DNA of 64,000 bases from Candidatus Dormiibacterota bacterium (GCA_963709585.1 CAVPXI010000014.1:384001-448000), one strand, 5' to 3'; counted from the stretch's first letter, positions 1 through 64,000 are shown. Numbers and translations are program-made. Notes: generated by a model not told the origin, from the sequence alone.

Positions 1-3884
<3,884 letters not shown>

Positions 3885-3888
<4 letters not shown>

Positions 3889-4760
3889 GCGTGCGCCCCG
3901 GTCGCGGGCGCCGCGCGCCCGGCCGACGCACGATATGCATCGGGGCGCCGATCGGTGTGCAGATGGTTGCGCGGCGTACGACGCCGCGCCTGCTCGACGG
4001 AGTCGAGGTCGACGTCGGCGATGAGCAATTCCTCCTGATCCTTGCTCGCCGGGCCGGACACCGGCCAGCCATCGGCGCCGACGATGATCGACGCGCCGAT
4101 GAATGTCACGCCGCGTTCAACTCCCACCCGATCCGCACAGGCCATGACAACCCCGTTCTGCGCCGCCGTGGCCATCGCCACGTAGTCACCCTGGCAGTAG
4201 CCTCGGTCGTCCCAGACGGTGCGCTTGAACGAGGCCACCCAGTTGGTCGGCACCGCGATGATCTCCGCACCGGCCAGGGCGAGCACTCGGGCGGGCTCGG
4301 GGAACCACAGGTCGAAGCAGATGATCATGCCGACCCGCCCGAACGGGAGGTCGACGATCGGCAAGTCGTCGCCGGGCTCGAACCACGACCGCTCGTCGTA
4401 ATACAGGTGCAGCTTGCGATAGGTGGCCAGACGTCCCGACGCACCGATCAGCACCGCGCTGTTGTGCCTGCAGTCGCCGTCCCGCTCGCTGATGCCGGCC
4501 ACGATGTGACACCCATGCATGGCGCACACCTCGCGCAGCACCCGGACGGTCGGTCCGTCATCGGGATCCTCGGCGGAACGCTGCGCCTCGGCCTCGTCGC
4601 CGAAAACGTACCCGCTCGAAGCCAGCTCTGGAAGCACGATCAGCTGCGCCCCCTGGCTGGCCGCCGACGTCGCCCAGAGCACCGCCTGTGACCGGTTCTG
4701 CTCGAGCTCCCCGACGTGCGGCTCGTACTGGGCGACAGCGATCCGTACCGGCCGGCTCAT
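3885..4760 (-). CDS. Carbon-nitrogen hydrolase (nitrilase superfamily)
   Basis: RIAVAQ, LPEL, YRKLHL, ICFD give the Glu-Lys-Cys triad; ATG at 4760. Confidence 0.9.
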
Positions 4761-4764
4761 ACCC

Positions 4765-5901
4765 TCACGGTAGCGCAGCAGGCGTGGCCGCAGGATGGCG
4801 CGGGATACCCTCGGAGATGCCGCAGAGGATCTCGTGCGGCAACGTGCCGACGAGCTCGCCCACCTCGTCCGCGCCGATGCGAATCCCGGCGTGTGACCCG
4901 ATGAACATCGCGCTGTCTCCAACCACTACACCGTCCACGTCAGACACGTCCACGCCGACCTGATCCATGCTCACGATCCCGACAATTGGGCACCGCCCGC
5001 CGCGAATCCCCAGGTGTCCGCGGTTGGAGAGCGCCCGCGGCAGACCCTGCCCGTATCCGAGCGTGGCGGTGGCGATCCGGCGCGTGGTTTCGGCTCGCCA
5101 CGTCCGTCCGTAACCGACGCTCTCGCCGCGGGCGACGGTCCGCAGCTGTGCGACGCGGCAGAACACATTCATCGCCGGCCGGAGCGACGCCGGACCGGGC
5201 ACCGGTGGGTAACCGTACAACGCGATGCCGGCGCGCACCAGGTCGTGGTGCATCGCGGGATGCGCCAGGATGGCGGCGCTGCCCGACGTGTGCAGCAGTG
5301 CATCCGGCGCGACCGGGCGGAGCGCCTGGACGGCCTCGAGGAAACGGCCGTGCTGGGTGATCGTGAAAGCGGGATCCTCGCCCGCATCCGCGAAGTGGGT
5401 GAACACGCCGGCGACCTCGACGCGGTCCCAGGCCTCGCGCACCGCTGCGATCAGCGTGTCGACGGTCTCGGGAAGCGCGCCGAGCCGGTGCAGGCCGGTG
5501 TCGATCTTGAGGTGGACGCGAGCTCTGTGCCCCTGCGCGGACGCCGCCACCGCCACCGCACGGATTCCCTCGGCGTCGAGCACGCTGACGTCCACGCCCC
5601 CGGCGATCAGGTCCCCGAGCGTCGCCGGCGGACTCCACCCCACCACCAGGATCGGCGCCTCGAACCCGTCCGCGCGCAGTCCGAGTGCCTCCTGCGGCGT
5701 GTAGACGCCGAGCCACTCGGCCCCGCCGTCGAGCGCCGCCCTCGCAGCGATCCGGATGCCGTGCCCGTAGCCGTTCGACTTGACCATGGCCATCACCGTC
5801 GCGGGCCGGACCAGCGCCGCGATCACCTCGGCGTTGCCCGCCAGGGCTGCGACGTCGATCTCAGCCCAGCGGAGGGCGCCGTTCCCTCGCGCCGTGCTCA
5901 C
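4765..5901 (-). CDS. alr: Alanine racemase
   Basis: MVKSNGYGHG PLP-lysine motif, HLKIDTGLHRLG, VGYG, SMDQ. Confidence 0.95.
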   Translation of the reverse strand: MSTARGNGALRWAEIDVAALAGNAEVIAALVRPATVMAMVKSNGYGHGIRIAARAALDGGAEWLGVYTPQEALGLRADGFEAPILVVGWSPPATLGDLIAGGVDVSVLDAEGIRAVAVAASAQGHRARVHLKIDTGLHRLGALPETVDTLIAAVREAWDRVEVAGVFTHFADAGEDPAFTITQHGRFLEAVQALRPVAPDALLHTSGSAAILAHPAMHHDLVRAGIALYGYPPVPGPASLRPAMNVFCRVAQLRTVARGESVGYGRTWRAETTRRIATATLGYGQGLPRALSNRGHLGIRGGRCPIVGIVSMDQVGVDVSDVDGVVVGDSAMFIGSHAGIRIGADEVGELVGTLPHEILCGISEGIPRHPAATPAALP

Positions 5902-8570
5902 GCCCCGACCGGTACGGGCTCCGGCGCGGGCGCCGCGACCTCCCTCGGCGCGACCCGGCGCACCAGACCGAACGGCGTCTGCTCGTCCGACTGCCCCAGC
6001 GGGTTGTCGGCAACCATGGCCAGAACAGACTGGGGGTCGATACCGACCGCGGCGAAGACCTCGGCGGCCATGTCGTTGGCGTCGATGATCGCAACCGCGA
6101 TCCGGCGTCCGGTGCGCCGGCGCACGTCGGCCGCGATGCTGAGCGCCGCACCCGACGGATCGAGTGGCGATTTGGTCGCCCAGGTGTCGTAGGGAGGGAT
6201 GTTGAGCGACGAGGGTCCATCGATGGCGTTGACCCCGTGGCCTGCCACGCGATAGAAGACGCCGCGCATTCCCAGCGGCTTGGTGGCGGCGGCGGCAACC
6301 GCGGCGAGGAGAATCCGCGACGCACCCGCCTCGTCGATGGCCAGTTGCATGGTGGTGGGATGGGCGAGGCCGACCCCGGTGGGCTCGTGGCTCACGTACC
6401 GGGACAGCACGCGGGCCGTCCGGGAGACGGCGATCTCGCCGATCGGGTAAGAACGTCCCTGGCTGATCGCCAGAGCCTTCTCGCTCACCAGCAGGATGTC
6501 TCCGTCCTCGACGTCGATGCCGTCGCCGCGCAGCCGTTCGAGGCTGCCGGCAATCGCCTCGAGGAGATCATCGCCGGGTTTGATCAGCGTCGACCGCAGC
6601 GGGAAGCGCGCCCAGATCCGGCCCCTGTCCTCAAGAAAGAGATGACGCCCCCAATTGAGCCGCGCTCCGTCGAGCAGGGCCTCGCCTCCGGCCAGCTTGC
6701 TCGCGGTCGCGCGATCTCCACGGCGAACGAAGCCGCCCTGGTAGCTGTTCTTGTCGAGCGCTCGCGTCTTGCCGTCGATGTAGACACGGAGCCACACCTC
6801 GGCGTTGACGGCGCGCCAGAAGAACATCAACTCCTCGACCTCGCCGGCGCACGCTCGCCGGAAGTTCTCGGCCACCGCGGCGGCCTTCCAGTACGGTCGC
6901 GCGCGGAACGACGGCGAGCGCATCAGGCTCTGGAGCACCGCGCGCTGGCGGCGGTACCAGCGGAATTCGGGCGTGGTGAAGCCGATCTTCTTGCGGCGTG
7001 CCTCCACCAAAGGGGGGAGGACGCCGTGGAGGGAGCGGCGGACGATGGCCCGCGTCCATCCGTTGTGGATGATCGCGCGCCGGGGCAGCGTGAGGATGTA
7101 ATCCACGAGCTCCTGGTCGAGGAAGGGCAATCGTGCCTCGAGCGAATGCGCCATGGAGGCCCGATCCTCATAACGCAGCAGCGGCGGCAGGCTGTAGGTG
7201 CGGAAGTCCTGGAGCAGGCGGCGCTTGAGATCGTCGGCCACGCGGTCGTCGTCGGGCGGCTTGCGTCCACGCGTGAACGATGGCGACAGCATCCCCGCGA
7301 CATCGACGCGTTGACCGCGCTCACGCAGGCGGCGGCGGACCAGCGGGCTGACGATGTCGCGGAGCAGCCACGCCTCACGAGCGAATTCGCCATAGCGGCG
7401 CTCGCGCAGCAGCTGGCGGAGCAGCACGTATGGATAGTGGTCGTACCCGGCCAGCAACTCGTCGCCCGCCTGGCCGTCGAGCGTGACCGTGACCTGGCGC
7501 CTCGCCAGCCGCATCACCATCCACATGGCGAAGGGTGCCGACGACACCATCGGCTCCTCCATGTGCCAGACCCACGCTTCGAGCTCGCGGATGAAGTCCT
7601 GGTCGGTGGGTTGCACCGCGCTGTTGTCCGCACCGGTCGCCTCGAGGACGCTGTCGATGTAGGTGCTCTCGTCGATGCGGTCGCCTGGGAACACCGCGGA
7701 GAACGTCTTGAGGCGGTCACCGAGCGACTCGGTGTCGCGAACGTGATCGCGCAACTGCTGGGCCATCACCGTGCAGATCGACGACGAATCGAGGCCGCCA
7801 CTCAGGCAGATGCCGACAGGGACGTCAGCGACGAGACGGCGCTGCACTGCGCGTTCGAACACGGCGCGAAACGCCTCGGGGCTCGCGTCGCCATCCTCGG
7901 ACAGCCGCGGAGTCCAGTACACGGTCTCCGAGATGGTGCCTCCTTCGACGACTGCGAACGCTGCCGCGGGCACCTGGCGTATCCCGCGGAAGAACGTGCC
8001 GTCGTTGTGGTCGAAGAGACCGAAGCGAAGGTACTCGTACATCTGCTGCTCGTCGACCTCGCGCGGGAAGGTGTCGTCCTGCAGGATCGCCTTGATCTCG
8101 GAGGCGAACACGACCCGGCCACGGTGGCGCGCGTAGAAGAGCGGCTTGATGCCAAAGTGGTCGCGCGCAAGCACCAGCCTGGCGGTCGGGGCACGCTCAT
8201 CGAGAATCGCGAGCCCCCACATGCCGTTGAAACGGCGGAAGCAGTCGTTGCCCCACTGCGCGTAGGCATGCAACACGACCTCGGTGTCGCAGGTCGTGTT
8301 GAACGTGTGCTCCAGCGCCTCGAGCTCCGCGCGCAGCTCGCGAAAGTTGTAGACCTCACCGTTGTAGACCATCTGCAGCCGGCCCCCGTCCATCGACACC
8401 GGCTGGCTGCCGTGCTCGAGGTCGATGATGCTGAGGCGGCGGAATCCCAGCGATGCGACGGCGTCCTCGAAGTACCCGTCATCGTCCGGACCGCGATGCC
8501 GGAGCGACTCGGTCATCGCCTCGAGCAACGCCCGGTCGGGTGGCCCCCAGAAGCCCGCTATCCCGCACAC
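5898..8570 (-). CDS. asnB: Glutamine-hydrolysing asparagine synthase fused to a C-terminal F420-0:gamma-glutamyl ligase (CofE)-like domain
   Basis: MCGIAG Ntn start, HRGPD, NGEVYNF, LSGGLDSS, DGQAGDEL, EARLPFLD; C-terminal ~240 aa with GDILLVSEKALAISQGR, AIDGP, IIDAND, NPLGQSDEQTP. Confidence 0.85.
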   Translation of the reverse strand: MCGIAGFWGPPDRALLEAMTESLRHRGPDDDGYFEDAVASLGFRRLSIIDLEHGSQPVSMDGGRLQMVYNGEVYNFRELRAELEALEHTFNTTCDTEVVLHAYAQWGNDCFRRFNGMWGLAILDERAPTARLVLARDHFGIKPLFYARHRGRVVFASEIKAILQDDTFPREVDEQQMYEYLRFGLFDHNDGTFFRGIRQVPAAAFAVVEGGTISETVYWTPRLSEDGDASPEAFRAVFERAVQRRLVADVPVGICLSGGLDSSSICTVMAQQLRDHVRDTESLGDRLKTFSAVFPGDRIDESTYIDSVLEATGADNSAVQPTDQDFIRELEAWVWHMEEPMVSSAPFAMWMVMRLARRQVTVTLDGQAGDELLAGYDHYPYVLLRQLLRERRYGEFAREAWLLRDIVSPLVRRRLRERGQRVDVAGMLSPSFTRGRKPPDDDRVADDLKRRLLQDFRTYSLPPLLRYEDRASMAHSLEARLPFLDQELVDYILTLPRRAIIHNGWTRAIVRRSLHGVLPPLVEARRKKIGFTTPEFRWYRRQRAVLQSLMRSPSFRARPYWKAAAVAENFRRACAGEVEELMFFWRAVNAEVWLRVYIDGKTRALDKNSYQGGFVRRGDRATASKLAGGEALLDGARLNWGRHLFLEDRGRIWARFPLRSTLIKPGDDLLEAIAGSLERLRGDGIDVEDGDILLVSEKALAISQGRSYPIGEIAVSRTARVLSRYVSHEPTGVGLAHPTTMQLAIDEAGASRILLAAVAAAATKPLGMRGVFYRVAGHGVNAIDGPSSLNIPPYDTWATKSPLDPSGAALSIAADVRRRTGRRIAVAIIDANDMAAEVFAAVGIDPQSVLAMVADNPLGQSDEQTPFGLVRRVAPREVAAPAPEPVPVGA

Positions 8571-8684
8571 GTCAGCGCTTCGCCGGCGTCAGTGGTGGTC
8601 GGTGCATGACCATCGCAACGGTACGACACCGGTCGAGGTCACGGACGCACGCGGCCCTGGGATGGCCAGATGGTCTGCGCGAGG

Positions 8685-10337
<1,653 letters not shown>

Positions 10338-10343
10338 TCCTGC

Positions 10344-10658
10344 CTAGCTCTTCTTGCCGTTCTTCTCGACGACGGCGAGGATGTCCTTCTCCCCGAGGAT
10401 CAGGTACTCGGTGTCGTCGATCTTGACCTCGCTGCCGGCGTACTTCGCGTACATGACGCGGTCGCCAACCTTCACGTCGAGCGCGATGCGAACGCCGGTC
10501 TGCTCGTTGTAGCGACCGTTGCCGACCGCCTCGATGATGCCTTCCTGAGGCTTCTCCTTGGCGGTGTCGGGCAGCACGATCCCGCTCTTGGTCATCTCAT
10601 CGCGTTCGACCGGTTTGACGACGACGCGATCGGCGAGGGGGCGCAGCTTGAGGGACAT
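10344..10658 (-). CDS. groES: Co-chaperonin GroES
   Basis: [27 protein letters not shown]; GGAGG RBS upstream. Confidence 0.98.
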
Positions 10659-10674
10659 GGGACCTCCTGGGTTC

Positions 10675-10724
10675 TTAGCACTCTGGGTGGGTGACTGCTA
10701 ACACTCTACCTAACCGAGTGCCAG
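10675..10724. promoter_or_regulatory. Two overlapping CIRCE (HrcA) operators upstream of groES
   Basis: TTAGCACTC-N9-GACTGCTAA (10675-10701) and CTAACACTC-N9-GAGTGCCAG (10698-10724). Confidence 0.9.
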
Positions 10725-10759
10725 CCATGCAAGCCCGGCGCCCCGGAATCAGGAGATTG

Positions 10760-11607
10760 TCAGACCGCGGCCGCGGGCGCGGACGGCGGGCTCGAGACGC
10801 GCCGCCGCACCGGGCGCAGGAAGAGCGTCAGCCCCACCCCGAGGAAGGCCGCCCAGAGGATCGCCTGGAGTACCGTCGGCGCGGCGCTGTAGCCGACCAA
10901 CCCGTGCAGTACGTCGCCGATCCCGGTGTTGTCGGGAAGTGTCCCGCTCATGTTCCAGAGGGTCATCGAGCCGCCCGGAAGGACCCCGAGCCCCTGGAGG
11001 ATCTGCACGGCGTCCGCGAGCAGGCCGGCGGCGACCACCATCAGCAGGCTGCCGACGACGGCGAAGAAGCGGCCGAGGTTGACGCGCACGCCGACGCGAT
11101 ATATCGCGAAGCTCACCGAGAGCGCGATGGCGAGACCGATCACCGCACCGATCACGAGTTGGAGCGGCGAGCTCTGGTATGCGATGGCGATCAGAAAGAT
11201 CACCGTCTCGACCGCCTCGCGCCCGACGGTCACGAACGCGATGAGACCGAGAGCGATGCCGGAGCCGCCACGCACCGCCTCGGAGACGCGCTCGCGCAGC
11301 TCTCGCCCCATGTTCCGGCTGTTGCGCCGCATCCAGAAGGTCATGTAGGTGAGCACGCCGACGGCGACCGCGAAGACGCCGGTCTCGAACCAGGCCTGCG
11401 GGGTCGAGTCTTGACGAACGCATCGCCGCTGGCGATCCAGAGCACGATCCCGGCCGCCGTGGCCAGCACGACGGCGGCGCCCGCACCGAGAAACACGTAC
11501 CGGAAGAGCTCGCGATGCCCCGCTGCGGCGAGGCAGGTCAGCAGGATCGAGCAGATCAGGGTGCCCTCGAGCCCCTCTCTCGCAAAGATCAGCAGGCTTC
11601 CGACCAC
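10760..11607 (-). CDS. FTR1/EfeU family iron permease (frameshift near 11400, probably sequencing error)
   Basis: Two RExxE motifs (AREGLE in ORF 11341..11607; GREAVE in ORF 10760..11356), multiple TM helices. Confidence 0.85.
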
Positions 11608-11650
11608 GAACTCGTCCCTTTGGACAGATGGATGGCGCCGCAGCGGCGCG

Positions 11651-11669
11651 TTAGCTTAGCCTAACCTAA
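11651..11669. promoter_or_regulatory. DtxR/IdeR iron box
   Basis: TTAGCTTAGCCTAACCTAA, one mismatch to TTAGGTTAGCCTAACCTAA, directly upstream of the iron permease. Confidence 0.85.
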
Positions 11670-12358
11670 CGGTCCGCGGGTGCCTCGACCCAGATCGCCC
11701 GGGCGGCCGCCGAGTCGACGGCCACGTGCACGTCTGCGGCGGTGAGCTCCCACCCGCCCGGCGAGTGAGCGACGATCCCGACTTCGATCCCCGGGACGAT
11801 TCCCCGCTCATCGAGGAGGTGGAGCAGCTGCGGCGCCTCGTGCTCGGCGACTTCCGAGATCCGCGCGACCCGGGCTCGATCGCCGTCCTCGAGCTCCACG
11901 AGCCGCACCAGCCGTCCGCCCTCCGGGGGCGTCCGTCCCGGGATCACATTCCCGTGCGGACACGTGGTCGGCCTGCCGAGCAACTCGTCGATCCGGTCGA
12001 GAACCGTCGCCGACATGCCGTGGGTCAGCGACTGCGCCTCGAGGTCGGCGGTGGCCCAGTCGAACCCGAGGACGTCGGTGAGCCACCGCTCCACGATGCG
12101 ATGGCGGCGTACGATCGTCGCGGCGGCCGCGGCACCGCCATCGGTGAGCTCGACCGACCGATCGCCCGCGATCCGGATCAGCCCATCACGCGCGAGGCGC
12201 TGGAGCGAGACGGTGACCGTCGGCGCGCTGACGCCGAGCCACTCGGCGAGCCGGCCGGGACGTGGTACCTCGCCCTCGTGCTCGATGTAATAGATCGCCT
12301 CGAGATAGCGCTCGGTGGCTTCCGAGCGCTGCAGGATCGGGTCGCCGGCGGCGCTCAT
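11666..12358 (-). CDS. DtxR/IdeR family metal-dependent repressor with FeoA-like C-terminal domain
   Basis: ERYLEAIY, LAEWLGVSAPTV HTH, RRHRIVERWL, TTCPHGNVIPG. Confidence 0.9.
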   Translation of the reverse strand: MSAAGDPILQRSEATERYLEAIYYIEHEGEVPRPGRLAEWLGVSAPTVTVSLQRLARDGLIRIAGDRSVELTDGGAAAAATIVRRHRIVERWLTDVLGFDWATADLEAQSLTHGMSATVLDRIDELLGRPTTCPHGNVIPGRTPPEGGRLVRLVELEDGDRARVARISEVAEHEAPQLLHLLDERGIVPGIEVGIVAHSPGGWELTAADVHVAVDSAAARAIWVEAPADR

Positions 12359-12369
12359 GCGGATGGAAT

Positions 12370-13386
12370 CTACGCGCACTCCGCCAGCGACGGATCCACG
12401 TCGAACCCCGGAGCATCCGGACCGTGGAGCCGGAGCCGCTGCCACCCGGCTGCCGCGATCATCGCGGCGTTGTCGGTGCAGAGGTCGAAGGGCGGCACCA
12501 CGACACGCAGCCTGCTGAATCGCGCTCCAACCGCGTCGCGCAGCGCCTGGTTGGCCGCCACCCCGCCGACCACGGCCACGGTGCTCGCCCCGGTGCGATC
12601 CGCCGCGGCTGCCAGGCCCGACACCAGCTGATCCACCGCGGCCGACTGAAAGCTCGCCGCGAGGTCGGCAACCACCTGCGGATCGGCGGGGACGCCTGAA
12701 TCGGTGAGCGATCCGGATCCGAGGTCACGCACCATGTAGCGGACGGCGGTCTTTAAGCCGCTGAACGAGAATGCCCCGTCGAGCCGGGTGCGGGGCAGCG
12801 GGAACCGGCGCGCATCGCCCGAGCGAGCGACCCGCTGGATCGCGGGGCCGCCCGGATACTCCAGGCCGAGCAGGCGGGCAACCTTGTCGAAGGCCTCGCC
12901 GGCGGCGTCATCGCGGGTCGCGGCAAGCCGCTCGGCGACGCCGTGCTCACGGAGTACGACGCACTCGGTGTGCCCGCCGCTGACCAGCAACGCGAGGTAT
13001 GGGGGCTCGAGCTCGGGGTCGGCGAGCCACGCGCTGTACACATGCCCGGCGAGATGCGAGACCCCGACGATCGGCACGCCGCGGGCGATGGCGGCGCTCG
13101 ACGCGTACATCGTGCCGACGATCAGGCATCCTGCCAGCCCCGGACCGCGAGTGACCGCGATGGCGTCGACGGCGTCCCAGCCGCCGGGTATGGGCGCGAG
13201 TGCGGCGTCGACGACGGTCGCGAGACCCTCGAGATGGGCACGCGCGGCGAGCTCGGGAACGACGCCACCGTGGACGGCATGCAGGGCAATCTGCGACGAC
13301 ACCACCGAGGAACGCACCTCGCGTCCGTCGGACAGCACCGCCGCCGCGGTCTCGTCGCAGGAGGTCTCGATCGCGAGGACGTTCAG
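12370..13386 (-). CDS. tsaD: tRNA threonylcarbamoyltransferase TsaD; probable CTG start
   Basis: LAIETSCDET, GGVVPELAARAH, HLAGH, VSGGHT, GEAFDKVAR, CTDNAAMIA. Confidence 0.93.
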   Translation of the reverse strand: MNVLAIETSCDETAAAVLSDGREVRSSVVSSQIALHAVHGGVVPELAARAHLEGLATVVDAALAPIPGGWDAVDAIAVTRGPGLAGCLIVGTMYASSAAIARGVPIVGVSHLAGHVYSAWLADPELEPPYLALLVSGGHTECVVLREHGVAERLAATRDDAAGEAFDKVARLLGLEYPGGPAIQRVARSGDARRFPLPRTRLDGAFSFSGLKTAVRYMVRDLGSGSLTDSGVPADPQVVADLAASFQSAAVDQLVSGLAAAADRTGASTVAVVGGVAANQALRDAVGARFSRLRVVVPPFDLCTDNAAMIAAAGWQRLRLHGPDAPGFDVDPSLAECA

Positions 13387-13937
13387 GCGGACGGGTACTC
13401 CATCGAGGGTCCGCCCCCGACCCCGGCCACGTCGAGGCCGCTGAGGATCGCGTTGAATCCCCGCTTGAACGCCGGGGCATGGATGCTGTCGCTCCACATG
13501 ATCACGGCGTCCTCGCCGTTGTCGGTGTAGTACCCGCGCCGGCGACCGATCGCCTTGAACCCGAATCGTTCATAGAGGCGGATGGCGTGGTCGTTGGTGT
13601 CGCGCACCTCGAGCGTGATCCACCGCGCCCCGAGCGCGTAGGCGCGCTGCACGAGGGCTGCGAAGAGCACGGTGCCGTAGCCCTTGGAGTGATCACCGGC
13701 GCGGACGCCGATGGTGGTCACGTGGGCCTCGAGCGCGACCCGCCAGAGCCCCGCGTATCCGACGATGCCACCGTCCTGGCGGAGCACGATGTACGACGCC
13801 TGGCGGTTCTGGGACAGCTCGCTCGCGTACGCATTCTTCGGCCACGGCGACGCGAAGACCTGACGCTCGATTGCCTGCACGGCGGCGATGTCCTCGTAGC
13901 GCATCGGCTCGACGGAGAGACGAGGGACGACCTGCAT
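13383..13937 (-). CDS. rimI: Ribosomal-protein-alanine N-acetyltransferase
   Basis: FASPW, AHVTTIGV, LEVRDTN, RRGYYTDNGEDA; tsaB-rimI-tsaD context. Confidence 0.9.
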   Translation of the reverse strand: MQVVPRLSVEPMRYEDIAAVQAIERQVFASPWPKNAYASELSQNRQASYIVLRQDGGIVGYAGLWRVALEAHVTTIGVRAGDHSKGYGTVLFAALVQRAYALGARWITLEVRDTNDHAIRLYERFGFKAIGRRRGYYTDNGEDAVIMWSDSIHAPAFKRGFNAILSGLDVAGVGGGPSMEYPSA

Positions 13938-14028
13938 GAACACCCTGAAAATCAATGGTGGAGTCGGTATCTGCATCATAACCGCGGCAAACGGAGACGG
14001 CAGTCGCGATAACGACACCTTTAGTCGA

Positions 14029-14589
14029 CTAGTCGAAGTAGCGGGCGGTGAGGCCGGCGCGCTCGAGTGCCGGTCGTGAGAGTGCAAGCGGGACCGCGCG
14101 GGCCAGCGCCCGTGCCGGGTCGACCAGGATGACGCCGGCGATCGCGCCGCCGTCACTGCTGACTACTCGTGCGCCGACTGCGTCGAAGTCGGCCTGACGG
14201 ATGCGCGACGGGTTGGCGGCATCGCCCACATGGGCCACGTACAGCGCGCCCCGCCCGGCGTCGCTGACCACCCAGTCACCAGGCGCAGCATCCGGATCGC
14301 CGCTCGCCACCACCTCGAGCGAGCCGATGCCGTGCAGCGGCAGCCGGCGCACATGGGCGACGCCGAGCGCGGCCGCCATCCCGGCGCGGACGCCGGTGTA
14401 CGTCCCCGGGCCGGTGACCACCACGACGGCGCGGTCGACCGTCGCGAGCATCCGCGCGAGCGCCGGAGGCAGCGAGACGGCGACCGGCTGGTCGCGGATC
14501 ACCTCCGATTCGAGCAGGTCGCCGTCCGCCGTCGTCAGCACGCAGACGAGCCGCGACCGCGACGAGGTGTCGATGGCGAGCACGCTCAC
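14029..14589 (-). CDS. tsaB: TsaB (t6A biosynthesis)
   Basis: VLAIDTS, GPGTYTGVRAG; GTGA overlap with tsaE stop, GGAGG RBS. Confidence 0.88.
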   Translation of the reverse strand: MSVLAIDTSSRSRLVCVLTTADGDLLESEVIRDQPVAVSLPPALARMLATVDRAVVVVTGPGTYTGVRAGMAAALGVAHVRRLPLHGIGSLEVVASGDPDAAPGDWVVSDAGRGALYVAHVGDAANPSRIRQADFDAVGARVVSSDGGAIAGVILVDPARALARAVPLALSRPALERAGLTARYFD

Positions 14590-15068
14590 GCCCGGCCTCC
14601 TTGGTTCCACGCGTCGCCGATCCGTCGGGGCGCGCCCGGCAGCAGGGTGATCAGACGCGAGCCGTCGTCGTCGATGTCGATGCTGATGCTGATGCCGGCA
14701 ATTGCGCGCTCGTCGCGCGCCGCATGATCACCCCACTCGACGACCACGACACCGCCGGACTCGAGCATCTCGTCGATGTCGAGCAGGCGGATGTCGGCGC
14801 TCGGCCCGAGGCGGTACAGGTCGAGGTGGTGCAGGACCTTCGCCCCGGCGCGGTACACGTGGTGCAGGACGAATGTCGGGGAACGCACCAGGGCCGGGTC
14901 GATGCCCATACCCGTCGCGATGCCGCGCACCAGCACCGTCTTCCCTGCGCCCAACTCGCCGCTCAGGAGGATGAGGTCGCCGGGTTCGACCCGGGTGCCG
15001 ATCCGCTCTCCGAGAGCGAGCGTCGCCGTCTCGGTCGAGCATCGTGCGGCTGCCCCCGAGTTGCTCAC
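14586..15068 (-). CDS. tsaE: TsaE ATPase
   Basis: LSGELGAGKT, VRSPTF, HLDLYRL, VEWG. Confidence 0.92.
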   Translation of the reverse strand: MSNSGAAARCSTETATLALGERIGTRVEPGDLILLSGELGAGKTVLVRGIATGMGIDPALVRSPTFVLHHVYRAGAKVLHHLDLYRLGPSADIRLLDIDEMLESGGVVVVEWGDHAARDERAIAGISISIDIDDDGSRLITLLPGAPRRIGDAWNQGGRA

Positions 15069-16108
15069 GCGAAGTGCCGCGAGCTCGTGCGCGGTCGCGG
15101 CACCCGCGCTCCTCCTTCCCGATCGAGGACGACGATACCGGTGCCCGCGCCGAGGGCTCCGACGACTGCGAGCGGGGCCAGCGCGTCGGGCCAGGATTCG
15201 AGCAGGGCGCCGACCGCCGCGCGCGGCAGGATCGCGACCAGCTCGAAATCCTCCCCGCCGCCGAGCGCGAGGTCCGGCCACGAGGCGCCGAAGTCCGCCA
15301 CGAGTGCAGGTTCGACTGGGACCCGATCGAGCCAGATCTCTGCGCCGCAGCCGGACATGTCGGTGATCCGCTCCAGCTCGACGAACAGCCCGTCGCTGAT
15401 GTCACCGCCGCAGCGCACCCCCGCCTCGATCAGCTGGAGGCCCTCGGCAATCCGGGCCACCGGCGAGAGCTGGGCCTCGACCCAGGCTCGCTCCTGCTCG
15501 GACAGCTCGGCGCCTCCGTCGAGGAGCAGTCGCAGTCCTGCGGCCGCTCGGCCCAGCGTTCCCGTGACCACGATCACGTCGCCGGGACTGCCGCGATCGC
15601 GCCGCAACGCCGCGCCGGCCGCAAGCGTCCCCCCGACCGAGACGTCGATCACCAGTGGCCCGTCGATTGCGCTGACGTCGCCTCCGGCGACCGCGCACCC
15701 CGAGGCGGCTGCGGCGGCGCAGAGTCCCCGTTGGATGTCAAGGACGTCCTCGAGGCGAGTGCTCGCCGGGGCGCAGAGCGTCGCCGCGCACCACACCGGT
15801 CGGGCGCCCATCCCGGCCAGGTCCGAGAGCGCGACGGCAAGCGCGCGAGCGCCGAGCCCGCGCGGGCTGATCCAGGATCGGTGGAAATCGACGCCCTCGA
15901 CCAGGGCATCCTGGCTGATCGCAAGGTCGCGCCCGGGCTCCGGAGCCCAGACGGCGGCGTCGTCACCGGCGCCGATGACCAGGGGCGGCGACGACGCTCG
16001 CGCAATCCCGGTGAGCGCCTTCAAAAGCGCCTGCTCGCCCACGTCGGCAAGCGTCGGCCCCGCTTCGTCGAAGGCTCGGTCGGCCTGTTGATGTCGCTCC
16101 AACGTCAC
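15065..16108 (-). CDS. thiL: Thiamine-monophosphate kinase
   Basis: GAGDDAAV, EGVDF, LSDLAGMG, GGD, DISDGL, GGEDFEL. Confidence 0.92.
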   Translation of the reverse strand: MTLERHQQADRAFDEAGPTLADVGEQALLKALTGIARASSPPLVIGAGDDAAVWAPEPGRDLAISQDALVEGVDFHRSWISPRGLGARALAVALSDLAGMGARPVWCAATLCAPASTRLEDVLDIQRGLCAAAAASGCAVAGGDVSAIDGPLVIDVSVGGTLAAGAALRRDRGSPGDVIVVTGTLGRAAAGLRLLLDGGAELSEQERAWVEAQLSPVARIAEGLQLIEAGVRCGGDISDGLFVELERITDMSGCGAEIWLDRVPVEPALVADFGASWPDLALGGGEDFELVAILPRAAVGALLESWPDALAPLAVVGALGAGTGIVVLDREGGARVPRPRTSSRHFA

Positions 16109-16250
16109 ACGTCCGCAATATACGTGGCCTGCGCGCGCGGTACTGTGGCGCCCGGTGTCCGGCTTGCACTTGGACCATCAAGGTCGCTATGGTGCCGCGG
16201 GGACCAACCGAGCGATGCCCGTTTAGGGCACCGGCGGCCGATGATGGAGG

Positions 16251-17345
16251 ATGTCTATTTTGACGTGGAGCCGGAAGGTGGCCCTGACCGTCGCAGGTGT
16301 CATCACCCTTCTGGCCACCGGTATCGGAGCCATCCCGAACAGTCAGGCAAACGGTTCGCAGGCGCCGAGCTCCGCCATCGCAGCGCTGCAACACCGGCGC
16401 GCGCAACTCATCGCAGAGCTCGCCGCGTTGCAACCCAGCATCAGCGCCGCAGGTGGATCCGTCGGTTCGGCGGAGGCGATGTTCAACGCGCAGCAGACCA
16501 AGGTGTTGAACCAGCGCAACCAGCTCGCACAGCTGAACGCAAAACTGCTGGCGCTGAGCAGTCAGTTGAACAGCAACAACGCGACCGCTGCGCAGGACAA
16601 GGCACAACTGGCCGGAATCACGCGCGCAACGTACGAGACCAGCGGCGGCAACCAGGTGCTGGCGGCGGTGCTGAGCGCGCAGTCGTTCAACCAGGCGATT
16701 GACGAGTTGAAGGCCGCGAACCAGGTGTCGCAACAGGTTCTCGACCTTGTCGAGCGTCTCGCCGCGTCCAACCATGCCATCGTCGCGGAGCAGACATCGA
16801 TCCGTTCCGACGCCGCCTCAGCGCAGAGCCTCGAAGGCCAACTCGCCGCCCAGAGCGACCGCCTGCTGACCATCCTCGAAGACCGCAACACGCTGTTCGC
16901 GGGACTCAACGGACCGGCGCGCGCGATCGCCGCACAGATCGCCAGCATCGACAACCAGATCGCATTTCTCGAGGCCGGACCGCACGTCGGATCGGGGGCG
17001 TGCGGCAATCACTTCGCGTACGGGTTCTGCACGTACTACGTCGCGACGCGGCGCTGCGTCCCGTGGCTCGGCAACGCCGGGAGCTGGTACATCGCGGCGG
17101 CACAGATGGGATTCAAGGAAGGCCGGCTGCCGGTCGCGGGCGCGATCGTGGTGTTCCGGCCGGGCGTCGATGGTGTGAGCCCCGAGGGTCACGTCGCCTA
17201 CGTCGAGGCGGTGGGACCGGCCGCGGGGATCCCGGCGGGTGCTTTCAAGCTCTCGGAGATGAACTTCGCCGGATGGAACCGGGTCGACTACCGGGTGATC
17301 AGCGACACGAGCGCGGACATCATGGGGTTCATCTACGGGCAGTAG
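16251..17345 (+). CDS. Secreted coiled-coil + CHAP domain peptidoglycan hydrolase (PcsB/CwlO-like)
   Basis: Signal peptide, long Ala/Gln/Leu coiled coil, GFCTYYV...GNAGSW...GHVAYVE...SEMN. Confidence 0.85.
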   Translation: MSILTWSRKVALTVAGVITLLATGIGAIPNSQANGSQAPSSAIAALQHRRAQLIAELAALQPSISAAGGSVGSAEAMFNAQQTKVLNQRNQLAQLNAKLLALSSQLNSNNATAAQDKAQLAGITRATYETSGGNQVLAAVLSAQSFNQAIDELKAANQVSQQVLDLVERLAASNHAIVAEQTSIRSDAASAQSLEGQLAAQSDRLLTILEDRNTLFAGLNGPARAIAAQIASIDNQIAFLEAGPHVGSGACGNHFAYGFCTYYVATRRCVPWLGNAGSWYIAAAQMGFKEGRLPVAGAIVVFRPGVDGVSPEGHVAYVEAVGPAAGIPAGAFKLSEMNFAGWNRVDYRVISDTSADIMGFIYGQ

Positions 17346-18570
17346 CCGCCTCGAGCGCCGCTCTGAGGAGCTCCTGGGCCGCGGGCAGGGTGTCGATCAC
17401 GTCTGAGGCGAGCGCCCCCGCGCGTCCCCGGCGAGCCTGGACCATCAGACCGGCCTGAGCATGGATGGACACGCCGGCCACCGCGGCGTCGCGAGGTCCG
17501 AGCCCCTGGGCGAGCATGGAGCCGATCAGGCCGGCGAGCACATCGCCGGTCCCGCCGGTCGCCAGGGCGACGATGCGGTGGCGATCGACATGGGTGGGGA
17601 AGCTCGATGCCGCCACCACCGTGTCGGCGCCTTTGAGAACGACCACGACCCCATGCTCCCGCGCGTAGCGCTCGGCGGTGCCGAGCCGGTCCGCCTGCAC
17701 CGCCTCGGTGGCCATGTCCGCGAGCCTGCCCATCTCCGCGGGGTGTGGGGTCACGACGATGGTCTGCCCGGTCGATCTCCAGTCGAATCCTGAGGCCGCG
17801 ATGATGTTCAGGGCGTCGGCGTCGACCACGGCCGGGCACGGCAGCCCGACCAGGATCTCGACGAGTGCTCGGACCGTGTCCGGCGACTGCCCGAGTCCGG
17901 GTCCGACCACCAGCGCATCCGCGCCGCGGAGCCGCTCGCGCACGGTGGGAACAGCGTCGAGGTGCAGCGTGCCGGTACCGGCGTCCGGGAGCGGTGTGGG
18001 CATCACCTCGAGGCAGCCGGCGGCGACGATCGCGTGGATTGCCTCGGGGATGCCGACTTCGACCAGCCCGGCGCCTCCCCGTGCGGCGCCCATCGCGGCC
18101 AGCCGCGGCGCGCCGGTAAAAGCCTTCGATCCCGCGATCACGAGCACGCGACCGAAGGTGCCCTTGTGCCCGTCCTCGGGTCGATCGGCGAGCACCAGCC
18201 CATCGGGAGGAGCCGGCAGCGTCCGGCGGCGCGGGCCGCGGTCGACCGCGACGGCGATGGCGAGCCCCCCGTCGTGGGTCAGCGACAGAGCGATATCGGT
18301 CGGCTCGCCGCGAACGTGCACCTGGGGAGCTCCACCGCGGCGGCGGACCACCTCGATGTCCTTGTACGCCGGCATGCGTTCGCCGATCGAACCATAGAGT
18401 TTCTTGACCGCCTCCTTGGCGGCCCACCTGCTCGCCCATCGCTCGGGCTTGGCGGCGGCGTACCGCTGCTCACTGTCGGTGTAGATGCGCTGGGCAAAGC
18501 GCGGGTGGCGGGCCAGCGCCGCGGCGATGCGATCCACGACGGTCACATCGACCCCGACAACCATCGTCAT
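17329..18570 (-). CDS. Fusion of holo-ACP synthase (AcpS) and ADP-dependent NAD(P)H-hydrate dehydratase (NnrD)
   Basis: GVDVT...RWAAKEAVKK...LSLTHD then HKGTFGRVLVIAGS, GPGLG, DADAL, TPHPAEM, LKG, ATGGTGDVLAG. Confidence 0.85.
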   Translation of the reverse strand: MTMVVGVDVTVVDRIAAALARHPRFAQRIYTDSEQRYAAAKPERWASRWAAKEAVKKLYGSIGERMPAYKDIEVVRRRGGAPQVHVRGEPTDIALSLTHDGGLAIAVAVDRGPRRRTLPAPPDGLVLADRPEDGHKGTFGRVLVIAGSKAFTGAPRLAAMGAARGGAGLVEVGIPEAIHAIVAAGCLEVMPTPLPDAGTGTLHLDAVPTVRERLRGADALVVGPGLGQSPDTVRALVEILVGLPCPAVVDADALNIIAASGFDWRSTGQTIVVTPHPAEMGRLADMATEAVQADRLGTAERYAREHGVVVVLKGADTVVAASSFPTHVDRHRIVALATGGTGDVLAGLIGSMLAQGLGPRDAAVAGVSIHAQAGLMVQARRGRAGALASDVIDTLPAAQELLRAALEAATARR

Positions 18571-18577
18571 GCGACGA

Positions 18578-20409
18578 CTATTCCACAGTCACCGATTTCG
18601 CGAGGTTGCGCGGCTGGTCGACGTCGCATCCCCGCTGCACGGCGACGTGATACGCGAAGAGCTGCAGCGGGATGACGTTGATCAGCGGCGAGAACACCTC
18701 CGAGCAGGCGGGCACCGGCACCGTGGTCGCGAACCCGGCGTCGAACGGATCCTCGCCCTCGGTGACGAGCGCGATCACCGGCGCATCGCGCGAATGCACC
18801 TCCTGCACGTTGCTCACCATCTTCGGGAGCGTCGCCGAGCGAGTGGCGATGGCGATCACCGGGACGTCGGGCTCGAGCAGCGCGATCGGTCCGTGCTTCA
18901 GCTCGCCCGCCGCGTATCCCTCCGCGTGCACGTAGGAGATCTCCTTGAGCTTGAGCGCGCCCTCCATCGCGATCGGGAAGTTGATACCCCTGCCGATGTA
19001 CAGCGCGCTGTGCGTGTGCGCGAACCGCTGGCCGAGCTCGACGAGCATCGGTTCGAGCTCCAGGGTCCGCGCCAGGAGGGGGGCAGGCTCTGCAACTCCG
19101 CGACCAGTCGCTGATGCTCGCCGACATCCAGCGTCCCGCGTGCATCACCGAGACGAAGTGCGAGCAGCAGACCGCACACCATCTGAGTCATGAAGGTCTT
19201 GGTGCCGGCGACGGAGATCTCCGGTCCGGCCTGCATGTAGAGCGCGCCGTCGGCCTCGAGTGGCAATGCACTCCCGACAACATTCGTGATTGCGATGACC
19301 TTGGCGCCGGCCCGATGCGCCTGCCGCACTGCCGCAAGCGTGTCGGCAGTCTCACCCGACTGCGACACCGCGATCACCAGTGAATGCGCATCGACGAGCG
19401 CTTCGCCATACCGGAACTCGCTCGCCGCCTCGACCTTGCAGCGAATCTTTGCCAGATGCTCGATTGCGTAGCCGGCGACCATCGCCGCATACCAGGCCGA
19501 TCCGCACGCAACCAGGACCACCTCATGCACCTCCGCGAGCTGGTCGTCATCCATCCCCAACTCGGGCAGCACGACCATCCCCATGTCATCGATGCGGCCG
19601 CGAAGCGCGTTGCGCACCGCCTCGGGCTGCTCGTGAATCTCCTTCAGCAGGAAGTGCGGAAAGCCGTTCTTCTGCGCCTGCTCCGCCTCCCAGTCGACGG
19701 TGACGATGCGCGCCTCGACGGCGGTGCCGTCGAGCTGTTGCACAGTGATCCCCAGAGGGGTGGCGGTGACGATCTCCCCTTCGCCGAGCAGCGCGATCCG
19801 CTTGGTGTACGGGATCAAGGCGGTGATGTCGCTGCTCACGAAGACCTCGCCGCGTCCGAGTCCGACCACGAGCGGGGCGTTCATCCGTGCGCCCACCACG
19901 CGGTCGGGCTGATCCGCGGAGATGACCACCAGGGCGCACGCACCCTGCATGCGGTTGAGCGCACTCCGAACGGCGCTCGCGAGATCGCCGTGGAAGGCGT
20001 CTTCGATGAGATGGGGAACGACCTCGGTGTCGGTCTCGCTCAGGAACTCGTGCCCGCGCGACATCAGCTCGGCCCGCAGCTCGCGATAGTTCTCGACGAT
20101 GCCGTTGTGAATGACGTGAATGCGCCCGGTGCAATCCTGGTGCGGATGCGCGTTCTCGAGCGACGGACGGCCGTGCGTCGCCCAGCGCGTGTGCCCGATG
20201 CCGACGGTGCCGGACGGCGTCCCCTCGGCTTCGACCTGGCGGGCGAGGTCAGCGACCTTGTTGGTGTTCTTGACCGTCGCGACGTCGCCGTCCGCATCGA
20301 TGATCGCGATCCCGGCCGAGTCGTAGCCTCGATACTCGAGACGGCGAAGGCTGTCGAGCAGCACGGGCGCCGCGGGGCGGGGGCCGGTGTAGCCGATGAT
20401 GCCGCACAT
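18578..20409 (-). CDS. glmS: Glucosamine--fructose-6-phosphate aminotransferase (frameshift in G6 run 19078-19083)
   Basis: MCGIIG, EYRGYDSAG, HTRWATHG, SQSGETADT, ELKHGP, PRNLAKSVTVE split across two ORFs. Confidence 0.95.
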
Positions 20410-20443
20410 GGGACCTCTCTGGAACGGACCGCGTGAGAAGGGG

Positions 20444-21418
20444 TTACGTGGGTGACGGCGACGGTGTCGGTGTCGGTGTCGGCGGCGGCGGCGGGACGGT
20501 GCCCATCTCGATCGTCACCGTGGCCTTGCTCTGTGACAGGGTCACGCCCGCCGGCGCGGTGATCGTGACCGAGACCGTGTAAAGGCCGAAGATGCCGTTC
20601 AGCGGGATCGGTGCGGTCGATACCGAGTCGAGCGTGTTGAGCAGATCCTGGGACCCGGTCGCGATCACGGTGATCGGGCTGACAAGGATCCCGGTCAGGT
20701 AGTGACCGGGAGACGGGCTCCCCTCGGTGCGCGTAAGAACAGCCACGACCTTCGTGGTGATGACCGCCTTGATCGCGATGCTGACGCTGACGTAGGAGGG
20801 GATGGGTTCGACGTTGTTCAGTCGAACTTTGTTCGAGTAGACGAGGACGGGCAGCGGTGCCTGGAAGTTGGCCTTCTGGCTGCCGAGGTTGACGGTCACG
20901 AGCGCTTCGAGCCCGACGAGCTCGTGCGCGGGACCGCGGACCATCACCGTCGAGGGGGTCGCCTGTGGGCTGCCGCTTACGAAGCCGACCGGGGTCGGGT
21001 TGGTGATCTGAATCGTGACCGAAACAGACTTTGACGCGTACGAATCCAGGTCGACCTGCACCGACGTTGGGGGGTTGATCAACTCGATGCTCGGATCGGT
21101 GTTCACAATCGAGATGGGGATCGAATAGGTGCCCGCGTGGTTCGCCGCCGACCAGTCGACGCTGACGGTGAGCACGGCGGAATTGAGCGCATCCAGGGTG
21201 TTCTGATCGCCACCGACCCGGACCTGCACGGGGTCCACCGCGTGCACGAGCACATAGGAGGGCGGGATGCTCGCCGTGCTCTGGGGGACCGATAGGGACA
21301 CGACCTTGGTCTCGGGTGGATTGCCCGCATAGACCACGCCAACCCAGGTGAAGAACGCGATGACGCAGCACCCCACCTTGAGCTTCCAGTTGCGCCGGAT
21401 GAAGCCCGGGATGCTCAC
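20444..21418 (-). CDS. CdaR/YbbR-like regulator of diadenylate cyclase
   Basis: NWKLK + TM helix, repeated beta-rich YbbR-type segments (PSTVMVRGP, PITVIATG), directly after cdaA. Confidence 0.8.
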   Translation of the reverse strand: MSIPGFIRRNWKLKVGCCVIAFFTWVGVVYAGNPPETKVVSLSVPQSTASIPPSYVLVHAVDPVQVRVGGDQNTLDALNSAVLTVSVDWSAANHAGTYSIPISIVNTDPSIELINPPTSVQVDLDSYASKSVSVTIQITNPTPVGFVSGSPQATPSTVMVRGPAHELVGLEALVTVNLGSQKANFQAPLPVLVYSNKVRLNNVEPIPSYVSVSIAIKAVITTKVVAVLTRTEGSPSPGHYLTGILVSPITVIATGSQDLLNTLDSVSTAPIPLNGIFGLYTVSVTITAPAGVTLSQSKATVTIEMGTVPPPPPTPTPTPSPSPT

Positions 21419-22284
21419 GGATGCGAGCGACGCCCCAGGGTGCGCAGCGTGCCGACTCGCGCCAGCGGGCGGAGCATCGCCGCACGTCCGGATCCACCCT
21501 CCTTGGCGAGCAGGGTGACCAGCATCTCGTGGAGCTTGGCCTGGTCGAGACCGCGATAGAGCTTGCCGTCGTGGGCGATGCTGATCAGGCCGGTCTCCTC
21601 GCTCACGATCAGCACCACGGCGTCGCTCTGCATGGTGAGGCCGAGGGCGGCGCGATGCCTCGTGCCCATGCGTCCGACGCCGGGAAGCGTCTCGGCAAGG
21701 GGCAGGACGCAGCCGGCTGCGATGATCCGGCTCTCCCGGATGATCACCGCGCCGTCGTGCAGCGGCGAACCCGGGACGAAGATGGTGGCCAGCATCTCCC
21801 CGGTCACGTCGCCGTTGACATGGACGCCGGTTGCCGCGAGGTTCTCGAGCCCGGTCTCACGTTCGAACACGATCAGGGCGCCGACCTTGCGTTCCGCCAG
21901 CGAGCCGGCGGCGCGCAGTACCTCGTCCACGGTGCGGGCGTAGGCCAGCTCCGGCTGGCGTCCGAGCACCGCGCGAACGGTGCCGAGCCGGCCCACCTGG
22001 TCGAGGGCGCGGCGCAGCTCGGGTTGGAACAGGACGATCGCGGCGATCACGATCGCCTGGGTTCCGTTGTTGAAGATGAATTCGAGCAGGCGGAGGTGCA
22101 GAAGCTGAGCCGTCCAGCCGACCACGAAGATGACGCCGAGGCCGAGCAGCAGCTGCACCGCCTGCGTGCCCCTGATCAACTTCAGGAGCTGATAGAGGAG
22201 GAAGGCGACCACGATGACGTCGAGCCCGTCGCGCCAGCTCAGGCTCTGCAGAAAGAAGTGCGCATTGCGCAGCAGGTCGCTCAC
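21415..22284 (-). CDS. cdaA: Diadenylate cyclase CdaA
   Basis: Three TM helices, FQPELRRAL, PLHDGA, GTRHRAALG, VSEETG. Confidence 0.93.
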   Translation of the reverse strand: MSDLLRNAHFFLQSLSWRDGLDVIVVAFLLYQLLKLIRGTQAVQLLLGLGVIFVVGWTAQLLHLRLLEFIFNNGTQAIVIAAIVLFQPELRRALDQVGRLGTVRAVLGRQPELAYARTVDEVLRAAGSLAERKVGALIVFERETGLENLAATGVHVNGDVTGEMLATIFVPGSPLHDGAVIIRESRIIAAGCVLPLAETLPGVGRMGTRHRAALGLTMQSDAVVLIVSEETGLISIAHDGKLYRGLDQAKLHEMLVTLLAKEGGSGRAAMLRPLARVGTLRTLGRRSHP

Positions 22285-23228
22285 GCGGCGACCTCGAGGC
22301 CGTTGCCCGCGTAGATGAGGGCGAGGAGAGCCTGCTGGACCCAGAGGCGGTTCTCCGCCTGGTCGAACACGACCGAGTGAGGGCCGTCGATCACCGCGTC
22401 GGTGATCTCCTCACCGCGGTGCGCCGGGAGGCAGTGCATCACCCGGACCCCCGGCGGCGCGAGCGCAACCAGGCGGTCATTCACCTGCAGAAAGGCGAAG
22501 TCCTCGCGCCGGCGCTGCTGCTCGGTTTCCTGGCCCATGCTGGTCCAAACGTCGGTGTAGATGATTTCGGTATCGCGCAGGGCCGGTGCCGCGTCGTGGG
22601 TGATGTCGAAGCCGGTCCCCGGCGCCCGCATGCCGGCGGCCCTCTCGACAACGGCGGGTGGCGGCTCATAGCCGCGTGGGCAGATCACCCGGAGGTGCAC
22701 CCCGAGCAGCGCCGCGGCATAGATCCAGGACGTGCAGACATTGTTCCCATCACCGATGTACGCGACCGTGGCGCCCGCGAGCCGCCCGGTGGTCGATCGC
22801 ACGGTCATGCAGTCGGCAAGCACCTGGCATGGGTGCTCGGCGTCGGTCAGCGCGTTGATCACCGGAGCCGCAGCCGCGCCGGCGATGGCGACCAGATCCC
22901 GGTGCGAGACCACCCGCGCGACGATGCCGTCCGCGTAGCGGTCGAGGATCCGGCTGATGTCCGCAGCCAACTCGCGCTCGCCGAGCTGCACCTCGGGGTT
23001 GAAGAGCGCGATCGGGTGACCGCCGAGACGGTGGATCGCCACCTCGAAGGACACCCGGGTCCGGTTGCTCGGGCGCTGAAAGATAAGCGCGAGCGATCGG
23101 CCCGCGAGCGGGCTGCCGAGATCCCGGCCCGACTTGGCTTCGTCGGCCAGATCGAGGACCGCGATGATCTCGTCGGCGGTGAGGTCCGCGATGCTGAGAA
23201 GGTCGCGGCCGGCGAGAGAAGGGCTCAT
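22281..23228 (-). CDS. argF: Ornithine carbamoyltransferase
   Basis: SNRTRVSF, HPCQ, GDGNNV, TDVWTSMG, HCLP, QAENR. Confidence 0.93.
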   Translation of the reverse strand: MSPSLAGRDLLSIADLTADEIIAVLDLADEAKSGRDLGSPLAGRSLALIFQRPSNRTRVSFEVAIHRLGGHPIALFNPEVQLGERELAADISRILDRYADGIVARVVSHRDLVAIAGAAAAPVINALTDAEHPCQVLADCMTVRSTTGRLAGATVAYIGDGNNVCTSWIYAAALLGVHLRVICPRGYEPPPAVVERAAGMRAPGTGFDITHDAAPALRDTEIIYTDVWTSMGQETEQQRRREDFAFLQVNDRLVALAPPGVRVMHCLPAHRGEEITDAVIDGPHSVVFDQAENRLWVQQALLALIYAGNGLEVAA

Positions 23229-23314
23229 CCGCCCATATGGTTGCACCGCGGCGTCAATCGCGCGCCTCACGCGCAATCCCGCGCGCGAAGCGTCACACGC
23301 TATACCGTGCGCGA

Positions 23315-24319
23315 GTGGATATCGCGGTGGTGGTGAACGGCGGAATGGCCGAAACCCTGCAGTCGACACCGCTCCTGCGCACCCTGCGCGCCGGCTACCC
23401 CACCGCCCGGATCGTGCTGGTCTGCCCGTCGACAGCAGTCGACCTCGCCGACGGCATTCCGCCGGTTGACCGGGTCGTCCCGCTGCCCGGGCTCCGGGGC
23501 AGGAGCACCGGCGGACTGCGACTGTGGGCGGCGCTGAGGGGCATGCGTCTCAACTCCGTGTTCCTGTGCACGTCGGGCGTCGCCGCGCCGACGGCGGCGT
23601 ACTTCGCCGGCATCCCGCAGCGCAGTGGGGTCGGCGGCGGCGCCGGCCTGCTGCTCACCGGCCGCGTCAAGCCGCGCCGGGCGGAGAACCAGGCCGAGAC
23701 CTGGCTGCGCCTCGCCGAGGTCGCCGGCGTCCATCAGCAACTCCACACTCCGGTGTTCGAGCCGGGTCCCGAAGCTCGGCGCCGAGCCGAGCAGGTGCTG
23801 CATGGCACCGGGCTCGGTGACGGACGCCTCCTGGTCGCGATCGCACCCGGCTCCGGGTACGCCGAGAGCTTCGCCGCGCCGGCGGCGGCGACCGTCTGGG
23901 ACCCCGAACGCTGGGCACATCTGGCCAACCTGCTCGCCCAGCGTCACGGCGCCGGGATCCTCATCGTCGGCTCGCCGCACGACCGCTATGCCGCGGAACG
24001 GACCAAGATCGACCTCCGCGCGGCCGCGACCGACCTGGTCGGCGAGATCGACCTGGCGACCCTCGCCGGAGTCGTGGCCCGCTGCGACCTTCTGGTCGGC
24101 AGCGACACCCCGCTCCTCCAGCTTGCCGCTGCGATGGGCACGCCGACCGTTGGACTGTTCGGACCCACCGACGGCGCACGTGGCGGTGCCTACGGTCCCG
24201 CTCACCGCGTGATCCAGGCGCTGGCACCCCCCCGTTTCGAGGATGGTGTCGCCAACCAGGCGAGCATGGACCAGATCCGGGTGGAGGATGTTCTCGCCGG
24301 CATCGAGGCGACGCTCTGA
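23315..24319 (+). CDS. Glycosyltransferase family 9-like protein
   Basis: TPLLRTLR..YP, IAPG, DLVG, CDLLVGSDTPLLQLAAAMGTPTVGLFGPT. Confidence 0.8.
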   Translation: MDIAVVVNGGMAETLQSTPLLRTLRAGYPTARIVLVCPSTAVDLADGIPPVDRVVPLPGLRGRSTGGLRLWAALRGMRLNSVFLCTSGVAAPTAAYFAGIPQRSGVGGGAGLLLTGRVKPRRAENQAETWLRLAEVAGVHQQLHTPVFEPGPEARRRAEQVLHGTGLGDGRLLVAIAPGSGYAESFAAPAAATVWDPERWAHLANLLAQRHGAGILIVGSPHDRYAAERTKIDLRAAATDLVGEIDLATLAGVVARCDLLVGSDTPLLQLAAAMGTPTVGLFGPTDGARGGAYGPAHRVIQALAPPRFEDGVANQASMDQIRVEDVLAGIEATL

Positions 24320-24328
24320 GCTTCGGTC

Positions 24329-25327
24329 CTACCGGATGTACATGAGTGCGCGCTTGAGAACGTCGAGGTTGTCGAGGGCGTAGCCGGTCCCGCGGACGGC
24401 GCAGAGCTCCGGCTGGGTGTCGCGATGGACGTCGATGCCGGTGGCGGCGGCGATGGCGCTGTCGAGCCCCTCGAGGCGGGCGCCGCCCCCGCAGAGCAGG
24501 ATGCCCTCGCGCCGGATGTCGCTGATCAACCGCCCCGGAGTGTCGTCGAGGACGGCGGTGAGCGCCGTCAGGATCGGTCGCACGTGTGCTTCGAGGCACG
24601 CGTTCATCTCGGTCGAGGTGATCGTCAATCGCTCCTCGCCTCTCTCGCTGCGACCCATGACCTCGAGCCGGCGCTCCTCGTGCGGTCCCACCCTGGCGAG
24701 CGAGGCGACCACCTCCTCGACGGTTGCCGCCTCGAGCGTCACCCCATGTTCCAGGCGGACATGGTCGGCAACGCACCCATGGAGACGCATGCCGCCGTGT
24801 CCGCTGAGGCAGCGACCGCTCACGGTGCCCTCGAGCGCCAGGGTTGCGATGTCGGTCTTGCCGGCGCCGATATCGACGACGAGATGGCCGTTGGGTCCGC
24901 TGAGGCGGACGCCCGCGCCCATCGCCGCGGCGAGCGGGGCGTCGAGCAGGTAGGCGGTCCGTGCGCCGGCGAGCGCGGCCGCCTCGAGCAGCGTGCGCCG
25001 CTGCCCGCCGGGCAGGGACGACATCACCGCGATCACGACGTCCGGCTTGAAGATCCGCTGCCGCCCGGCGGCGCGGATCATCGCGTGGCTGACGAGCCAC
25101 CGCGCCGACGCAGCGTCGACGATCTCGCCCCCGGCGACGGGTCTCCGGAGCTGGAACTCCGCATCTCCGGCCGCCGTCTCGAGTGCCGCCTCACCGAAGA
25201 CCGCCGCCTGGGTGCCGCCGTCGCGGATCGCCACCGCGGTCGGCTCGGTGGCGATCATGCCCTCGCCCTTGACGATGATCCTCGTCATCGTCGTACCGAG
25301 ATCGATGCCGACCTTCTTGCCCAGCAC
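24329..25327 (-). CDS. mreB: MreB/Mbl actin-like protein
   Basis: GIDLGT, AAAMGAG, VVDIGAGKT, GILLCGGGA; follows murA. Confidence 0.85.
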   Translation of the reverse strand: MLGKKVGIDLGTTMTRIIVKGEGMIATEPTAVAIRDGGTQAAVFGEAALETAAGDAEFQLRRPVAGGEIVDAASARWLVSHAMIRAAGRQRIFKPDVVIAVMSSLPGGQRRTLLEAAALAGARTAYLLDAPLAAAMGAGVRLSGPNGHLVVDIGAGKTDIATLALEGTVSGRCLSGHGGMRLHGCVADHVRLEHGVTLEAATVEEVVASLARVGPHEERRLEVMGRSERGEERLTITSTEMNACLEAHVRPILTALTAVLDDTPGRLISDIRREGILLCGGGARLEGLDSAIAAATGIDVHRDTQPELCAVRGTGYALDNLDVLKRALMYIR

Positions 25328-25339
25328 TGGTCGGGTGCC

Positions 25340-26644
25340 TCAGTCGCCGACTACGCCGGTGAGATCGCGCACCTCGGTGCCGGGCTCGTCGGTGGTGAGA
25401 CGCTCGATGTCGGCGCCCAGACCGGCGAGCTTCATCTCGAGGTCGTCGTAGCCGCGTTCGAGATGGAACACGTTGTCGAGCTCGGTGATGCCGGCGGCGC
25501 AGAGGCCCGCGATCACCAGCGCGGCGCCACTGCGGATGTCGGGGATGCTCATCCTCGTCCCGTGGAGTCGCGCGGGCCCGTTGATGACCGCGCTGCGACC
25601 GTCGATGGCGATGCGCGCGCCCATCTGCTGCAGGAAGGCGACGTGGCGAAAGCGGTTCTCGTACAACGCTTCGCTGATCACGCTCGGCCCGGTCGCCTGG
25701 GTCATGAGGGCGCAGAACTGAGGTTGCATGTCGGTGGCAAAACCCGGGTGCGGCCAGGTGGTCATGTCGACCCCACGCAGGTGTGAGCAGGTGACGCGCA
25801 CATGGTGCGCACCTTCGACGATGTCGCATCCCGCCGAGCGAAGTTTCATGAACAGCCAGCGCAGGTCGCTGGGTCGCATGTGCTCGACGACGACGTCGCC
25901 GTAGGTGGCGGCGGCCGCGATCATGTAGGTCCCGGCCTCGATGTAGTCGGCGGTGATGTTGTGCGTGGTCCCGTGCAACAGCCCGCCGCTGCCCTCGATC
26001 ACGATCAACTCGGTGCCCACTCCGGTGATGTGCGCACCCATGCCGATGAGGCAGCGAGCGAGGTCGTAGACGTGCGGCTCGCGCGCGGCGTTGCTGATCA
26101 CGGTGATGCCCTCGGCGAGCACCGCCGCCATCATCAGGTTCTCGGTCCCGGTCACGGTCGGCATGTCGAGCGAGATGCGCGCACCGTGGAGGCGGCGGGC
26201 GCGAGCCACGTACCCGCCCTCGTGCTCCTCCACCTCAGCGCCCATGAGGCGCAGTCCTTCGAGGTGCTGCTCCACCCGGCGCATCCCGATGTCGTCGCCT
26301 CCGGGCTTGGCGATGCTCGCCTCACCGGCGCGTGCCACGAGCGCGCCGAGAAGGAGGAACGAGCCACGCATCCTCCTGCTCAGGTTGGGATCGACCTCGG
26401 TGGTGCGCAGCGCGGCGGCGTGCAGACGCCAGGTGTGCGTGTCCGGATGCTCCACTCGCACGCCAACGTGCTCGAGCATCTGCGCCATGGTCGAGATGTC
26501 CTCGATGTCGGGGACGTTCCCCAACTCCACCTCCTGGTCGGTGAGCAGCGCCGCGGCCATGACCGGCAGGGAGGCGTTCTTGCTCCCCGAGATCGCGACG
26601 CTCCCTTCGAGCCGGCGCCCGCCTCGGATGCGAAGGAGTTCCAT
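25340..26644 (-). CDS. murA: UDP-N-acetylglucosamine 1-carboxyvinyltransferase
   Basis: [15 protein letters not shown] (Asp in place of Cys), [26 protein letters not shown]. Confidence 0.95.
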
Positions 26645-26752
26645 CTCCGCCTACCGTACCCGACGGCCCCGCTGACCGGGTGGATACCGTGCCGACCGCG
26701 TAGATTAGAGAGTGGCATCGAGAGGGATCGCCAACACGCATCGGGAGACACC

Positions 26753-27830
26753 ATGGCAACCGCAACCCTTCCCGCCACCGAAACCGTGGAGCAGTTGCTC
26801 GGCGACGAGGCCTCGTCCCTGCTCGAGCACCAGTGCGAGACGGTGCCGAACACGATGCTGCATCTTCCGGGGCCGGATTTCGTCGACCGCATCTGGACCG
26901 GGACCGATCGCTCGAACCAGGTCCTCCGCAACCTGAGCAGCATCTACGCCCACGGCCGTCTGGGTGGCACCGGGTACGTCTCGATTCTCCCGGTGGACCA
27001 GGGCATCGAGCATTCCGCAGGGGCATCCTTTGCACCCAACCCCGAGTATTTCGACCCCGGAAAGATCGTCGAGCTCGCGGTCGAGGGGGGCTGCAACGCG
27101 GTGGCCTCGACCTTCGGCGTGCTCGGCGCGGTGTCGAGGCGGTGGGCACATCGCATCCCGTTCATCGTCAAGCTCAACCACAACGAGCTGCTCACCTACC
27201 CAAACGGCGCGGACCAGATCCTGTTCGGCACCGTCAAAGAAGCCTGGAATCTGGGAGCCGCCGCGGTCGGCGCCACCATCTACTTCGGCTCGGACGGGGC
27301 TGACCGGCAGATCGTGGAGATCTCGCGGATGTTCCACGAGGCGCACGAGCTCGGCATGGCCACGATCCTCTGGTGCTACCTCCGCAACCCGGCCTTCAAG
27401 AAGGACGGTGTCGACTACGCACTCGCAGCTGATCTCACCGGCCAGGCGAACCACCTCGGGGTCACCATCGAGGCCGACATCATCAAGCAAAAGCTGCCGA
27501 CCACCAACGGCGGATTCACGGCGCTGAAATTCGGCAGGACCGCGGATGCCGTCTACACGAAGTCTGACGTCTGATCATCCGATCGATCTCTGTCGCTACC
27601 AGGTGCTCAACTGCTACTCCGGACGGGTCGGGCTCATCAACTCCGGCGGCGAGTCCAACGGGGCGGCCGACCTGGCTGAAGCCGTGCGTACCGCCGTGAT
27701 CAACAAGAGGGCGGGCGGGACCGGGTTGATCACTGGTCGCAAGGCATTCCAGCGACCGATGCGCGACGGCGTGCATCTGCTCACCGCGGTTCAGGACGTC
27801 TACCTGAACCAGAAGGTCACGATCGCCTAG
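26753..27830 (+). CDS. fbaB: Class I fructose-bisphosphate aldolase (frameshift near 27560)
   Basis: [52 protein letters not shown] across two frames. Confidence 0.93.
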
Positions 27831-27844
27831 CCGCGCCGACGGAC

Positions 27845-28345
27845 GTGGATTACGACGAGATTCCCCGCACCGGCGACGAGCGCTCGACGCTGCTCGCCTT
27901 CCTCGAGTGGCAACGCGCCACGCTGGCCAGGAAGTGCGCGGGTCTGGAGCCGGATCAGTTGCGCATCCGGTCGGCGGAGCCGTCATCGCTGTCGCTGCTG
28001 GGGTTGGTGCGCCACATGGCGGACGTCGAGCGCGGCTGGTTCTGGCGCACGCTCGGGGGCGAGGACGTGCAAGACCGCTACTCGTCGGAGGACGACCGCG
28101 ACGGCGATTTCGACAATGTCGATACCGCGGACGTCGACGAAGCCTTCGCGAGCTGGCACGAGGAATGTGCGCGCGCCGACGACATCATCTCGCGGCGCGC
28201 GCTGGATGCTACGGGGCTGCAGAGGACCGGACGGGAAGTCTCGATGCGCTGGATCCTGGTGCACATGATCGACGAGTACTCGCGTCACAACGGCCACGCG
28301 GACCTGCTCCGCGAGAGGATCGACGGGGCCACCGGCTACGACTGA
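27845..28345 (+). CDS. DinB/DUF664 family protein
   Basis: FLEWQRATL, LGLVRHMADVE, HMIDEYSRHNGHADLLRE. Confidence 0.88.
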   Translation: MDYDEIPRTGDERSTLLAFLEWQRATLARKCAGLEPDQLRIRSAEPSSLSLLGLVRHMADVERGWFWRTLGGEDVQDRYSSEDDRDGDFDNVDTADVDEAFASWHEECARADDIISRRALDATGLQRTGREVSMRWILVHMIDEYSRHNGHADLLRERIDGATGYD

Positions 28346-28357
28346 GCCCGCGCAAAG

Positions 28358-28792
28358 TCAGCCCGCGATTCGCGCCGATTCCAGGAATGACGATGAGGCG
28401 GGATCGAGGTGGGCGAGCCCGGCAACGCGCGCAAAGGCTCGGTCAGCGGATGCAAGCGACCAGCCGCGCCTGCGTGCCGTCTCAGCGAGCACTGCATCGA
28501 ACGAACCCAAGGAGGTGATACGCCGGAACAGTTCGAGGCCGCCAAGAAGATCCTCGAGTTCCGGTTGCGCCAGGGGACTCAAACCAATCGCGTAGTTGCG
28601 CCCAAGCGCCGTCGCGTCGGCTCGCGTTCGGCGGAGTGCCCTGATGTGGGTGAACTCCTGGATCACTTCGAGGGTCGTGGTCGCTCGAACAGAACCCTCC
28701 GCGACCAATTCAAGGAGTTGCGCGCAGGGACTTCGCAGCGAATGGTTCACCCCAACCGCATAGACGAGGATCGTCGTGTCCAGCAGGATCAC
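28358..28792 (-). CDS. vapC: VapC PIN-domain toxin
   Basis: ILLDTTILVYA, EVIQEF, FDAVL, SADRAF. Confidence 0.9.
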   Translation of the reverse strand: MILLDTTILVYAVGVNHSLRSPCAQLLELVAEGSVRATTTLEVIQEFTHIRALRRTRADATALGRNYAIGLSPLAQPELEDLLGGLELFRRITSLGSFDAVLAETARRRGWSLASADRAFARVAGLAHLDPASSSFLESARIAG

Positions 28793-29043
28793 AGGGCACG
28801 TCTGGCCCTGATCGCGTCGCGCTCCCGACGCAGCACCCGAGGCGATGGCACCTCCATCAGCGGCGCCCGCAACACTGCACCGAGAGCCGCTCGCCGCTTT
28901 GCGGAGCTGCCGGGATAGCGGTCATCGATCGCCTCGCGCACGAGCGTGCTGACCGAGACACTCCGACGCTCAGCTTCGCGCTCGAGCCGCGCCCAGAGGC
29001 TTTGATCGATCAGAACCTGAAGGCGGCGATCCAACATGCTCAT
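28789..29043 (-). CDS. vapB: VapB-type ribbon-helix-helix antitoxin (start may be 29037)
   Basis: RRLQVLID...LEREAERRSVSVSTLVREAID; stop overlaps vapC start. Confidence 0.82.
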   Translation of the reverse strand: MSMLDRRLQVLIDQSLWARLEREAERRSVSVSTLVREAIDDRYPGSSAKRRAALGAVLRAPLMEVPSPRVLRRERDAIRARRAL

Positions 29044-29054
29044 ACATTAGCATG
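29035..29054. promoter_or_regulatory. Palindrome over vapB start, candidate autoregulatory operator
   Basis: CATGCT-N8-AGCATG. Confidence 0.5.
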
Positions 29055-29150
29055 TCGCCGCAAGAGCGGCCCGTGTGCAGGGTGGCGGCCGTTACTTCGG
29101 CCCACACCGACGAAGCGCTGGTGGCGCCTATTTCGCTCCGGTCACGGGAG

Positions 29151-29558
29151 TCAACAATCCACGCTCCTGCACCCATAGCGCCAGTTCGGCCCGAAGTCGA
29201 TGGTCAGCTTGTTGTATATGTGCTGAACGTGGTTGTCGATGGTGCGTTCCGAGTTGAACAGCCGGCTTGCGATCTCCTTGTTGGTCTTGCCCTGGGCAAC
29301 CAGGATTGCCACCTCGACCTCCTTCCGGGTCAGCGGGTAGACCCCCGGACGTCCCGGTTCTGCATCCGTTGCCGGGAGCTGAACCGCTGCCGGCGGACGC
29401 GCGTGCAACAGTCGCGGCGACAGCTCACCGAACAACAGGACCGCCCCGCCTGCGAGCAACGCAAGTGACCAAGCCACGCCCAGCGCGAGGTTTGCCAGCA
29501 CCGTCACCGCTGCGATTGCGGGGACGGCGACGCGGCCAAGCGCCGGAGGGGACGACAT
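29151..29558 (-). CDS. Membrane-anchored LuxR-type HTH protein (probable frameshift near 29195)
   Basis: Hydrophobic N-terminus then LTRKEVEVAILVAQGKTNKEIASRLFNSERTIDNHVQHIYNKL; alternative frame continues RAELALWV. Confidence 0.8.
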   Translation of the reverse strand: MSSPPALGRVAVPAIAAVTVLANLALGVAWSLALLAGGAVLLFGELSPRLLHARPPAAVQLPATDAEPGRPGVYPLTRKEVEVAILVAQGKTNKEIASRLFNSERTIDNHVQHIYNKLTIDFGPNWRYGCRSVDC

Positions 29559-31276
29559 CAGAAGTTGGAGATGGCGTCGTTGAGGAAATGGCTCGCCGCC
29601 CCAGGTTCATAGAACGTCCCGTCGGCGACGAGCGCAATCGTTCTCAATAGGTCGCTGGTCGGGCCGACTGTGAACACCCGCACAAGCGGCGCCTCTGTCG
29701 CCAGGAATCCCGTGTCCGCCGCTTGTCTCCCAGGGGAGAGTTCGAGCACAACCACAGCATTGATCGCAGTCGGGTCGTAATTCGCGATCATCTGTGTCAC
29801 CGCATCATCGAGCGCGCTTGCAAGGTCAGAAGAACCCTTCACCGGTTTGACGCCGGCGAGCGTGGCACCCAGCGATCCCGCGTTCCCGGTAACGTCGCGC
29901 AGCACGGTGTGCGATGCCGGCTGACCTCCGGACGAGGGGAATGTCCAGACGCCAACCTTGTCCTGGAGTTCGAAACCCGAGGCGGCGCCGGCCAGGTTTC
30001 TGGTCGCATCGGTGAGTGTGCCGGGGGCGACTGCGGCATCGATCAGGATCAGTACGCGCGCCGCCTTTCGCACCCGTTCCCAGCCTTCGATCATGGTCCG
30101 CAGAACATCGCCGTCAGGCGGCTGCAAGGTCACCAGCGCAGGGAGCTGAGCGTATGGGTAAACCAACCTGTTCAGCGCTGCGGTGGGAGCGTAATCGACT
30201 CTGAAATGACGCGCCTCAATCGTGTTCGTCTGTTGCCCGATAAAATTCTCGAAATCGCGCGCTGCCGCCTTCTGTCCTTCGGTCGACCAGCCCAGGACGA
30301 CATAGGGATGGTCGGCGACGGGAGTGCCCCCGGACGGATAGATGGCGACCAGCTTGACGCGCGGCGGGGAGTGCTGGATTCCGGCCACGAGACCGGCGTT
30401 GTAATCGGCGAGCTCCTGCTCCTCGACTGCGATGGCTGAGATATAGCGGAGCGGGGCATCCCCTCCTTGATCGTCCTTGTAGCGCAAGTTCTGAAGGAAG
30501 TCGGTGGCGGTCTGTCCGTAGTGGACGACGCTCGCCTCGATCTCGCGGACGAAGGCCTCGACGGGGGCCGATGTGACCGTGGGGACTGTCAGGGCGCCGC
30601 CTCCCGGAGCAGCGTAGTACGCCCCGATCAGGGCATGAAGGCCGGACGTGGAGATCGTCGGGTTGGTCTTGCCCAGCTTGAACTTGCCCCACAGCGGACG
30701 ACCATAACGGGCCCAGCCCTGGGGGTCCTGCGCCAGCTTGAGAATGAGCGCCCAGCCGATCGGCGTTGTCGGGTAGCCGAGCAGGGTTGCCATCGGCGCT
30801 GGCATCCCGATGACGAGTGGTGACTGGAACAGGCTCTCCCTCTCCCAGCCGGCCGGAAGGAGTCGCGCAGCAACCGCGGGCGCCTGCGCAGTGAGCAGCT
30901 TGACCCAGGCCGAACTGGCGGGTGACCAGACCTCAGGTCGCGTCGACCCGGCCCAACCGTTCGCCAGGGTCAGCTCGGCGTCACCTGAGTCGACTTTCTC
31001 GACGCTCACGGTCACGCAGCGTCCGCCTACCTGCGGCCGCTCAGCGTCGTAGGAAACGGCGAAGCCCTGCAGCATGCTCGCCTTCTCCTGGGAGGAGGCG
31101 ATCAACACCTGCTCGCACGCCTCGGCCGTCCCGGTGAGCCTGGTCGCGGCGGCGAGTCCGCCGGTGATCAGGACGGCGAAGACCAGCGTGGCGGCGAGCT
31201 GCCGACGGGTCGACGCCCAAGCGTTCACCGGCTCGGAGTCTACAGCCCTGGCAAACACCCAAACCCAAATGAGCAC
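29558..31276 (-). CDS. Extracellular solute-binding domain + degenerate vWA domain protein
   Basis: WSPASSAW, SPLVIGMP, KTNPTISTSG, EEQ, ADHPY; C-terminal VLILID...INAVVVL; start uncertain. Confidence 0.72.
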   Translation of the reverse strand: MLIWVWVFARAVDSEPVNAWASTRRQLAATLVFAVLITGGLAAATRLTGTAEACEQVLIASSQEKASMLQGFAVSYDAERPQVGGRCVTVSVEKVDSGDAELTLANGWAGSTRPEVWSPASSAWVKLLTAQAPAVAARLLPAGWERESLFQSPLVIGMPAPMATLLGYPTTPIGWALILKLAQDPQGWARYGRPLWGKFKLGKTNPTISTSGLHALIGAYYAAPGGGALTVPTVTSAPVEAFVREIEASVVHYGQTATDFLQNLRYKDDQGGDAPLRYISAIAVEEQELADYNAGLVAGIQHSPPRVKLVAIYPSGGTPVADHPYVVLGWSTEGQKAAARDFENFIGQQTNTIEARHFRVDYAPTAALNRLVYPYAQLPALVTLQPPDGDVLRTMIEGWERVRKAARVLILIDAAVAPGTLTDATRNLAGAASGFELQDKVGVWTFPSSGGQPASHTVLRDVTGNAGSLGATLAGVKPVKGSSDLASALDDAVTQMIANYDPTAINAVVVLELSPGRQAADTGFLATEAPLVRVFTVGPTSDLLRTIALVADGTFYEPGAASHFLNDAISNF

Positions 31277-31281
31277 CGGAA

Positions 31282-32307
31282 ATGAGTACCCGAGTGAGCC
31301 TTTCCCCCGATGGCGACATCAACGCACGCGCCATAGAGTTCACGCTCATGCAGCCACCCGCACCACCCCTTCCGCCGGCTCCGACGCCGCCCGCGTTCCC
31401 GGCAACGCTCCCCGCCAGGCGGAGCCGCCGCCGCTGGTGGCTCTTCGGTTGTGGAGGGTGCGGCGCGATCGCGCTGATCGTCGTTCTCGTGGTCGTGGTT
31501 GTGCTTATCAAGGGCTTCAGCAACAGCCCGTTGCGCCAATTCCCCACCGAGGCGGGCGCGTCAACCGTGTCCGACAACTTCCTTGTTGGCACGGGAGGGC
31601 AGAGCAGCGAGACACTCGTAATCGACGACCCTCATTCACTGACGGATGTGGAGACGTTCTACGAGAGTGCGCTGGGCACCAATGGATGGACGGTCCAGGC
31701 CACCGACCCTTCTCAGGCGGTGAGCGGCGACAGCTGGCAGTTCAGCCGGACCGGGTCATCAGCGCAATTCGGGGTCACCTTTGTGACCATGGGCGCGATC
31801 ACCGAGATCACCGTCCAGTATGCAACGGGCGCCCCGGCGTCATCTCCGACCCCGACGTCGCAACGTGTGGATTCATCCGTGACAGCGCTCATGCTGACCG
31901 CCTCTGAGGTTTCGGGCGCCGTCAGTGGCGCGCTGCCCCTCAGCCAGTTCACCGACGCGGAAATCGGCGGACAGGCCGGAACAGACATGCGCTCCTTCAT
32001 GGCAAGTGATGGCACGGTGAGCATCGTGATCGCGCTGGTTGTCGATGGCAGCCGTGCAGCAGCCGCCACTGATTATCCAAACTTTGTGAGCGCCGCCTGC
32101 CCACCGGGGGGCCAGACCACGTCAAGTCACCCAACGATTGGAAGTGCGAGCAAAGCCGACGAGTTCGCGTGCGTCACTGGTGGGGACATTCAGGTCGCAT
32201 TCACCCAAGGCGTCATGATGTGCGGGGTCTCGTCGGCTTCGACGGGTGTTACGGAGGCTCTCGCAAGGGCCGAATCCGCGAAGCTCACTCAATTGACTGG
32301 CGTGTAG
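31282..32307 (+). CDS. Pro-rich single-pass membrane protein, unknown function
   Basis: Pro-rich N-terminus, RRRWWLFGCGGCG + TM helix, Ser/Thr-rich extracellular part. Confidence 0.7.
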   Translation: MSTRVSLSPDGDINARAIEFTLMQPPAPPLPPAPTPPAFPATLPARRSRRRWWLFGCGGCGAIALIVVLVVVVVLIKGFSNSPLRQFPTEAGASTVSDNFLVGTGGQSSETLVIDDPHSLTDVETFYESALGTNGWTVQATDPSQAVSGDSWQFSRTGSSAQFGVTFVTMGAITEITVQYATGAPASSPTPTSQRVDSSVTALMLTASEVSGAVSGALPLSQFTDAEIGGQAGTDMRSFMASDGTVSIVIALVVDGSRAAAATDYPNFVSAACPPGGQTTSSHPTIGSASKADEFACVTGGDIQVAFTQGVMMCGVSSASTGVTEALARAESAKLTQLTGV

Positions 32308-32623
32308 CAGGCCGTCGAGTCCAAGCAACCGCACGGGCGATTGGTGACTTAGCTTCGCGCAAGACGCAAGGTCCGTTACGCGTTTCGAGACTACATTCGC
32401 ACCACGCGTTCAAACCGTAGAGCCACGACCATCTCGGTCGGCTGTCAGGCCTACGGGCAGCCACCAGCCGCGCCGGTGATCGAGGAGCGGAGAGCTAACG
32501 CAATCGGGCTGCGGCGACGAATTGAGCACCAAATATGAGCATCGCGTGAGCCTTTTCCCGGATGTCGCAGCGGTGCCTCCCGTCGGATGCTTGCGCCATC
32601 TCACCGAGTACAGGAGGTAACAG

Positions 32624-33382
32624 ATGGCGATCGAGACTCGAGCAGCTGATTTGCTCTCTTCGGTAGAGCTGAGTCCACTTGAGGCTGCCTACCTCGCCGA
32701 TGGAGTCCCCAGGGCGATTGGCGCCACCCTGGCCGGCCTCACACACATGGGGTTGATCGAGTTCCGGAGCGACCGAAAGGTGGTTGCTTTGAAGCCGGCG
32801 CCGAGCAGTTTGGAGGATCCGATTCAACTTTCGGTGATCGACTTCGTGTCAAAGTCGAAGAACCCGAACTCGGTTGAGGACATTCGAAAACATGCCGAGC
32901 CGGCCACGGAGCCGGTGCGCGATGCTCTCCAAGCTTCGGGCTTGCTCCTGAATGAGCGGGCCCGCTTGACCGGCGGATTGGCGATCGGCAGCGGGGGCCT
33001 CACGGCCTCCATCCTATTACTGAGTGCGGCGGGCGGTGGCATCTCCCTGAACTCAGTGTTTTGGGGATTGTTCGTGACGCTCGTCGCGACCCTTTACCTC
33101 GTCAAACTGCGACGCCGCACCCAACGTGGAAACGCCGTCTTGAAGCGCCTGCAGGAGGAGCACCTGGCCCTCAAGGAAACGACGCAGCACGCCCCGGCGC
33201 TGCTGACGCCGACGGATCTGGCGCTGGCCGTGGCCATCTACGGGCCGGCGATCCTCGAAGGCGGTCCGCTCAACGACATTGGCCACGCACTCAAGCGCGA
33301 GAGAAACAACCGCGGTGCCTGCGGTGGATGTGGCGGCTGCGGCGGCTGTGGCGGATGTGGCGGATGTGGCGGGTGCGCATGA
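32624..33382 (+). CDS. TIGR04222-like membrane protein with C-terminal (CGG)6C tail
   Basis: LSPLEAAYLADG, two TM helices, RRTQRG, ALAVAIYG, ends ACGGCGGCGGCGGCGGCGGCA; AGGAGG RBS. Confidence 0.85.
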   Translation: MAIETRAADLLSSVELSPLEAAYLADGVPRAIGATLAGLTHMGLIEFRSDRKVVALKPAPSSLEDPIQLSVIDFVSKSKNPNSVEDIRKHAEPATEPVRDALQASGLLLNERARLTGGLAIGSGGLTASILLLSAAGGGISLNSVFWGLFVTLVATLYLVKLRRRTQRGNAVLKRLQEEHLALKETTQHAPALLTPTDLALAVAIYGPAILEGGPLNDIGHALKRERNNRGACGGCGGCGGCGGCGGCGGCA

Positions 33383-34212
33383 TGCCGCCGCTCGGTCTGG
33401 GAATCGGCTGGCGACCTGAACTGGCGCTCGCAATCGAGCGGCGTGAGGCGCTCGGCTTTGTCGAAGTGACGGCGGAGAACATCAGGCTCGACGACATCCC
33501 GCCGGCGCTGGCGCGGATGGTCGCGCGGGGGGTGCCAGTCATCGTGCACGGCCTCAGCCTTTCGCTTGGAGGAGCCGAGCAGCCGGATGCGCGGCGGCTC
33601 GACCACCTGGTCCGCGTGTCCCAGCGATTGGGCGCCAGCCTCGTCAGCGAGCATCTGGCATGCGTGCGGGCGGAAGGCCTGGAAGCGGGACACCTGCTTC
33701 CCGTCCCGCGAACTCGCGAGGCGCTGGAGGTCATCGTCGAAAACGTGGCCTGGACCAAGAGAATGCTGCCGTTCCCGCTGGCGTTAGAAAACATCGCCAC
33801 GCTGGTGGAGTGGCCGGGAGCGGCGATGGATGAAGCGTCGTTCCTGGCCGAGCTACTCAACCGAACGGACACAGCGCTGCTCTTCGATGTTTCCAACATG
33901 TACGCGAACGCGCGCAACGGCGGGTGGGATCCGGTAGTGGCCCTGGGCCGGCTTCCGCTCGGCCGTTTGGCCTACGTTCACGTGGCCGGCGGCACGCTGC
34001 GCGGCGATCTGTATCACGACACTCATGCGCACCCCGTGGGACCGGGCCCGCTGGCCTTGCTCGAAGAGCTCTGTTCGCGGATTGCGCCTCCCGGGGTCAT
34101 GCTGGAACGTGACGACGACTTTCCGCGAGAGTCGGAGCTGGAGGCTGAGCTGGAAGCCATTCGGATGGCCATCGCGCGCGGGGCCGCGCGGCGCATGGGC
34201 AACGCGAACTGA
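33379..34212 (+). CDS. DUF692 multinuclear non-heme iron-dependent oxidative enzyme (MNIO)
   Basis: GLGIGWRPE, EVTAEN, HGLSLSLG, SEHL, ENI, DVSN, HVAGG, DTH, LERD; ATGA overlap with upstream gene. Confidence 0.92.
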   Translation: MMPPLGLGIGWRPELALAIERREALGFVEVTAENIRLDDIPPALARMVARGVPVIVHGLSLSLGGAEQPDARRLDHLVRVSQRLGASLVSEHLACVRAEGLEAGHLLPVPRTREALEVIVENVAWTKRMLPFPLALENIATLVEWPGAAMDEASFLAELLNRTDTALLFDVSNMYANARNGGWDPVVALGRLPLGRLAYVHVAGGTLRGDLYHDTHAHPVGPGPLALLEELCSRIAPPGVMLERDDDFPRESELEAELEAIRMAIARGAARRMGNAN

Positions 34213-34214
34213 TC

Positions 34215-34730
34215 ATGGACACGGCACGCCACCGTTTGGCTGCAATGGAAGCGCAATTCATCCGCTCCCTCTCGACCGGTGGGCCCTACTCCGCCGGCTC
34301 GGATCTCCGCGGGATGCGGGCAACATCCCAGCTCCTCCGGGCGAAGCGCGTGCGCACCATGGCGAGAGCCTGGCCGGAGCTGGCGGGCGTCCTCGGTAAC
34401 GGCCTTGCAGAGCGAGCGACCGACGCGTTGGCCGGCACACCACTTCCTCCCGGTGACCATGCGGTGCAGGACGGACTGATCGTTGCGCGTCATCTCGAGG
34501 CAGCGGGACCTATTCCCGACAGCCTGAAGCTGCGGATGCTCGGCGTGAGACTGCGTTACCACAGGAAACGAGGCCTGCTGGTTCAGTGGCCGCGCCCGGC
34601 ACTGGGATTCGCCTACCTTCGTCAGTCGGGACGCTTGATCTGCGCGCTCCGAGTTCCTGGATTACCGTTGCTGAGTATCTCCATCAGGGTCAGGTCGTCG
34701 CCCAGAGTGACGTCAGCTGACGTGGTGTAA
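34215..34730 (+). CDS. MNIO-associated partner protein (SCO6045-like)
   Basis: RLAAMEAQFIRSL, LRAKRVR..ARAWPELA..LG, DG; position directly after DUF692. Confidence 0.65.
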   Translation: MDTARHRLAAMEAQFIRSLSTGGPYSAGSDLRGMRATSQLLRAKRVRTMARAWPELAGVLGNGLAERATDALAGTPLPPGDHAVQDGLIVARHLEAAGPIPDSLKLRMLGVRLRYHRKRGLLVQWPRPALGFAYLRQSGRLICALRVPGLPLLSISIRVRSSPRVTSADVV

Positions 34731-34949
34731 ATCCGGGGCTCGCTCGGCTACTCCACCGATGACGACCCGGACGGCAAGGGCCACGCGGATGTGCCTCGCG
34801 AGAGGATCGACCTGGCCACCGATCGGGAGACTTGACGGCCGGGGCGGTGCAGCCGGCGGTCGTGGGATCCCGGGCCCGTGCCACGCCTGCAATGTTATTG
34901 CCGGAAGTGGCTAAAACTTATACCGGGATGACATTTGTCCGTGCTGTGG

Positions 34950-34970
34950 CGAACAGGTGTTTGGTACAAT
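34950..34970 (+). promoter_or_regulatory. LexA (SOS) box overlapping extended -10 promoter; leaderless start
   Basis: CGAAC-AGGT-GTTTG (34950-34963) then TGnTACAAT, ATG 6 nt later at 34977. Confidence 0.7.
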
Positions 34971-34976
34971 GTAGCA

Positions 34977-36189
34977 ATGGAAGCGTTCGCGATGCCGGAT
35001 GCGCGAGAGCGTATAGATGAGGCTGTCGATACGCTCGTCGGCGAGTTCATCGACGCTTTCTCCACACACGCCCTAGGCGCGGACCTGATCGACATCCGGC
35101 GGTCGATCGATCGGCTCGAAGCCGAGTTCATCCGCCGCTTGTATCGCTTCCATTGCGCTCGCAGAGCACAGGCCGACGGCGGCGGGAGCACGGTGTCCTG
35201 GCTGCGACGTTGCGGCATGACGGTCAAGGCGGCCGCCTACCGCGTGCACCTGGCGCGGACGCTCGGCGAGTTGCCGGCCGCGCTCGACAGCGCCCGTGCC
35301 GGTCGCGCCTCCTTCAGCAACGTGACCATGATCGCCCACCTCGCCGAGGATGTCGGCGTGGAGCAGGTGGCGCCGCTCGAGAGCATCCTGGTGGGAGCCG
35401 CGGAGACGCTCGACCCCAGGGCCATGCGCACCCTCACCCAGGTGACCCGGCTGCGGCTCGACCCCGATGGCGTGCTCGCCGATGACAACCGCGCCCACGA
35501 GCGTCGCTGGTTCGAGTGCGAGCAGACGTATGGCGGCGTGTTCGTCCTGCGTGGTGAGCTCGATGCCGAAGGCGGTGCGCTGGTGAAGACCGCGATCGAT
35601 GCGCTCAGTCACGGTATGAGCCGTGGAGAGACGCGGTCGGCGTCCCAGCGCCGTGCCGACGCGCTGGTCGATCTTGCAGCCACTCAGCTGCGCTGCGGTG
35701 ACCACCGCGATGTGCACGGGCAGCGGCCGCATCTCATGGTCACGGTGAGCGCGGAGACGCTGCGCTCTGGAGCTGATGCACAGCCCGCCGAGTTGAGCGG
35801 TGTAGGCCCGATCCATCCGGAAACCGCGCGCCGGATCGCCTGTGACGCGGTGCGGACGTTGGTGACGGTGGCGCCGCCCGCCGATGGTTCGGCGTGGACG
35901 GCCGGGAGCACGGGGGTGACGCCGCTCTCGGTCGGCCGGGCCACGCGCACCATCCCCGCACACATCCGCACCGCGCTGAACCTCCGCGACCAGGGCTGCC
36001 GCTTTCCGGGGTGCGACCGCCCGCCCCGCGTGGACCGATGGCCACCACATCATCCACTGGCCGGACGGCGGCCGAACCGAGGTCGACAACCTGGTCTCCC
36101 TGTGCCGGCCGCACCACCGCGCGGTGCACGAGCAGCGCTGGCGCATCCACATCGCAGACGGAATTGCCGTCGTGGAGCCGCCACCCTGA
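34977..36189 (+). CDS. DUF222 / HNH endonuclease (13E12-like family), frameshift near 36025
   Basis: QRRADAL, RPHLMVTV, TARRIACD, VGRATR, RDQGCRFPGC then shifted WTDGHHIIHW..GGRTEVDNLVSLCRPHH. Confidence 0.88.
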
Positions 36190-36204
36190 GGACAGTTTGA
36201 CTCG

Positions 36205-36292
36205 GACTGAGCCCGCGCCCGTCTGGTCCTGATCGCCGCGTGCTCCCGGCGCAGCACGCCAGGCGATGGCACCTCCATCAACGGTGCCCGCA
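36205..36292 (-). pseudogene. Remnant of vapB 3' end joined to a 14-bp copy of the dinB 3' junction
   Basis: RAPLMEVPSPGVLRREHAAIRTRR vs VapB RAPLMEVPSPRVLRRERDAIRARR; GACTGAGCCCGCGC at 36205-36218 and 28340-28353. Confidence 0.8.
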
Positions 36293-36327
36293 CATGTCGA
36301 GGGAAGAGCGACGAGGCGCATGTCGCG

Positions 36328-36392
36328 TGTCAGCAAAGTCGCCTCCGGCCGCGTTAGTAAGGGGGTGATCGATCAGCCCGCTGGATGACAGC
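36328..36392 (+). repeat. ECF promoter/sigma 5'-end repeat, copy A
   Basis: TGTCAGCAAAGTCGCCTCCGGCCGCGTTAGTAAGGGGGTGATCGATCAGCCCGCTGGATGAC. Confidence 0.85.
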
Positions 36393-36424
36393 GAAGGAGA
36401 CGTGACGTGGTAGCTGCCCATGCG

Positions 36425-36545
36425 TGTCCTGCGTTCTCACCTGACGGACAGCGGCTCGCCTACGGTGAGGCCCGCGCCTCGGGCAGCGTCGGGGACGATC
36501 GAGGCGTGTGGCCGGTTTCGGATCGAGCCGTGGTGGTCGCGGGAG
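36425..36545 (+). pseudogene. Fragment of TolB-like anti-sigma sensor domain
   Basis: CPAFSPDGQRLAYGEARASGSVGDDRGVWPVSDRAVV nearly identical to part of ORF 47657..49042. Confidence 0.8.
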
Positions 36546-36597
36546 TCCGCGATCGGCGACCTGTGCAGCGGCGGCACACGCGGCTGATGGGGTCCGC

Positions 36598-36718
36598 GCG
36601 AGCTGTCAGGCAGTTGACTGACAACGGATGGCCACGGTGCAACGCTCGCGTCACTGCGAGCGGTGGCATCGCAAATGCCACATCGGGGAGCGAGACCATG
36701 ACAGTCGATAACAGGTCC
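36598..36718 (+). repeat. Lipoprotein leader repeat, copy 1
   Basis: ~120 bp homologous to reverse complement of 43366-43488; contains TGTCAG-N8-CTGACA and two hairpins. Confidence 0.8.
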
Positions 36719-37473
36719 AACAAGATAATTGGACACTTGCGCGCGAACGCGCTCGTGGGCGCGATCGCCGTCGGGCTTCTGGCAAGCGCATGCGCGGCGA
36801 CAACCTCGACACCCACGTCGTCGAAAGGCACCACGGCCGCGGCGACGCCCACTTCCGCACTCGGCGCCGGCAACGCGAAACTCATGGCCGTGAGGCAGAC
36901 AGCGCAGGTCCTAGGGACGGGCACTTATTCCAGCTACACCGTGGCCGTGCCCTCAGGCTGGCTCAATCTGGGTGAATTCGTCGTCAAGTACAACTCGGAA
37001 GAACCCGGGCCGGTGCTGGGCCTCAGCGTGTGGAACGTGGGACTGGTCTACCGCGACCCGTGCCACTGGAAGGGCAACGGGTTCGTCCCCAAGCCAGGCG
37101 TCGATAACCTCGTTGCCGCGCTCGTCGCCCAGAAGCTGCGAAACCCCACCACGCCGACCGACGTGACCCTCGCCGGGTACTCGGGCAAATATCTCGAGCT
37201 GTCGGTTCCCGCTGACATGAAGTCGACTAGATGGACTGACTTCGACGCCTGCGACATCGCCTTCAACGGCATCGATCGCGACTTTGCCGGCTGGCTCGGC
37301 ATCGGCAACGGCGAACGCTATGAGCAGGTCCCGGGCCAGGTCGACCAGCTGTGGGTCCTCAACGTCAATGGGCAACGGCTGCTCGTTGATGCCACGTTCT
37401 CGCCGGACACCTCCCAGCTGACCGGACGCAATTGGATCAAGTCGTCAGCTCACTCCAGATTGGAGGTCACTAA
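36698..37473 (+). CDS. Lipoprotein (domain X, paralogous to the anti-sigma 1 sensor domain); probable frameshift near 37415
   Basis: Lipobox LASAC, Thr-rich linker, YRDPCHW...TPTDVTLAGY...FDACD...GQVDQLWVL. Confidence 0.78.
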
Positions 37474-37486
37474 CCGCGGCGGCACG

Positions 37487-37525
37487 CGCCTCCGGGAGCG
37501 TAAGTAAGGGAGTGATTGGATCAGC
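37487..37525 (+). repeat. ECF promoter repeat, copy B (lacks the TGTCAGC -35 part)
   Basis: CGCCTCCGGGAGCGTAAGTAAGGGAGTGATTGGATCAGC. Confidence 0.75.
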
Positions 37526-38033
37526 GAGCCAGATCACGAAAAGCGAATCCCTGCCTGAGCTGGCGTTCGAGGCTCTGGTGGCCACCGACGCAAAGCGGCT
37601 GTACACACTCGCGCTCTCCATCCTCAGGGACGATGGCGAGGCCGAGGACGCGGTGCAGGAGACGCTGCTCAAGGCATGGCGATCGTGGCCTTCCATCCGG
37701 GACAGCGATCACCTCCCGCGCTGGCTGACCCGCGTCTGCGTGAACCACTGCACCAGCGTGCGCCGGCGCCTCCGCGCGCGAGGCGGGCCGCCACTCGAAC
37801 TCTTCGAGGCGGCCGGATCGTGGGGTGGTCAGAGGAGCCCCGCAGAGATCATCGACGTCGATCGTGCATACCGCCGCCTGTCGATCAGGCAGCGGGCAGC
37901 GATCACCCTCAACTACGGATACGGCTACTCGGTCGAGGAGTTCGCGGATTTGATGGGATGCAGGCCCGGGACCGTGCGCACCCATGTCGCACGCGGGCTG
38001 GCCTCATTGCGAAAGGAGCTTGACGATGCTTGA
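37512..38033 (+). CDS. ECF sigma-70 factor 1
   Basis: EAEDAVQETLLKAWRSW, WLTRVCVN, LSIRQRAAITL, GTVRTHVARG. Confidence 0.92.
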   Translation: MIGSASQITKSESLPELAFEALVATDAKRLYTLALSILRDDGEAEDAVQETLLKAWRSWPSIRDSDHLPRWLTRVCVNHCTSVRRRLRARGGPPLELFEAAGSWGGQRSPAEIIDVDRAYRRLSIRQRAAITLNYGYGYSVEEFADLMGCRPGTVRTHVARGLASLRKELDDA

Positions 38034-38922
38034 CACCGAGCCCGAATTGGACCGAAAGCTGCGGGCTCTGTACAACCACATCAAGACTTAGGATCCGCCG
38101 GCAAGCGTCGCACTTTTTACGGTGCCGACGGCGCGCTCGCGCCATCAGGTGGTCAGTCGTCTCGTCGCCATTGCCGCGGTTGCCGCATTAGCGGCAGCGA
38201 TAGGGCTGTTCGCGATTGAGTTGAACGGGCACCGTGGCACCATCTCGCCAAGGCCGACGACCCAGCCCGCGTCGACGCCGAGCCCTAAGTCCACGCCCGT
38301 TCCCACGTTCAGTACCGGCGTCGTGCCACTCACCGCCGGGACGCATTCGGCGCTGGTGCTGGCCTCGGGCACCTATCCCGAGTACACCGTGGTCGTGCCC
38401 AAGGGCTGGTTCGAGCAGGACGGCCACTTCATGCTCAGCGGAGCGACCAAGCCGCTGCTGGGCTTCAGTATCTGGGACGTCGGACAGGTCTATCGCGACC
38501 CATGCCACTGGCAGGGCCAGGGGTTCGACCCCGGGCCGAGCGTCGCGAACCTCGTTGCCGCGCTCGTCGCGCAGAAGACGCGCAACGCCACCACACCGAC
38601 CGACGTGACCCTCGCCGGGTACACGGGCAAATACCTCGAGTGGTCGGTGCCCGCGGACATGAAGTCGAGCGCGTGGAGCGAGTTCGACGCCTGCGACGTC
38701 GACGCCACAGGCAATCACAACTTCAACAGCTGGCTTGCCTACGGCGTGGGCTACCGCTATGAGGAGGTCCCGGGCCAGGTCGACCAGTTGTGGGTCCTCG
38801 ACGTCAACGGGCAGCGACTGGTCGTTGATGCCACGTACGCACCCGACACCTCCCAAAGCCAGCGGGCGGCATTGGAGCACGTCGTGGAGTCACTCCGGTT
38901 CGGTGCCCGGAAGCCGACGTGA
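38026..38922 (+). CDS. Putative single-TM anti-sigma factor 1 with extracellular domain X; in-frame TAG at 38089-38091
   Basis: ATG overlaps sigma stop; MLDTEPELDRKLRALYNHIKT*DPP..TM; paralog has Gln at the stop position. Confidence 0.75.
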
Positions 38923-39055
38923 TCGAGAGTCACGCGCGCCCTGTCTCCCCAAGTGTCAGCGAGGAGACAGCGGACCCCTGCGACTTCTGCTATTGATTCA
39001 TTGACCGCAGTGCCGGGAGTTCAGCCCAGGCGGACGGCGGTTGGAGGCGACGATC

Positions 39056-39562
39056 ATGAGAAGGGATCTACTGATACTAGCGATGGTCGCAGGGGGATTC
39101 GTGGTTGCCGCGTGCGACCCGGCTCCATCATCCGCCACGCTGACCGCGCAGGTGGCCACGCTGCAGAAGCAGGCGGACATGTACCAGATCGACCAGATCG
39201 AGGTGACCTGGCACAAGGCCGCTTCGATCAAGGACCTCGATCTGATGATGACTCTCTGGGCTGACAACGCCACGTTCCAGATCGGCACGCAGACCGCTTC
39301 AGGGAAGGACCAGATTCGAGCCATGTGGGCCCAATCAAAACCGTTCCAGCCGCAGAACGACTGGGTGGACGAAACGCCAGCCTACAAGGCTGTCATCACC
39401 GTCAGCGGCAATACAGGCACGCTCTACTTCGAGTGCCACTTCGTCGACGTCCCCACCCGTAAGCTGGTCGGCGTTGTGGCCACCCAGCTTGAGGTTGCTC
39501 GCATCGGCGGGCGGTGGCTCATCACCAGCTCGACCGGGTCAACGCCTGTCCTGAGCCCCTGA
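39056..39562 (+). CDS. SnoaL/NTF2-like lipoprotein
   Basis: Lipobox VVAAC; KDLDLMMTLWADNA..F, SGKDQIRA, GRWLI. Confidence 0.75.
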   Translation: MRRDLLILAMVAGGFVVAACDPAPSSATLTAQVATLQKQADMYQIDQIEVTWHKAASIKDLDLMMTLWADNATFQIGTQTASGKDQIRAMWAQSKPFQPQNDWVDETPAYKAVITVSGNTGTLYFECHFVDVPTRKLVGVVATQLEVARIGGRWLITSSTGSTPVLSP

Positions 39563-39563
39563 T

Positions 39564-41213
39564 GTGCCGGCATTCCTGAACCTGGCTGACAACCCGCTGG
39601 TGCGTGCCGTGGCGCGCGTCCCCGCCACGGTCAACCGCAAGCTTCTCGTCGCCTTCGTCGGAATCGTTGTCCTGCTCGTCACGGTCGGCGTTCTCGGTCT
39701 CCGCGTCCTCGGCGACGCGAACGACCGCGTCGAGACACTCGGGAAGCTGCAACAGCGGACAGTGGCATATCAGAACCTCCAGACCGACGTCGTCCTGCTG
39801 GGCAACCTGATGGCGCTGCGGGTGGATAACGATTTCGCCAGCATCTTCTCGGGGGTGAACACGTCGCCGGCGGTCAGCCTGGCAGTTGACCAAATCATCC
39901 AGACCGCGAGCATCACGATCGGCCCAGCGTCAGACATCAGCCAACTCGGCTTCGTGCCCCCTCCTGAAGAGAGGAACCTCCTCGGCCAGATCGAGCTGGA
40001 TTTCCGTCAATTCTCCAGCGTGATCACCCGGATCATCGCCTACGACAAAGATGGACAGGCAAGCCAGGCTCAGCTGCTGCAGAACACCCAGGGCAACGAC
40101 CGCGCCACCGACTTGCTGCGTCGGGCGAACCAGCTCGTGCACACCACGAACGTGGAAACCGCTGGTCTGATCGCCCTCAACACAAGTGCCTACGCGGACT
40201 CGCAACACCTCTTCATCGGCGTCGCGGCAGGGAGCGTCGTCGTGGCCCTGCTCCTGGGCTTCGTCATCTCCCGGTCCCTCATCGGGCCGATCCGGAAAAT
40301 GGACACCCGGCTGGCGGCCATCGCTTCGGGCGATTTCTCGGGCCACGTCGACGTCCCCAACCGCGACGAGCTCGGTGCCCTCGCCACGAACCTCAACCGG
40401 ATGAACGACCAGCTGGGCCGCCTCTATGGGGAGCTCGAGACTGCCAGCCGGCACAAGTCGGAATTCCTCGCCAACATGTCGCACGAGCTGCGCACCCCGC
40501 TCAACGCCGTGATCGGTTTCTCGGAGGTGTTGCAGGACCGCCTGTTCGGCGATCTCAACGACAAGCAGGCGGAGTACGTCGCCGATATCCACGCCTCGGG
40601 ACGCCATCTGCTTGCGCTGATCAACGACATCCTGGACCTCTCCAAGATCGAGGCGGGAAGGATGGATCTGCAAATCACGCCCTTCGCACTCTCCGATGTC
40701 GTAGAGAACTCGGTGGCACTGTCGCGCGAACGCGCCACGCGTGAGGGCGTTGCGCTGGGGCTCGAGGTCGACCCGGGCATCGGCGTCATCGAGGCGGACG
40801 AACGGATGCTCAAGCAGGTGCTCTTCAACCTGCTCTCCAACGCCTTGAAGTTCACAGCCAGGGGTGGTCATGTCGGCGTCAGCGCTCATGCTGTCGGCGA
40901 CGACGTGGTGGTCAGCGTGCGCGATGACGGTGTCGGTATCGCGCCGGCGGACCAAGCCCGCATTTTCGAGGAGTTCCAGCAGGTCGGAACGTCCCACCTC
41001 CAGGAGGGGACAGGTCTCGGCCTCGCCATCTCGCGACGCTTCGTCGAGCTCCACGGCGGCAGCCTCCGTGTGGAGAGCGAACCGAGCCACGGCAGCACTT
41101 TCACCTTCACGATCCCGCGCACCCAGGGCACCGCGATCCCACCTGACAGCGAAGCGCCACCTCCCGCGGGAGTCGCCGCCACGGCAACCCACACCACGGC
41201 GCCGGTCGCATGA
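39564..41213 (+). CDS. Membrane HAMP histidine kinase
   Basis: Two TMs, HAMP (NRDELG), FLANMSHELRTPL, NLLSNALKFT, DDGVG, GTGLGL. Confidence 0.93.
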   Translation: MPAFLNLADNPLVRAVARVPATVNRKLLVAFVGIVVLLVTVGVLGLRVLGDANDRVETLGKLQQRTVAYQNLQTDVVLLGNLMALRVDNDFASIFSGVNTSPAVSLAVDQIIQTASITIGPASDISQLGFVPPPEERNLLGQIELDFRQFSSVITRIIAYDKDGQASQAQLLQNTQGNDRATDLLRRANQLVHTTNVETAGLIALNTSAYADSQHLFIGVAAGSVVVALLLGFVISRSLIGPIRKMDTRLAAIASGDFSGHVDVPNRDELGALATNLNRMNDQLGRLYGELETASRHKSEFLANMSHELRTPLNAVIGFSEVLQDRLFGDLNDKQAEYVADIHASGRHLLALINDILDLSKIEAGRMDLQITPFALSDVVENSVALSRERATREGVALGLEVDPGIGVIEADERMLKQVLFNLLSNALKFTARGGHVGVSAHAVGDDVVVSVRDDGVGIAPADQARIFEEFQQVGTSHLQEGTGLGLAISRRFVELHGGSLRVESEPSHGSTFTFTIPRTQGTAIPPDSEAPPPAGVAATATHTTAPVA

Positions 41214-41608
41214 CCACGCTTGCCCAGGGTCAGCTGGTGCTCATCGTCGAGGACAACGAGAAGAATCTCAAGCTCGCTCGCGATCTGTTGCAGTACCACG
41301 GCTTTCGCACCATCGAGGCGTCGGACGCCGAGACCGGGCTTCGGATGGCATCGAACTCCAAGCCCGACATCATCCTCATGGACATCGAACTGCCCGGCAT
41401 CGACGGGGTGACGGCACTCGAACGCCTCCGGGCTGATCCGGCCATCGCCGGCATCGTTGTGGTCGCCTTCACCGCGTCGGTCATGCCGGTCGACCGGGAC
41501 CGGTTCTCTCGGGCCGGCTTCGCCGGGGTCATCGTGAAGCCCATCGATGTGGCCATTTTTCCCCACCAGGTGCTCGCGTATTGCAACGGCTCGGCGCGAG
41601 ACGGCTGA
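41210..41608 (+). CDS. Single-domain response regulator (DivK-like)
   Basis: IVEDN, ILMDIELPG, FTA, KP. Confidence 0.9.
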   Translation: MTTLAQGQLVLIVEDNEKNLKLARDLLQYHGFRTIEASDAETGLRMASNSKPDIILMDIELPGIDGVTALERLRADPAIAGIVVVAFTASVMPVDRDRFSRAGFAGVIVKPIDVAIFPHQVLAYCNGSARDG

Positions 41609-42756
41609 TGGATCGGGCTGCGCGCTTATTGGTCATCGATGACACGCCGCAGAACGGGCGGCTCCTCGAGGCGATGCTCACACCACATGGCTACACGGTC
41701 GCTCTGGCTCTTTCCGGCGAAGAGGGACTCGCGAAGCTGCACTCCGAGCCACCCGACCTTGTGCTCCTCGACATCCTCATGCCCGACATGACCGGGTACG
41801 ACGTCTGCCGCCGGATTCGCGAGGAGCCCGCGACGCAACTTCTGCCGGTCGTCATGCTGACGTCGAGTGGCGACCAGGACAAGGTGAACGCCATTGAGGC
41901 GGGAGCGGACGATTTCATCAGTCGACCGTTCAATCCGCAGGAGTTGCTCAGCCGGGTGCGCTCGCTGCTGCGGATCAAGGAGTACCACGACACGATCCAG
42001 AAGCAGACCGCTGAGCTTGCCGAATGGAACCGGACGCTGGAGGAACGTGTTCAGAGTCAAGTAGCGCAACTCGAAGGTCTGGATCGGCTGCGCCGCTATT
42101 TCTCGGCAGCGGTAGCCGACGTGATCACGTCCGGGGGCGCGCAGCTGCTCGAGCCGCACCGGCGCGAGGTCACGATTCTGTTCTGTGATCTCAGAGGCTT
42201 CACCGCATTCGCCGCGAATGCGGAGCCCGAAGAGGTGATAGGCGCGCTCAGTCAGTTCTACGAGGCCGTCGGCGAGCTGATCCTCCGCTATGAGGCAACC
42301 CTCGAGCAGTTCGCCGGCGACTCGATCATGGCCATCTTCAACGACCCGATGCCGTGCGTCGAGCACACGGCCGCGGCGGTGCGAATGGCGGTCGAAATTC
42401 GTGAGCGTATGCAGGCGGTGACCGACGCCTGGCGACGCAACGGCTTCGACCTCGACGCGGGCATCGGCATCGCCGAGGGGTACGCGACCCTCGGCCGCGT
42501 CGGCTTCGAAGGACGGTTCGACTATCGCGCAACCGGGAGCGTCGTCAACCTCGCATCGCGTCTGTGCTCCCAAGCGCTTGGCGGCCAGATCCTCCTCTCG
42601 CCGCGCGCCTATGCGACCGTGAGCGACCTCGTGAGCATCGAACCGGTCGGCCCACTCCAACTGAAAGGGTTCCACGACCCCGTGCAGGCCTACAACGTCA
42701 TCGGGCTGCGGGAGCAGACACCGTCGGCGTCCACACGGCAAGGGAGCAAGGAGTAG
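41608..42756 (+). CDS. Receiver + class III adenylate/guanylate cyclase
   Basis: IDD, LLDILMP; LFCDLRGFT, FAGD, GIGI, VNLASRL, LKG. Confidence 0.92.
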   Translation: MDRAARLLVIDDTPQNGRLLEAMLTPHGYTVALALSGEEGLAKLHSEPPDLVLLDILMPDMTGYDVCRRIREEPATQLLPVVMLTSSGDQDKVNAIEAGADDFISRPFNPQELLSRVRSLLRIKEYHDTIQKQTAELAEWNRTLEERVQSQVAQLEGLDRLRRYFSAAVADVITSGGAQLLEPHRREVTILFCDLRGFTAFAANAEPEEVIGALSQFYEAVGELILRYEATLEQFAGDSIMAIFNDPMPCVEHTAAAVRMAVEIRERMQAVTDAWRRNGFDLDAGIGIAEGYATLGRVGFEGRFDYRATGSVVNLASRLCSQALGGQILLSPRAYATVSDLVSIEPVGPLQLKGFHDPVQAYNVIGLREQTPSASTRQGSKE

Positions 42757-42783
42757 ACCTGCCCGGTCAGGATGACGGCCCCG

Positions 42784-43386
42784 TCAGGGCAGCCGCCCGA
42801 CCACAAAGTTCGCTCCCGCCTCGAGTTGGACGTCGCTGCAGGGCGGGCGCATCAGCACGCACACGACGTTGAAGACGTTCGACCCGTCGATCACGTAAAT
42901 ACCGGTATCTTCTGGGTCGGGCGAGTGGGCGATAACGGCCCCACCATGGAAGGTCGGCAACTCGGCGATCGTGAACGACGGAGGAATCAATGCCTTGCTG
43001 GCGTTGTAATACGCCCTCGCGGCAGCCGGATCCACGCCCTGCCACAGCGCGACGCTCACCCACGTGTCCTCGCCCACGTAGCCAAAGAGGCATTCGCGCT
43101 CTGGGCCCACCACCTTGGTGACGCCCGGGCCAGTGTTATAACCGGAAACCATGGCCACCTCCTCGATCGTCATCAGGGTGCATGGGTCGATGTTGCCGCG
43201 CGTCAACTGCCCACCGCCCCCTCCCGAAGGAGTCCGGGTGACCACACGTTGCGGTGTCGCCGTGGGGGCATTGCTGGGCGTTGGTGCCGAGGTCGACGTT
43301 GCGCATCCGGCGAGAGCTAGGGCGGCCAGCCCGGCCATCACGAACCTTGGACCGCGCACCATGTAGGACCTGTTACCGGCTGCCAT
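42784..43386 (-). CDS. Lipoprotein (DUF3558-like)
   Basis: Lipobox LAGC, DPCTLMTIEEV, C.F motif. Confidence 0.7.
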   Translation of the reverse strand: MAAGNRSYMVRGPRFVMAGLAALALAGCATSTSAPTPSNAPTATPQRVVTRTPSGGGGGQLTRGNIDPCTLMTIEEVAMVSGYNTGPGVTKVVGPERECLFGYVGEDTWVSVALWQGVDPAAARAYYNASKALIPPSFTIAELPTFHGGAVIAHSPDPEDTGIYVIDGSNVFNVVCVLMRPPCSDVQLEAGANFVVGRLP

Positions 43387-43488
43387 GGTTTCGATCTCCC
43401 TGATGTGGCGTTTGAATGCCAGTGCTCTTAGCACCGCGAGCGTGGCACCGTGGTCATCCGGTGTCAGTCACTTACCCGACAACTCGCA
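43366..43488 (-). repeat. Lipoprotein leader repeat, copy 2
   Basis: Homologous to 36598-36718 including first codons (MAAGNRS vs MTVDNRS). Confidence 0.8.
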
Positions 43489-43595
43489 GCCACTACGGCT
43501 TCGAACGCCAGCTTGGGAATGATTCACTGGTCGTCATCCGGCGGGCTAACCCGATCACTCCCTTACTAACGCTTTCGGAGGCGATTTTGCTGACA
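43485..43595 (-). repeat. ECF promoter + first ~25 sigma codons (truncated), copy C
   Basis: TGTCAGCAAAATCGCCTCCGAAAGCGTTAGTAAGGGAGTGATCGGG...ATGACGACCAGTGAATCA...AGCTGGCGTTCGAAGCC. Confidence 0.88.
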
Positions 43596-43600
43596 GGCGA

Positions 43601-43903
43601 TTGTTTCTCCCTGACCCTCACGGATCGCCCACTGGCAAGACGCTCCTGCTTATAGGCGCTGCCGGCGGCGTTGGCTCATTCACCACTCCACTCGCCAACG
43701 CAGGTGCCCAGGTGATCGCTATTGCCCGCGATGACGCGGCCGACCGGCTACGTGCCTACGGCGCTGAGGAAGTGCTCGACTACGCGGAGGCCGTCGTCAG
43801 CGAACAGATCGTGGCAACGCCGATCACACGGATCGGCCTCGGTGACGTTGCCAAACTGAACGCCAACCCCAACACTGAGGGGAAGACCGTCATAGTCCCC
43901 TGA
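43601..43903 (+). pseudogene. Fragment of NADPH:quinone oxidoreductase/MDR family
   Basis: LLIGAAGGVGSF, YGAEEVLDY, GKTVI; lacks N-terminal domain. Confidence 0.65.
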
Positions 43904-43963
43904 TATCTCAGACCCCTGATACGTCCAACGTCGGGCGCGCTACGGGGGTACTGTAGACACGCA

Positions 43964-44083
43964 ATGGGTTTCGTTGGCGGCCATCTCCCCGAGTTACTGG
44001 TCGTTATCGTCGTCTTGGGAGGCGTCGCATGGGTAGGGTTGACTCTCATACGTCGGGTGCATGATTCCTGGCACCGGAAGTGA
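43964..44083 (+). CDS. 39-aa single-TM small protein
   Basis: MGFVGGHLPELLVVIVVLGGVAWVGLTLIRRVHDSWHRK; below the ORF-track cutoff. Confidence 0.5.
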   Translation: MGFVGGHLPELLVVIVVLGGVAWVGLTLIRRVHDSWHRK

Positions 44084-44311
44084 CGCGAGCGACTGCCACC
44101 CAGCGTTAGCAGCCCTATAGTGAATCTGGGCGTGCCCGGCCTCACGATCGTGGTCACTGATCGAGCCCTGAAGTTCATCGGTGCGGTTGGCACAACCTGT
44201 TGGTCGACGAGGAGCTCATCACGGGCTTCGTCGTCCCCGGTCGGCCGACGGAGCTTCACGCGCGTGCCACGGCTGAACGATCAGGCCCAGCCCCGACAAT
44301 GGAGGTCGAAC

Positions 44312-44635
44312 ATGACAGCAACTCTGAAGGTGACGCATAAAGCACTCGGAGCCGAGGTCCGACGTGGCACGTACGACATCGTGGTTGACGGTCACCTTGC
44401 CGGATCGGTCGAAATGAACGACACGGTCGAGATACCAATCGAACCTGGACGTCACACCCTGCAAGTTCGCAGCGGCCGAAACTCCAGCCGAGCCCAGACC
44501 TTCGACGCCGCCGAGAGCCAGACCGTCGCCTTCCGATGCACCGGAAAGAGCTTTCTGCCGATCTTCCTCGCGTCCTTCTTCGTCCCCAGCCTGGCGCTCC
44601 AGCTCCGCCGTGAAGCCGATGATCGGTCTCTCTGA
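44312..44635 (+). CDS. Hypothetical beta-rich protein
   Basis: GGAGG RBS; YDIVVDG, IEPGRHTLQVRSG. Confidence 0.65.
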   Translation: MTATLKVTHKALGAEVRRGTYDIVVDGHLAGSVEMNDTVEIPIEPGRHTLQVRSGRNSSRAQTFDAAESQTVAFRCTGKSFLPIFLASFFVPSLALQLRREADDRSL

Positions 44636-44986
44636 CATCGTCCAGAGGAGGATGAAGCGAAACTGGCGCGATCCCGTCCATCGAAATACCAAGACCGTGC
44701 CTCGGTCCACGTTTCATGGTCGGGGCATTCATTCCTTAGTCCGACCCTGTCGAGAGACGTCGAGTTAGACCGGCGCGTCGGCCAGAGTAGAAGCTTCTAC
44801 CGCGGCTGCCGAACTCTCCTGGAGCTTGAGTGCGGGCTGGAACGCCGGGACGGGACCAACGGCCCTGTCGCGTTGCGAGCGCGGGTGTCATGCTCCATGC
44901 ATGCGAGGTAGCCGCCGTTGTCGTGCGCGTATGACCGGGTCAGACACGGTGAACGCATACGCGCCGCGGCAGATCAGGGGGAGCCG

Positions 44987-45989
44987 ATGAAAGCGGTCGT
45001 CTACGACACCTATGGCTCACCTGATGTCCTGGAACTCAGAGAGATCGACGAACCGCTGGCCAGGGACGATCAGGTGCTGGTGCGGGTCATCGCAACTTCG
45101 CTGAATGCCGCTGACTGGCACTTGATGCGCGGCCTGCCGTACCTAGCGCGCCTGATTTTTGGGCTGCGCAAACCGAGCAAGGTCACCGTTCTCGGAGGCG
45201 ATATCGCGGGCCAGGTTGAAGCAGTTGGCAAGAACGTGACGCGGTTCATTCCAGGTGATGAGGTCTTCGGGCGGACGCGGGCCGCCATACGCCCCGATCG
45301 TCGCGATGCCGTCGCCACAGGTGGCTGTGCCGAGTTCGCATGCGTCGTCGAGGACGTACTGGTGCGGAAGCCGGCCAACCTGACTTTCGAACAGGCGGCG
45401 CCGTACCCTTGGCGGCGTTGACGGCGCTGCAGGCTCTGCGCGACAAGGGCGACGTTCAGCCAGGGCAGAAGGTCTTGATCAACGGGGCGTCAGGAGGGGT
45501 GGGCACATTCGCCGTGCAGATCGCGAAGGCGTTCGGCGGTGACGTGACCGGCGTATGCGGCAGCACGAACGGGGACATGGTGCGATCCATCGGCGCCGAT
45601 CAGGTCATCGACTACACCCAGGAGGACTTCACCAAGGGTGGGCAGCGTTATGACCTCATCCTCGACATCGCGGATCGTTCGCTGACCGACCTGCGACGTG
45701 CGCTCACAGCTCGGGGGACTTCGTCACGATCGGAGGATCGGCCGGTCGTTGGATCAATGGCCTTGGCCGCGAAAACAAGGAGCGCGTGGTATCCCCATTC
45801 GTGAGTAAGCGGCTACAACCGTTCCTCACGAAGTGGAACCGACAGGACCTGGAGGTTTTGAAGGAACTCATCGAAGGCGCCAAGGTCACGCCGGTCGTCG
45901 ACCGGGCCTACACCCTGAGTGAGAGCCCGGAGGCGATGCGTTACCTGGAACAAGGTCATGCTCGAGGAAAGATCGTCATCAAGGTGTGA
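44987..45989 (+). CDS. NAD(P)-dependent alcohol dehydrogenase/quinone oxidoreductase family (two frameshifts)
   Basis: [40 protein letters not shown] in three frames. Confidence 0.8.
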
Positions 45990-46110
45990 GGCGCGGGCTG
46001 GCGACGGCGAACGGGTGCGACGGGTCGAGCCGTGCTCCGATGATCGAGACGCGAGGATCACCGCGGTCGCGATCCTTCGCCAAAGTCGAGTTGGTCAGGC
46101 CGGACATCGG

Positions 46111-46503
46111 TCATCCGTCTAAGGCCACTACGACGAAGCAGGCCGTGAGCACCAGCCCGATCGGTGCCATGAGGAACCGCTCCCATCGACTGTGGGAAGC
46201 GCTGTTAGCGAGTGTGCTCAGGCCGACGATTACTGCGAGCACCCAGATTCCGACGCGCACGGGCGCGGATTCCCTCGCGACCCCGAGGCGTCCTGCGCGA
46301 GCAAGGACGACATAGAACGCCGCGACGAAAACGAAGGCAGATATCGCACTTGCGCCGCGCAATCTTGCGGGTAGTACCCCGTTCGCTCCACCGAACGCGG
46401 CGTGGCCCAGGGGGAAGCCGAGGGCCAAAAGGATCTGGAAGATCGCCATCCCGACGACCCCTGCCGCTGCAACGAGAGCCACCCAATTCGCCATGGATCT
46501 CAT
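46111..46503 (-). CDS. Four-TM membrane protein
   Basis: FQILLALGFPLGHAAFGG, LANSASHSRWER. Confidence 0.7.
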   Translation of the reverse strand: MRSMANWVALVAAAGVVGMAIFQILLALGFPLGHAAFGGANGVLPARLRGASAISAFVFVAAFYVVLARAGRLGVARESAPVRVGIWVLAVIVGLSTLANSASHSRWERFLMAPIGLVLTACFVVVALDG

Positions 46504-46815
46504 TTCCAACCTCTGCTGTCGCTCGGCAAGGGGCGCCGCCTCATTGTCCATCCCAGGACGAGTTCCATGGGTGGCGGTCGTCGCGCGCCGCGCCTTCTTA
46601 CTTCGGGGACCTTGGCAAGGACACACATTTGGTCGTTGGCTGGCAGGCGAGTGCGGCCCAGCGACTGGATCACCTGCACCGGGTGCATCCCGAGATGCGG
46701 AAATACGCGCCCCGTTGGTCCGGCTGAGGCCAATCCATCGCCTGTGGAGGTGTTTGACGCATTTGCGCGGATGTAACTGTTGTGACGTGGTCCCGTTTGA
46801 ATGGTGGAGACAGAG

Positions 46816-47628
46816 ATGAAACGCACAACCACCATAGGCACGGCGATCGCCGCTCTTGGCCTCGCAGCATGTGGATCGACAGTCGCTCCGAGGGTAACCC
46901 CGACCCCCGCAACGACGGTCACCTCAACCCCTGCGCCGATCGCAACCCCTGCGCCGACCGCAACGCTCGTGCCGACTCCATCATCCACTCCCGTGCCGCC
47001 GTCGCCGAATTATTGGTGGCCAGCCGAGGGGAATGCCAACGACTCCGTGGGCATGGATAACGGAACACTCGTCGGAGTCACGTTCGGTCCGGGTGTGTAT
47101 GGAACCGACCAGGCGTTCAGTTTTGGCGGAGCGGCGGATCAAGTCGTATTCAACACGGATGGCGGCAACCCTGGTACCGATGCCTTCACGTTCGCGTTCG
47201 CTCTCAAGACGACCGCGGCAACCCAAGAACAGGCCATTTGGGAGAAGCGAGCGCAGTGCGACTCCGACGGGACCAGCTTTTGGGGGTTCCGAATGCAGCC
47301 CAACGGGGTGGTCAATTTCGAGGCTCAGAATACCGTCGGCCAAGACTACGTGGACCTGGGTTCAACGGCGGTGGTCAACGACGGAGCGTGGCACTGGGTG
47401 GCCGTGACCAGACAGACCACTACGGCATCGCTGTATGTGGACGGCCAACTTCAAGCGACCACCACGACTGCAACAACCGCTGATATCTCGAAAAGAACGC
47501 CGATGCGGGCCGGTGTGAGCACTTGTGATGGGGTCGACGGGACCAGTGCGCTCGTGGGCCAACTGGACGAACTGATGATTTTCCGAGTGGCCCTCACCCG
47601 GTCGCAGATCCAGACCCTCGGGAGCTAA
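46816..47628 (+). CDS. Lipoprotein with LamG-like jelly-roll domain
   Basis: Lipobox LAAC, PT-rich linker, EGNAND, DGAWHWVAVT, LYVDG, GQLDELMIF. Confidence 0.82.
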   Translation: MKRTTTIGTAIAALGLAACGSTVAPRVTPTPATTVTSTPAPIATPAPTATLVPTPSSTPVPPSPNYWWPAEGNANDSVGMDNGTLVGVTFGPGVYGTDQAFSFGGAADQVVFNTDGGNPGTDAFTFAFALKTTAATQEQAIWEKRAQCDSDGTSFWGFRMQPNGVVNFEAQNTVGQDYVDLGSTAVVNDGAWHWVAVTRQTTTASLYVDGQLQATTTTATTADISKRTPMRAGVSTCDGVDGTSALVGQLDELMIFRVALTRSQIQTLGS

Positions 47629-47656
47629 ACGTCGCAGCATCTTTTTGGACCTCCCA

Positions 47657-49358
47657 TCATCGTTTTGGACCTGTCACCGGTTGCCATGTCACCTCGGGCC
47701 ACGACCACTCGAGGTTGAGTTCCGAGTTGAACTGCCCGTCCGCGTACGCGATTGGCGATGGCCCAGGCGCCACCGCGACCGAAACCACCCCATCGATCGA
47801 GCTGAGGAGCAGGCGTTTGCCATCGGGTGACCACAGGAGCCCGGACACCAAGAAGTTGGGCGGGACAGGCACCTCAACGACGTTCCGGCCGCGGGTGTCC
47901 ATGGTGACGACGTGTTGAGAGCTAGCGGCGACGTATGCCACTCGGTTGCCGTCCGGGGAAACCGTGGAAACGGTGCTGTAACCACCGGACGCGAGTTGTG
48001 TGTCGTGGCTGCCGTCGGCGTCTATGCGGTTCACGACCAGTGAATCACTGACCGGGTCCGTGCTGGTGTAAATGATGCCGTCGTCGGCCGTCCAACCGAT
48101 GGATCCCGAGTAGGACCCGGGAACAACTCCCTGTACCGCGATCACGGTGGGGGTGCTGCCGTCGATCGGGACGACGCGGATGTGGCCCGGCTCCGCCACC
48201 GCGATTCGCTTACCGTCGCGAGACCATGCGAATCCGTTCTGGCCCCACGGCGTGGCCAGGACCTGGAACAGCGTCGTCTTCCCTGACGTGGTGTCGGCGA
48301 CCCACAGATCAGCCCCCACGCGGTAGGCGACATGCCTGCCGTCGGGCGACCACTGCGGGCATGCGATCTCCCCCGGAGCCGTCGGTAGGGTGAGACGCAT
48401 GAGCGGCTGGGATGGGTCGCTCAGTGCGACGATCACCACGGCTCGATCCGAAACGGGCCATACCCCTCGACCTGACGTGACGGCGCCTGAGGCGCGGGCC
48501 TCTCCGTAGGCGAGCCGCTGTCCGTCAGGTGAGAACGCCGGGCAGTCCTGGGCGATGCCGTCGCCGTCGGATCCGATAACCCGCCGCGGAGAGGCGCCTG
48601 GACTTAAGAGGTAGATGTCGCCGTTCTCACCCCCACCGAAGGTCCAAGGGTTCGCGGAGGCTGCGATCCAACCCTGGGAAGCGACGGACGGTGGCACGGG
48701 CGGAGGACTTTCCGCGATGAAGATCTCCCACGTCGTCGACGGCGAGGTCGAGATCTCGATGGTCACTGGCTTCCCGAGGTCGGCCGCCTTCAGCACCTGA
48801 TTCGGGTATGAGGGCAACGACGTGGCAACGATGGCGGCATCGGCGGCTGAGGACGAGCAGCCCGGGCGCACCTCGGGGCCTAGGACGCCCGTGGCGGTGA
48901 CAACCAACGAGCTGTCGCCGACGCACGCGTACTGAATGTAGAGCTCCCCTTCGGGGATGATCGTCACGCTTGCGGTGCCCATGCCCTGCGTCTCCGGCAC
49001 CAGGACGGGCGCCAATACGGGCAACTCGGTTTGAATGGGCAAGTCTGAGCGAGAGGGCGAACCGGGGGTGTGGCGACGGCAGGGGGCTCGGCGACCACAC
49101 GGGGCGCAGCGGCGACACCGAGTGCTTGGCCGGCGCCGGGGTGCTCACGCGGTGTGCACTCAACTCAGTGGCGAACACGACGATTCCCGCCGCGATCACG
49201 GCGATTCCGACAACGCCGGCGAGACGACCCAGCGCCTTTCGACCTGAACGCGACGCGCGCGTCGTGATCCGCCCGAGGCTTGGCTGCGGATCCTGAGTTG
49301 CGATGCGGTCGTACATGGCCTGCAGCTGTCGGTCCAACTCAGGCTCAATGTCAAGCAT
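47657..49358 (-). CDS. Putative single-TM anti-sigma factor 2 with TolB-like beta-propeller (frameshift near 49060)
   Basis: MLDIEPELDRQLQAMYDRIATQDP + TM; repeated SPDG/SRDG blades. Confidence 0.78.
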
Positions 49359-49872
49359 CGCCAAGCTCCTTTCGCAATGAAGCCAACCCGCGCGCGACAT
49401 GCGTGCGAACAGTGCCCGGCTTGCATCCCATGAAATCGGCGGACTCCTCGACCGAGTAGCCGTACCTGTAGTTGAGGGTGATCGCTGCCCGCTGCCTTAT
49501 CGACAAAGTGCGATATGCGTGGTCGATGTCGATGGTCTCCGCGGGACTGGTCTGACCCCGAGACGCACCGGCCGACTCGAACAGTTCGAGTGGCGGCCAG
49601 CCTCGAGCGCGGAGGTGCCGGCGTATGCTGGTGCACTGGTTGACGCACACGCGGGTCAGCCAGCGCGCCAGGTGATCGCTCTCCGATATGGACGGCCAGG
49701 ACCGCCAGGCCTTGAGCAACGTCTCCTGCACCGCGTCCTCTGCTTCGCCCTCATCCCTGAGGATGGAGAGCGCGAGTGTGTACAGCCTCCTCGCATCGGC
49801 GGCGACCAGGGCCTCGAACGCCAGCTCTGGCCGGGATTCACTCGTTGTCATCCGGCCGGCTGATCCAATCAC
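49351..49872 (-). CDS. ECF sigma-70 factor 2 (close paralog of sigma 1)
   Basis: LYTLALSILRDEGEAEDAVQETLLKAWRSW...GTVRTHVARGLASLRKEL. Confidence 0.92.
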   Translation of the reverse strand: MIGSAGRMTTSESRPELAFEALVAADARRLYTLALSILRDEGEAEDAVQETLLKAWRSWPSISESDHLARWLTRVCVNQCTSIRRHLRARGWPPLELFESAGASRGQTSPAETIDIDHAYRTLSIRQRAAITLNYRYGYSVEESADFMGCKPGTVRTHVARGLASLRKELGDA

Positions 49873-49909
49873 CCCCTTAATAACGCTTTCCGAGGCGATT
49901 TTGCTGACA
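49849..49909 (-). repeat. ECF promoter repeat, copy D (native position before sigma 2)
   Basis: TGTCAGCAAAATCGCCTCGGAAAGCGTTATTAAGGGGGTGATTGGATCAGCC. Confidence 0.88.
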
Positions 49910-50089
49910 TGCGAGGTGCGATGTTGGGCCGCAAAGGCGTGCGCCGCGAGGCACGTTGTCGACTGGCACGAGGTGATGCTCTGAGGAGGCCGGAAGCGAC
50001 CGATCTCAGCAACCTCGTCCGTCGTTACTACGACCCCCAAGACGCCCCGCCTCGCGACCCGCCCAGCTCCATCGGCCAGAGCGCGGTTG

Positions 50090-50152
50090 TGTCAGCAAAA
50101 TCGCCTCCGGAAGCGTTAGTAAGGGGGTGATGGGACCAGCCCGCCGGATGAC
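50090..50152 (+). repeat. ECF promoter + first sigma codons, copy E
   Basis: TGTCAGCAAAATCGCCTCCGGAAGCGTTAGTAAGGGGGTGATGGGACCAGCCCGCCGGATGAC. Confidence 0.88.
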
Positions 50153-50798
50153 GGCGACCAACGACAGAGACACCATGGCAGCCAACACCGCAACGGACCG
50201 GCGCCGCGGTCGTACGCGCTGGGCGTTCTGGCTCGTCGCTGCGACCGCGAGCGTCACTCTGGGGGCATGCGCGGCATCGAGCCCGACCATCGCGCGCTCA
50301 GCGTCGGCAGCGCCAACCACCGCCCCCTCGTCGTTGGCACCGCCGGCCAACGGCACCTCCCCATTGCCACCGCCGACCGACCCATCGTTGGTGCCGGGTG
50401 CGCCGGCACCCCATTTGGCGGTGGAACTCTCGGTCGGAACGCCCTACACGTACTGGGCCCCTTCGGGAGACGGGATGCAGGTCACAGTGCTTGCGCTGAT
50501 CGACCCCGCTCAAGGGACGAGCGGGGCACACCCCGCCGACGGATATCGCTTCGTCGCCGCCAAGCTCCAGATCAACGGGTGGGCTAGCTCGATTTTGGTC
50601 GATCCCAATCGCGACGCAGCCCTCATCCTCGCCGACAACACTGCCGCAAACGCCCAGGTCAACGACGTCGTCAAAGGCTGCGCCAACTTCCATCGCGGCA
50701 GCTATGCGATCGACGCCGGGGACGTGATCGACGGATGCCTCGTTTTCCAGGTGTCCAACGACGACCGTCTTCACGGCATGGAATGGGGCATCGGGTAG
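50127..50798 (+). CDS. Lipoprotein of unknown function (start 50127 or 50176)
   Basis: Lipobox LGAC, Pro-rich linker, GYRFVA, GCLVFQV. Confidence 0.7.
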   Translation: MMGPARRMTATNDRDTMAANTATDRRRGRTRWAFWLVAATASVTLGACAASSPTIARSASAAPTTAPSSLAPPANGTSPLPPPTDPSLVPGAPAPHLAVELSVGTPYTYWAPSGDGMQVTVLALIDPAQGTSGAHPADGYRFVAAKLQINGWASSILVDPNRDAALILADNTAANAQVNDVVKGCANFHRGSYAIDAGDVIDGCLVFQVSNDDRLHGMEWGIG

Positions 50799-51158
50799 CA
50801 CCAGTCGACAAGCGCGGTCGCCCGCGCGCCACCGGAACCGGCCTGCGACGTCGAGGATGGCGTGGTCGACCAGGGGCGTTGTACAAGGACACATCCACGC
50901 TATCGACCGGCCCGGTTTGCGGCTAATCGCCCGTCATGCACCGGTCCGGCCGGCTTAACCTACATTTGCGGTTTGAAGCGCACACGTCCTCCACTAATAT
51001 GCCGGGAGTGACAAATGGCGACTGCCCGAGGGGCTCGCCCCGCGGTCATGCCGGAGGTCGTCGCCTGTCATTGCAGTCGCCACCATCGAGCCCTCTTGAC
51101 GCGCGAGGCTCGTACATGGAGACTTCGCAATCGCCGACCACCATGGAGGAACCGTTTG

Positions 51159-51542
51159 ATGCCAGGCGAACTGAAAAGTGTCGCAACCGACTTCTTCGCG
51201 GCGCTTGATGCCTTGGATGCTGATCGGATGAGACAGATGTTGACGGAGGATATCCAGAGTGTCGACGAGGGCTCGCGACGCTGGCTGCGCGGCAGAGGCG
51301 ACGTAGACAATTACCTCCGCGAGCTGATGCCCGCGGTGAGTGACGTGGAAACGCAACTTCGAGATGCGGAGGAGCGCATTTGGGGGGACACAGGGCTACT
51401 GACCTGTTGGATCGACCAGGACTACACGATGCACGGCACCCCGCAGCACATCTCGGCTCCGACCACGCTGATTCTCCGCCGCGACGGCGGCGCCTGGAAG
51501 CTGGTCCTGTGGCATTCGATCCCTCTTCCCGAGCAGGCCTAG
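51159..51542 (+). CDS. SnoaL/NTF2-like protein
   Basis: FFAALDALD, WGDTG, RRDGGAWKLVLWHS; GGAGG RBS. Confidence 0.75.
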   Translation: MPGELKSVATDFFAALDALDADRMRQMLTEDIQSVDEGSRRWLRGRGDVDNYLRELMPAVSDVETQLRDAEERIWGDTGLLTCWIDQDYTMHGTPQHISAPTTLILRRDGGAWKLVLWHSIPLPEQA

Positions 51543-51836
51543 CCACACCGTTAGTCCGGAAGCATGGATAGCTCGACTTGATCGAAAGTGAGCGGGCGAG
51601 TGTCAACGAGCGTTGAACTGGGATACGAACGACCGCGCGGCCATAGCCCGGGCCAACCTCGTCCATCGTTAATACAACCCTCCACTCGGGAGTTGCGACC
51701 ACTGCCGGTTCACCGTGGGCTCGAACCCCTCAGGCTCCGACAAGGCCGTCGGAAGTCTTGTTAGGATCCGCCCCGAGCCAGGGACGGATGGACCCTAGCC
51801 TCGACCACAACCGAAAGACGCAGAGGGAACCCAGAT

Positions 51837-52112
51837 ATGGCACTCAGCTTTTACTTCACGCCCAGCTCGTTCACGCCCGCACGGTACGACGACACGATCA
51901 AGCGGCTCGAAGCGGCGGGAGCCGGAGCGCCTGCCGGAAGGTTGTATCACTGTGCAATGGAAGCGGACGGCTTGATCCAGGTGTTTGACGTCTGGGAATC
52001 TCAGGAGGCATTCGAAGCGTTCGGGGCGACGCTGGTCCCGATCATGACCGAGCTCGGCGCTGATCCCGGCAAGCCGATGGTTGCGCCTGTTCATAACATC
52101 ATCAAAGGCTGA
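51837..52112 (+). CDS. Small dimeric alpha-beta barrel-like hypothetical protein
   Basis: GRLYH, VFDVWESQEAFEAF, PVHN. Confidence 0.7.
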   Translation: MALSFYFTPSSFTPARYDDTIKRLEAAGAGAPAGRLYHCAMEADGLIQVFDVWESQEAFEAFGATLVPIMTELGADPGKPMVAPVHNIIKG

Positions 52113-52362
52113 TTTCATAACTCGCCCTGACGGGCCAGCGGGCTGACGCAGTCCAGCCCCGCGGCACGATTGACGAGCGTTTTCTCTCGGGTGACCGGGG
52201 GCCGGCGCGCCCAACGGCCATTGACCGCCAAACGACGCCCGCCAGTACAGCTGGACAACCTCGTCAATCGCTAATACCACCCCCTCCGCAAGCGTCGCCG
52301 CAGGAGGTTGCCTCGTCGGTTCGTATTCTGGCGGAGCTGCCAGGGGGCAGAGGCGGGCATAT

Positions 52363-52888
52363 CTAGCGGCAGACGGCATCGAGAAACGCCCTCGCCTCCC
52401 GCCGCGAACGGAGCACGTGCGCCGTTTTGTGAGACGCGTGCCGCGAGATCTCGGAGCGTGCGTACTCAGGTTCTGAACGGCGGTTGCGCCAAATCCTCCC
52501 TACGCCGCCCCACTCGTCGCGCAAGCGTCGCCTGACCGAGTCCTCGCAGCCCTGGGGCATCTCGCCGACGGGCTTGCGAAGCCCCCGCACAAACGCGCGA
52601 ACTCGCGCACAACCACCAAGGAGTATCGAGAAAGACGACGGTTTCCGCGCGTTCGAGCCGGATGGCGAGCGTCTCGTTGTCGTTGCCGTCGATGATCCAA
52701 GCCTCGCCGGCGAGCAACTCGCGTTGCCGGTCTCGCCACTCGTCGTCCGACGGTCGCACCCAGCCCGGCTTCCAGTAGTGGACGTCGAGGTGAATCACCG
52801 GCAAACCAGTCCTTGCCGCGAGCTCACGTGCGAACGTGCTCTTCCCGGACCCCATCATCCCATCGACGAGGACGCGGTGGCCGATCAT
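52363..52888 (-). CDS. FlaR/adenylate kinase-like P-loop protein (frameshift near 52600)
   Basis: GMMGSGKST, HLDVHYWKPGW, WIIDGN. Confidence 0.75.
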
Positions 52889-52998
52889 CCGAGACGGGCC
52901 GTTCACGGCGCAGAGTATTCCAAAGGCGCTGAGCAGATAGCCCGCTCGGCGCTCGCTATCACTTGAGCCGTTCGGGCTCTTCTCCACCGAACACCGAG

Positions 52999-53130
52999 GC
53001 CGGGCAGACGGGATGGGACAACCTGGTGCTGCTTTGCTACCGACACCACTGGTCGGTGCACATAGGCGGCTGATGGCTGGTCGGGTCCGAAAGCGGATCC
53101 TGGCGATCCCGCCGTCGCATCAATTCCCGC
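52999..53130 (+). pseudogene. Remnant of HNH (DUF222-type) 3' end
   Basis: GQTGWDNLVLLCYRHHWSVHIGG*W. Confidence 0.65.
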
Positions 53131-53141
53131 TTGGGGCCGCG

Positions 53142-54353
53142 TTACGCGCGCCCCTCCTCCCGTTTCAGTTCCTCGCGGCCGATGATCGAATAGTGGACCT
53201 CGTCGGGCCCGTCCATGAACCGCGCGGATCGCGCGTAGGCGAACATCTGAGTCAGGGGCAGATCCTGGGACACGCCGGCCCCGCCGTGCACCTGGATGGC
53301 GCGGTCGATCACCGTCTGGGCGACGTTGGGAGCGACCACCTTGATCGCCGAGATCTCGAAGCGTGCGCCGAGACTGCCCTGGGTGTCGAGCAGCCACGCG
53401 GCCTTCTGGCACAACAACCTCGCCTGCTCGATCTCGATGCGCGATTTGGCGATCTGCTCGCGCACCACGCCCTGCTCGGCAAGCCGCTTACCGAACGCGG
53501 TGCGTGACTTGGCGCGCTCGCACATCAGCGACAGGGCGTGCTCGGCGGCGCCGATCAGACGCATGCAGTGATGCAGGCGCCCGGGGCCGAGCCGCGCCTG
53601 GGCGATCATGAAGGCGGTGCCCTCGTCACCGATGCGCGCCGTCTGTGGAACGCGGACGTTCTCGAGCAGGACCTCGCAATGGCTGCCCGGGTCGTCGAAA
53701 CCGAAGACCTTGAGCTGGCGGACGATGGTCACCCCGGCCGCGTCGATCGGCACCAACACCATGGTGTGCCGGGCGTGGCGTTCGGCGTCGGGATGGGTCA
53801 TGCCGATGAGCAGGATGACCCGGGCGTTGGGATGCGCCGCCCCGCTGGTGAACCACTTATGGCCATTGATGACATAATCATCGCCATCCCGATCGATGCG
53901 CGTCGCCAGCTGGGTGGGGTCCGAGCTGGCCACCTCGGGCTCGGTCATGCCGATACACGAGCGAATCTCGCCTGCCAGGAGCGGTTGGAGCCACATGTCC
54001 TGCTGCTCGGGAGTCCCGAACTGCGCGAGCACCTCCATGTTCCCCGTGTCCGGCGCGGAGCAGTTCATCGCCTCCGACGCGATCGCGCTCCAGCCCATGA
54101 TCTCGGCGAGCGCGCCGTACTCGAGATTGGTGAGACCAGGACCGAAGCGGTTGTCCGGCAGGAACAGGTTCCAGAGGCCGCGCCGGCGCGCCTCCGCCTT
54201 CAACTCCTCCATCACCGGCGAGATCCGCTGCGGGATGGTCTCCGCGGAGAAGCCGCGCCAGTACTCCTCCTCGGCCGGCCGGATGCGCTCGTCCATGAAG
54301 CGCCAGACCTTCTCGCTGAGCTCGCGCACCCTCTGTGTCTCCGCAAAGTCCAT
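53142..54353 (-). CDS. Acyl-CoA dehydrogenase (ACAD10/11-like)
   Basis: NCSAPDTGNMEVL, MTEPEVASSD, RLGPGRLHHCMR, QVHGGAG, DGPDEVH. Confidence 0.93.
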   Translation of the reverse strand: MDFAETQRVRELSEKVWRFMDERIRPAEEEYWRGFSAETIPQRISPVMEELKAEARRRGLWNLFLPDNRFGPGLTNLEYGALAEIMGWSAIASEAMNCSAPDTGNMEVLAQFGTPEQQDMWLQPLLAGEIRSCIGMTEPEVASSDPTQLATRIDRDGDDYVINGHKWFTSGAAHPNARVILLIGMTHPDAERHARHTMVLVPIDAAGVTIVRQLKVFGFDDPGSHCEVLLENVRVPQTARIGDEGTAFMIAQARLGPGRLHHCMRLIGAAEHALSLMCERAKSRTAFGKRLAEQGVVREQIAKSRIEIEQARLLCQKAAWLLDTQGSLGARFEISAIKVVAPNVAQTVIDRAIQVHGGAGVSQDLPLTQMFAYARSARFMDGPDEVHYSIIGREELKREEGRA

Positions 54354-54355
54354 GT

Positions 54356-55408
54356 TCAGCCTCCTTGCGTGGTATCCAACCGGCCCAGCGCCTCGAGCCC
54401 ACTCTCGACGATGGCCGGCACCATCTCCCCCATCGTCTCGAACCCCTCGCCGACGGTCATCCCCATCAGGAATCGCGCGGTGATGCCCTCCGCGATGATC
54501 GCTAGCTTGTATGCGCCGAGCGCGATGTACCAGTCGAGCGACGTGAGGTCGCGCTGCGTCCCCGCAGCGTAGTCGCGGAGGATGTCGGCTCGCTTGTAGA
54601 AGCCGTCCTCGACGGTGATCGCTCGGCCGTGCAGGGTGCGCGCCGCAGCCTCGGTGTCGTCGTCCGCCCAGTACACGCAGAGCAGGCCGAGGTCACACAG
54701 TGGATCGCCGATGGTGCACATCTCCCAGTCGATCACGGCGACGATGCGCGATGGATCGGCGGGTGCGTACATGACGTTGTCGAGCCGGTAGTCGCCGTGG
54801 ACGATCCCGGAGGCGGACTGCGCGGGGACCGTCTCCTCGAGGCGGCGGCGGAGCGCCTCGATGCTCGGCAGCTCGCGAGTCTTCGACGCCTCCCACTGCT
54901 GCCACCAGCGCCGGACCTGACGAGCGAGGAAGCCCTCGGGGTGGCCGAAATCGCCGAGTCCGATCGCGTCAGGGTCGATCGCGTGGAGCTGCAGGAGCGT
55001 TTCGATCAACGCCGATGACATCGCGCGGCGCGTCTGGCGTGTGTCGGGGAACGCCGCGGGGAGCGCGTCGCGGACGACGTGGCCGTCGATCCACTCCATG
55101 ACGTAGAAACGAGCGCCGATCACCGGGTCGTCCTCGCACAGCGCGATCACGCGCGGGACCGGAATTCCGGTGTCCTGCAGCGCCGAGAGCACCCGATACT
55201 CGCGAGCCATGTCGTGCGCGGTCGGGAGCACATGCGCAAGCGGCGGCCGGCGCACCACGAAACGGCGTTCGCCGTCATCGACGATGTAGGTGAGGTTCGA
55301 GCGTCCGCCGGCGATGACCTCGCCTCGAAGCGCGCCAGCAAGACCTCCGACCAGCGGCGCCAGGTACGCGGCGAGCGCCTCGAGGTCGAGCCCCGGCGGC
55401 GACGTCAC
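54356..55408 (-). CDS. APH-family phosphotransferase (ACAD10/11 kinase-like)
   Basis: GGRSNLTY, AHDMAREY, HGDYRLDN, IDWE. Confidence 0.9.
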   Translation of the reverse strand: MTSPPGLDLEALAAYLAPLVGGLAGALRGEVIAGGRSNLTYIVDDGERRFVVRRPPLAHVLPTAHDMAREYRVLSALQDTGIPVPRVIALCEDDPVIGARFYVMEWIDGHVVRDALPAAFPDTRQTRRAMSSALIETLLQLHAIDPDAIGLGDFGHPEGFLARQVRRWWQQWEASKTRELPSIEALRRRLEETVPAQSASGIVHGDYRLDNVMYAPADPSRIVAVIDWEMCTIGDPLCDLGLLCVYWADDDTEAAARTLHGRAITVEDGFYKRADILRDYAAGTQRDLTSLDWYIALGAYKLAIIAEGITARFLMGMTVGEGFETMGEMVPAIVESGLEALGRLDTTQGG

Positions 55409-55833
55409 TGAGGAGGCGGCGAGTGCCCGTGACGGCGACGCCGGATCTCCGCGACCTGGAGTCGCAAGGTGGCGCGCTCGAGAGCCATGACCGCCTCCTC
55501 ATTGCCCACGTTCTGGGCGAGGAGTTCCTGCGCCTTCTTGCGCGCTTCCTCGGCACGCGCTTCATCGATGTCCTCGGCCCGCTCGGCGGCATCCGCAAGG
55601 ATTGTCACCTTGTCGGGGAGGACCTCGAGAAACCCGCCCGAGACCGCGAGCACATGCTCGGCGTCGTCGTTGCGAATGGTCACCACCCCATTGCGCAGCG
55701 GTGTGAGCAAGGCGATGTGCTGGGGCAGGACCCCGAGGTCGCCCTCGACACCGGGCGCGAGCACGAAGTCAGCCTCCTCGCTGAAGACGCGACCCTCCGG
55801 GGTGACGAGTTCGACCTGGAGCTTGTTGGCCAT
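55405..55833 (-). CDS. atpC: ATP synthase epsilon
   Basis: LVTPE, GDLGVLPQH, SGGFLEV, DIDEARA. Confidence 0.95.
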   Translation of the reverse strand: MANKLQVELVTPEGRVFSEEADFVLAPGVEGDLGVLPQHIALLTPLRNGVVTIRNDDAEHVLAVSGGFLEVLPDKVTILADAAERAEDIDEARAEEARKKAQELLAQNVGNEEAVMALERATLRLQVAEIRRRRHGHSPPPQ

Positions 55834-55838
55834 GCTTG

Positions 55839-58243
<2,405 letters not shown>

Positions 58244-58296
58244 GGAGCGTCAGCCTCTGACGGTGCGCCGCACGGCGCCGGTGGGGATCCGCACGA

Positions 58297-59821
58297 TCAT
58301 CCGGCAAACGTCTTCTTGAACTCGTCGACCGCCGCGCGCAAAGCCTTCTCGAGCTCGTCGGAGATGCGCCCATCCTTGTTGATCTCTTCCTCGATCTCGG
58401 GATGGGTCTGATCCATGAAGCGCAGCAGGCTCTTCTCGAAGTCGCGAACCCGGTCGAGAGGAACATCGTCGAGGAAGCCGCGCGCACCCGCAAAGATACT
58501 GATGACCTGTTTCGCGAACGGCATCGGGTCGTACTGCGGCTGCTTGAGCAGCTCGGTCATGCGCTGGCCGCGGTCGAGACGATCGCGCGTTCCCTTGTCG
58601 AGGTCGGCGGCGAACTGCGCAAAGGCGGCGAGCTCCCGATACTGGGCAAGGTCGAGGCGCAGCTGTCCGGCGACCTGCTTCATCGCTTTGGTCTGGGCGT
58701 CACCACCGACGCGGGAGACCGAGAGACCGACGTTGATCGCGGGCCGGATCCCGGCGTTGAAGAGGTCGGTCTCGAGGTAGATCTGGCCGTCGGTGATCGA
58801 GATGACGTTGGTCGGGATGAACGCCGACACGTCGTTCGCCTTGGTCTCGATGATCGGCAGCGCGGTGAGGGTTCCACCCCCCTCCTCGTCGCTCATCCGC
58901 GCCGCACGCTCGAGCAGCCGGGAGTGCAGGTAGAAGACGTCACCCGGGTACGCTTCGCGCGACGGTGGACGCCGGAGCAGGAGCGAGAGTTCGCGATATG
59001 CGTCGGCGTGCTTGCTGAGATCGTCATAGATGATCAGCGCGTGCCCGCCCTTCTGCATGAAGTACTCGCCCATCGCGCAGCCGGCGTATGGGGCGAGAAA
59101 CTGCAGTGGCGCCGGGTCGGACGCGGTGGCCGCGACGATGATGGTGTGCTCCATGGCACCATGCTGCTCGAGAGTCGCCTTGATCTGGGCCACCTTCTGC
59201 GCGTTCTGCCCCACGGCGACGTAGATGCAGATGACCCCGGTGCCCTTCTGATTGATGATGGAGTCGATCGCGATTGCGGTCTTGCCGGTCTGGCGGTCGC
59301 CGATGATGAGCTCGCGCTGACCACGACCGATCGGGATCATCGAGTTCGATCGCCTTGAGGCCGGTCTGCATCGGCGTGTCGACGTTCTGTCGCTGGATGA
59401 CGCCCGGCGCGACGCGCTCGGTCGGGAGGGTCTGCGCCGTCTCGATGGGACCGCGATCGTCGAGCTGCTCACCGAGCGCGTTGACGACGCGACCAACGAG
59501 CTCGTCGCCGACGGGCACCTCGGCGATCCGGCCCGTGGTGTGAACCCAATCGCCCTCCTGGAGATGCTCGTACGGTCCGAGGATGACCGCGCCGACGCCG
59601 TCCTCGCGCAGGTCGAGTGCGAGCGCGAGCACCACGCCCTCGCCTCCGGGTCCGGGCAGCTCGAGCAGTTCGCCGGCCATTGCGCGTTCCAACCCATAGA
59701 TCCGGGCGATGCCGTCACTGACCGACGTGACCACGCCCTCGTTGGCGTCGACCACTGGCGCCTCGAAGCTTGCGATGCGCTGCTTGAGGATCTCTCCGAT
59801 CTCGTCGCTGCGTATGGCCAT
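58297..59821 (-). CDS. atpA: ATP synthase alpha (frameshift near 59345)
   Basis: [40 protein letters not shown] split over two ORFs. Confidence 0.96.
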
Positions 59822-59845
59822 CAGTTCGTCATTCCTCTCTCTCGA

Positions 59846-60376
59846 TCAGGCAAGGGCTGCCTGGAGCTGTTGCAGGTGGGTGCGCAGGCTGTCGTCGATG
59901 ACCCGGTCGCCGATGCGGACCACGAGCCCGCCGATGATGGATGGGTCGCTGCGCACGGTTGTCTGGACTTCACTACCGAGCTGCTTGCTCAGCGAATCAC
60001 GGATGCGCTTCTCGAGCGCCGCGTCGGCGGGCACCGCGGTCGTGACCTCGACGCGAACAACGCCGGACGCCCGGTCAGCCAGTGCGTCGTAATGCGAAAG
60101 GATCTCGCGGGCAATGCCGACACGGCGACGCTCGATGAGCAGCCGGGCGAGATTGCGCGCCTCTGGTGAGGCACCGTCGAGCAGTTGCAGTCCAAGGCGA
60201 ACTCGCTCGGCAAGGCTCGTCTTTGGGTTCGCGAGCGCCTCCCTGATTGCCTGGTCACCGAGCGTCTCCGCGACCGCCGCCAGTTGCTCGCGCCAGCCGG
60301 CGATGTCGTCTGCAGCCTGGGCGAGCGCGAAGTACGCCTCGGCATAGCGGCGGGCAATGATGCTGGCGCGTTCCAT
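59846..60376 (-). CDS. atpH: ATP synthase delta
   Basis: ARRYAEA, DPSIIGG, IGDRVIDDS. Confidence 0.93.
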   Translation of the reverse strand: MERASIIARRYAEAYFALAQAADDIAGWREQLAAVAETLGDQAIREALANPKTSLAERVRLGLQLLDGASPEARNLARLLIERRRVGIAREILSHYDALADRASGVVRVEVTTAVPADAALEKRIRDSLSKQLGSEVQTTVRSDPSIIGGLVVRIGDRVIDDSLRTHLQQLQAALA

Positions 60377-60377
60377 G

Positions 60378-60920
60378 TCAGTTCTTCTCGGGCTTCGCGA
60401 TCGGGTTGTCCACGACGTTGGCCAGGGCGCCGTCGATGAGGCGCTGATGCGCTTTGGCGTCAAGGGTTTCACCGAGCAGGCGCTCAGTCGTGGCGATGAC
60501 GAGGCCGGCGACCTCGTTGCGCAGGTCCTGGATCGCGCGATCACGCTCGCCACCGATCTCGGCGCGCGCACGCTCGATCAGCGCCTCCGCGTCGGCCCTC
60601 GCCTTGGCAAGGACTTCCGCAGCATCCGCCGTCGCCCCCTGGTGCGAGCGGTTGAGGATCTCGCGGGCCTGGGCGCGCGCCTCTTCGAGCGTCTTTTCGA
60701 CCTGCTCCTGGACCTTTGCGAGACGTTCCTCGGACTCCTGCGCCGCACGCAGTCCGGCCTCGATCTTGTTCTCGCGATCGGTGGCGGCCGCGATGATGCG
60801 CGGATACGCGTATTTCCCGAGGATGAGGATCATCAGGATGAACGCGATCAGCTCGGCGACGAACGTCCCATTGGGGGTGAGCAGTCCGGCCGGCTGGGAG
60901 GCGGCAATCACCGTTGTCAC
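60378..60920 (-). CDS. atpF: ATP synthase subunit b
   Basis: N-terminal TM, charged coiled coil, operon position. Confidence 0.92.
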   Translation of the reverse strand: MTTVIAASQPAGLLTPNGTFVAELIAFILMILILGKYAYPRIIAAATDRENKIEAGLRAAQESEERLAKVQEQVEKTLEEARAQAREILNRSHQGATADAAEVLAKARADAEALIERARAEIGGERDRAIQDLRNEVAGLVIATTERLLGETLDAKAHQRLIDGALANVVDNPIAKPEKN

Positions 60921-60929
60921 GACCTCGTC

Positions 60930-61175
60930 TTATTTGGCGATGACGTAGATGAAGAAGAACCCGAGCGCGAGGTTGATGAAGTACATCCCCTCGACGAGGC
61001 CGATGATCAGGAACATGGTCACCTGGAGCCGCCCCTGTGCCTCGGGCTGACGGGCGGTGCCGGCGATGGTCGCGTTGCCGGCGAGGCCGTCACCGATAGC
61101 GGCACCGATTGCACCGCCACCAAGCGCGAGGCCGGCGGCGATCAACGCCCCCATCAGGATCAGTGCGTGGGTCAT
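60930..61175 (-). CDS. atpE: ATP synthase subunit c
   Basis: GxGxG helix, ARQPE, GLVE. Confidence 0.95.
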
Positions 61176-62002
61176 GTGGTCTCTCTCCTCAACTCGTTCG
61201 CGTGTGAAGCTGCCCCGTGGTGCTCCTCCTCGAGACCTTCACGGGCCATGCCGAAATAAATAATGGTCAGTAGCATGAAGATGAACGCCTGGATCGTGCC
61301 GATGAGGAAGACGTCGAACAGCTTCCATGCCACCAGCAGCAGGATCCAGATGGGCGACAGCGCCGTCTGAATCACTGACGATCCGGCGAACGCGGTGAAC
61401 CCGAGGGTGAGCAGATACACCATCACGAGCCCGCCGAAGATGTTGCCGAACAACCGGAGCCCGAGGCTCAGTGGCTTCTGAATCTCCTCGATGATGTTGA
61501 GTGGCGTGAAGGCGATCCGTGCCAGCAACGGCAGCTCGAACGGCTTGGTGAAGCGCCGCAGGTAGCCGCGAAACCCGAGCACGTGGATGCTGTACCACTG
61601 CACGATCACGATCACGGCGATTGCCATCGCCAGGGTGAGGTTGATATCCGCAGCCGCCGGTTCGACCGGGGCCGTCAGCGGAAAGAAGTCGAGGTAGTTG
61701 GCGAACAGCACGAACAGGAAGATGGTTGCGGCGATCGGGATGATGAAGTCCGTGCCCTCGTCCGACACCATCTGCCTGGTGAGGTTGCGGATGTAGCTCA
61801 GCAGGAGCTCGAGCACCGACTGGAGCTTGCCGGGCTTGCCGTGGCTGAGGCGATACGCGACACCCAATCCGACCCCGAGTGTCAGCACGATCGCGATGCC
61901 GCTGGAGATGAGGGTGTCGTAGTTGAACACGCACAGGAAGGCATTCCCGCAGACCTGGATTGTCGGGTGCGTACCCGGCGGTTGATCGGCGGCAAGGATC
62001 AT
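61172..62002 (-). CDS. atpB: ATP synthase subunit a
   Basis: [20 protein letters not shown]. Confidence 0.95.
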
Positions 62003-62433
62003 GCGATTCGCATCGACTCACGGAGGGCGGCGACCGCGAGGACAACCTGCGAGATGCCCAGGCCGAGGATGACCAGCCAGACGTTGGCGAGCCCGAAGGC
62101 GAGGCCGATGGCGATACCGATCGTGCTCAGGGTGATGATCCGGAGCAGGCTGGTGGCCAGAAAGGGAATCGGCAGCGCGATCAATCGCGCCGCCAGTGCG
62201 CCATTGATCGAGCCGATCGCCAGGCCGGTGGCAAGTGCTCCGCCCGGCCCGGCATGTCCGAGCACGATGCCGACCACGGCGGCGATGACCGCCGCGCCTG
62301 CGCAGACGAGCGCCGCGTTGCGTACCAGGCGGAGCGCATTCGCGGATGGCGCCGGGCGTGGAGACGTACCTTCCGAGATCACCTCTTCCACCACTGCCTT
62401 ACTTGGACTGTCAAACCGAGGCAACGATATCAA
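61999..62433 (-). CDS. AtpI-like membrane protein (start uncertain)
   Basis: Four hydrophobic helices directly before atpB. Confidence 0.6.
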   Translation of the reverse strand: MISLPRFDSPSKAVVEEVISEGTSPRPAPSANALRLVRNAALVCAGAAVIAAVVGIVLGHAGPGGALATGLAIGSINGALAARLIALPIPFLATSLLRIITLSTIGIAIGLAFGLANVWLVILGLGISQVVLAVAALRESMRIA

Positions 62434-62463
62434 CTGGACGTCGTGGCACGGCCGAGCGGCACA

Positions 62464-62676
62464 TTAGACGTAGCGCCTGAACTGCGCAAACGCGCTGTAA
62501 CAGGAGGCCGTGATTCCCAGCAGCAGCCCGATGAGCACGCCGATCGGGCTGGTGTGCAGGAGCGCATCGACGCCGGCGCCGAGGAGGAGCGGCACGATCA
62601 GCGCGACCGCGAAGGACACCCCGATGCCCGCGAGCTCGGCGCCGGACGGCTTGCGGGGCGCCGGCGCGCCGCTCAG
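62464..62676 (-). CDS. AtpZ/ATPase gene 1-like protein; probable CTG start
   Basis: Manual translation ...GIGVSFAVALIVPLLLGAGVDALLHTSPIGVLIGLLLG...FRRYV*. Confidence 0.72.
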   Translation of the reverse strand: MSGAPAPRKPSGAELAGIGVSFAVALIVPLLLGAGVDALLHTSPIGVLIGLLLGITASCYSAFAQFRRYV

Positions 62677-63827
62677 TCGGCCTCGCCGCGGTGATGGATG
62701 TGCGACGGGAGCGCCCGGCGCCCGTCCACCTGCACCTCGCTTTCCTCAGCCGCCACGAAAGGGATGCGTGGAACCCTGCGCCGGTTGCGCCACACCAGCA
62801 CCACCAGCGCGACCACCAGCAGGCCGAGCGCGACGTCGATGATCCGGCGGTGCCCGTAGATGGTGAGCGCCAGGCAGCCGAGGATCCCGGTGACGAGATA
62901 GAAGGTGAGCGCGGTCTCGAGTGGATTCATGCCGACCGCTCGGAGGCGGTGATGGAGGTGCCCCGCGTCCGGAGCCGCCGGGTTCCGGCCGGCGAGCGTG
63001 CGCCGGACGATGGCGAATGCAGTGTCGCCGATCGGGAGGCCGAGAGCGATCAGCGGCACCAGGATCGAGAGTCCGACGACGATCTTGGCGACTCCGAGGA
63101 TGGTGATCACCCCGAGCGCGATGCCGAGGAAGTGCGACCCGGAATCGCCCATGAAGACCCGGGCAGGCGGGAGATTGAAGATGAGAAACCCGAGGCAGCA
63201 GCCCATCAGCGCGCCGCTCAGGATCACCACGCCGCTCTGCACGTCGTTGGGTTCCTGGATCCGGTTGATGGCCGCGAGCAGGCAGACCCCGGCGACGATC
63301 GCCACGACGCCGGCCGCAACGCCGTCGGCGCCGTCGAGCAGGTTCACCGACACCTGCATCCCGACCAGCCAGACGACGGTCACCGGCGCCGCCAGCCACA
63401 TGAGGTCCCACACCGACGCCGCGTGGGCCCCGGGGATGGCGATGGTGGTGATCGTGATGCCGAGCACCACGGTGAGAACGCCCACGCCGACCTCGATGCC
63501 CAGCTTGCTCAGCCAGGAGAGGTCGAGGATGTCGTCCACCGCCATCGCGACCGTGATCGCGCCGGTGACCGCGAGGACCTGCCACTGGTAGGTGATGCTC
63601 GAACCGAAGATGGCGATCGCCACCGCGAACCCGGCGAACATGGCGATGCCGCCGAGACGCGGCGTCGGATTCGGATGGAGGTGGCGATCGCCGTCGGGCT
63701 GGGCCACCGCCTTGGTGCGCCGCGCAAGCCACATCGATCCGGGCACCGCCGCGATGCAGACGGCACTCGCCACCAGGAACGGTGGCAGTGCGTTCAGCCA
63801 GGGCGACGCGACGGCGGCACCGATCAC
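62673..63827 (-). CDS. WecA/TagO (MraY-like) undecaprenyl-phosphate GlcNAc-1-P transferase
   Basis: TPRLGG, AVDD, NLLDGADG, FMGDSG, HLHHRL. Confidence 0.9.
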   Translation of the reverse strand: MIGAAVASPWLNALPPFLVASAVCIAAVPGSMWLARRTKAVAQPDGDRHLHPNPTPRLGGIAMFAGFAVAIAIFGSSITYQWQVLAVTGAITVAMAVDDILDLSWLSKLGIEVGVGVLTVVLGITITTIAIPGAHAASVWDLMWLAAPVTVVWLVGMQVSVNLLDGADGVAAGVVAIVAGVCLLAAINRIQEPNDVQSGVVILSGALMGCCLGFLIFNLPPARVFMGDSGSHFLGIALGVITILGVAKIVVGLSILVPLIALGLPIGDTAFAIVRRTLAGRNPAAPDAGHLHHRLRAVGMNPLETALTFYLVTGILGCLALTIYGHRRIIDVALGLLVVALVVLVWRNRRRVPRIPFVAAEESEVQVDGRRALPSHIHHRGEAD

Positions 63828-64000
63828 GCGGTCGAGCGGCCTCGATAGGGCAGCGGGAAGCGCCGGCAGAGGGTGAGGCTCGCCTCGCGAACCTCGTCGC
63901 GGACCGCGGGGTCGTCGAAGCCGCCGAGCATCCGGGCGACCAGCGCCGCGATCTCGTCCATCTCGGCCTCGCCCATCCCGCGTGAGGTCACCGACGGCGA
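63824..64000 (-). CDS. glyA: Serine hydroxymethyltransferase, C-terminal end
   Basis: SPSVTSRGMGEAEMDEIA...LCRRFPLPY; usual position upstream of wecA/atp. Confidence 0.8.
   Translation of the reverse strand, partial: SPSVTSRGMGEAEMDEIAALVARMLGGFDDPAVRDEVREASLTLCRRFPLPYRGRSTA

What the first reader, a model, noticed from the sequence alone, without database searches (positions are those of the whole stretch)
36698..49872. Paralogous sigma/anti-sigma pairs with swapped extracellular sensor domains
Seen: two near-identical ECF sigmas (37512+, 49872-) each overlap a gene starting MLD(T/I)EPELDR.L.A.Y..I.T.DP plus a TM helix. After the TM the proteins are unrelated. Anti-sigma 1 carries domain X, which also occurs as a free lipoprotein immediately upstream (36698-37473, long identical DNA stretches). 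Anti-sigma 2 carries a TolB-like beta-propeller. Inference: a constant signalling core with interchangeable sensing modules, drawn from or donated to neighbouring lipoproteins. The two pairs are inverted, so recombination in the shared ~600 bp would flip the ~11 kb between them and exchange sensors, shufflon-like. No recombinase is visible in the window.
Basis: partly seen in the sequence, partly recalled or inferred. Interest (0 to 1): 0.75.

Follow-up and report, generated by a model that had tools for sequence, protein, structure and literature searches.

The report
Paralogous ECF sigma/anti-sigma pairs, modular sensors
Two diverged copies of a sigma factor and its membrane-bound inhibitor, from an uncultured soil phylum, carry different outer sensor domains because of old domain swaps with neighbouring lipoprotein genes, not because of a DNA-flipping switch.

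Summary
The two sigma/anti-sigma pairs are real, but they are not near-identical. The sigmas share 83% of residues and 80% of bases, with dS 0.46.

Anti-sigma 1 has an in-frame TAG at codon 22. Anti-sigma 2 is frameshifted at about 49044. The upstream lipoprotein gene is frameshifted at about 37415. glmS, deoC and FTR1 are also frameshifted in this window, so the indels may be assembly errors.

The family belongs to Candidatus Dormibacterota. Its roughly 30-residue N-terminal helix resembles NepR weakly and is predicted to bind the sigma (ipSAE 0.81, best control 0.00).

Homologues of this N-terminus carry four kinds of outer domain:
- repeats of an unnamed ~110-residue domain Y
- Y plus a PD40 propeller
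- Y plus DUF642
- domain X, a lipoprotein domain with a weak LpqN/PsbP-like fold

On the N-terminus tree, domain X was acquired once. On the domain X tree, fused and free copies intermix (AU p = 5.5e-5), which points to continued exchange with lipoprotein paralogues.

A conserved promoter, copied together with the first sigma codons, sits in front of three lipoprotein genes.

Nothing supports a shufflon. The longest identical run is 34 nt, no conversion tracts were seen, and no recombinase domain was found. Reads could not be checked.

The parts
36328..36394 (+). Promoter copy P1 (TGTCAGCAAA-N14-GCGTTAG-N7-GTG) followed by a remnant of the first sigma codons. The remnant stops after 7 codons.
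36416..36700 (+). Remnant of a PD40-type anti-sigma ectodomain. It is 82-85% identical in DNA to 48417-48553 and gives a 96-aa tblastn match at 51%.
36598..36697 (+). Leader of about 100 nt, conserved with the leader of the lipoprotein gene at 43387 (79.5% over 127 nt, including the first codons). No Rfam match.
36698..37507 (+). Free domain X lipoprotein gene (signal peptide ending LLASAC). One base is missing at 37415/37416. The stop in the paralogue's frame is at 37473; the actual ORF runs to 37507.
37474..37511 (+). Degenerate promoter copy in front of sigma 1. The -35 part is lost and the -10-like part reads CGTAAG.
37512..38033 (+). ECF sigma 1 (173 aa, GTG start).
38026..38922 (+). Anti-sigma 1: NepR-like N-terminal helix, transmembrane helix, Pro/Thr linker, domain X. 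In-frame TAG at 38089-38091 (codon 22). The next start is the GTG at 38122.
43486..43600 (-). Promoter copy P3 plus about 25 codons of a decayed sigma 5' end.
42784..43387 (-). Lipoprotein gene (weak DUF3558 match) behind P3. Its leader and signal peptide are homologous to those of the domain X lipoprotein.
47657..49358 (-). Anti-sigma 2: N-terminal helix and transmembrane helix (49358-49160), linker, domain Y (49042-48689), PD40 propeller. The reading frame breaks at about 49044.
49351..49872 (-). ECF sigma 2 (173 aa, GTG start).
49868..49909 (-). Promoter copy P4 in front of sigma 2.
50090..50131 (+). Promoter copy P5, back to back with P4.
50127..50798 (+). Lipoprotein gene (weak DUF4352 match). 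Its ORF begins with sigma-derived codons (MMGPARRMT..).

Best explanation
The region holds two old paralogous operons of an ECF sigma / single-pass anti-sigma family. All nine related genome loci found come from uncultured bacteria, seven of them labelled Candidatus Dormibacterota.

Proposed mechanism:
- The anti-sigma holds its sigma at the membrane through a very short N-terminal helix of about 30 residues. This helix resembles NepR (class II anti-sigma domain). This step rests on prediction.
- A signal at the outer domain releases the sigma, probably by regulated proteolysis. This is inferred from other ECF systems, not shown here.
- The freed sigma then reads a conserved promoter, TGTC(A/C)GCAAA-N14-(G)CGTT(A/G)G. 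The promoter lies in front of the sigma's own gene. In this window it also lies in front of three lipoprotein genes, because the promoter was copied together with the first sigma codons.

The outer domains differ because of ancient domain replacement:
- The ancestral form carries one to three copies of domain Y.
- One lineage added PD40 or DUF642 after Y.
- One lineage replaced everything after the transmembrane helix with domain X. X was taken from a lipoprotein gene that commonly lies beside these operons.
- Fused and free X copies have since exchanged sequence, most simply by gene conversion between neighbouring paralogues.

This is evolutionary modularity, not a programmed inversion. The three breaks in this assembly (one TAG, two 1-nt indels) are at least partly assembly errors.
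For: Sigma identity:
- Sigma70_r2 and r4_2 hits. TIGR02937 scores 68.9 bits against a cut-off of 42.9.

Anti-sigma identity:
- The start overlaps the sigma stop in all nine related loci.
- Complex prediction: ipSAE 0.81, 0.79 and 0.81, best of 3 controls 0.00. This mark was reached by 116 of 157 solved complexes and 2 of 215 mismatched pairs. The runs agree in at least 52% of their contacts, and the partner's pLDDT is at least 65. Residues 4-29 touch sigma 27-52 and 116-170.
- NepR is the Pfam family matched by most members, 6 of 15, best E 0.0036, always below the cut-off.
- The PDB NepR chains 5uxx_B and 4qic_B match at E 0.04-0.06. The sigma profile's best PDB match is 5uxx_A, the partner chain in the same entry.

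Modular ectodomains:
- Of 31 hits to the N-terminus profile, 16 carry X, 3 carry DUF642 and 12 carry PD40.
- Of 81 representatives in 1.84 billion proteins, 33 carry Y (1-3 copies), 2 DUF642 and 1 PD40. One carries a Sortilin/BNR domain.
- P0127 (PD40 type) and P0125 (DUF642 type) are 78% identical through residue 219 and unrelated after it.

Domain X history:
- On the N-terminus tree, 17 of 17 X-type rows form one clade (100/97*).
- On the domain X tree, the fused/free label needs 8 changes, at least 6 of them forced by well-supported branches. Holding the fused copies together is rejected (delta lnL 170, p-AU 5.5e-5).

Promoter:
- There are 4 copies in the window against 0 expected by chance.
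- The 10-mer occurs exactly once in each of 9 related loci, always 37 nt before the sigma start.

Age of the duplication:
- dS 0.456 and dN 0.089 between the sigmas.

Assembly quality:
- glmS, deoC, FTR1 and a Zn-ADH gene are also split between frames.
- TAG ends 8 of 44 Pfam-supported ORFs, so it is an ordinary stop here.
Against: - No experiment shows binding, release or promoter use.
- The complex score may come from likeness to the solved EcfG-NepR complex.
- The NepR similarity is below every curated threshold.
- The fused group in the AU test was named after a first tree had been seen.
- The 'free' label depends on gene calls made on short contigs. One row (P0017) proved to be a truncated fused form. 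Eight rows were dropped.
- Linking proteins to one contig rests only on equal contig lengths.
- The sigma tree could link only 4 of 13 close sigmas to an anti-sigma type and left the X-linked sigmas unresolved.
- The TAG is a substitution, which is not the typical long-read error. All three sensor-domain genes (both anti-sigmas and the domain X lipoprotein) are broken, which could mean real decay.
Confidence: 0.68

Rival explanations
1. Shufflon-like switch. Recombination between the inverted sigma/anti-sigma 5' regions flips about 11 kb and exchanges the sensors.
For: An inverted repeat of 761 nt with 10,889 nt between the arms.
Against: - The arms are 80% identical, with exact runs of at most 34 nt.
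- dS is 0.456, and no 60-nt window is above 92% identity, so there is no recent homogenisation.
- No integrase, invertase or transposase family was found in the ORFs scanned.
- Both units are complete operons, so an inversion would not switch any gene on or off.
- The domain X pairing is a single clade on the N-terminus tree.
- Reads were not available.
Confidence: 0.03
2. Real decay. In this genome the two anti-sigma genes and the lipoprotein gene are true pseudogenes. The sigmas are then unregulated or themselves on the way to loss.
For: - There are three lesions in three genes within 13 kb.
- One lesion is a substitution (CAG to TAG).
- The neighbourhood holds undoubted remnants: a PD40 fragment, two sigma 5' stubs and ADH fragments.
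Against: - The essential gene glmS, together with deoC and FTR1, is also frameshifted in this window. That fits an assembly prone to indel errors.
- Intact homologues of both anti-sigmas exist: P0002 is 97% identical to anti-sigma 1 over its full length, and P0129 is 97% identical over the 72-residue N-terminus and 96% over the ectodomain of anti-sigma 2.
- Sigma dN/dS is about 0.2.
Confidence: 0.2
3. The downstream genes are not anti-sigma factors. They are merely co-transcribed membrane or secreted proteins that share a leader sequence.
For: No Pfam family reaches its cut-off on the N-terminus.
Against: - The overlap with the sigma stop is conserved in nine loci.
- The complex prediction scores 0.81 against 0.00 for the best control.
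- NepR similarity is weak but consistent.
- The N-terminus is conserved while the ectodomain varies.
Confidence: 0.05

Closest known systems
SigI/RsgI pairs of Clostridium thermocellum
   Same: Several paralogous sigma/anti-sigma pairs in one genome. Each anti-sigma has a constant N-terminal sigma-binding part, one transmembrane helix, a conserved juxtamembrane domain and a variable C-terminal sensor module. What I saw: abstracts of PMC12203970, PMC6056542, PMC10328401 and PMC6852018 in the listings. That the sensor modules resemble domains of the regulated enzymes is recalled, not read.
   Different: SigI is not an ECF sigma, and the RsgI N-terminal domain is a different family. Here the sigma is an ECF type and the binding part is a ~30-residue NepR-like helix. 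No autoproteolysis of the juxtamembrane domain Y is shown here.
Class II anti-sigma domains (NepR, CnrY)
   Same: A very short helical sigma-binding element. CnrY is said to be membrane-anchored (recalled). Passages of PMC6101532 read define class I (three-helix bundle plus a fourth helix), class II (two-helix clamp) and class III. The profile here matches NepR weakly.
   Different: NepR is soluble and controlled by PhyR partner switching. Here the helix is fused to a transmembrane helix and to large ectodomains. All sequence matches are below the curated thresholds.
Tt-RpoE1 / Tt-TolB of Thermoanaerobacter tengcongensis
   Same: An ECF sigma whose downstream gene, with a TolB-like C-terminal part, acts as the anti-sigma through its N-terminal domain. 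The promoter is autoregulated with a -10 CGTC-type motif (abstract of PMC3397946).
   Different: No sequence relationship to it was tested here. The promoter there is tGTTAC-N16-CGTC; here it is TGTCAGCAAA-N14-GCGTTAG.
Shufflons and invertible DNA switches
   Same: The repeats are inverted, and a constant 5' part is joined to alternative 3' parts.
   Different: There is no recombinase and no short near-identical crossover sites. The arms are 20% diverged, and both units are complete operons. The defining features listed for shufflons are recalled, not read.

Membership tests
ECF (group 4) sigma-70 factors | Only regions 2 and 4 are present, length about 170-200 aa | tested here: met
   Sigma70_r2 and Sigma70_r4_2 both score above their cut-offs in both proteins. 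TIGR02937 scores 68.9 and 69.9 bits against a cut-off of 42.9.
TIGR02983 SigE family (actinobacterial) | Score above the curated cut-off of 141.55 bits | tested here: not met
   This is the best NCBIfam hit, but it scores only 114.6 and 113.7 bits.
Class II anti-sigma domain (NepR/CnrY) | Sequence match to the NepR family | tested here: inconclusive
   PF18557 is matched by 6 of 15 members, best E 0.0036. The window's copy scores 15.2 bits against a cut-off of 25.7. The PDB NepR chains match at E 0.041 and 0.058.
Class II anti-sigma domain (NepR/CnrY) | A short helical element that contacts both sigma region 2 and region 4 | tested here: inconclusive
   Predicted only. ipSAE is 0.81 against 0.00 for the best control. 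Anti-sigma residues 4-29 contact sigma 27-52 and 116-170. The score may reflect likeness to entry 5uxx.
Class I anti-sigma domain (RsiW/RseA/ZAS type) | Three-helix bundle plus a fourth helix, about 80-90 cytoplasmic residues | tested here: not met
   Only about 43 residues precede the transmembrane helix. No class I family appears among the Pfam hits.
Shufflon / invertible DNA switch | A site-specific recombinase encoded at the locus | tested here: not met
   No integrase, invertase or transposase family in the window ORFs scanned. ORFs under 70 aa were not scanned.
Shufflon / invertible DNA switch | Near-identical inverted crossover sites, with both orientations present in a population | tested here: not met
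   The arms are 80% identical with a longest exact run of 34 nt. The orientations in reads are not testable with these tools.
SigI/RsgI | RsgI N-terminal domain paired with a SigI-type sigma | tested here: not met
   No such Pfam family was hit by the anti-sigma N-termini or by the sigmas.
PD40 / TolB-like beta-propeller | PD40 repeats | tested here: met
   PF07676 scores 52.8 bits against a cut-off of 20.9. The protein is not TolB itself: TIGR02800 scores 42 bits against a cut-off of 343.
Mog1/PsbP-like fold (LpqN, DcrB, PsbP, Apa), considered for domain X | Similarity of fold | tested here: inconclusive
   The model has pLDDT 93.7 and pTM 0.90. The best PDB matches are Apa 5zx9 (E 5e-4, TM 0.38/0.45), PsbP, LpqN and DcrB. 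The nearest named Atlas clusters are LpqN/LpqT, DcrB and PsbP at only 0.85-0.87. No Pfam or NCBIfam family was hit.
Bacterial lipoprotein | Signal peptide ending in a lipobox with Cys | not tested
   The sequence shows ..GLLASAC.. (36698 gene)..LALAGC.. (43387 gene) and ..VTLGAC.. (50127 gene). No signal-peptide predictor was run.

The most novel reading that the evidence does not exclude
The sensor domain may be recycled from the regulon's own output.
- Anti-sigma X would have arisen by a deletion that joined the sigma-binding helix and transmembrane helix of a PD40-type anti-sigma to the mature part of the adjacent lipoprotein. That lipoprotein is itself driven by the same promoter.
- Fused and free copies would then keep exchanging sequence, so the sensor stays a mirror of the secreted product. 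The free lipoprotein could compete with the sensor for the same ligand, giving built-in feedback.
- The reverse path also seems to occur. Seven 'free' ORFs (P0036, P0085, P0105, P0106, P0112, P0115, P0117) still begin with, or contain, ML(D/E)IEP, three of them (P0085, P0112, P0115) behind a sigma 3' remnant.
- If the TAG is real, the window's own anti-sigma 1 would be caught at the first step of that path.
Probability: 0.2. Interest if true: 0.65.

Novelty: new member of a known kind. Interest (0 to 1): 0.38.

Why it matters
This is a first sketch of a signalling family in Candidatus Dormibacterota, a phylum known here only from metagenome-assembled genomes. A full-text search for 'Dormibacterota' together with 'sigma factor' found one paper, and it is unrelated.

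The sketch comprises an unusually small sigma-binding element, a defined promoter, a candidate local regulon of lipoproteins, and two ectodomains with no family name (X and Y).

The disagreement between the N-terminus tree and the domain X tree is a clean natural example of how sensor modules move between anti-sigma factors and secreted proteins. That may be useful for designing orthogonal sigma/anti-sigma switches.

The general principle, a constant sigma-binding part joined to variable sensors, is already known from the RsgI factors.

Tried and rejected
- **Alternative genetic code for the TAG.** Rejected, because TAG ends 8 of 44 Pfam-supported ORFs.
- **Known RNA in the conserved lipoprotein leader.** No Rfam match at E <= 1 in 34-52 kb.
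- **Structure of domain Y.** The model was poor (pLDDT 64.1, pTM 0.60), so no fold search was made.
- **Sigma tree labelled by anti-sigma type.** Only 4 of 13 close sigmas could be linked, and only by equal contig length. The PD40-linked sigmas grouped (91/95); the X-linked sigmas stayed unresolved.
- **Related genomes for synteny and orientation.** The genome collection held only distant relatives (62-71% sigma identity: L001-L008 and L017). Each locus had one sigma within 10 kb, so the orientation question stayed open.
- **First spaced promoter pattern.** It had the wrong spacing and found nothing.
- **Casas-Pastor ECF classification paper.** Term searches for TolB, WD40, class II and DUF642 found nothing, so no ECF group number was assigned.

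Full report
**What is in the sequence**

The window is about 66% G+C. Two ECF sigma genes lie at 37512-38033 (+) and 49872-49351 (-). Both have Sigma70_r2 and r4_2 domains. They are 83% identical in protein. They lie inside an inverted repeat, 37487-38247 against 49137-49897, of 761 nt at 80% identity with 10,889 nt between the arms.

Each sigma stop overlaps, in the sequence ATGCTTGA, the start of a gene that begins MLD(T/I)EPELDR and runs into a hydrophobic helix. Beyond that helix the two products are unrelated.
- One carries a domain with no Pfam or NCBIfam family. I call it X.
- The other carries a ~110-residue domain that I call Y, followed by PD40 repeats.

Domain X also occurs in a lipoprotein gene starting at 36698. 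That copy is 76% identical in DNA over 592 nt, and 64.7% identical in protein to the X domain of P0002.

- Anti-sigma 1 has an in-frame TAG at 38089-38091, where locus 2 has CAG. The 16 fused domain-X homologues in the tree have Q (15) or E (1) at this position. One of them, P0002, is 97% identical and intact.
- Anti-sigma 2 changes frame at about 49044, compared with the intact 566-aa homologue P0129.
- The lipoprotein gene lacks one base at 37415/37416 relative to its paralogue. Its orthologues P0085 and P0115 end like the other frame.

TAG is an ordinary stop in this genome: it ends 8 of 44 Pfam-supported ORFs. Elsewhere in the window FTR1, glmS, deoC and a Zn-ADH gene are also split between frames. 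A broken glmS is hard to reconcile with a living cell, so the assembly is probably prone to indel errors. The TAG is a substitution and remains open.

**Whose system it is**

Relatives come from metagenome-assembled genomes, mostly labelled Candidatus Dormibacterota. In the genome collection the nearest loci have only 62-71% sigma identity (L001-L008 and L017). In all nine, the downstream gene starts at the sigma stop with M(L/I/V)(D/E)(I/L/V)(D/E) and continues into a transmembrane helix. In most of them, one or two Y domains follow.

**Is the N-terminus an anti-sigma domain?**

Only about 43 residues precede the membrane helix, which is too few for a class I domain. The classes are defined in passages of PMC6101532.

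The evidence points, weakly, to a NepR-like class II element:
- The Pfam family NepR is the one matched by most members, 6 of 15, but always below its cut-off.
- The PDB NepR chains 5uxx_B and 4qic_B match at E 0.04-0.06.
- The sigma profile's best PDB match is 5uxx_A, the partner chain in the same entry.

A complex prediction of sigma 2 with residues 1-45 gave ipSAE 0.81, 0.79 and 0.81, against a best control of 0.00. That mark was reached by 116 of 157 solved complexes and by 2 of 215 mismatched pairs. The runs agree in at least 52% of their contacts, and the partner's pLDDT is at least 65. Residues 4-29 lie against sigma 27-52 and 116-170. Because a similar complex has been solved, this pass may reflect likeness rather than independent evidence of binding.

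**Are the sensors interchangeable?**

A profile of the 72-residue N-terminus found 31 longer proteins:
- 16 with X (about 295-301 aa)
- 3 with DUF642 (about 409 aa)
- 12 with PD40 (563-577 aa)

A search of 1.84 billion representative proteins found 81 family members:
- 33 carry one to three Y domains
- 2 carry DUF642
- 1 carries Y plus PD40
- 1 carries a Sortilin/BNR-type domain, seen among the 47 longer members that I scanned with Pfam

P0127 (PD40 type) and P0125 (DUF642 type) are 78% identical through the end of Y (residue 219) and unrelated afterwards.

On a tree of the N-termini (40 rows, 68 columns):
- the X type is one clade (17 of 17 rows, support 100/97*)
- it is nested among the PD40 and DUF642 types
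- the Y-only forms make up the outgroup
- DUF642 and PD40 are not separated cleanly

So the pairing with X was made once, while the C-terminal module behind Y has changed more than once.

**Exchange with lipoproteins**

Free X proteins are far more numerous and more widespread than fused ones. Of the 120 best hits, 16 are fused.

On a domain X tree, the fused/free label needs 8 changes in 121 rows. In a careful tree of 46 rows it again needs 8, at least 6 of them forced by well-supported branches. A tree that holds the fused copies together is rejected (delta lnL 170, p-AU 5.5e-5).

Caveats on that test:
- I named the fused group after seeing the first tree.
- I dropped eight rows whose N-terminus was truncated or garbled.

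The N-terminal module says 'one origin' while the X domain says 'many'. The simplest reading is sequence exchange between fused and free copies. Several observations fit exchange between neighbours:
- P0019 (fused) and P0106 (free) are sisters (99*), and both list a longest contig of 9,216 nt.
- In the window the two X copies are direct repeats 1.44 kb apart. They belong to different major clades.
- The window keeps a PD40 remnant directly upstream of its X lipoprotein gene (36416-36700).

These points fit an ancestral order of sigma, then anti-sigma(PD40), then lipoprotein X. A single deletion in that arrangement could have produced anti-sigma X. This last step is inference.

**Promoter and local regulon**

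The motif TGTCAGCAAA(A/G)TCGCCTC..(G)CGTTAGTAAGGGGGTGAT occurs four times in the window against 0 expected by chance: 36328+, 43595-, 49909- and 50090+.

The 10-mer TGTC(A/C)GCAAA occurs exactly once in each of the nine related loci, always 37 nt before the sigma's GTG. A variable spacer and (G)(C/T)GTT(A/G/T)G follow it. The motif also shows through as a translated ORF extension in 10 of 13 close sigma orthologues.

If the -10 element is placed as in the T. tengcongensis promoter (-13 CGTC -10, abstract of PMC3397946), transcription would start at the GTG itself, giving a leaderless mRNA. That is an inference and was not tested.

Every extra copy in the window carries the first sigma codons:
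- One runs in frame into a DUF4352-like lipoprotein gene (50127).
- One is followed by about 25 decayed sigma codons and then a DUF3558-like lipoprotein gene (43387-42784).
- One is followed by the PD40 remnant and then the X lipoprotein gene.

Sigma 1's own promoter has lost its -35 part. Sigma 1 is therefore probably transcribed from the copy in front of the lipoprotein gene. The lipoprotein genes at 36698 and 43387 share a ~100-nt leader (79.5% over 127 nt), and the signal peptides of these two and of the 50127 gene look alike by eye.

**What domain X is**

The AlphaFold model is confident (pLDDT 93.7, pTM 0.90). Its best PDB matches are weak: M. tuberculosis Apa (E 5e-4, TM 0.38/0.45), PsbP, LpqN and DcrB. 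The nearest named clusters in the ESM Atlas are LpqN/LpqT, DcrB and PsbP, at only 0.85-0.87. A distant Mog1/PsbP-like fold is therefore a lead, not a finding.

**The inversion idea**

- The arms are 80% identical, and the longest exact runs are 34 and 30 nt.
- dS between the sigmas is 0.456 with dN 0.089. No 60-nt window is above 92% identity.
- No recombinase family was found in the ORFs I scanned.
- Both units are complete operons, so a crossover inside the sigma genes would give two chimeric sigmas, each still followed by a whole anti-sigma. Nothing would be switched.

The orientation in a population therefore stays untested.

**Comparison with known systems and verdict**

The arrangement works like the SigI/RsgI pairs of cellulolytic clostridia, which have several paralogous pairs, each with a constant N-terminus and variable sensors (abstracts seen). 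It also resembles the ECF/TolB-like pair of T. tengcongensis (abstract). It is not a member of either family.

It is best filed as an undescribed, lineage-specific family within the known kind 'ECF sigma with a single-pass anti-sigma'. It has a NepR-like minimal binding element and shows clear traces of module exchange with its own regulon's lipoproteins.

The modularity inference is supported on an evolutionary scale. The shufflon inference is not supported.

Noticed in passing
window 574-4116 (-): A UvrD/PcrA-like helicase ORF contains an Intein_splicing match (residues 379-698) between its helicase domains.
   Followed up: no
window 18581-20514 (-), 25787-27827 (+), 10763-11655 (-), 44912-45801 (+): glmS, deoC, FTR1 and a Zn-dependent alcohol dehydrogenase gene are each split between two reading frames. 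This suggests indel errors in the assembly, or real decay in the case of the ADH gene.
   Followed up: partly
window 32956-34209 (+): An MbnB/TglH/ChrH-family RiPP-modifying enzyme (E 2e-74) sits between unannotated ORFs at 32621-33379 and 34215-34727. It may mark a peptide natural-product cluster.
   Followed up: no
window 34932-36197 (+); L017 3-497 (-): A DUF222 protein lies directly upstream of promoter copy P1. An 83% identical homologue lies at the edge of L017, next to a DUF3558-like lipoprotein gene and about 7 kb from that genome's sigma.
   Followed up: no
window 36598-36722 (+) and 43362-43487 (-): Two different lipoprotein genes share a leader of about 100 nt (79.5% identity). The leader is read in different frames in different relatives, so it is probably a DNA or RNA element. 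It has no Rfam match.
   Followed up: partly
window 49847-50152: Promoter copies P4 and P5 lie back to back, forming an imperfect 306-nt palindrome (68% identity).
   Followed up: no
window 39564-42756 (+): A histidine kinase, a response regulator, and a response regulator fused to an adenylate/guanylate cyclase lie between the two sigma loci. SnoaL-like lipoprotein genes sit at 39041 and 51012.
   Followed up: no
window 43601-46800: This stretch has lower G+C and no convincing intact gene. It holds only ADH fragments and ORFs with no family match.
   Followed up: no
L006 10461-11400; P0012, P0058: Relatives also show frame breaks in the same genes. The L006 anti-sigma changes frame, P0012 has a shifted tail, and P0058 has a garbled internal stretch.
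   Followed up: no
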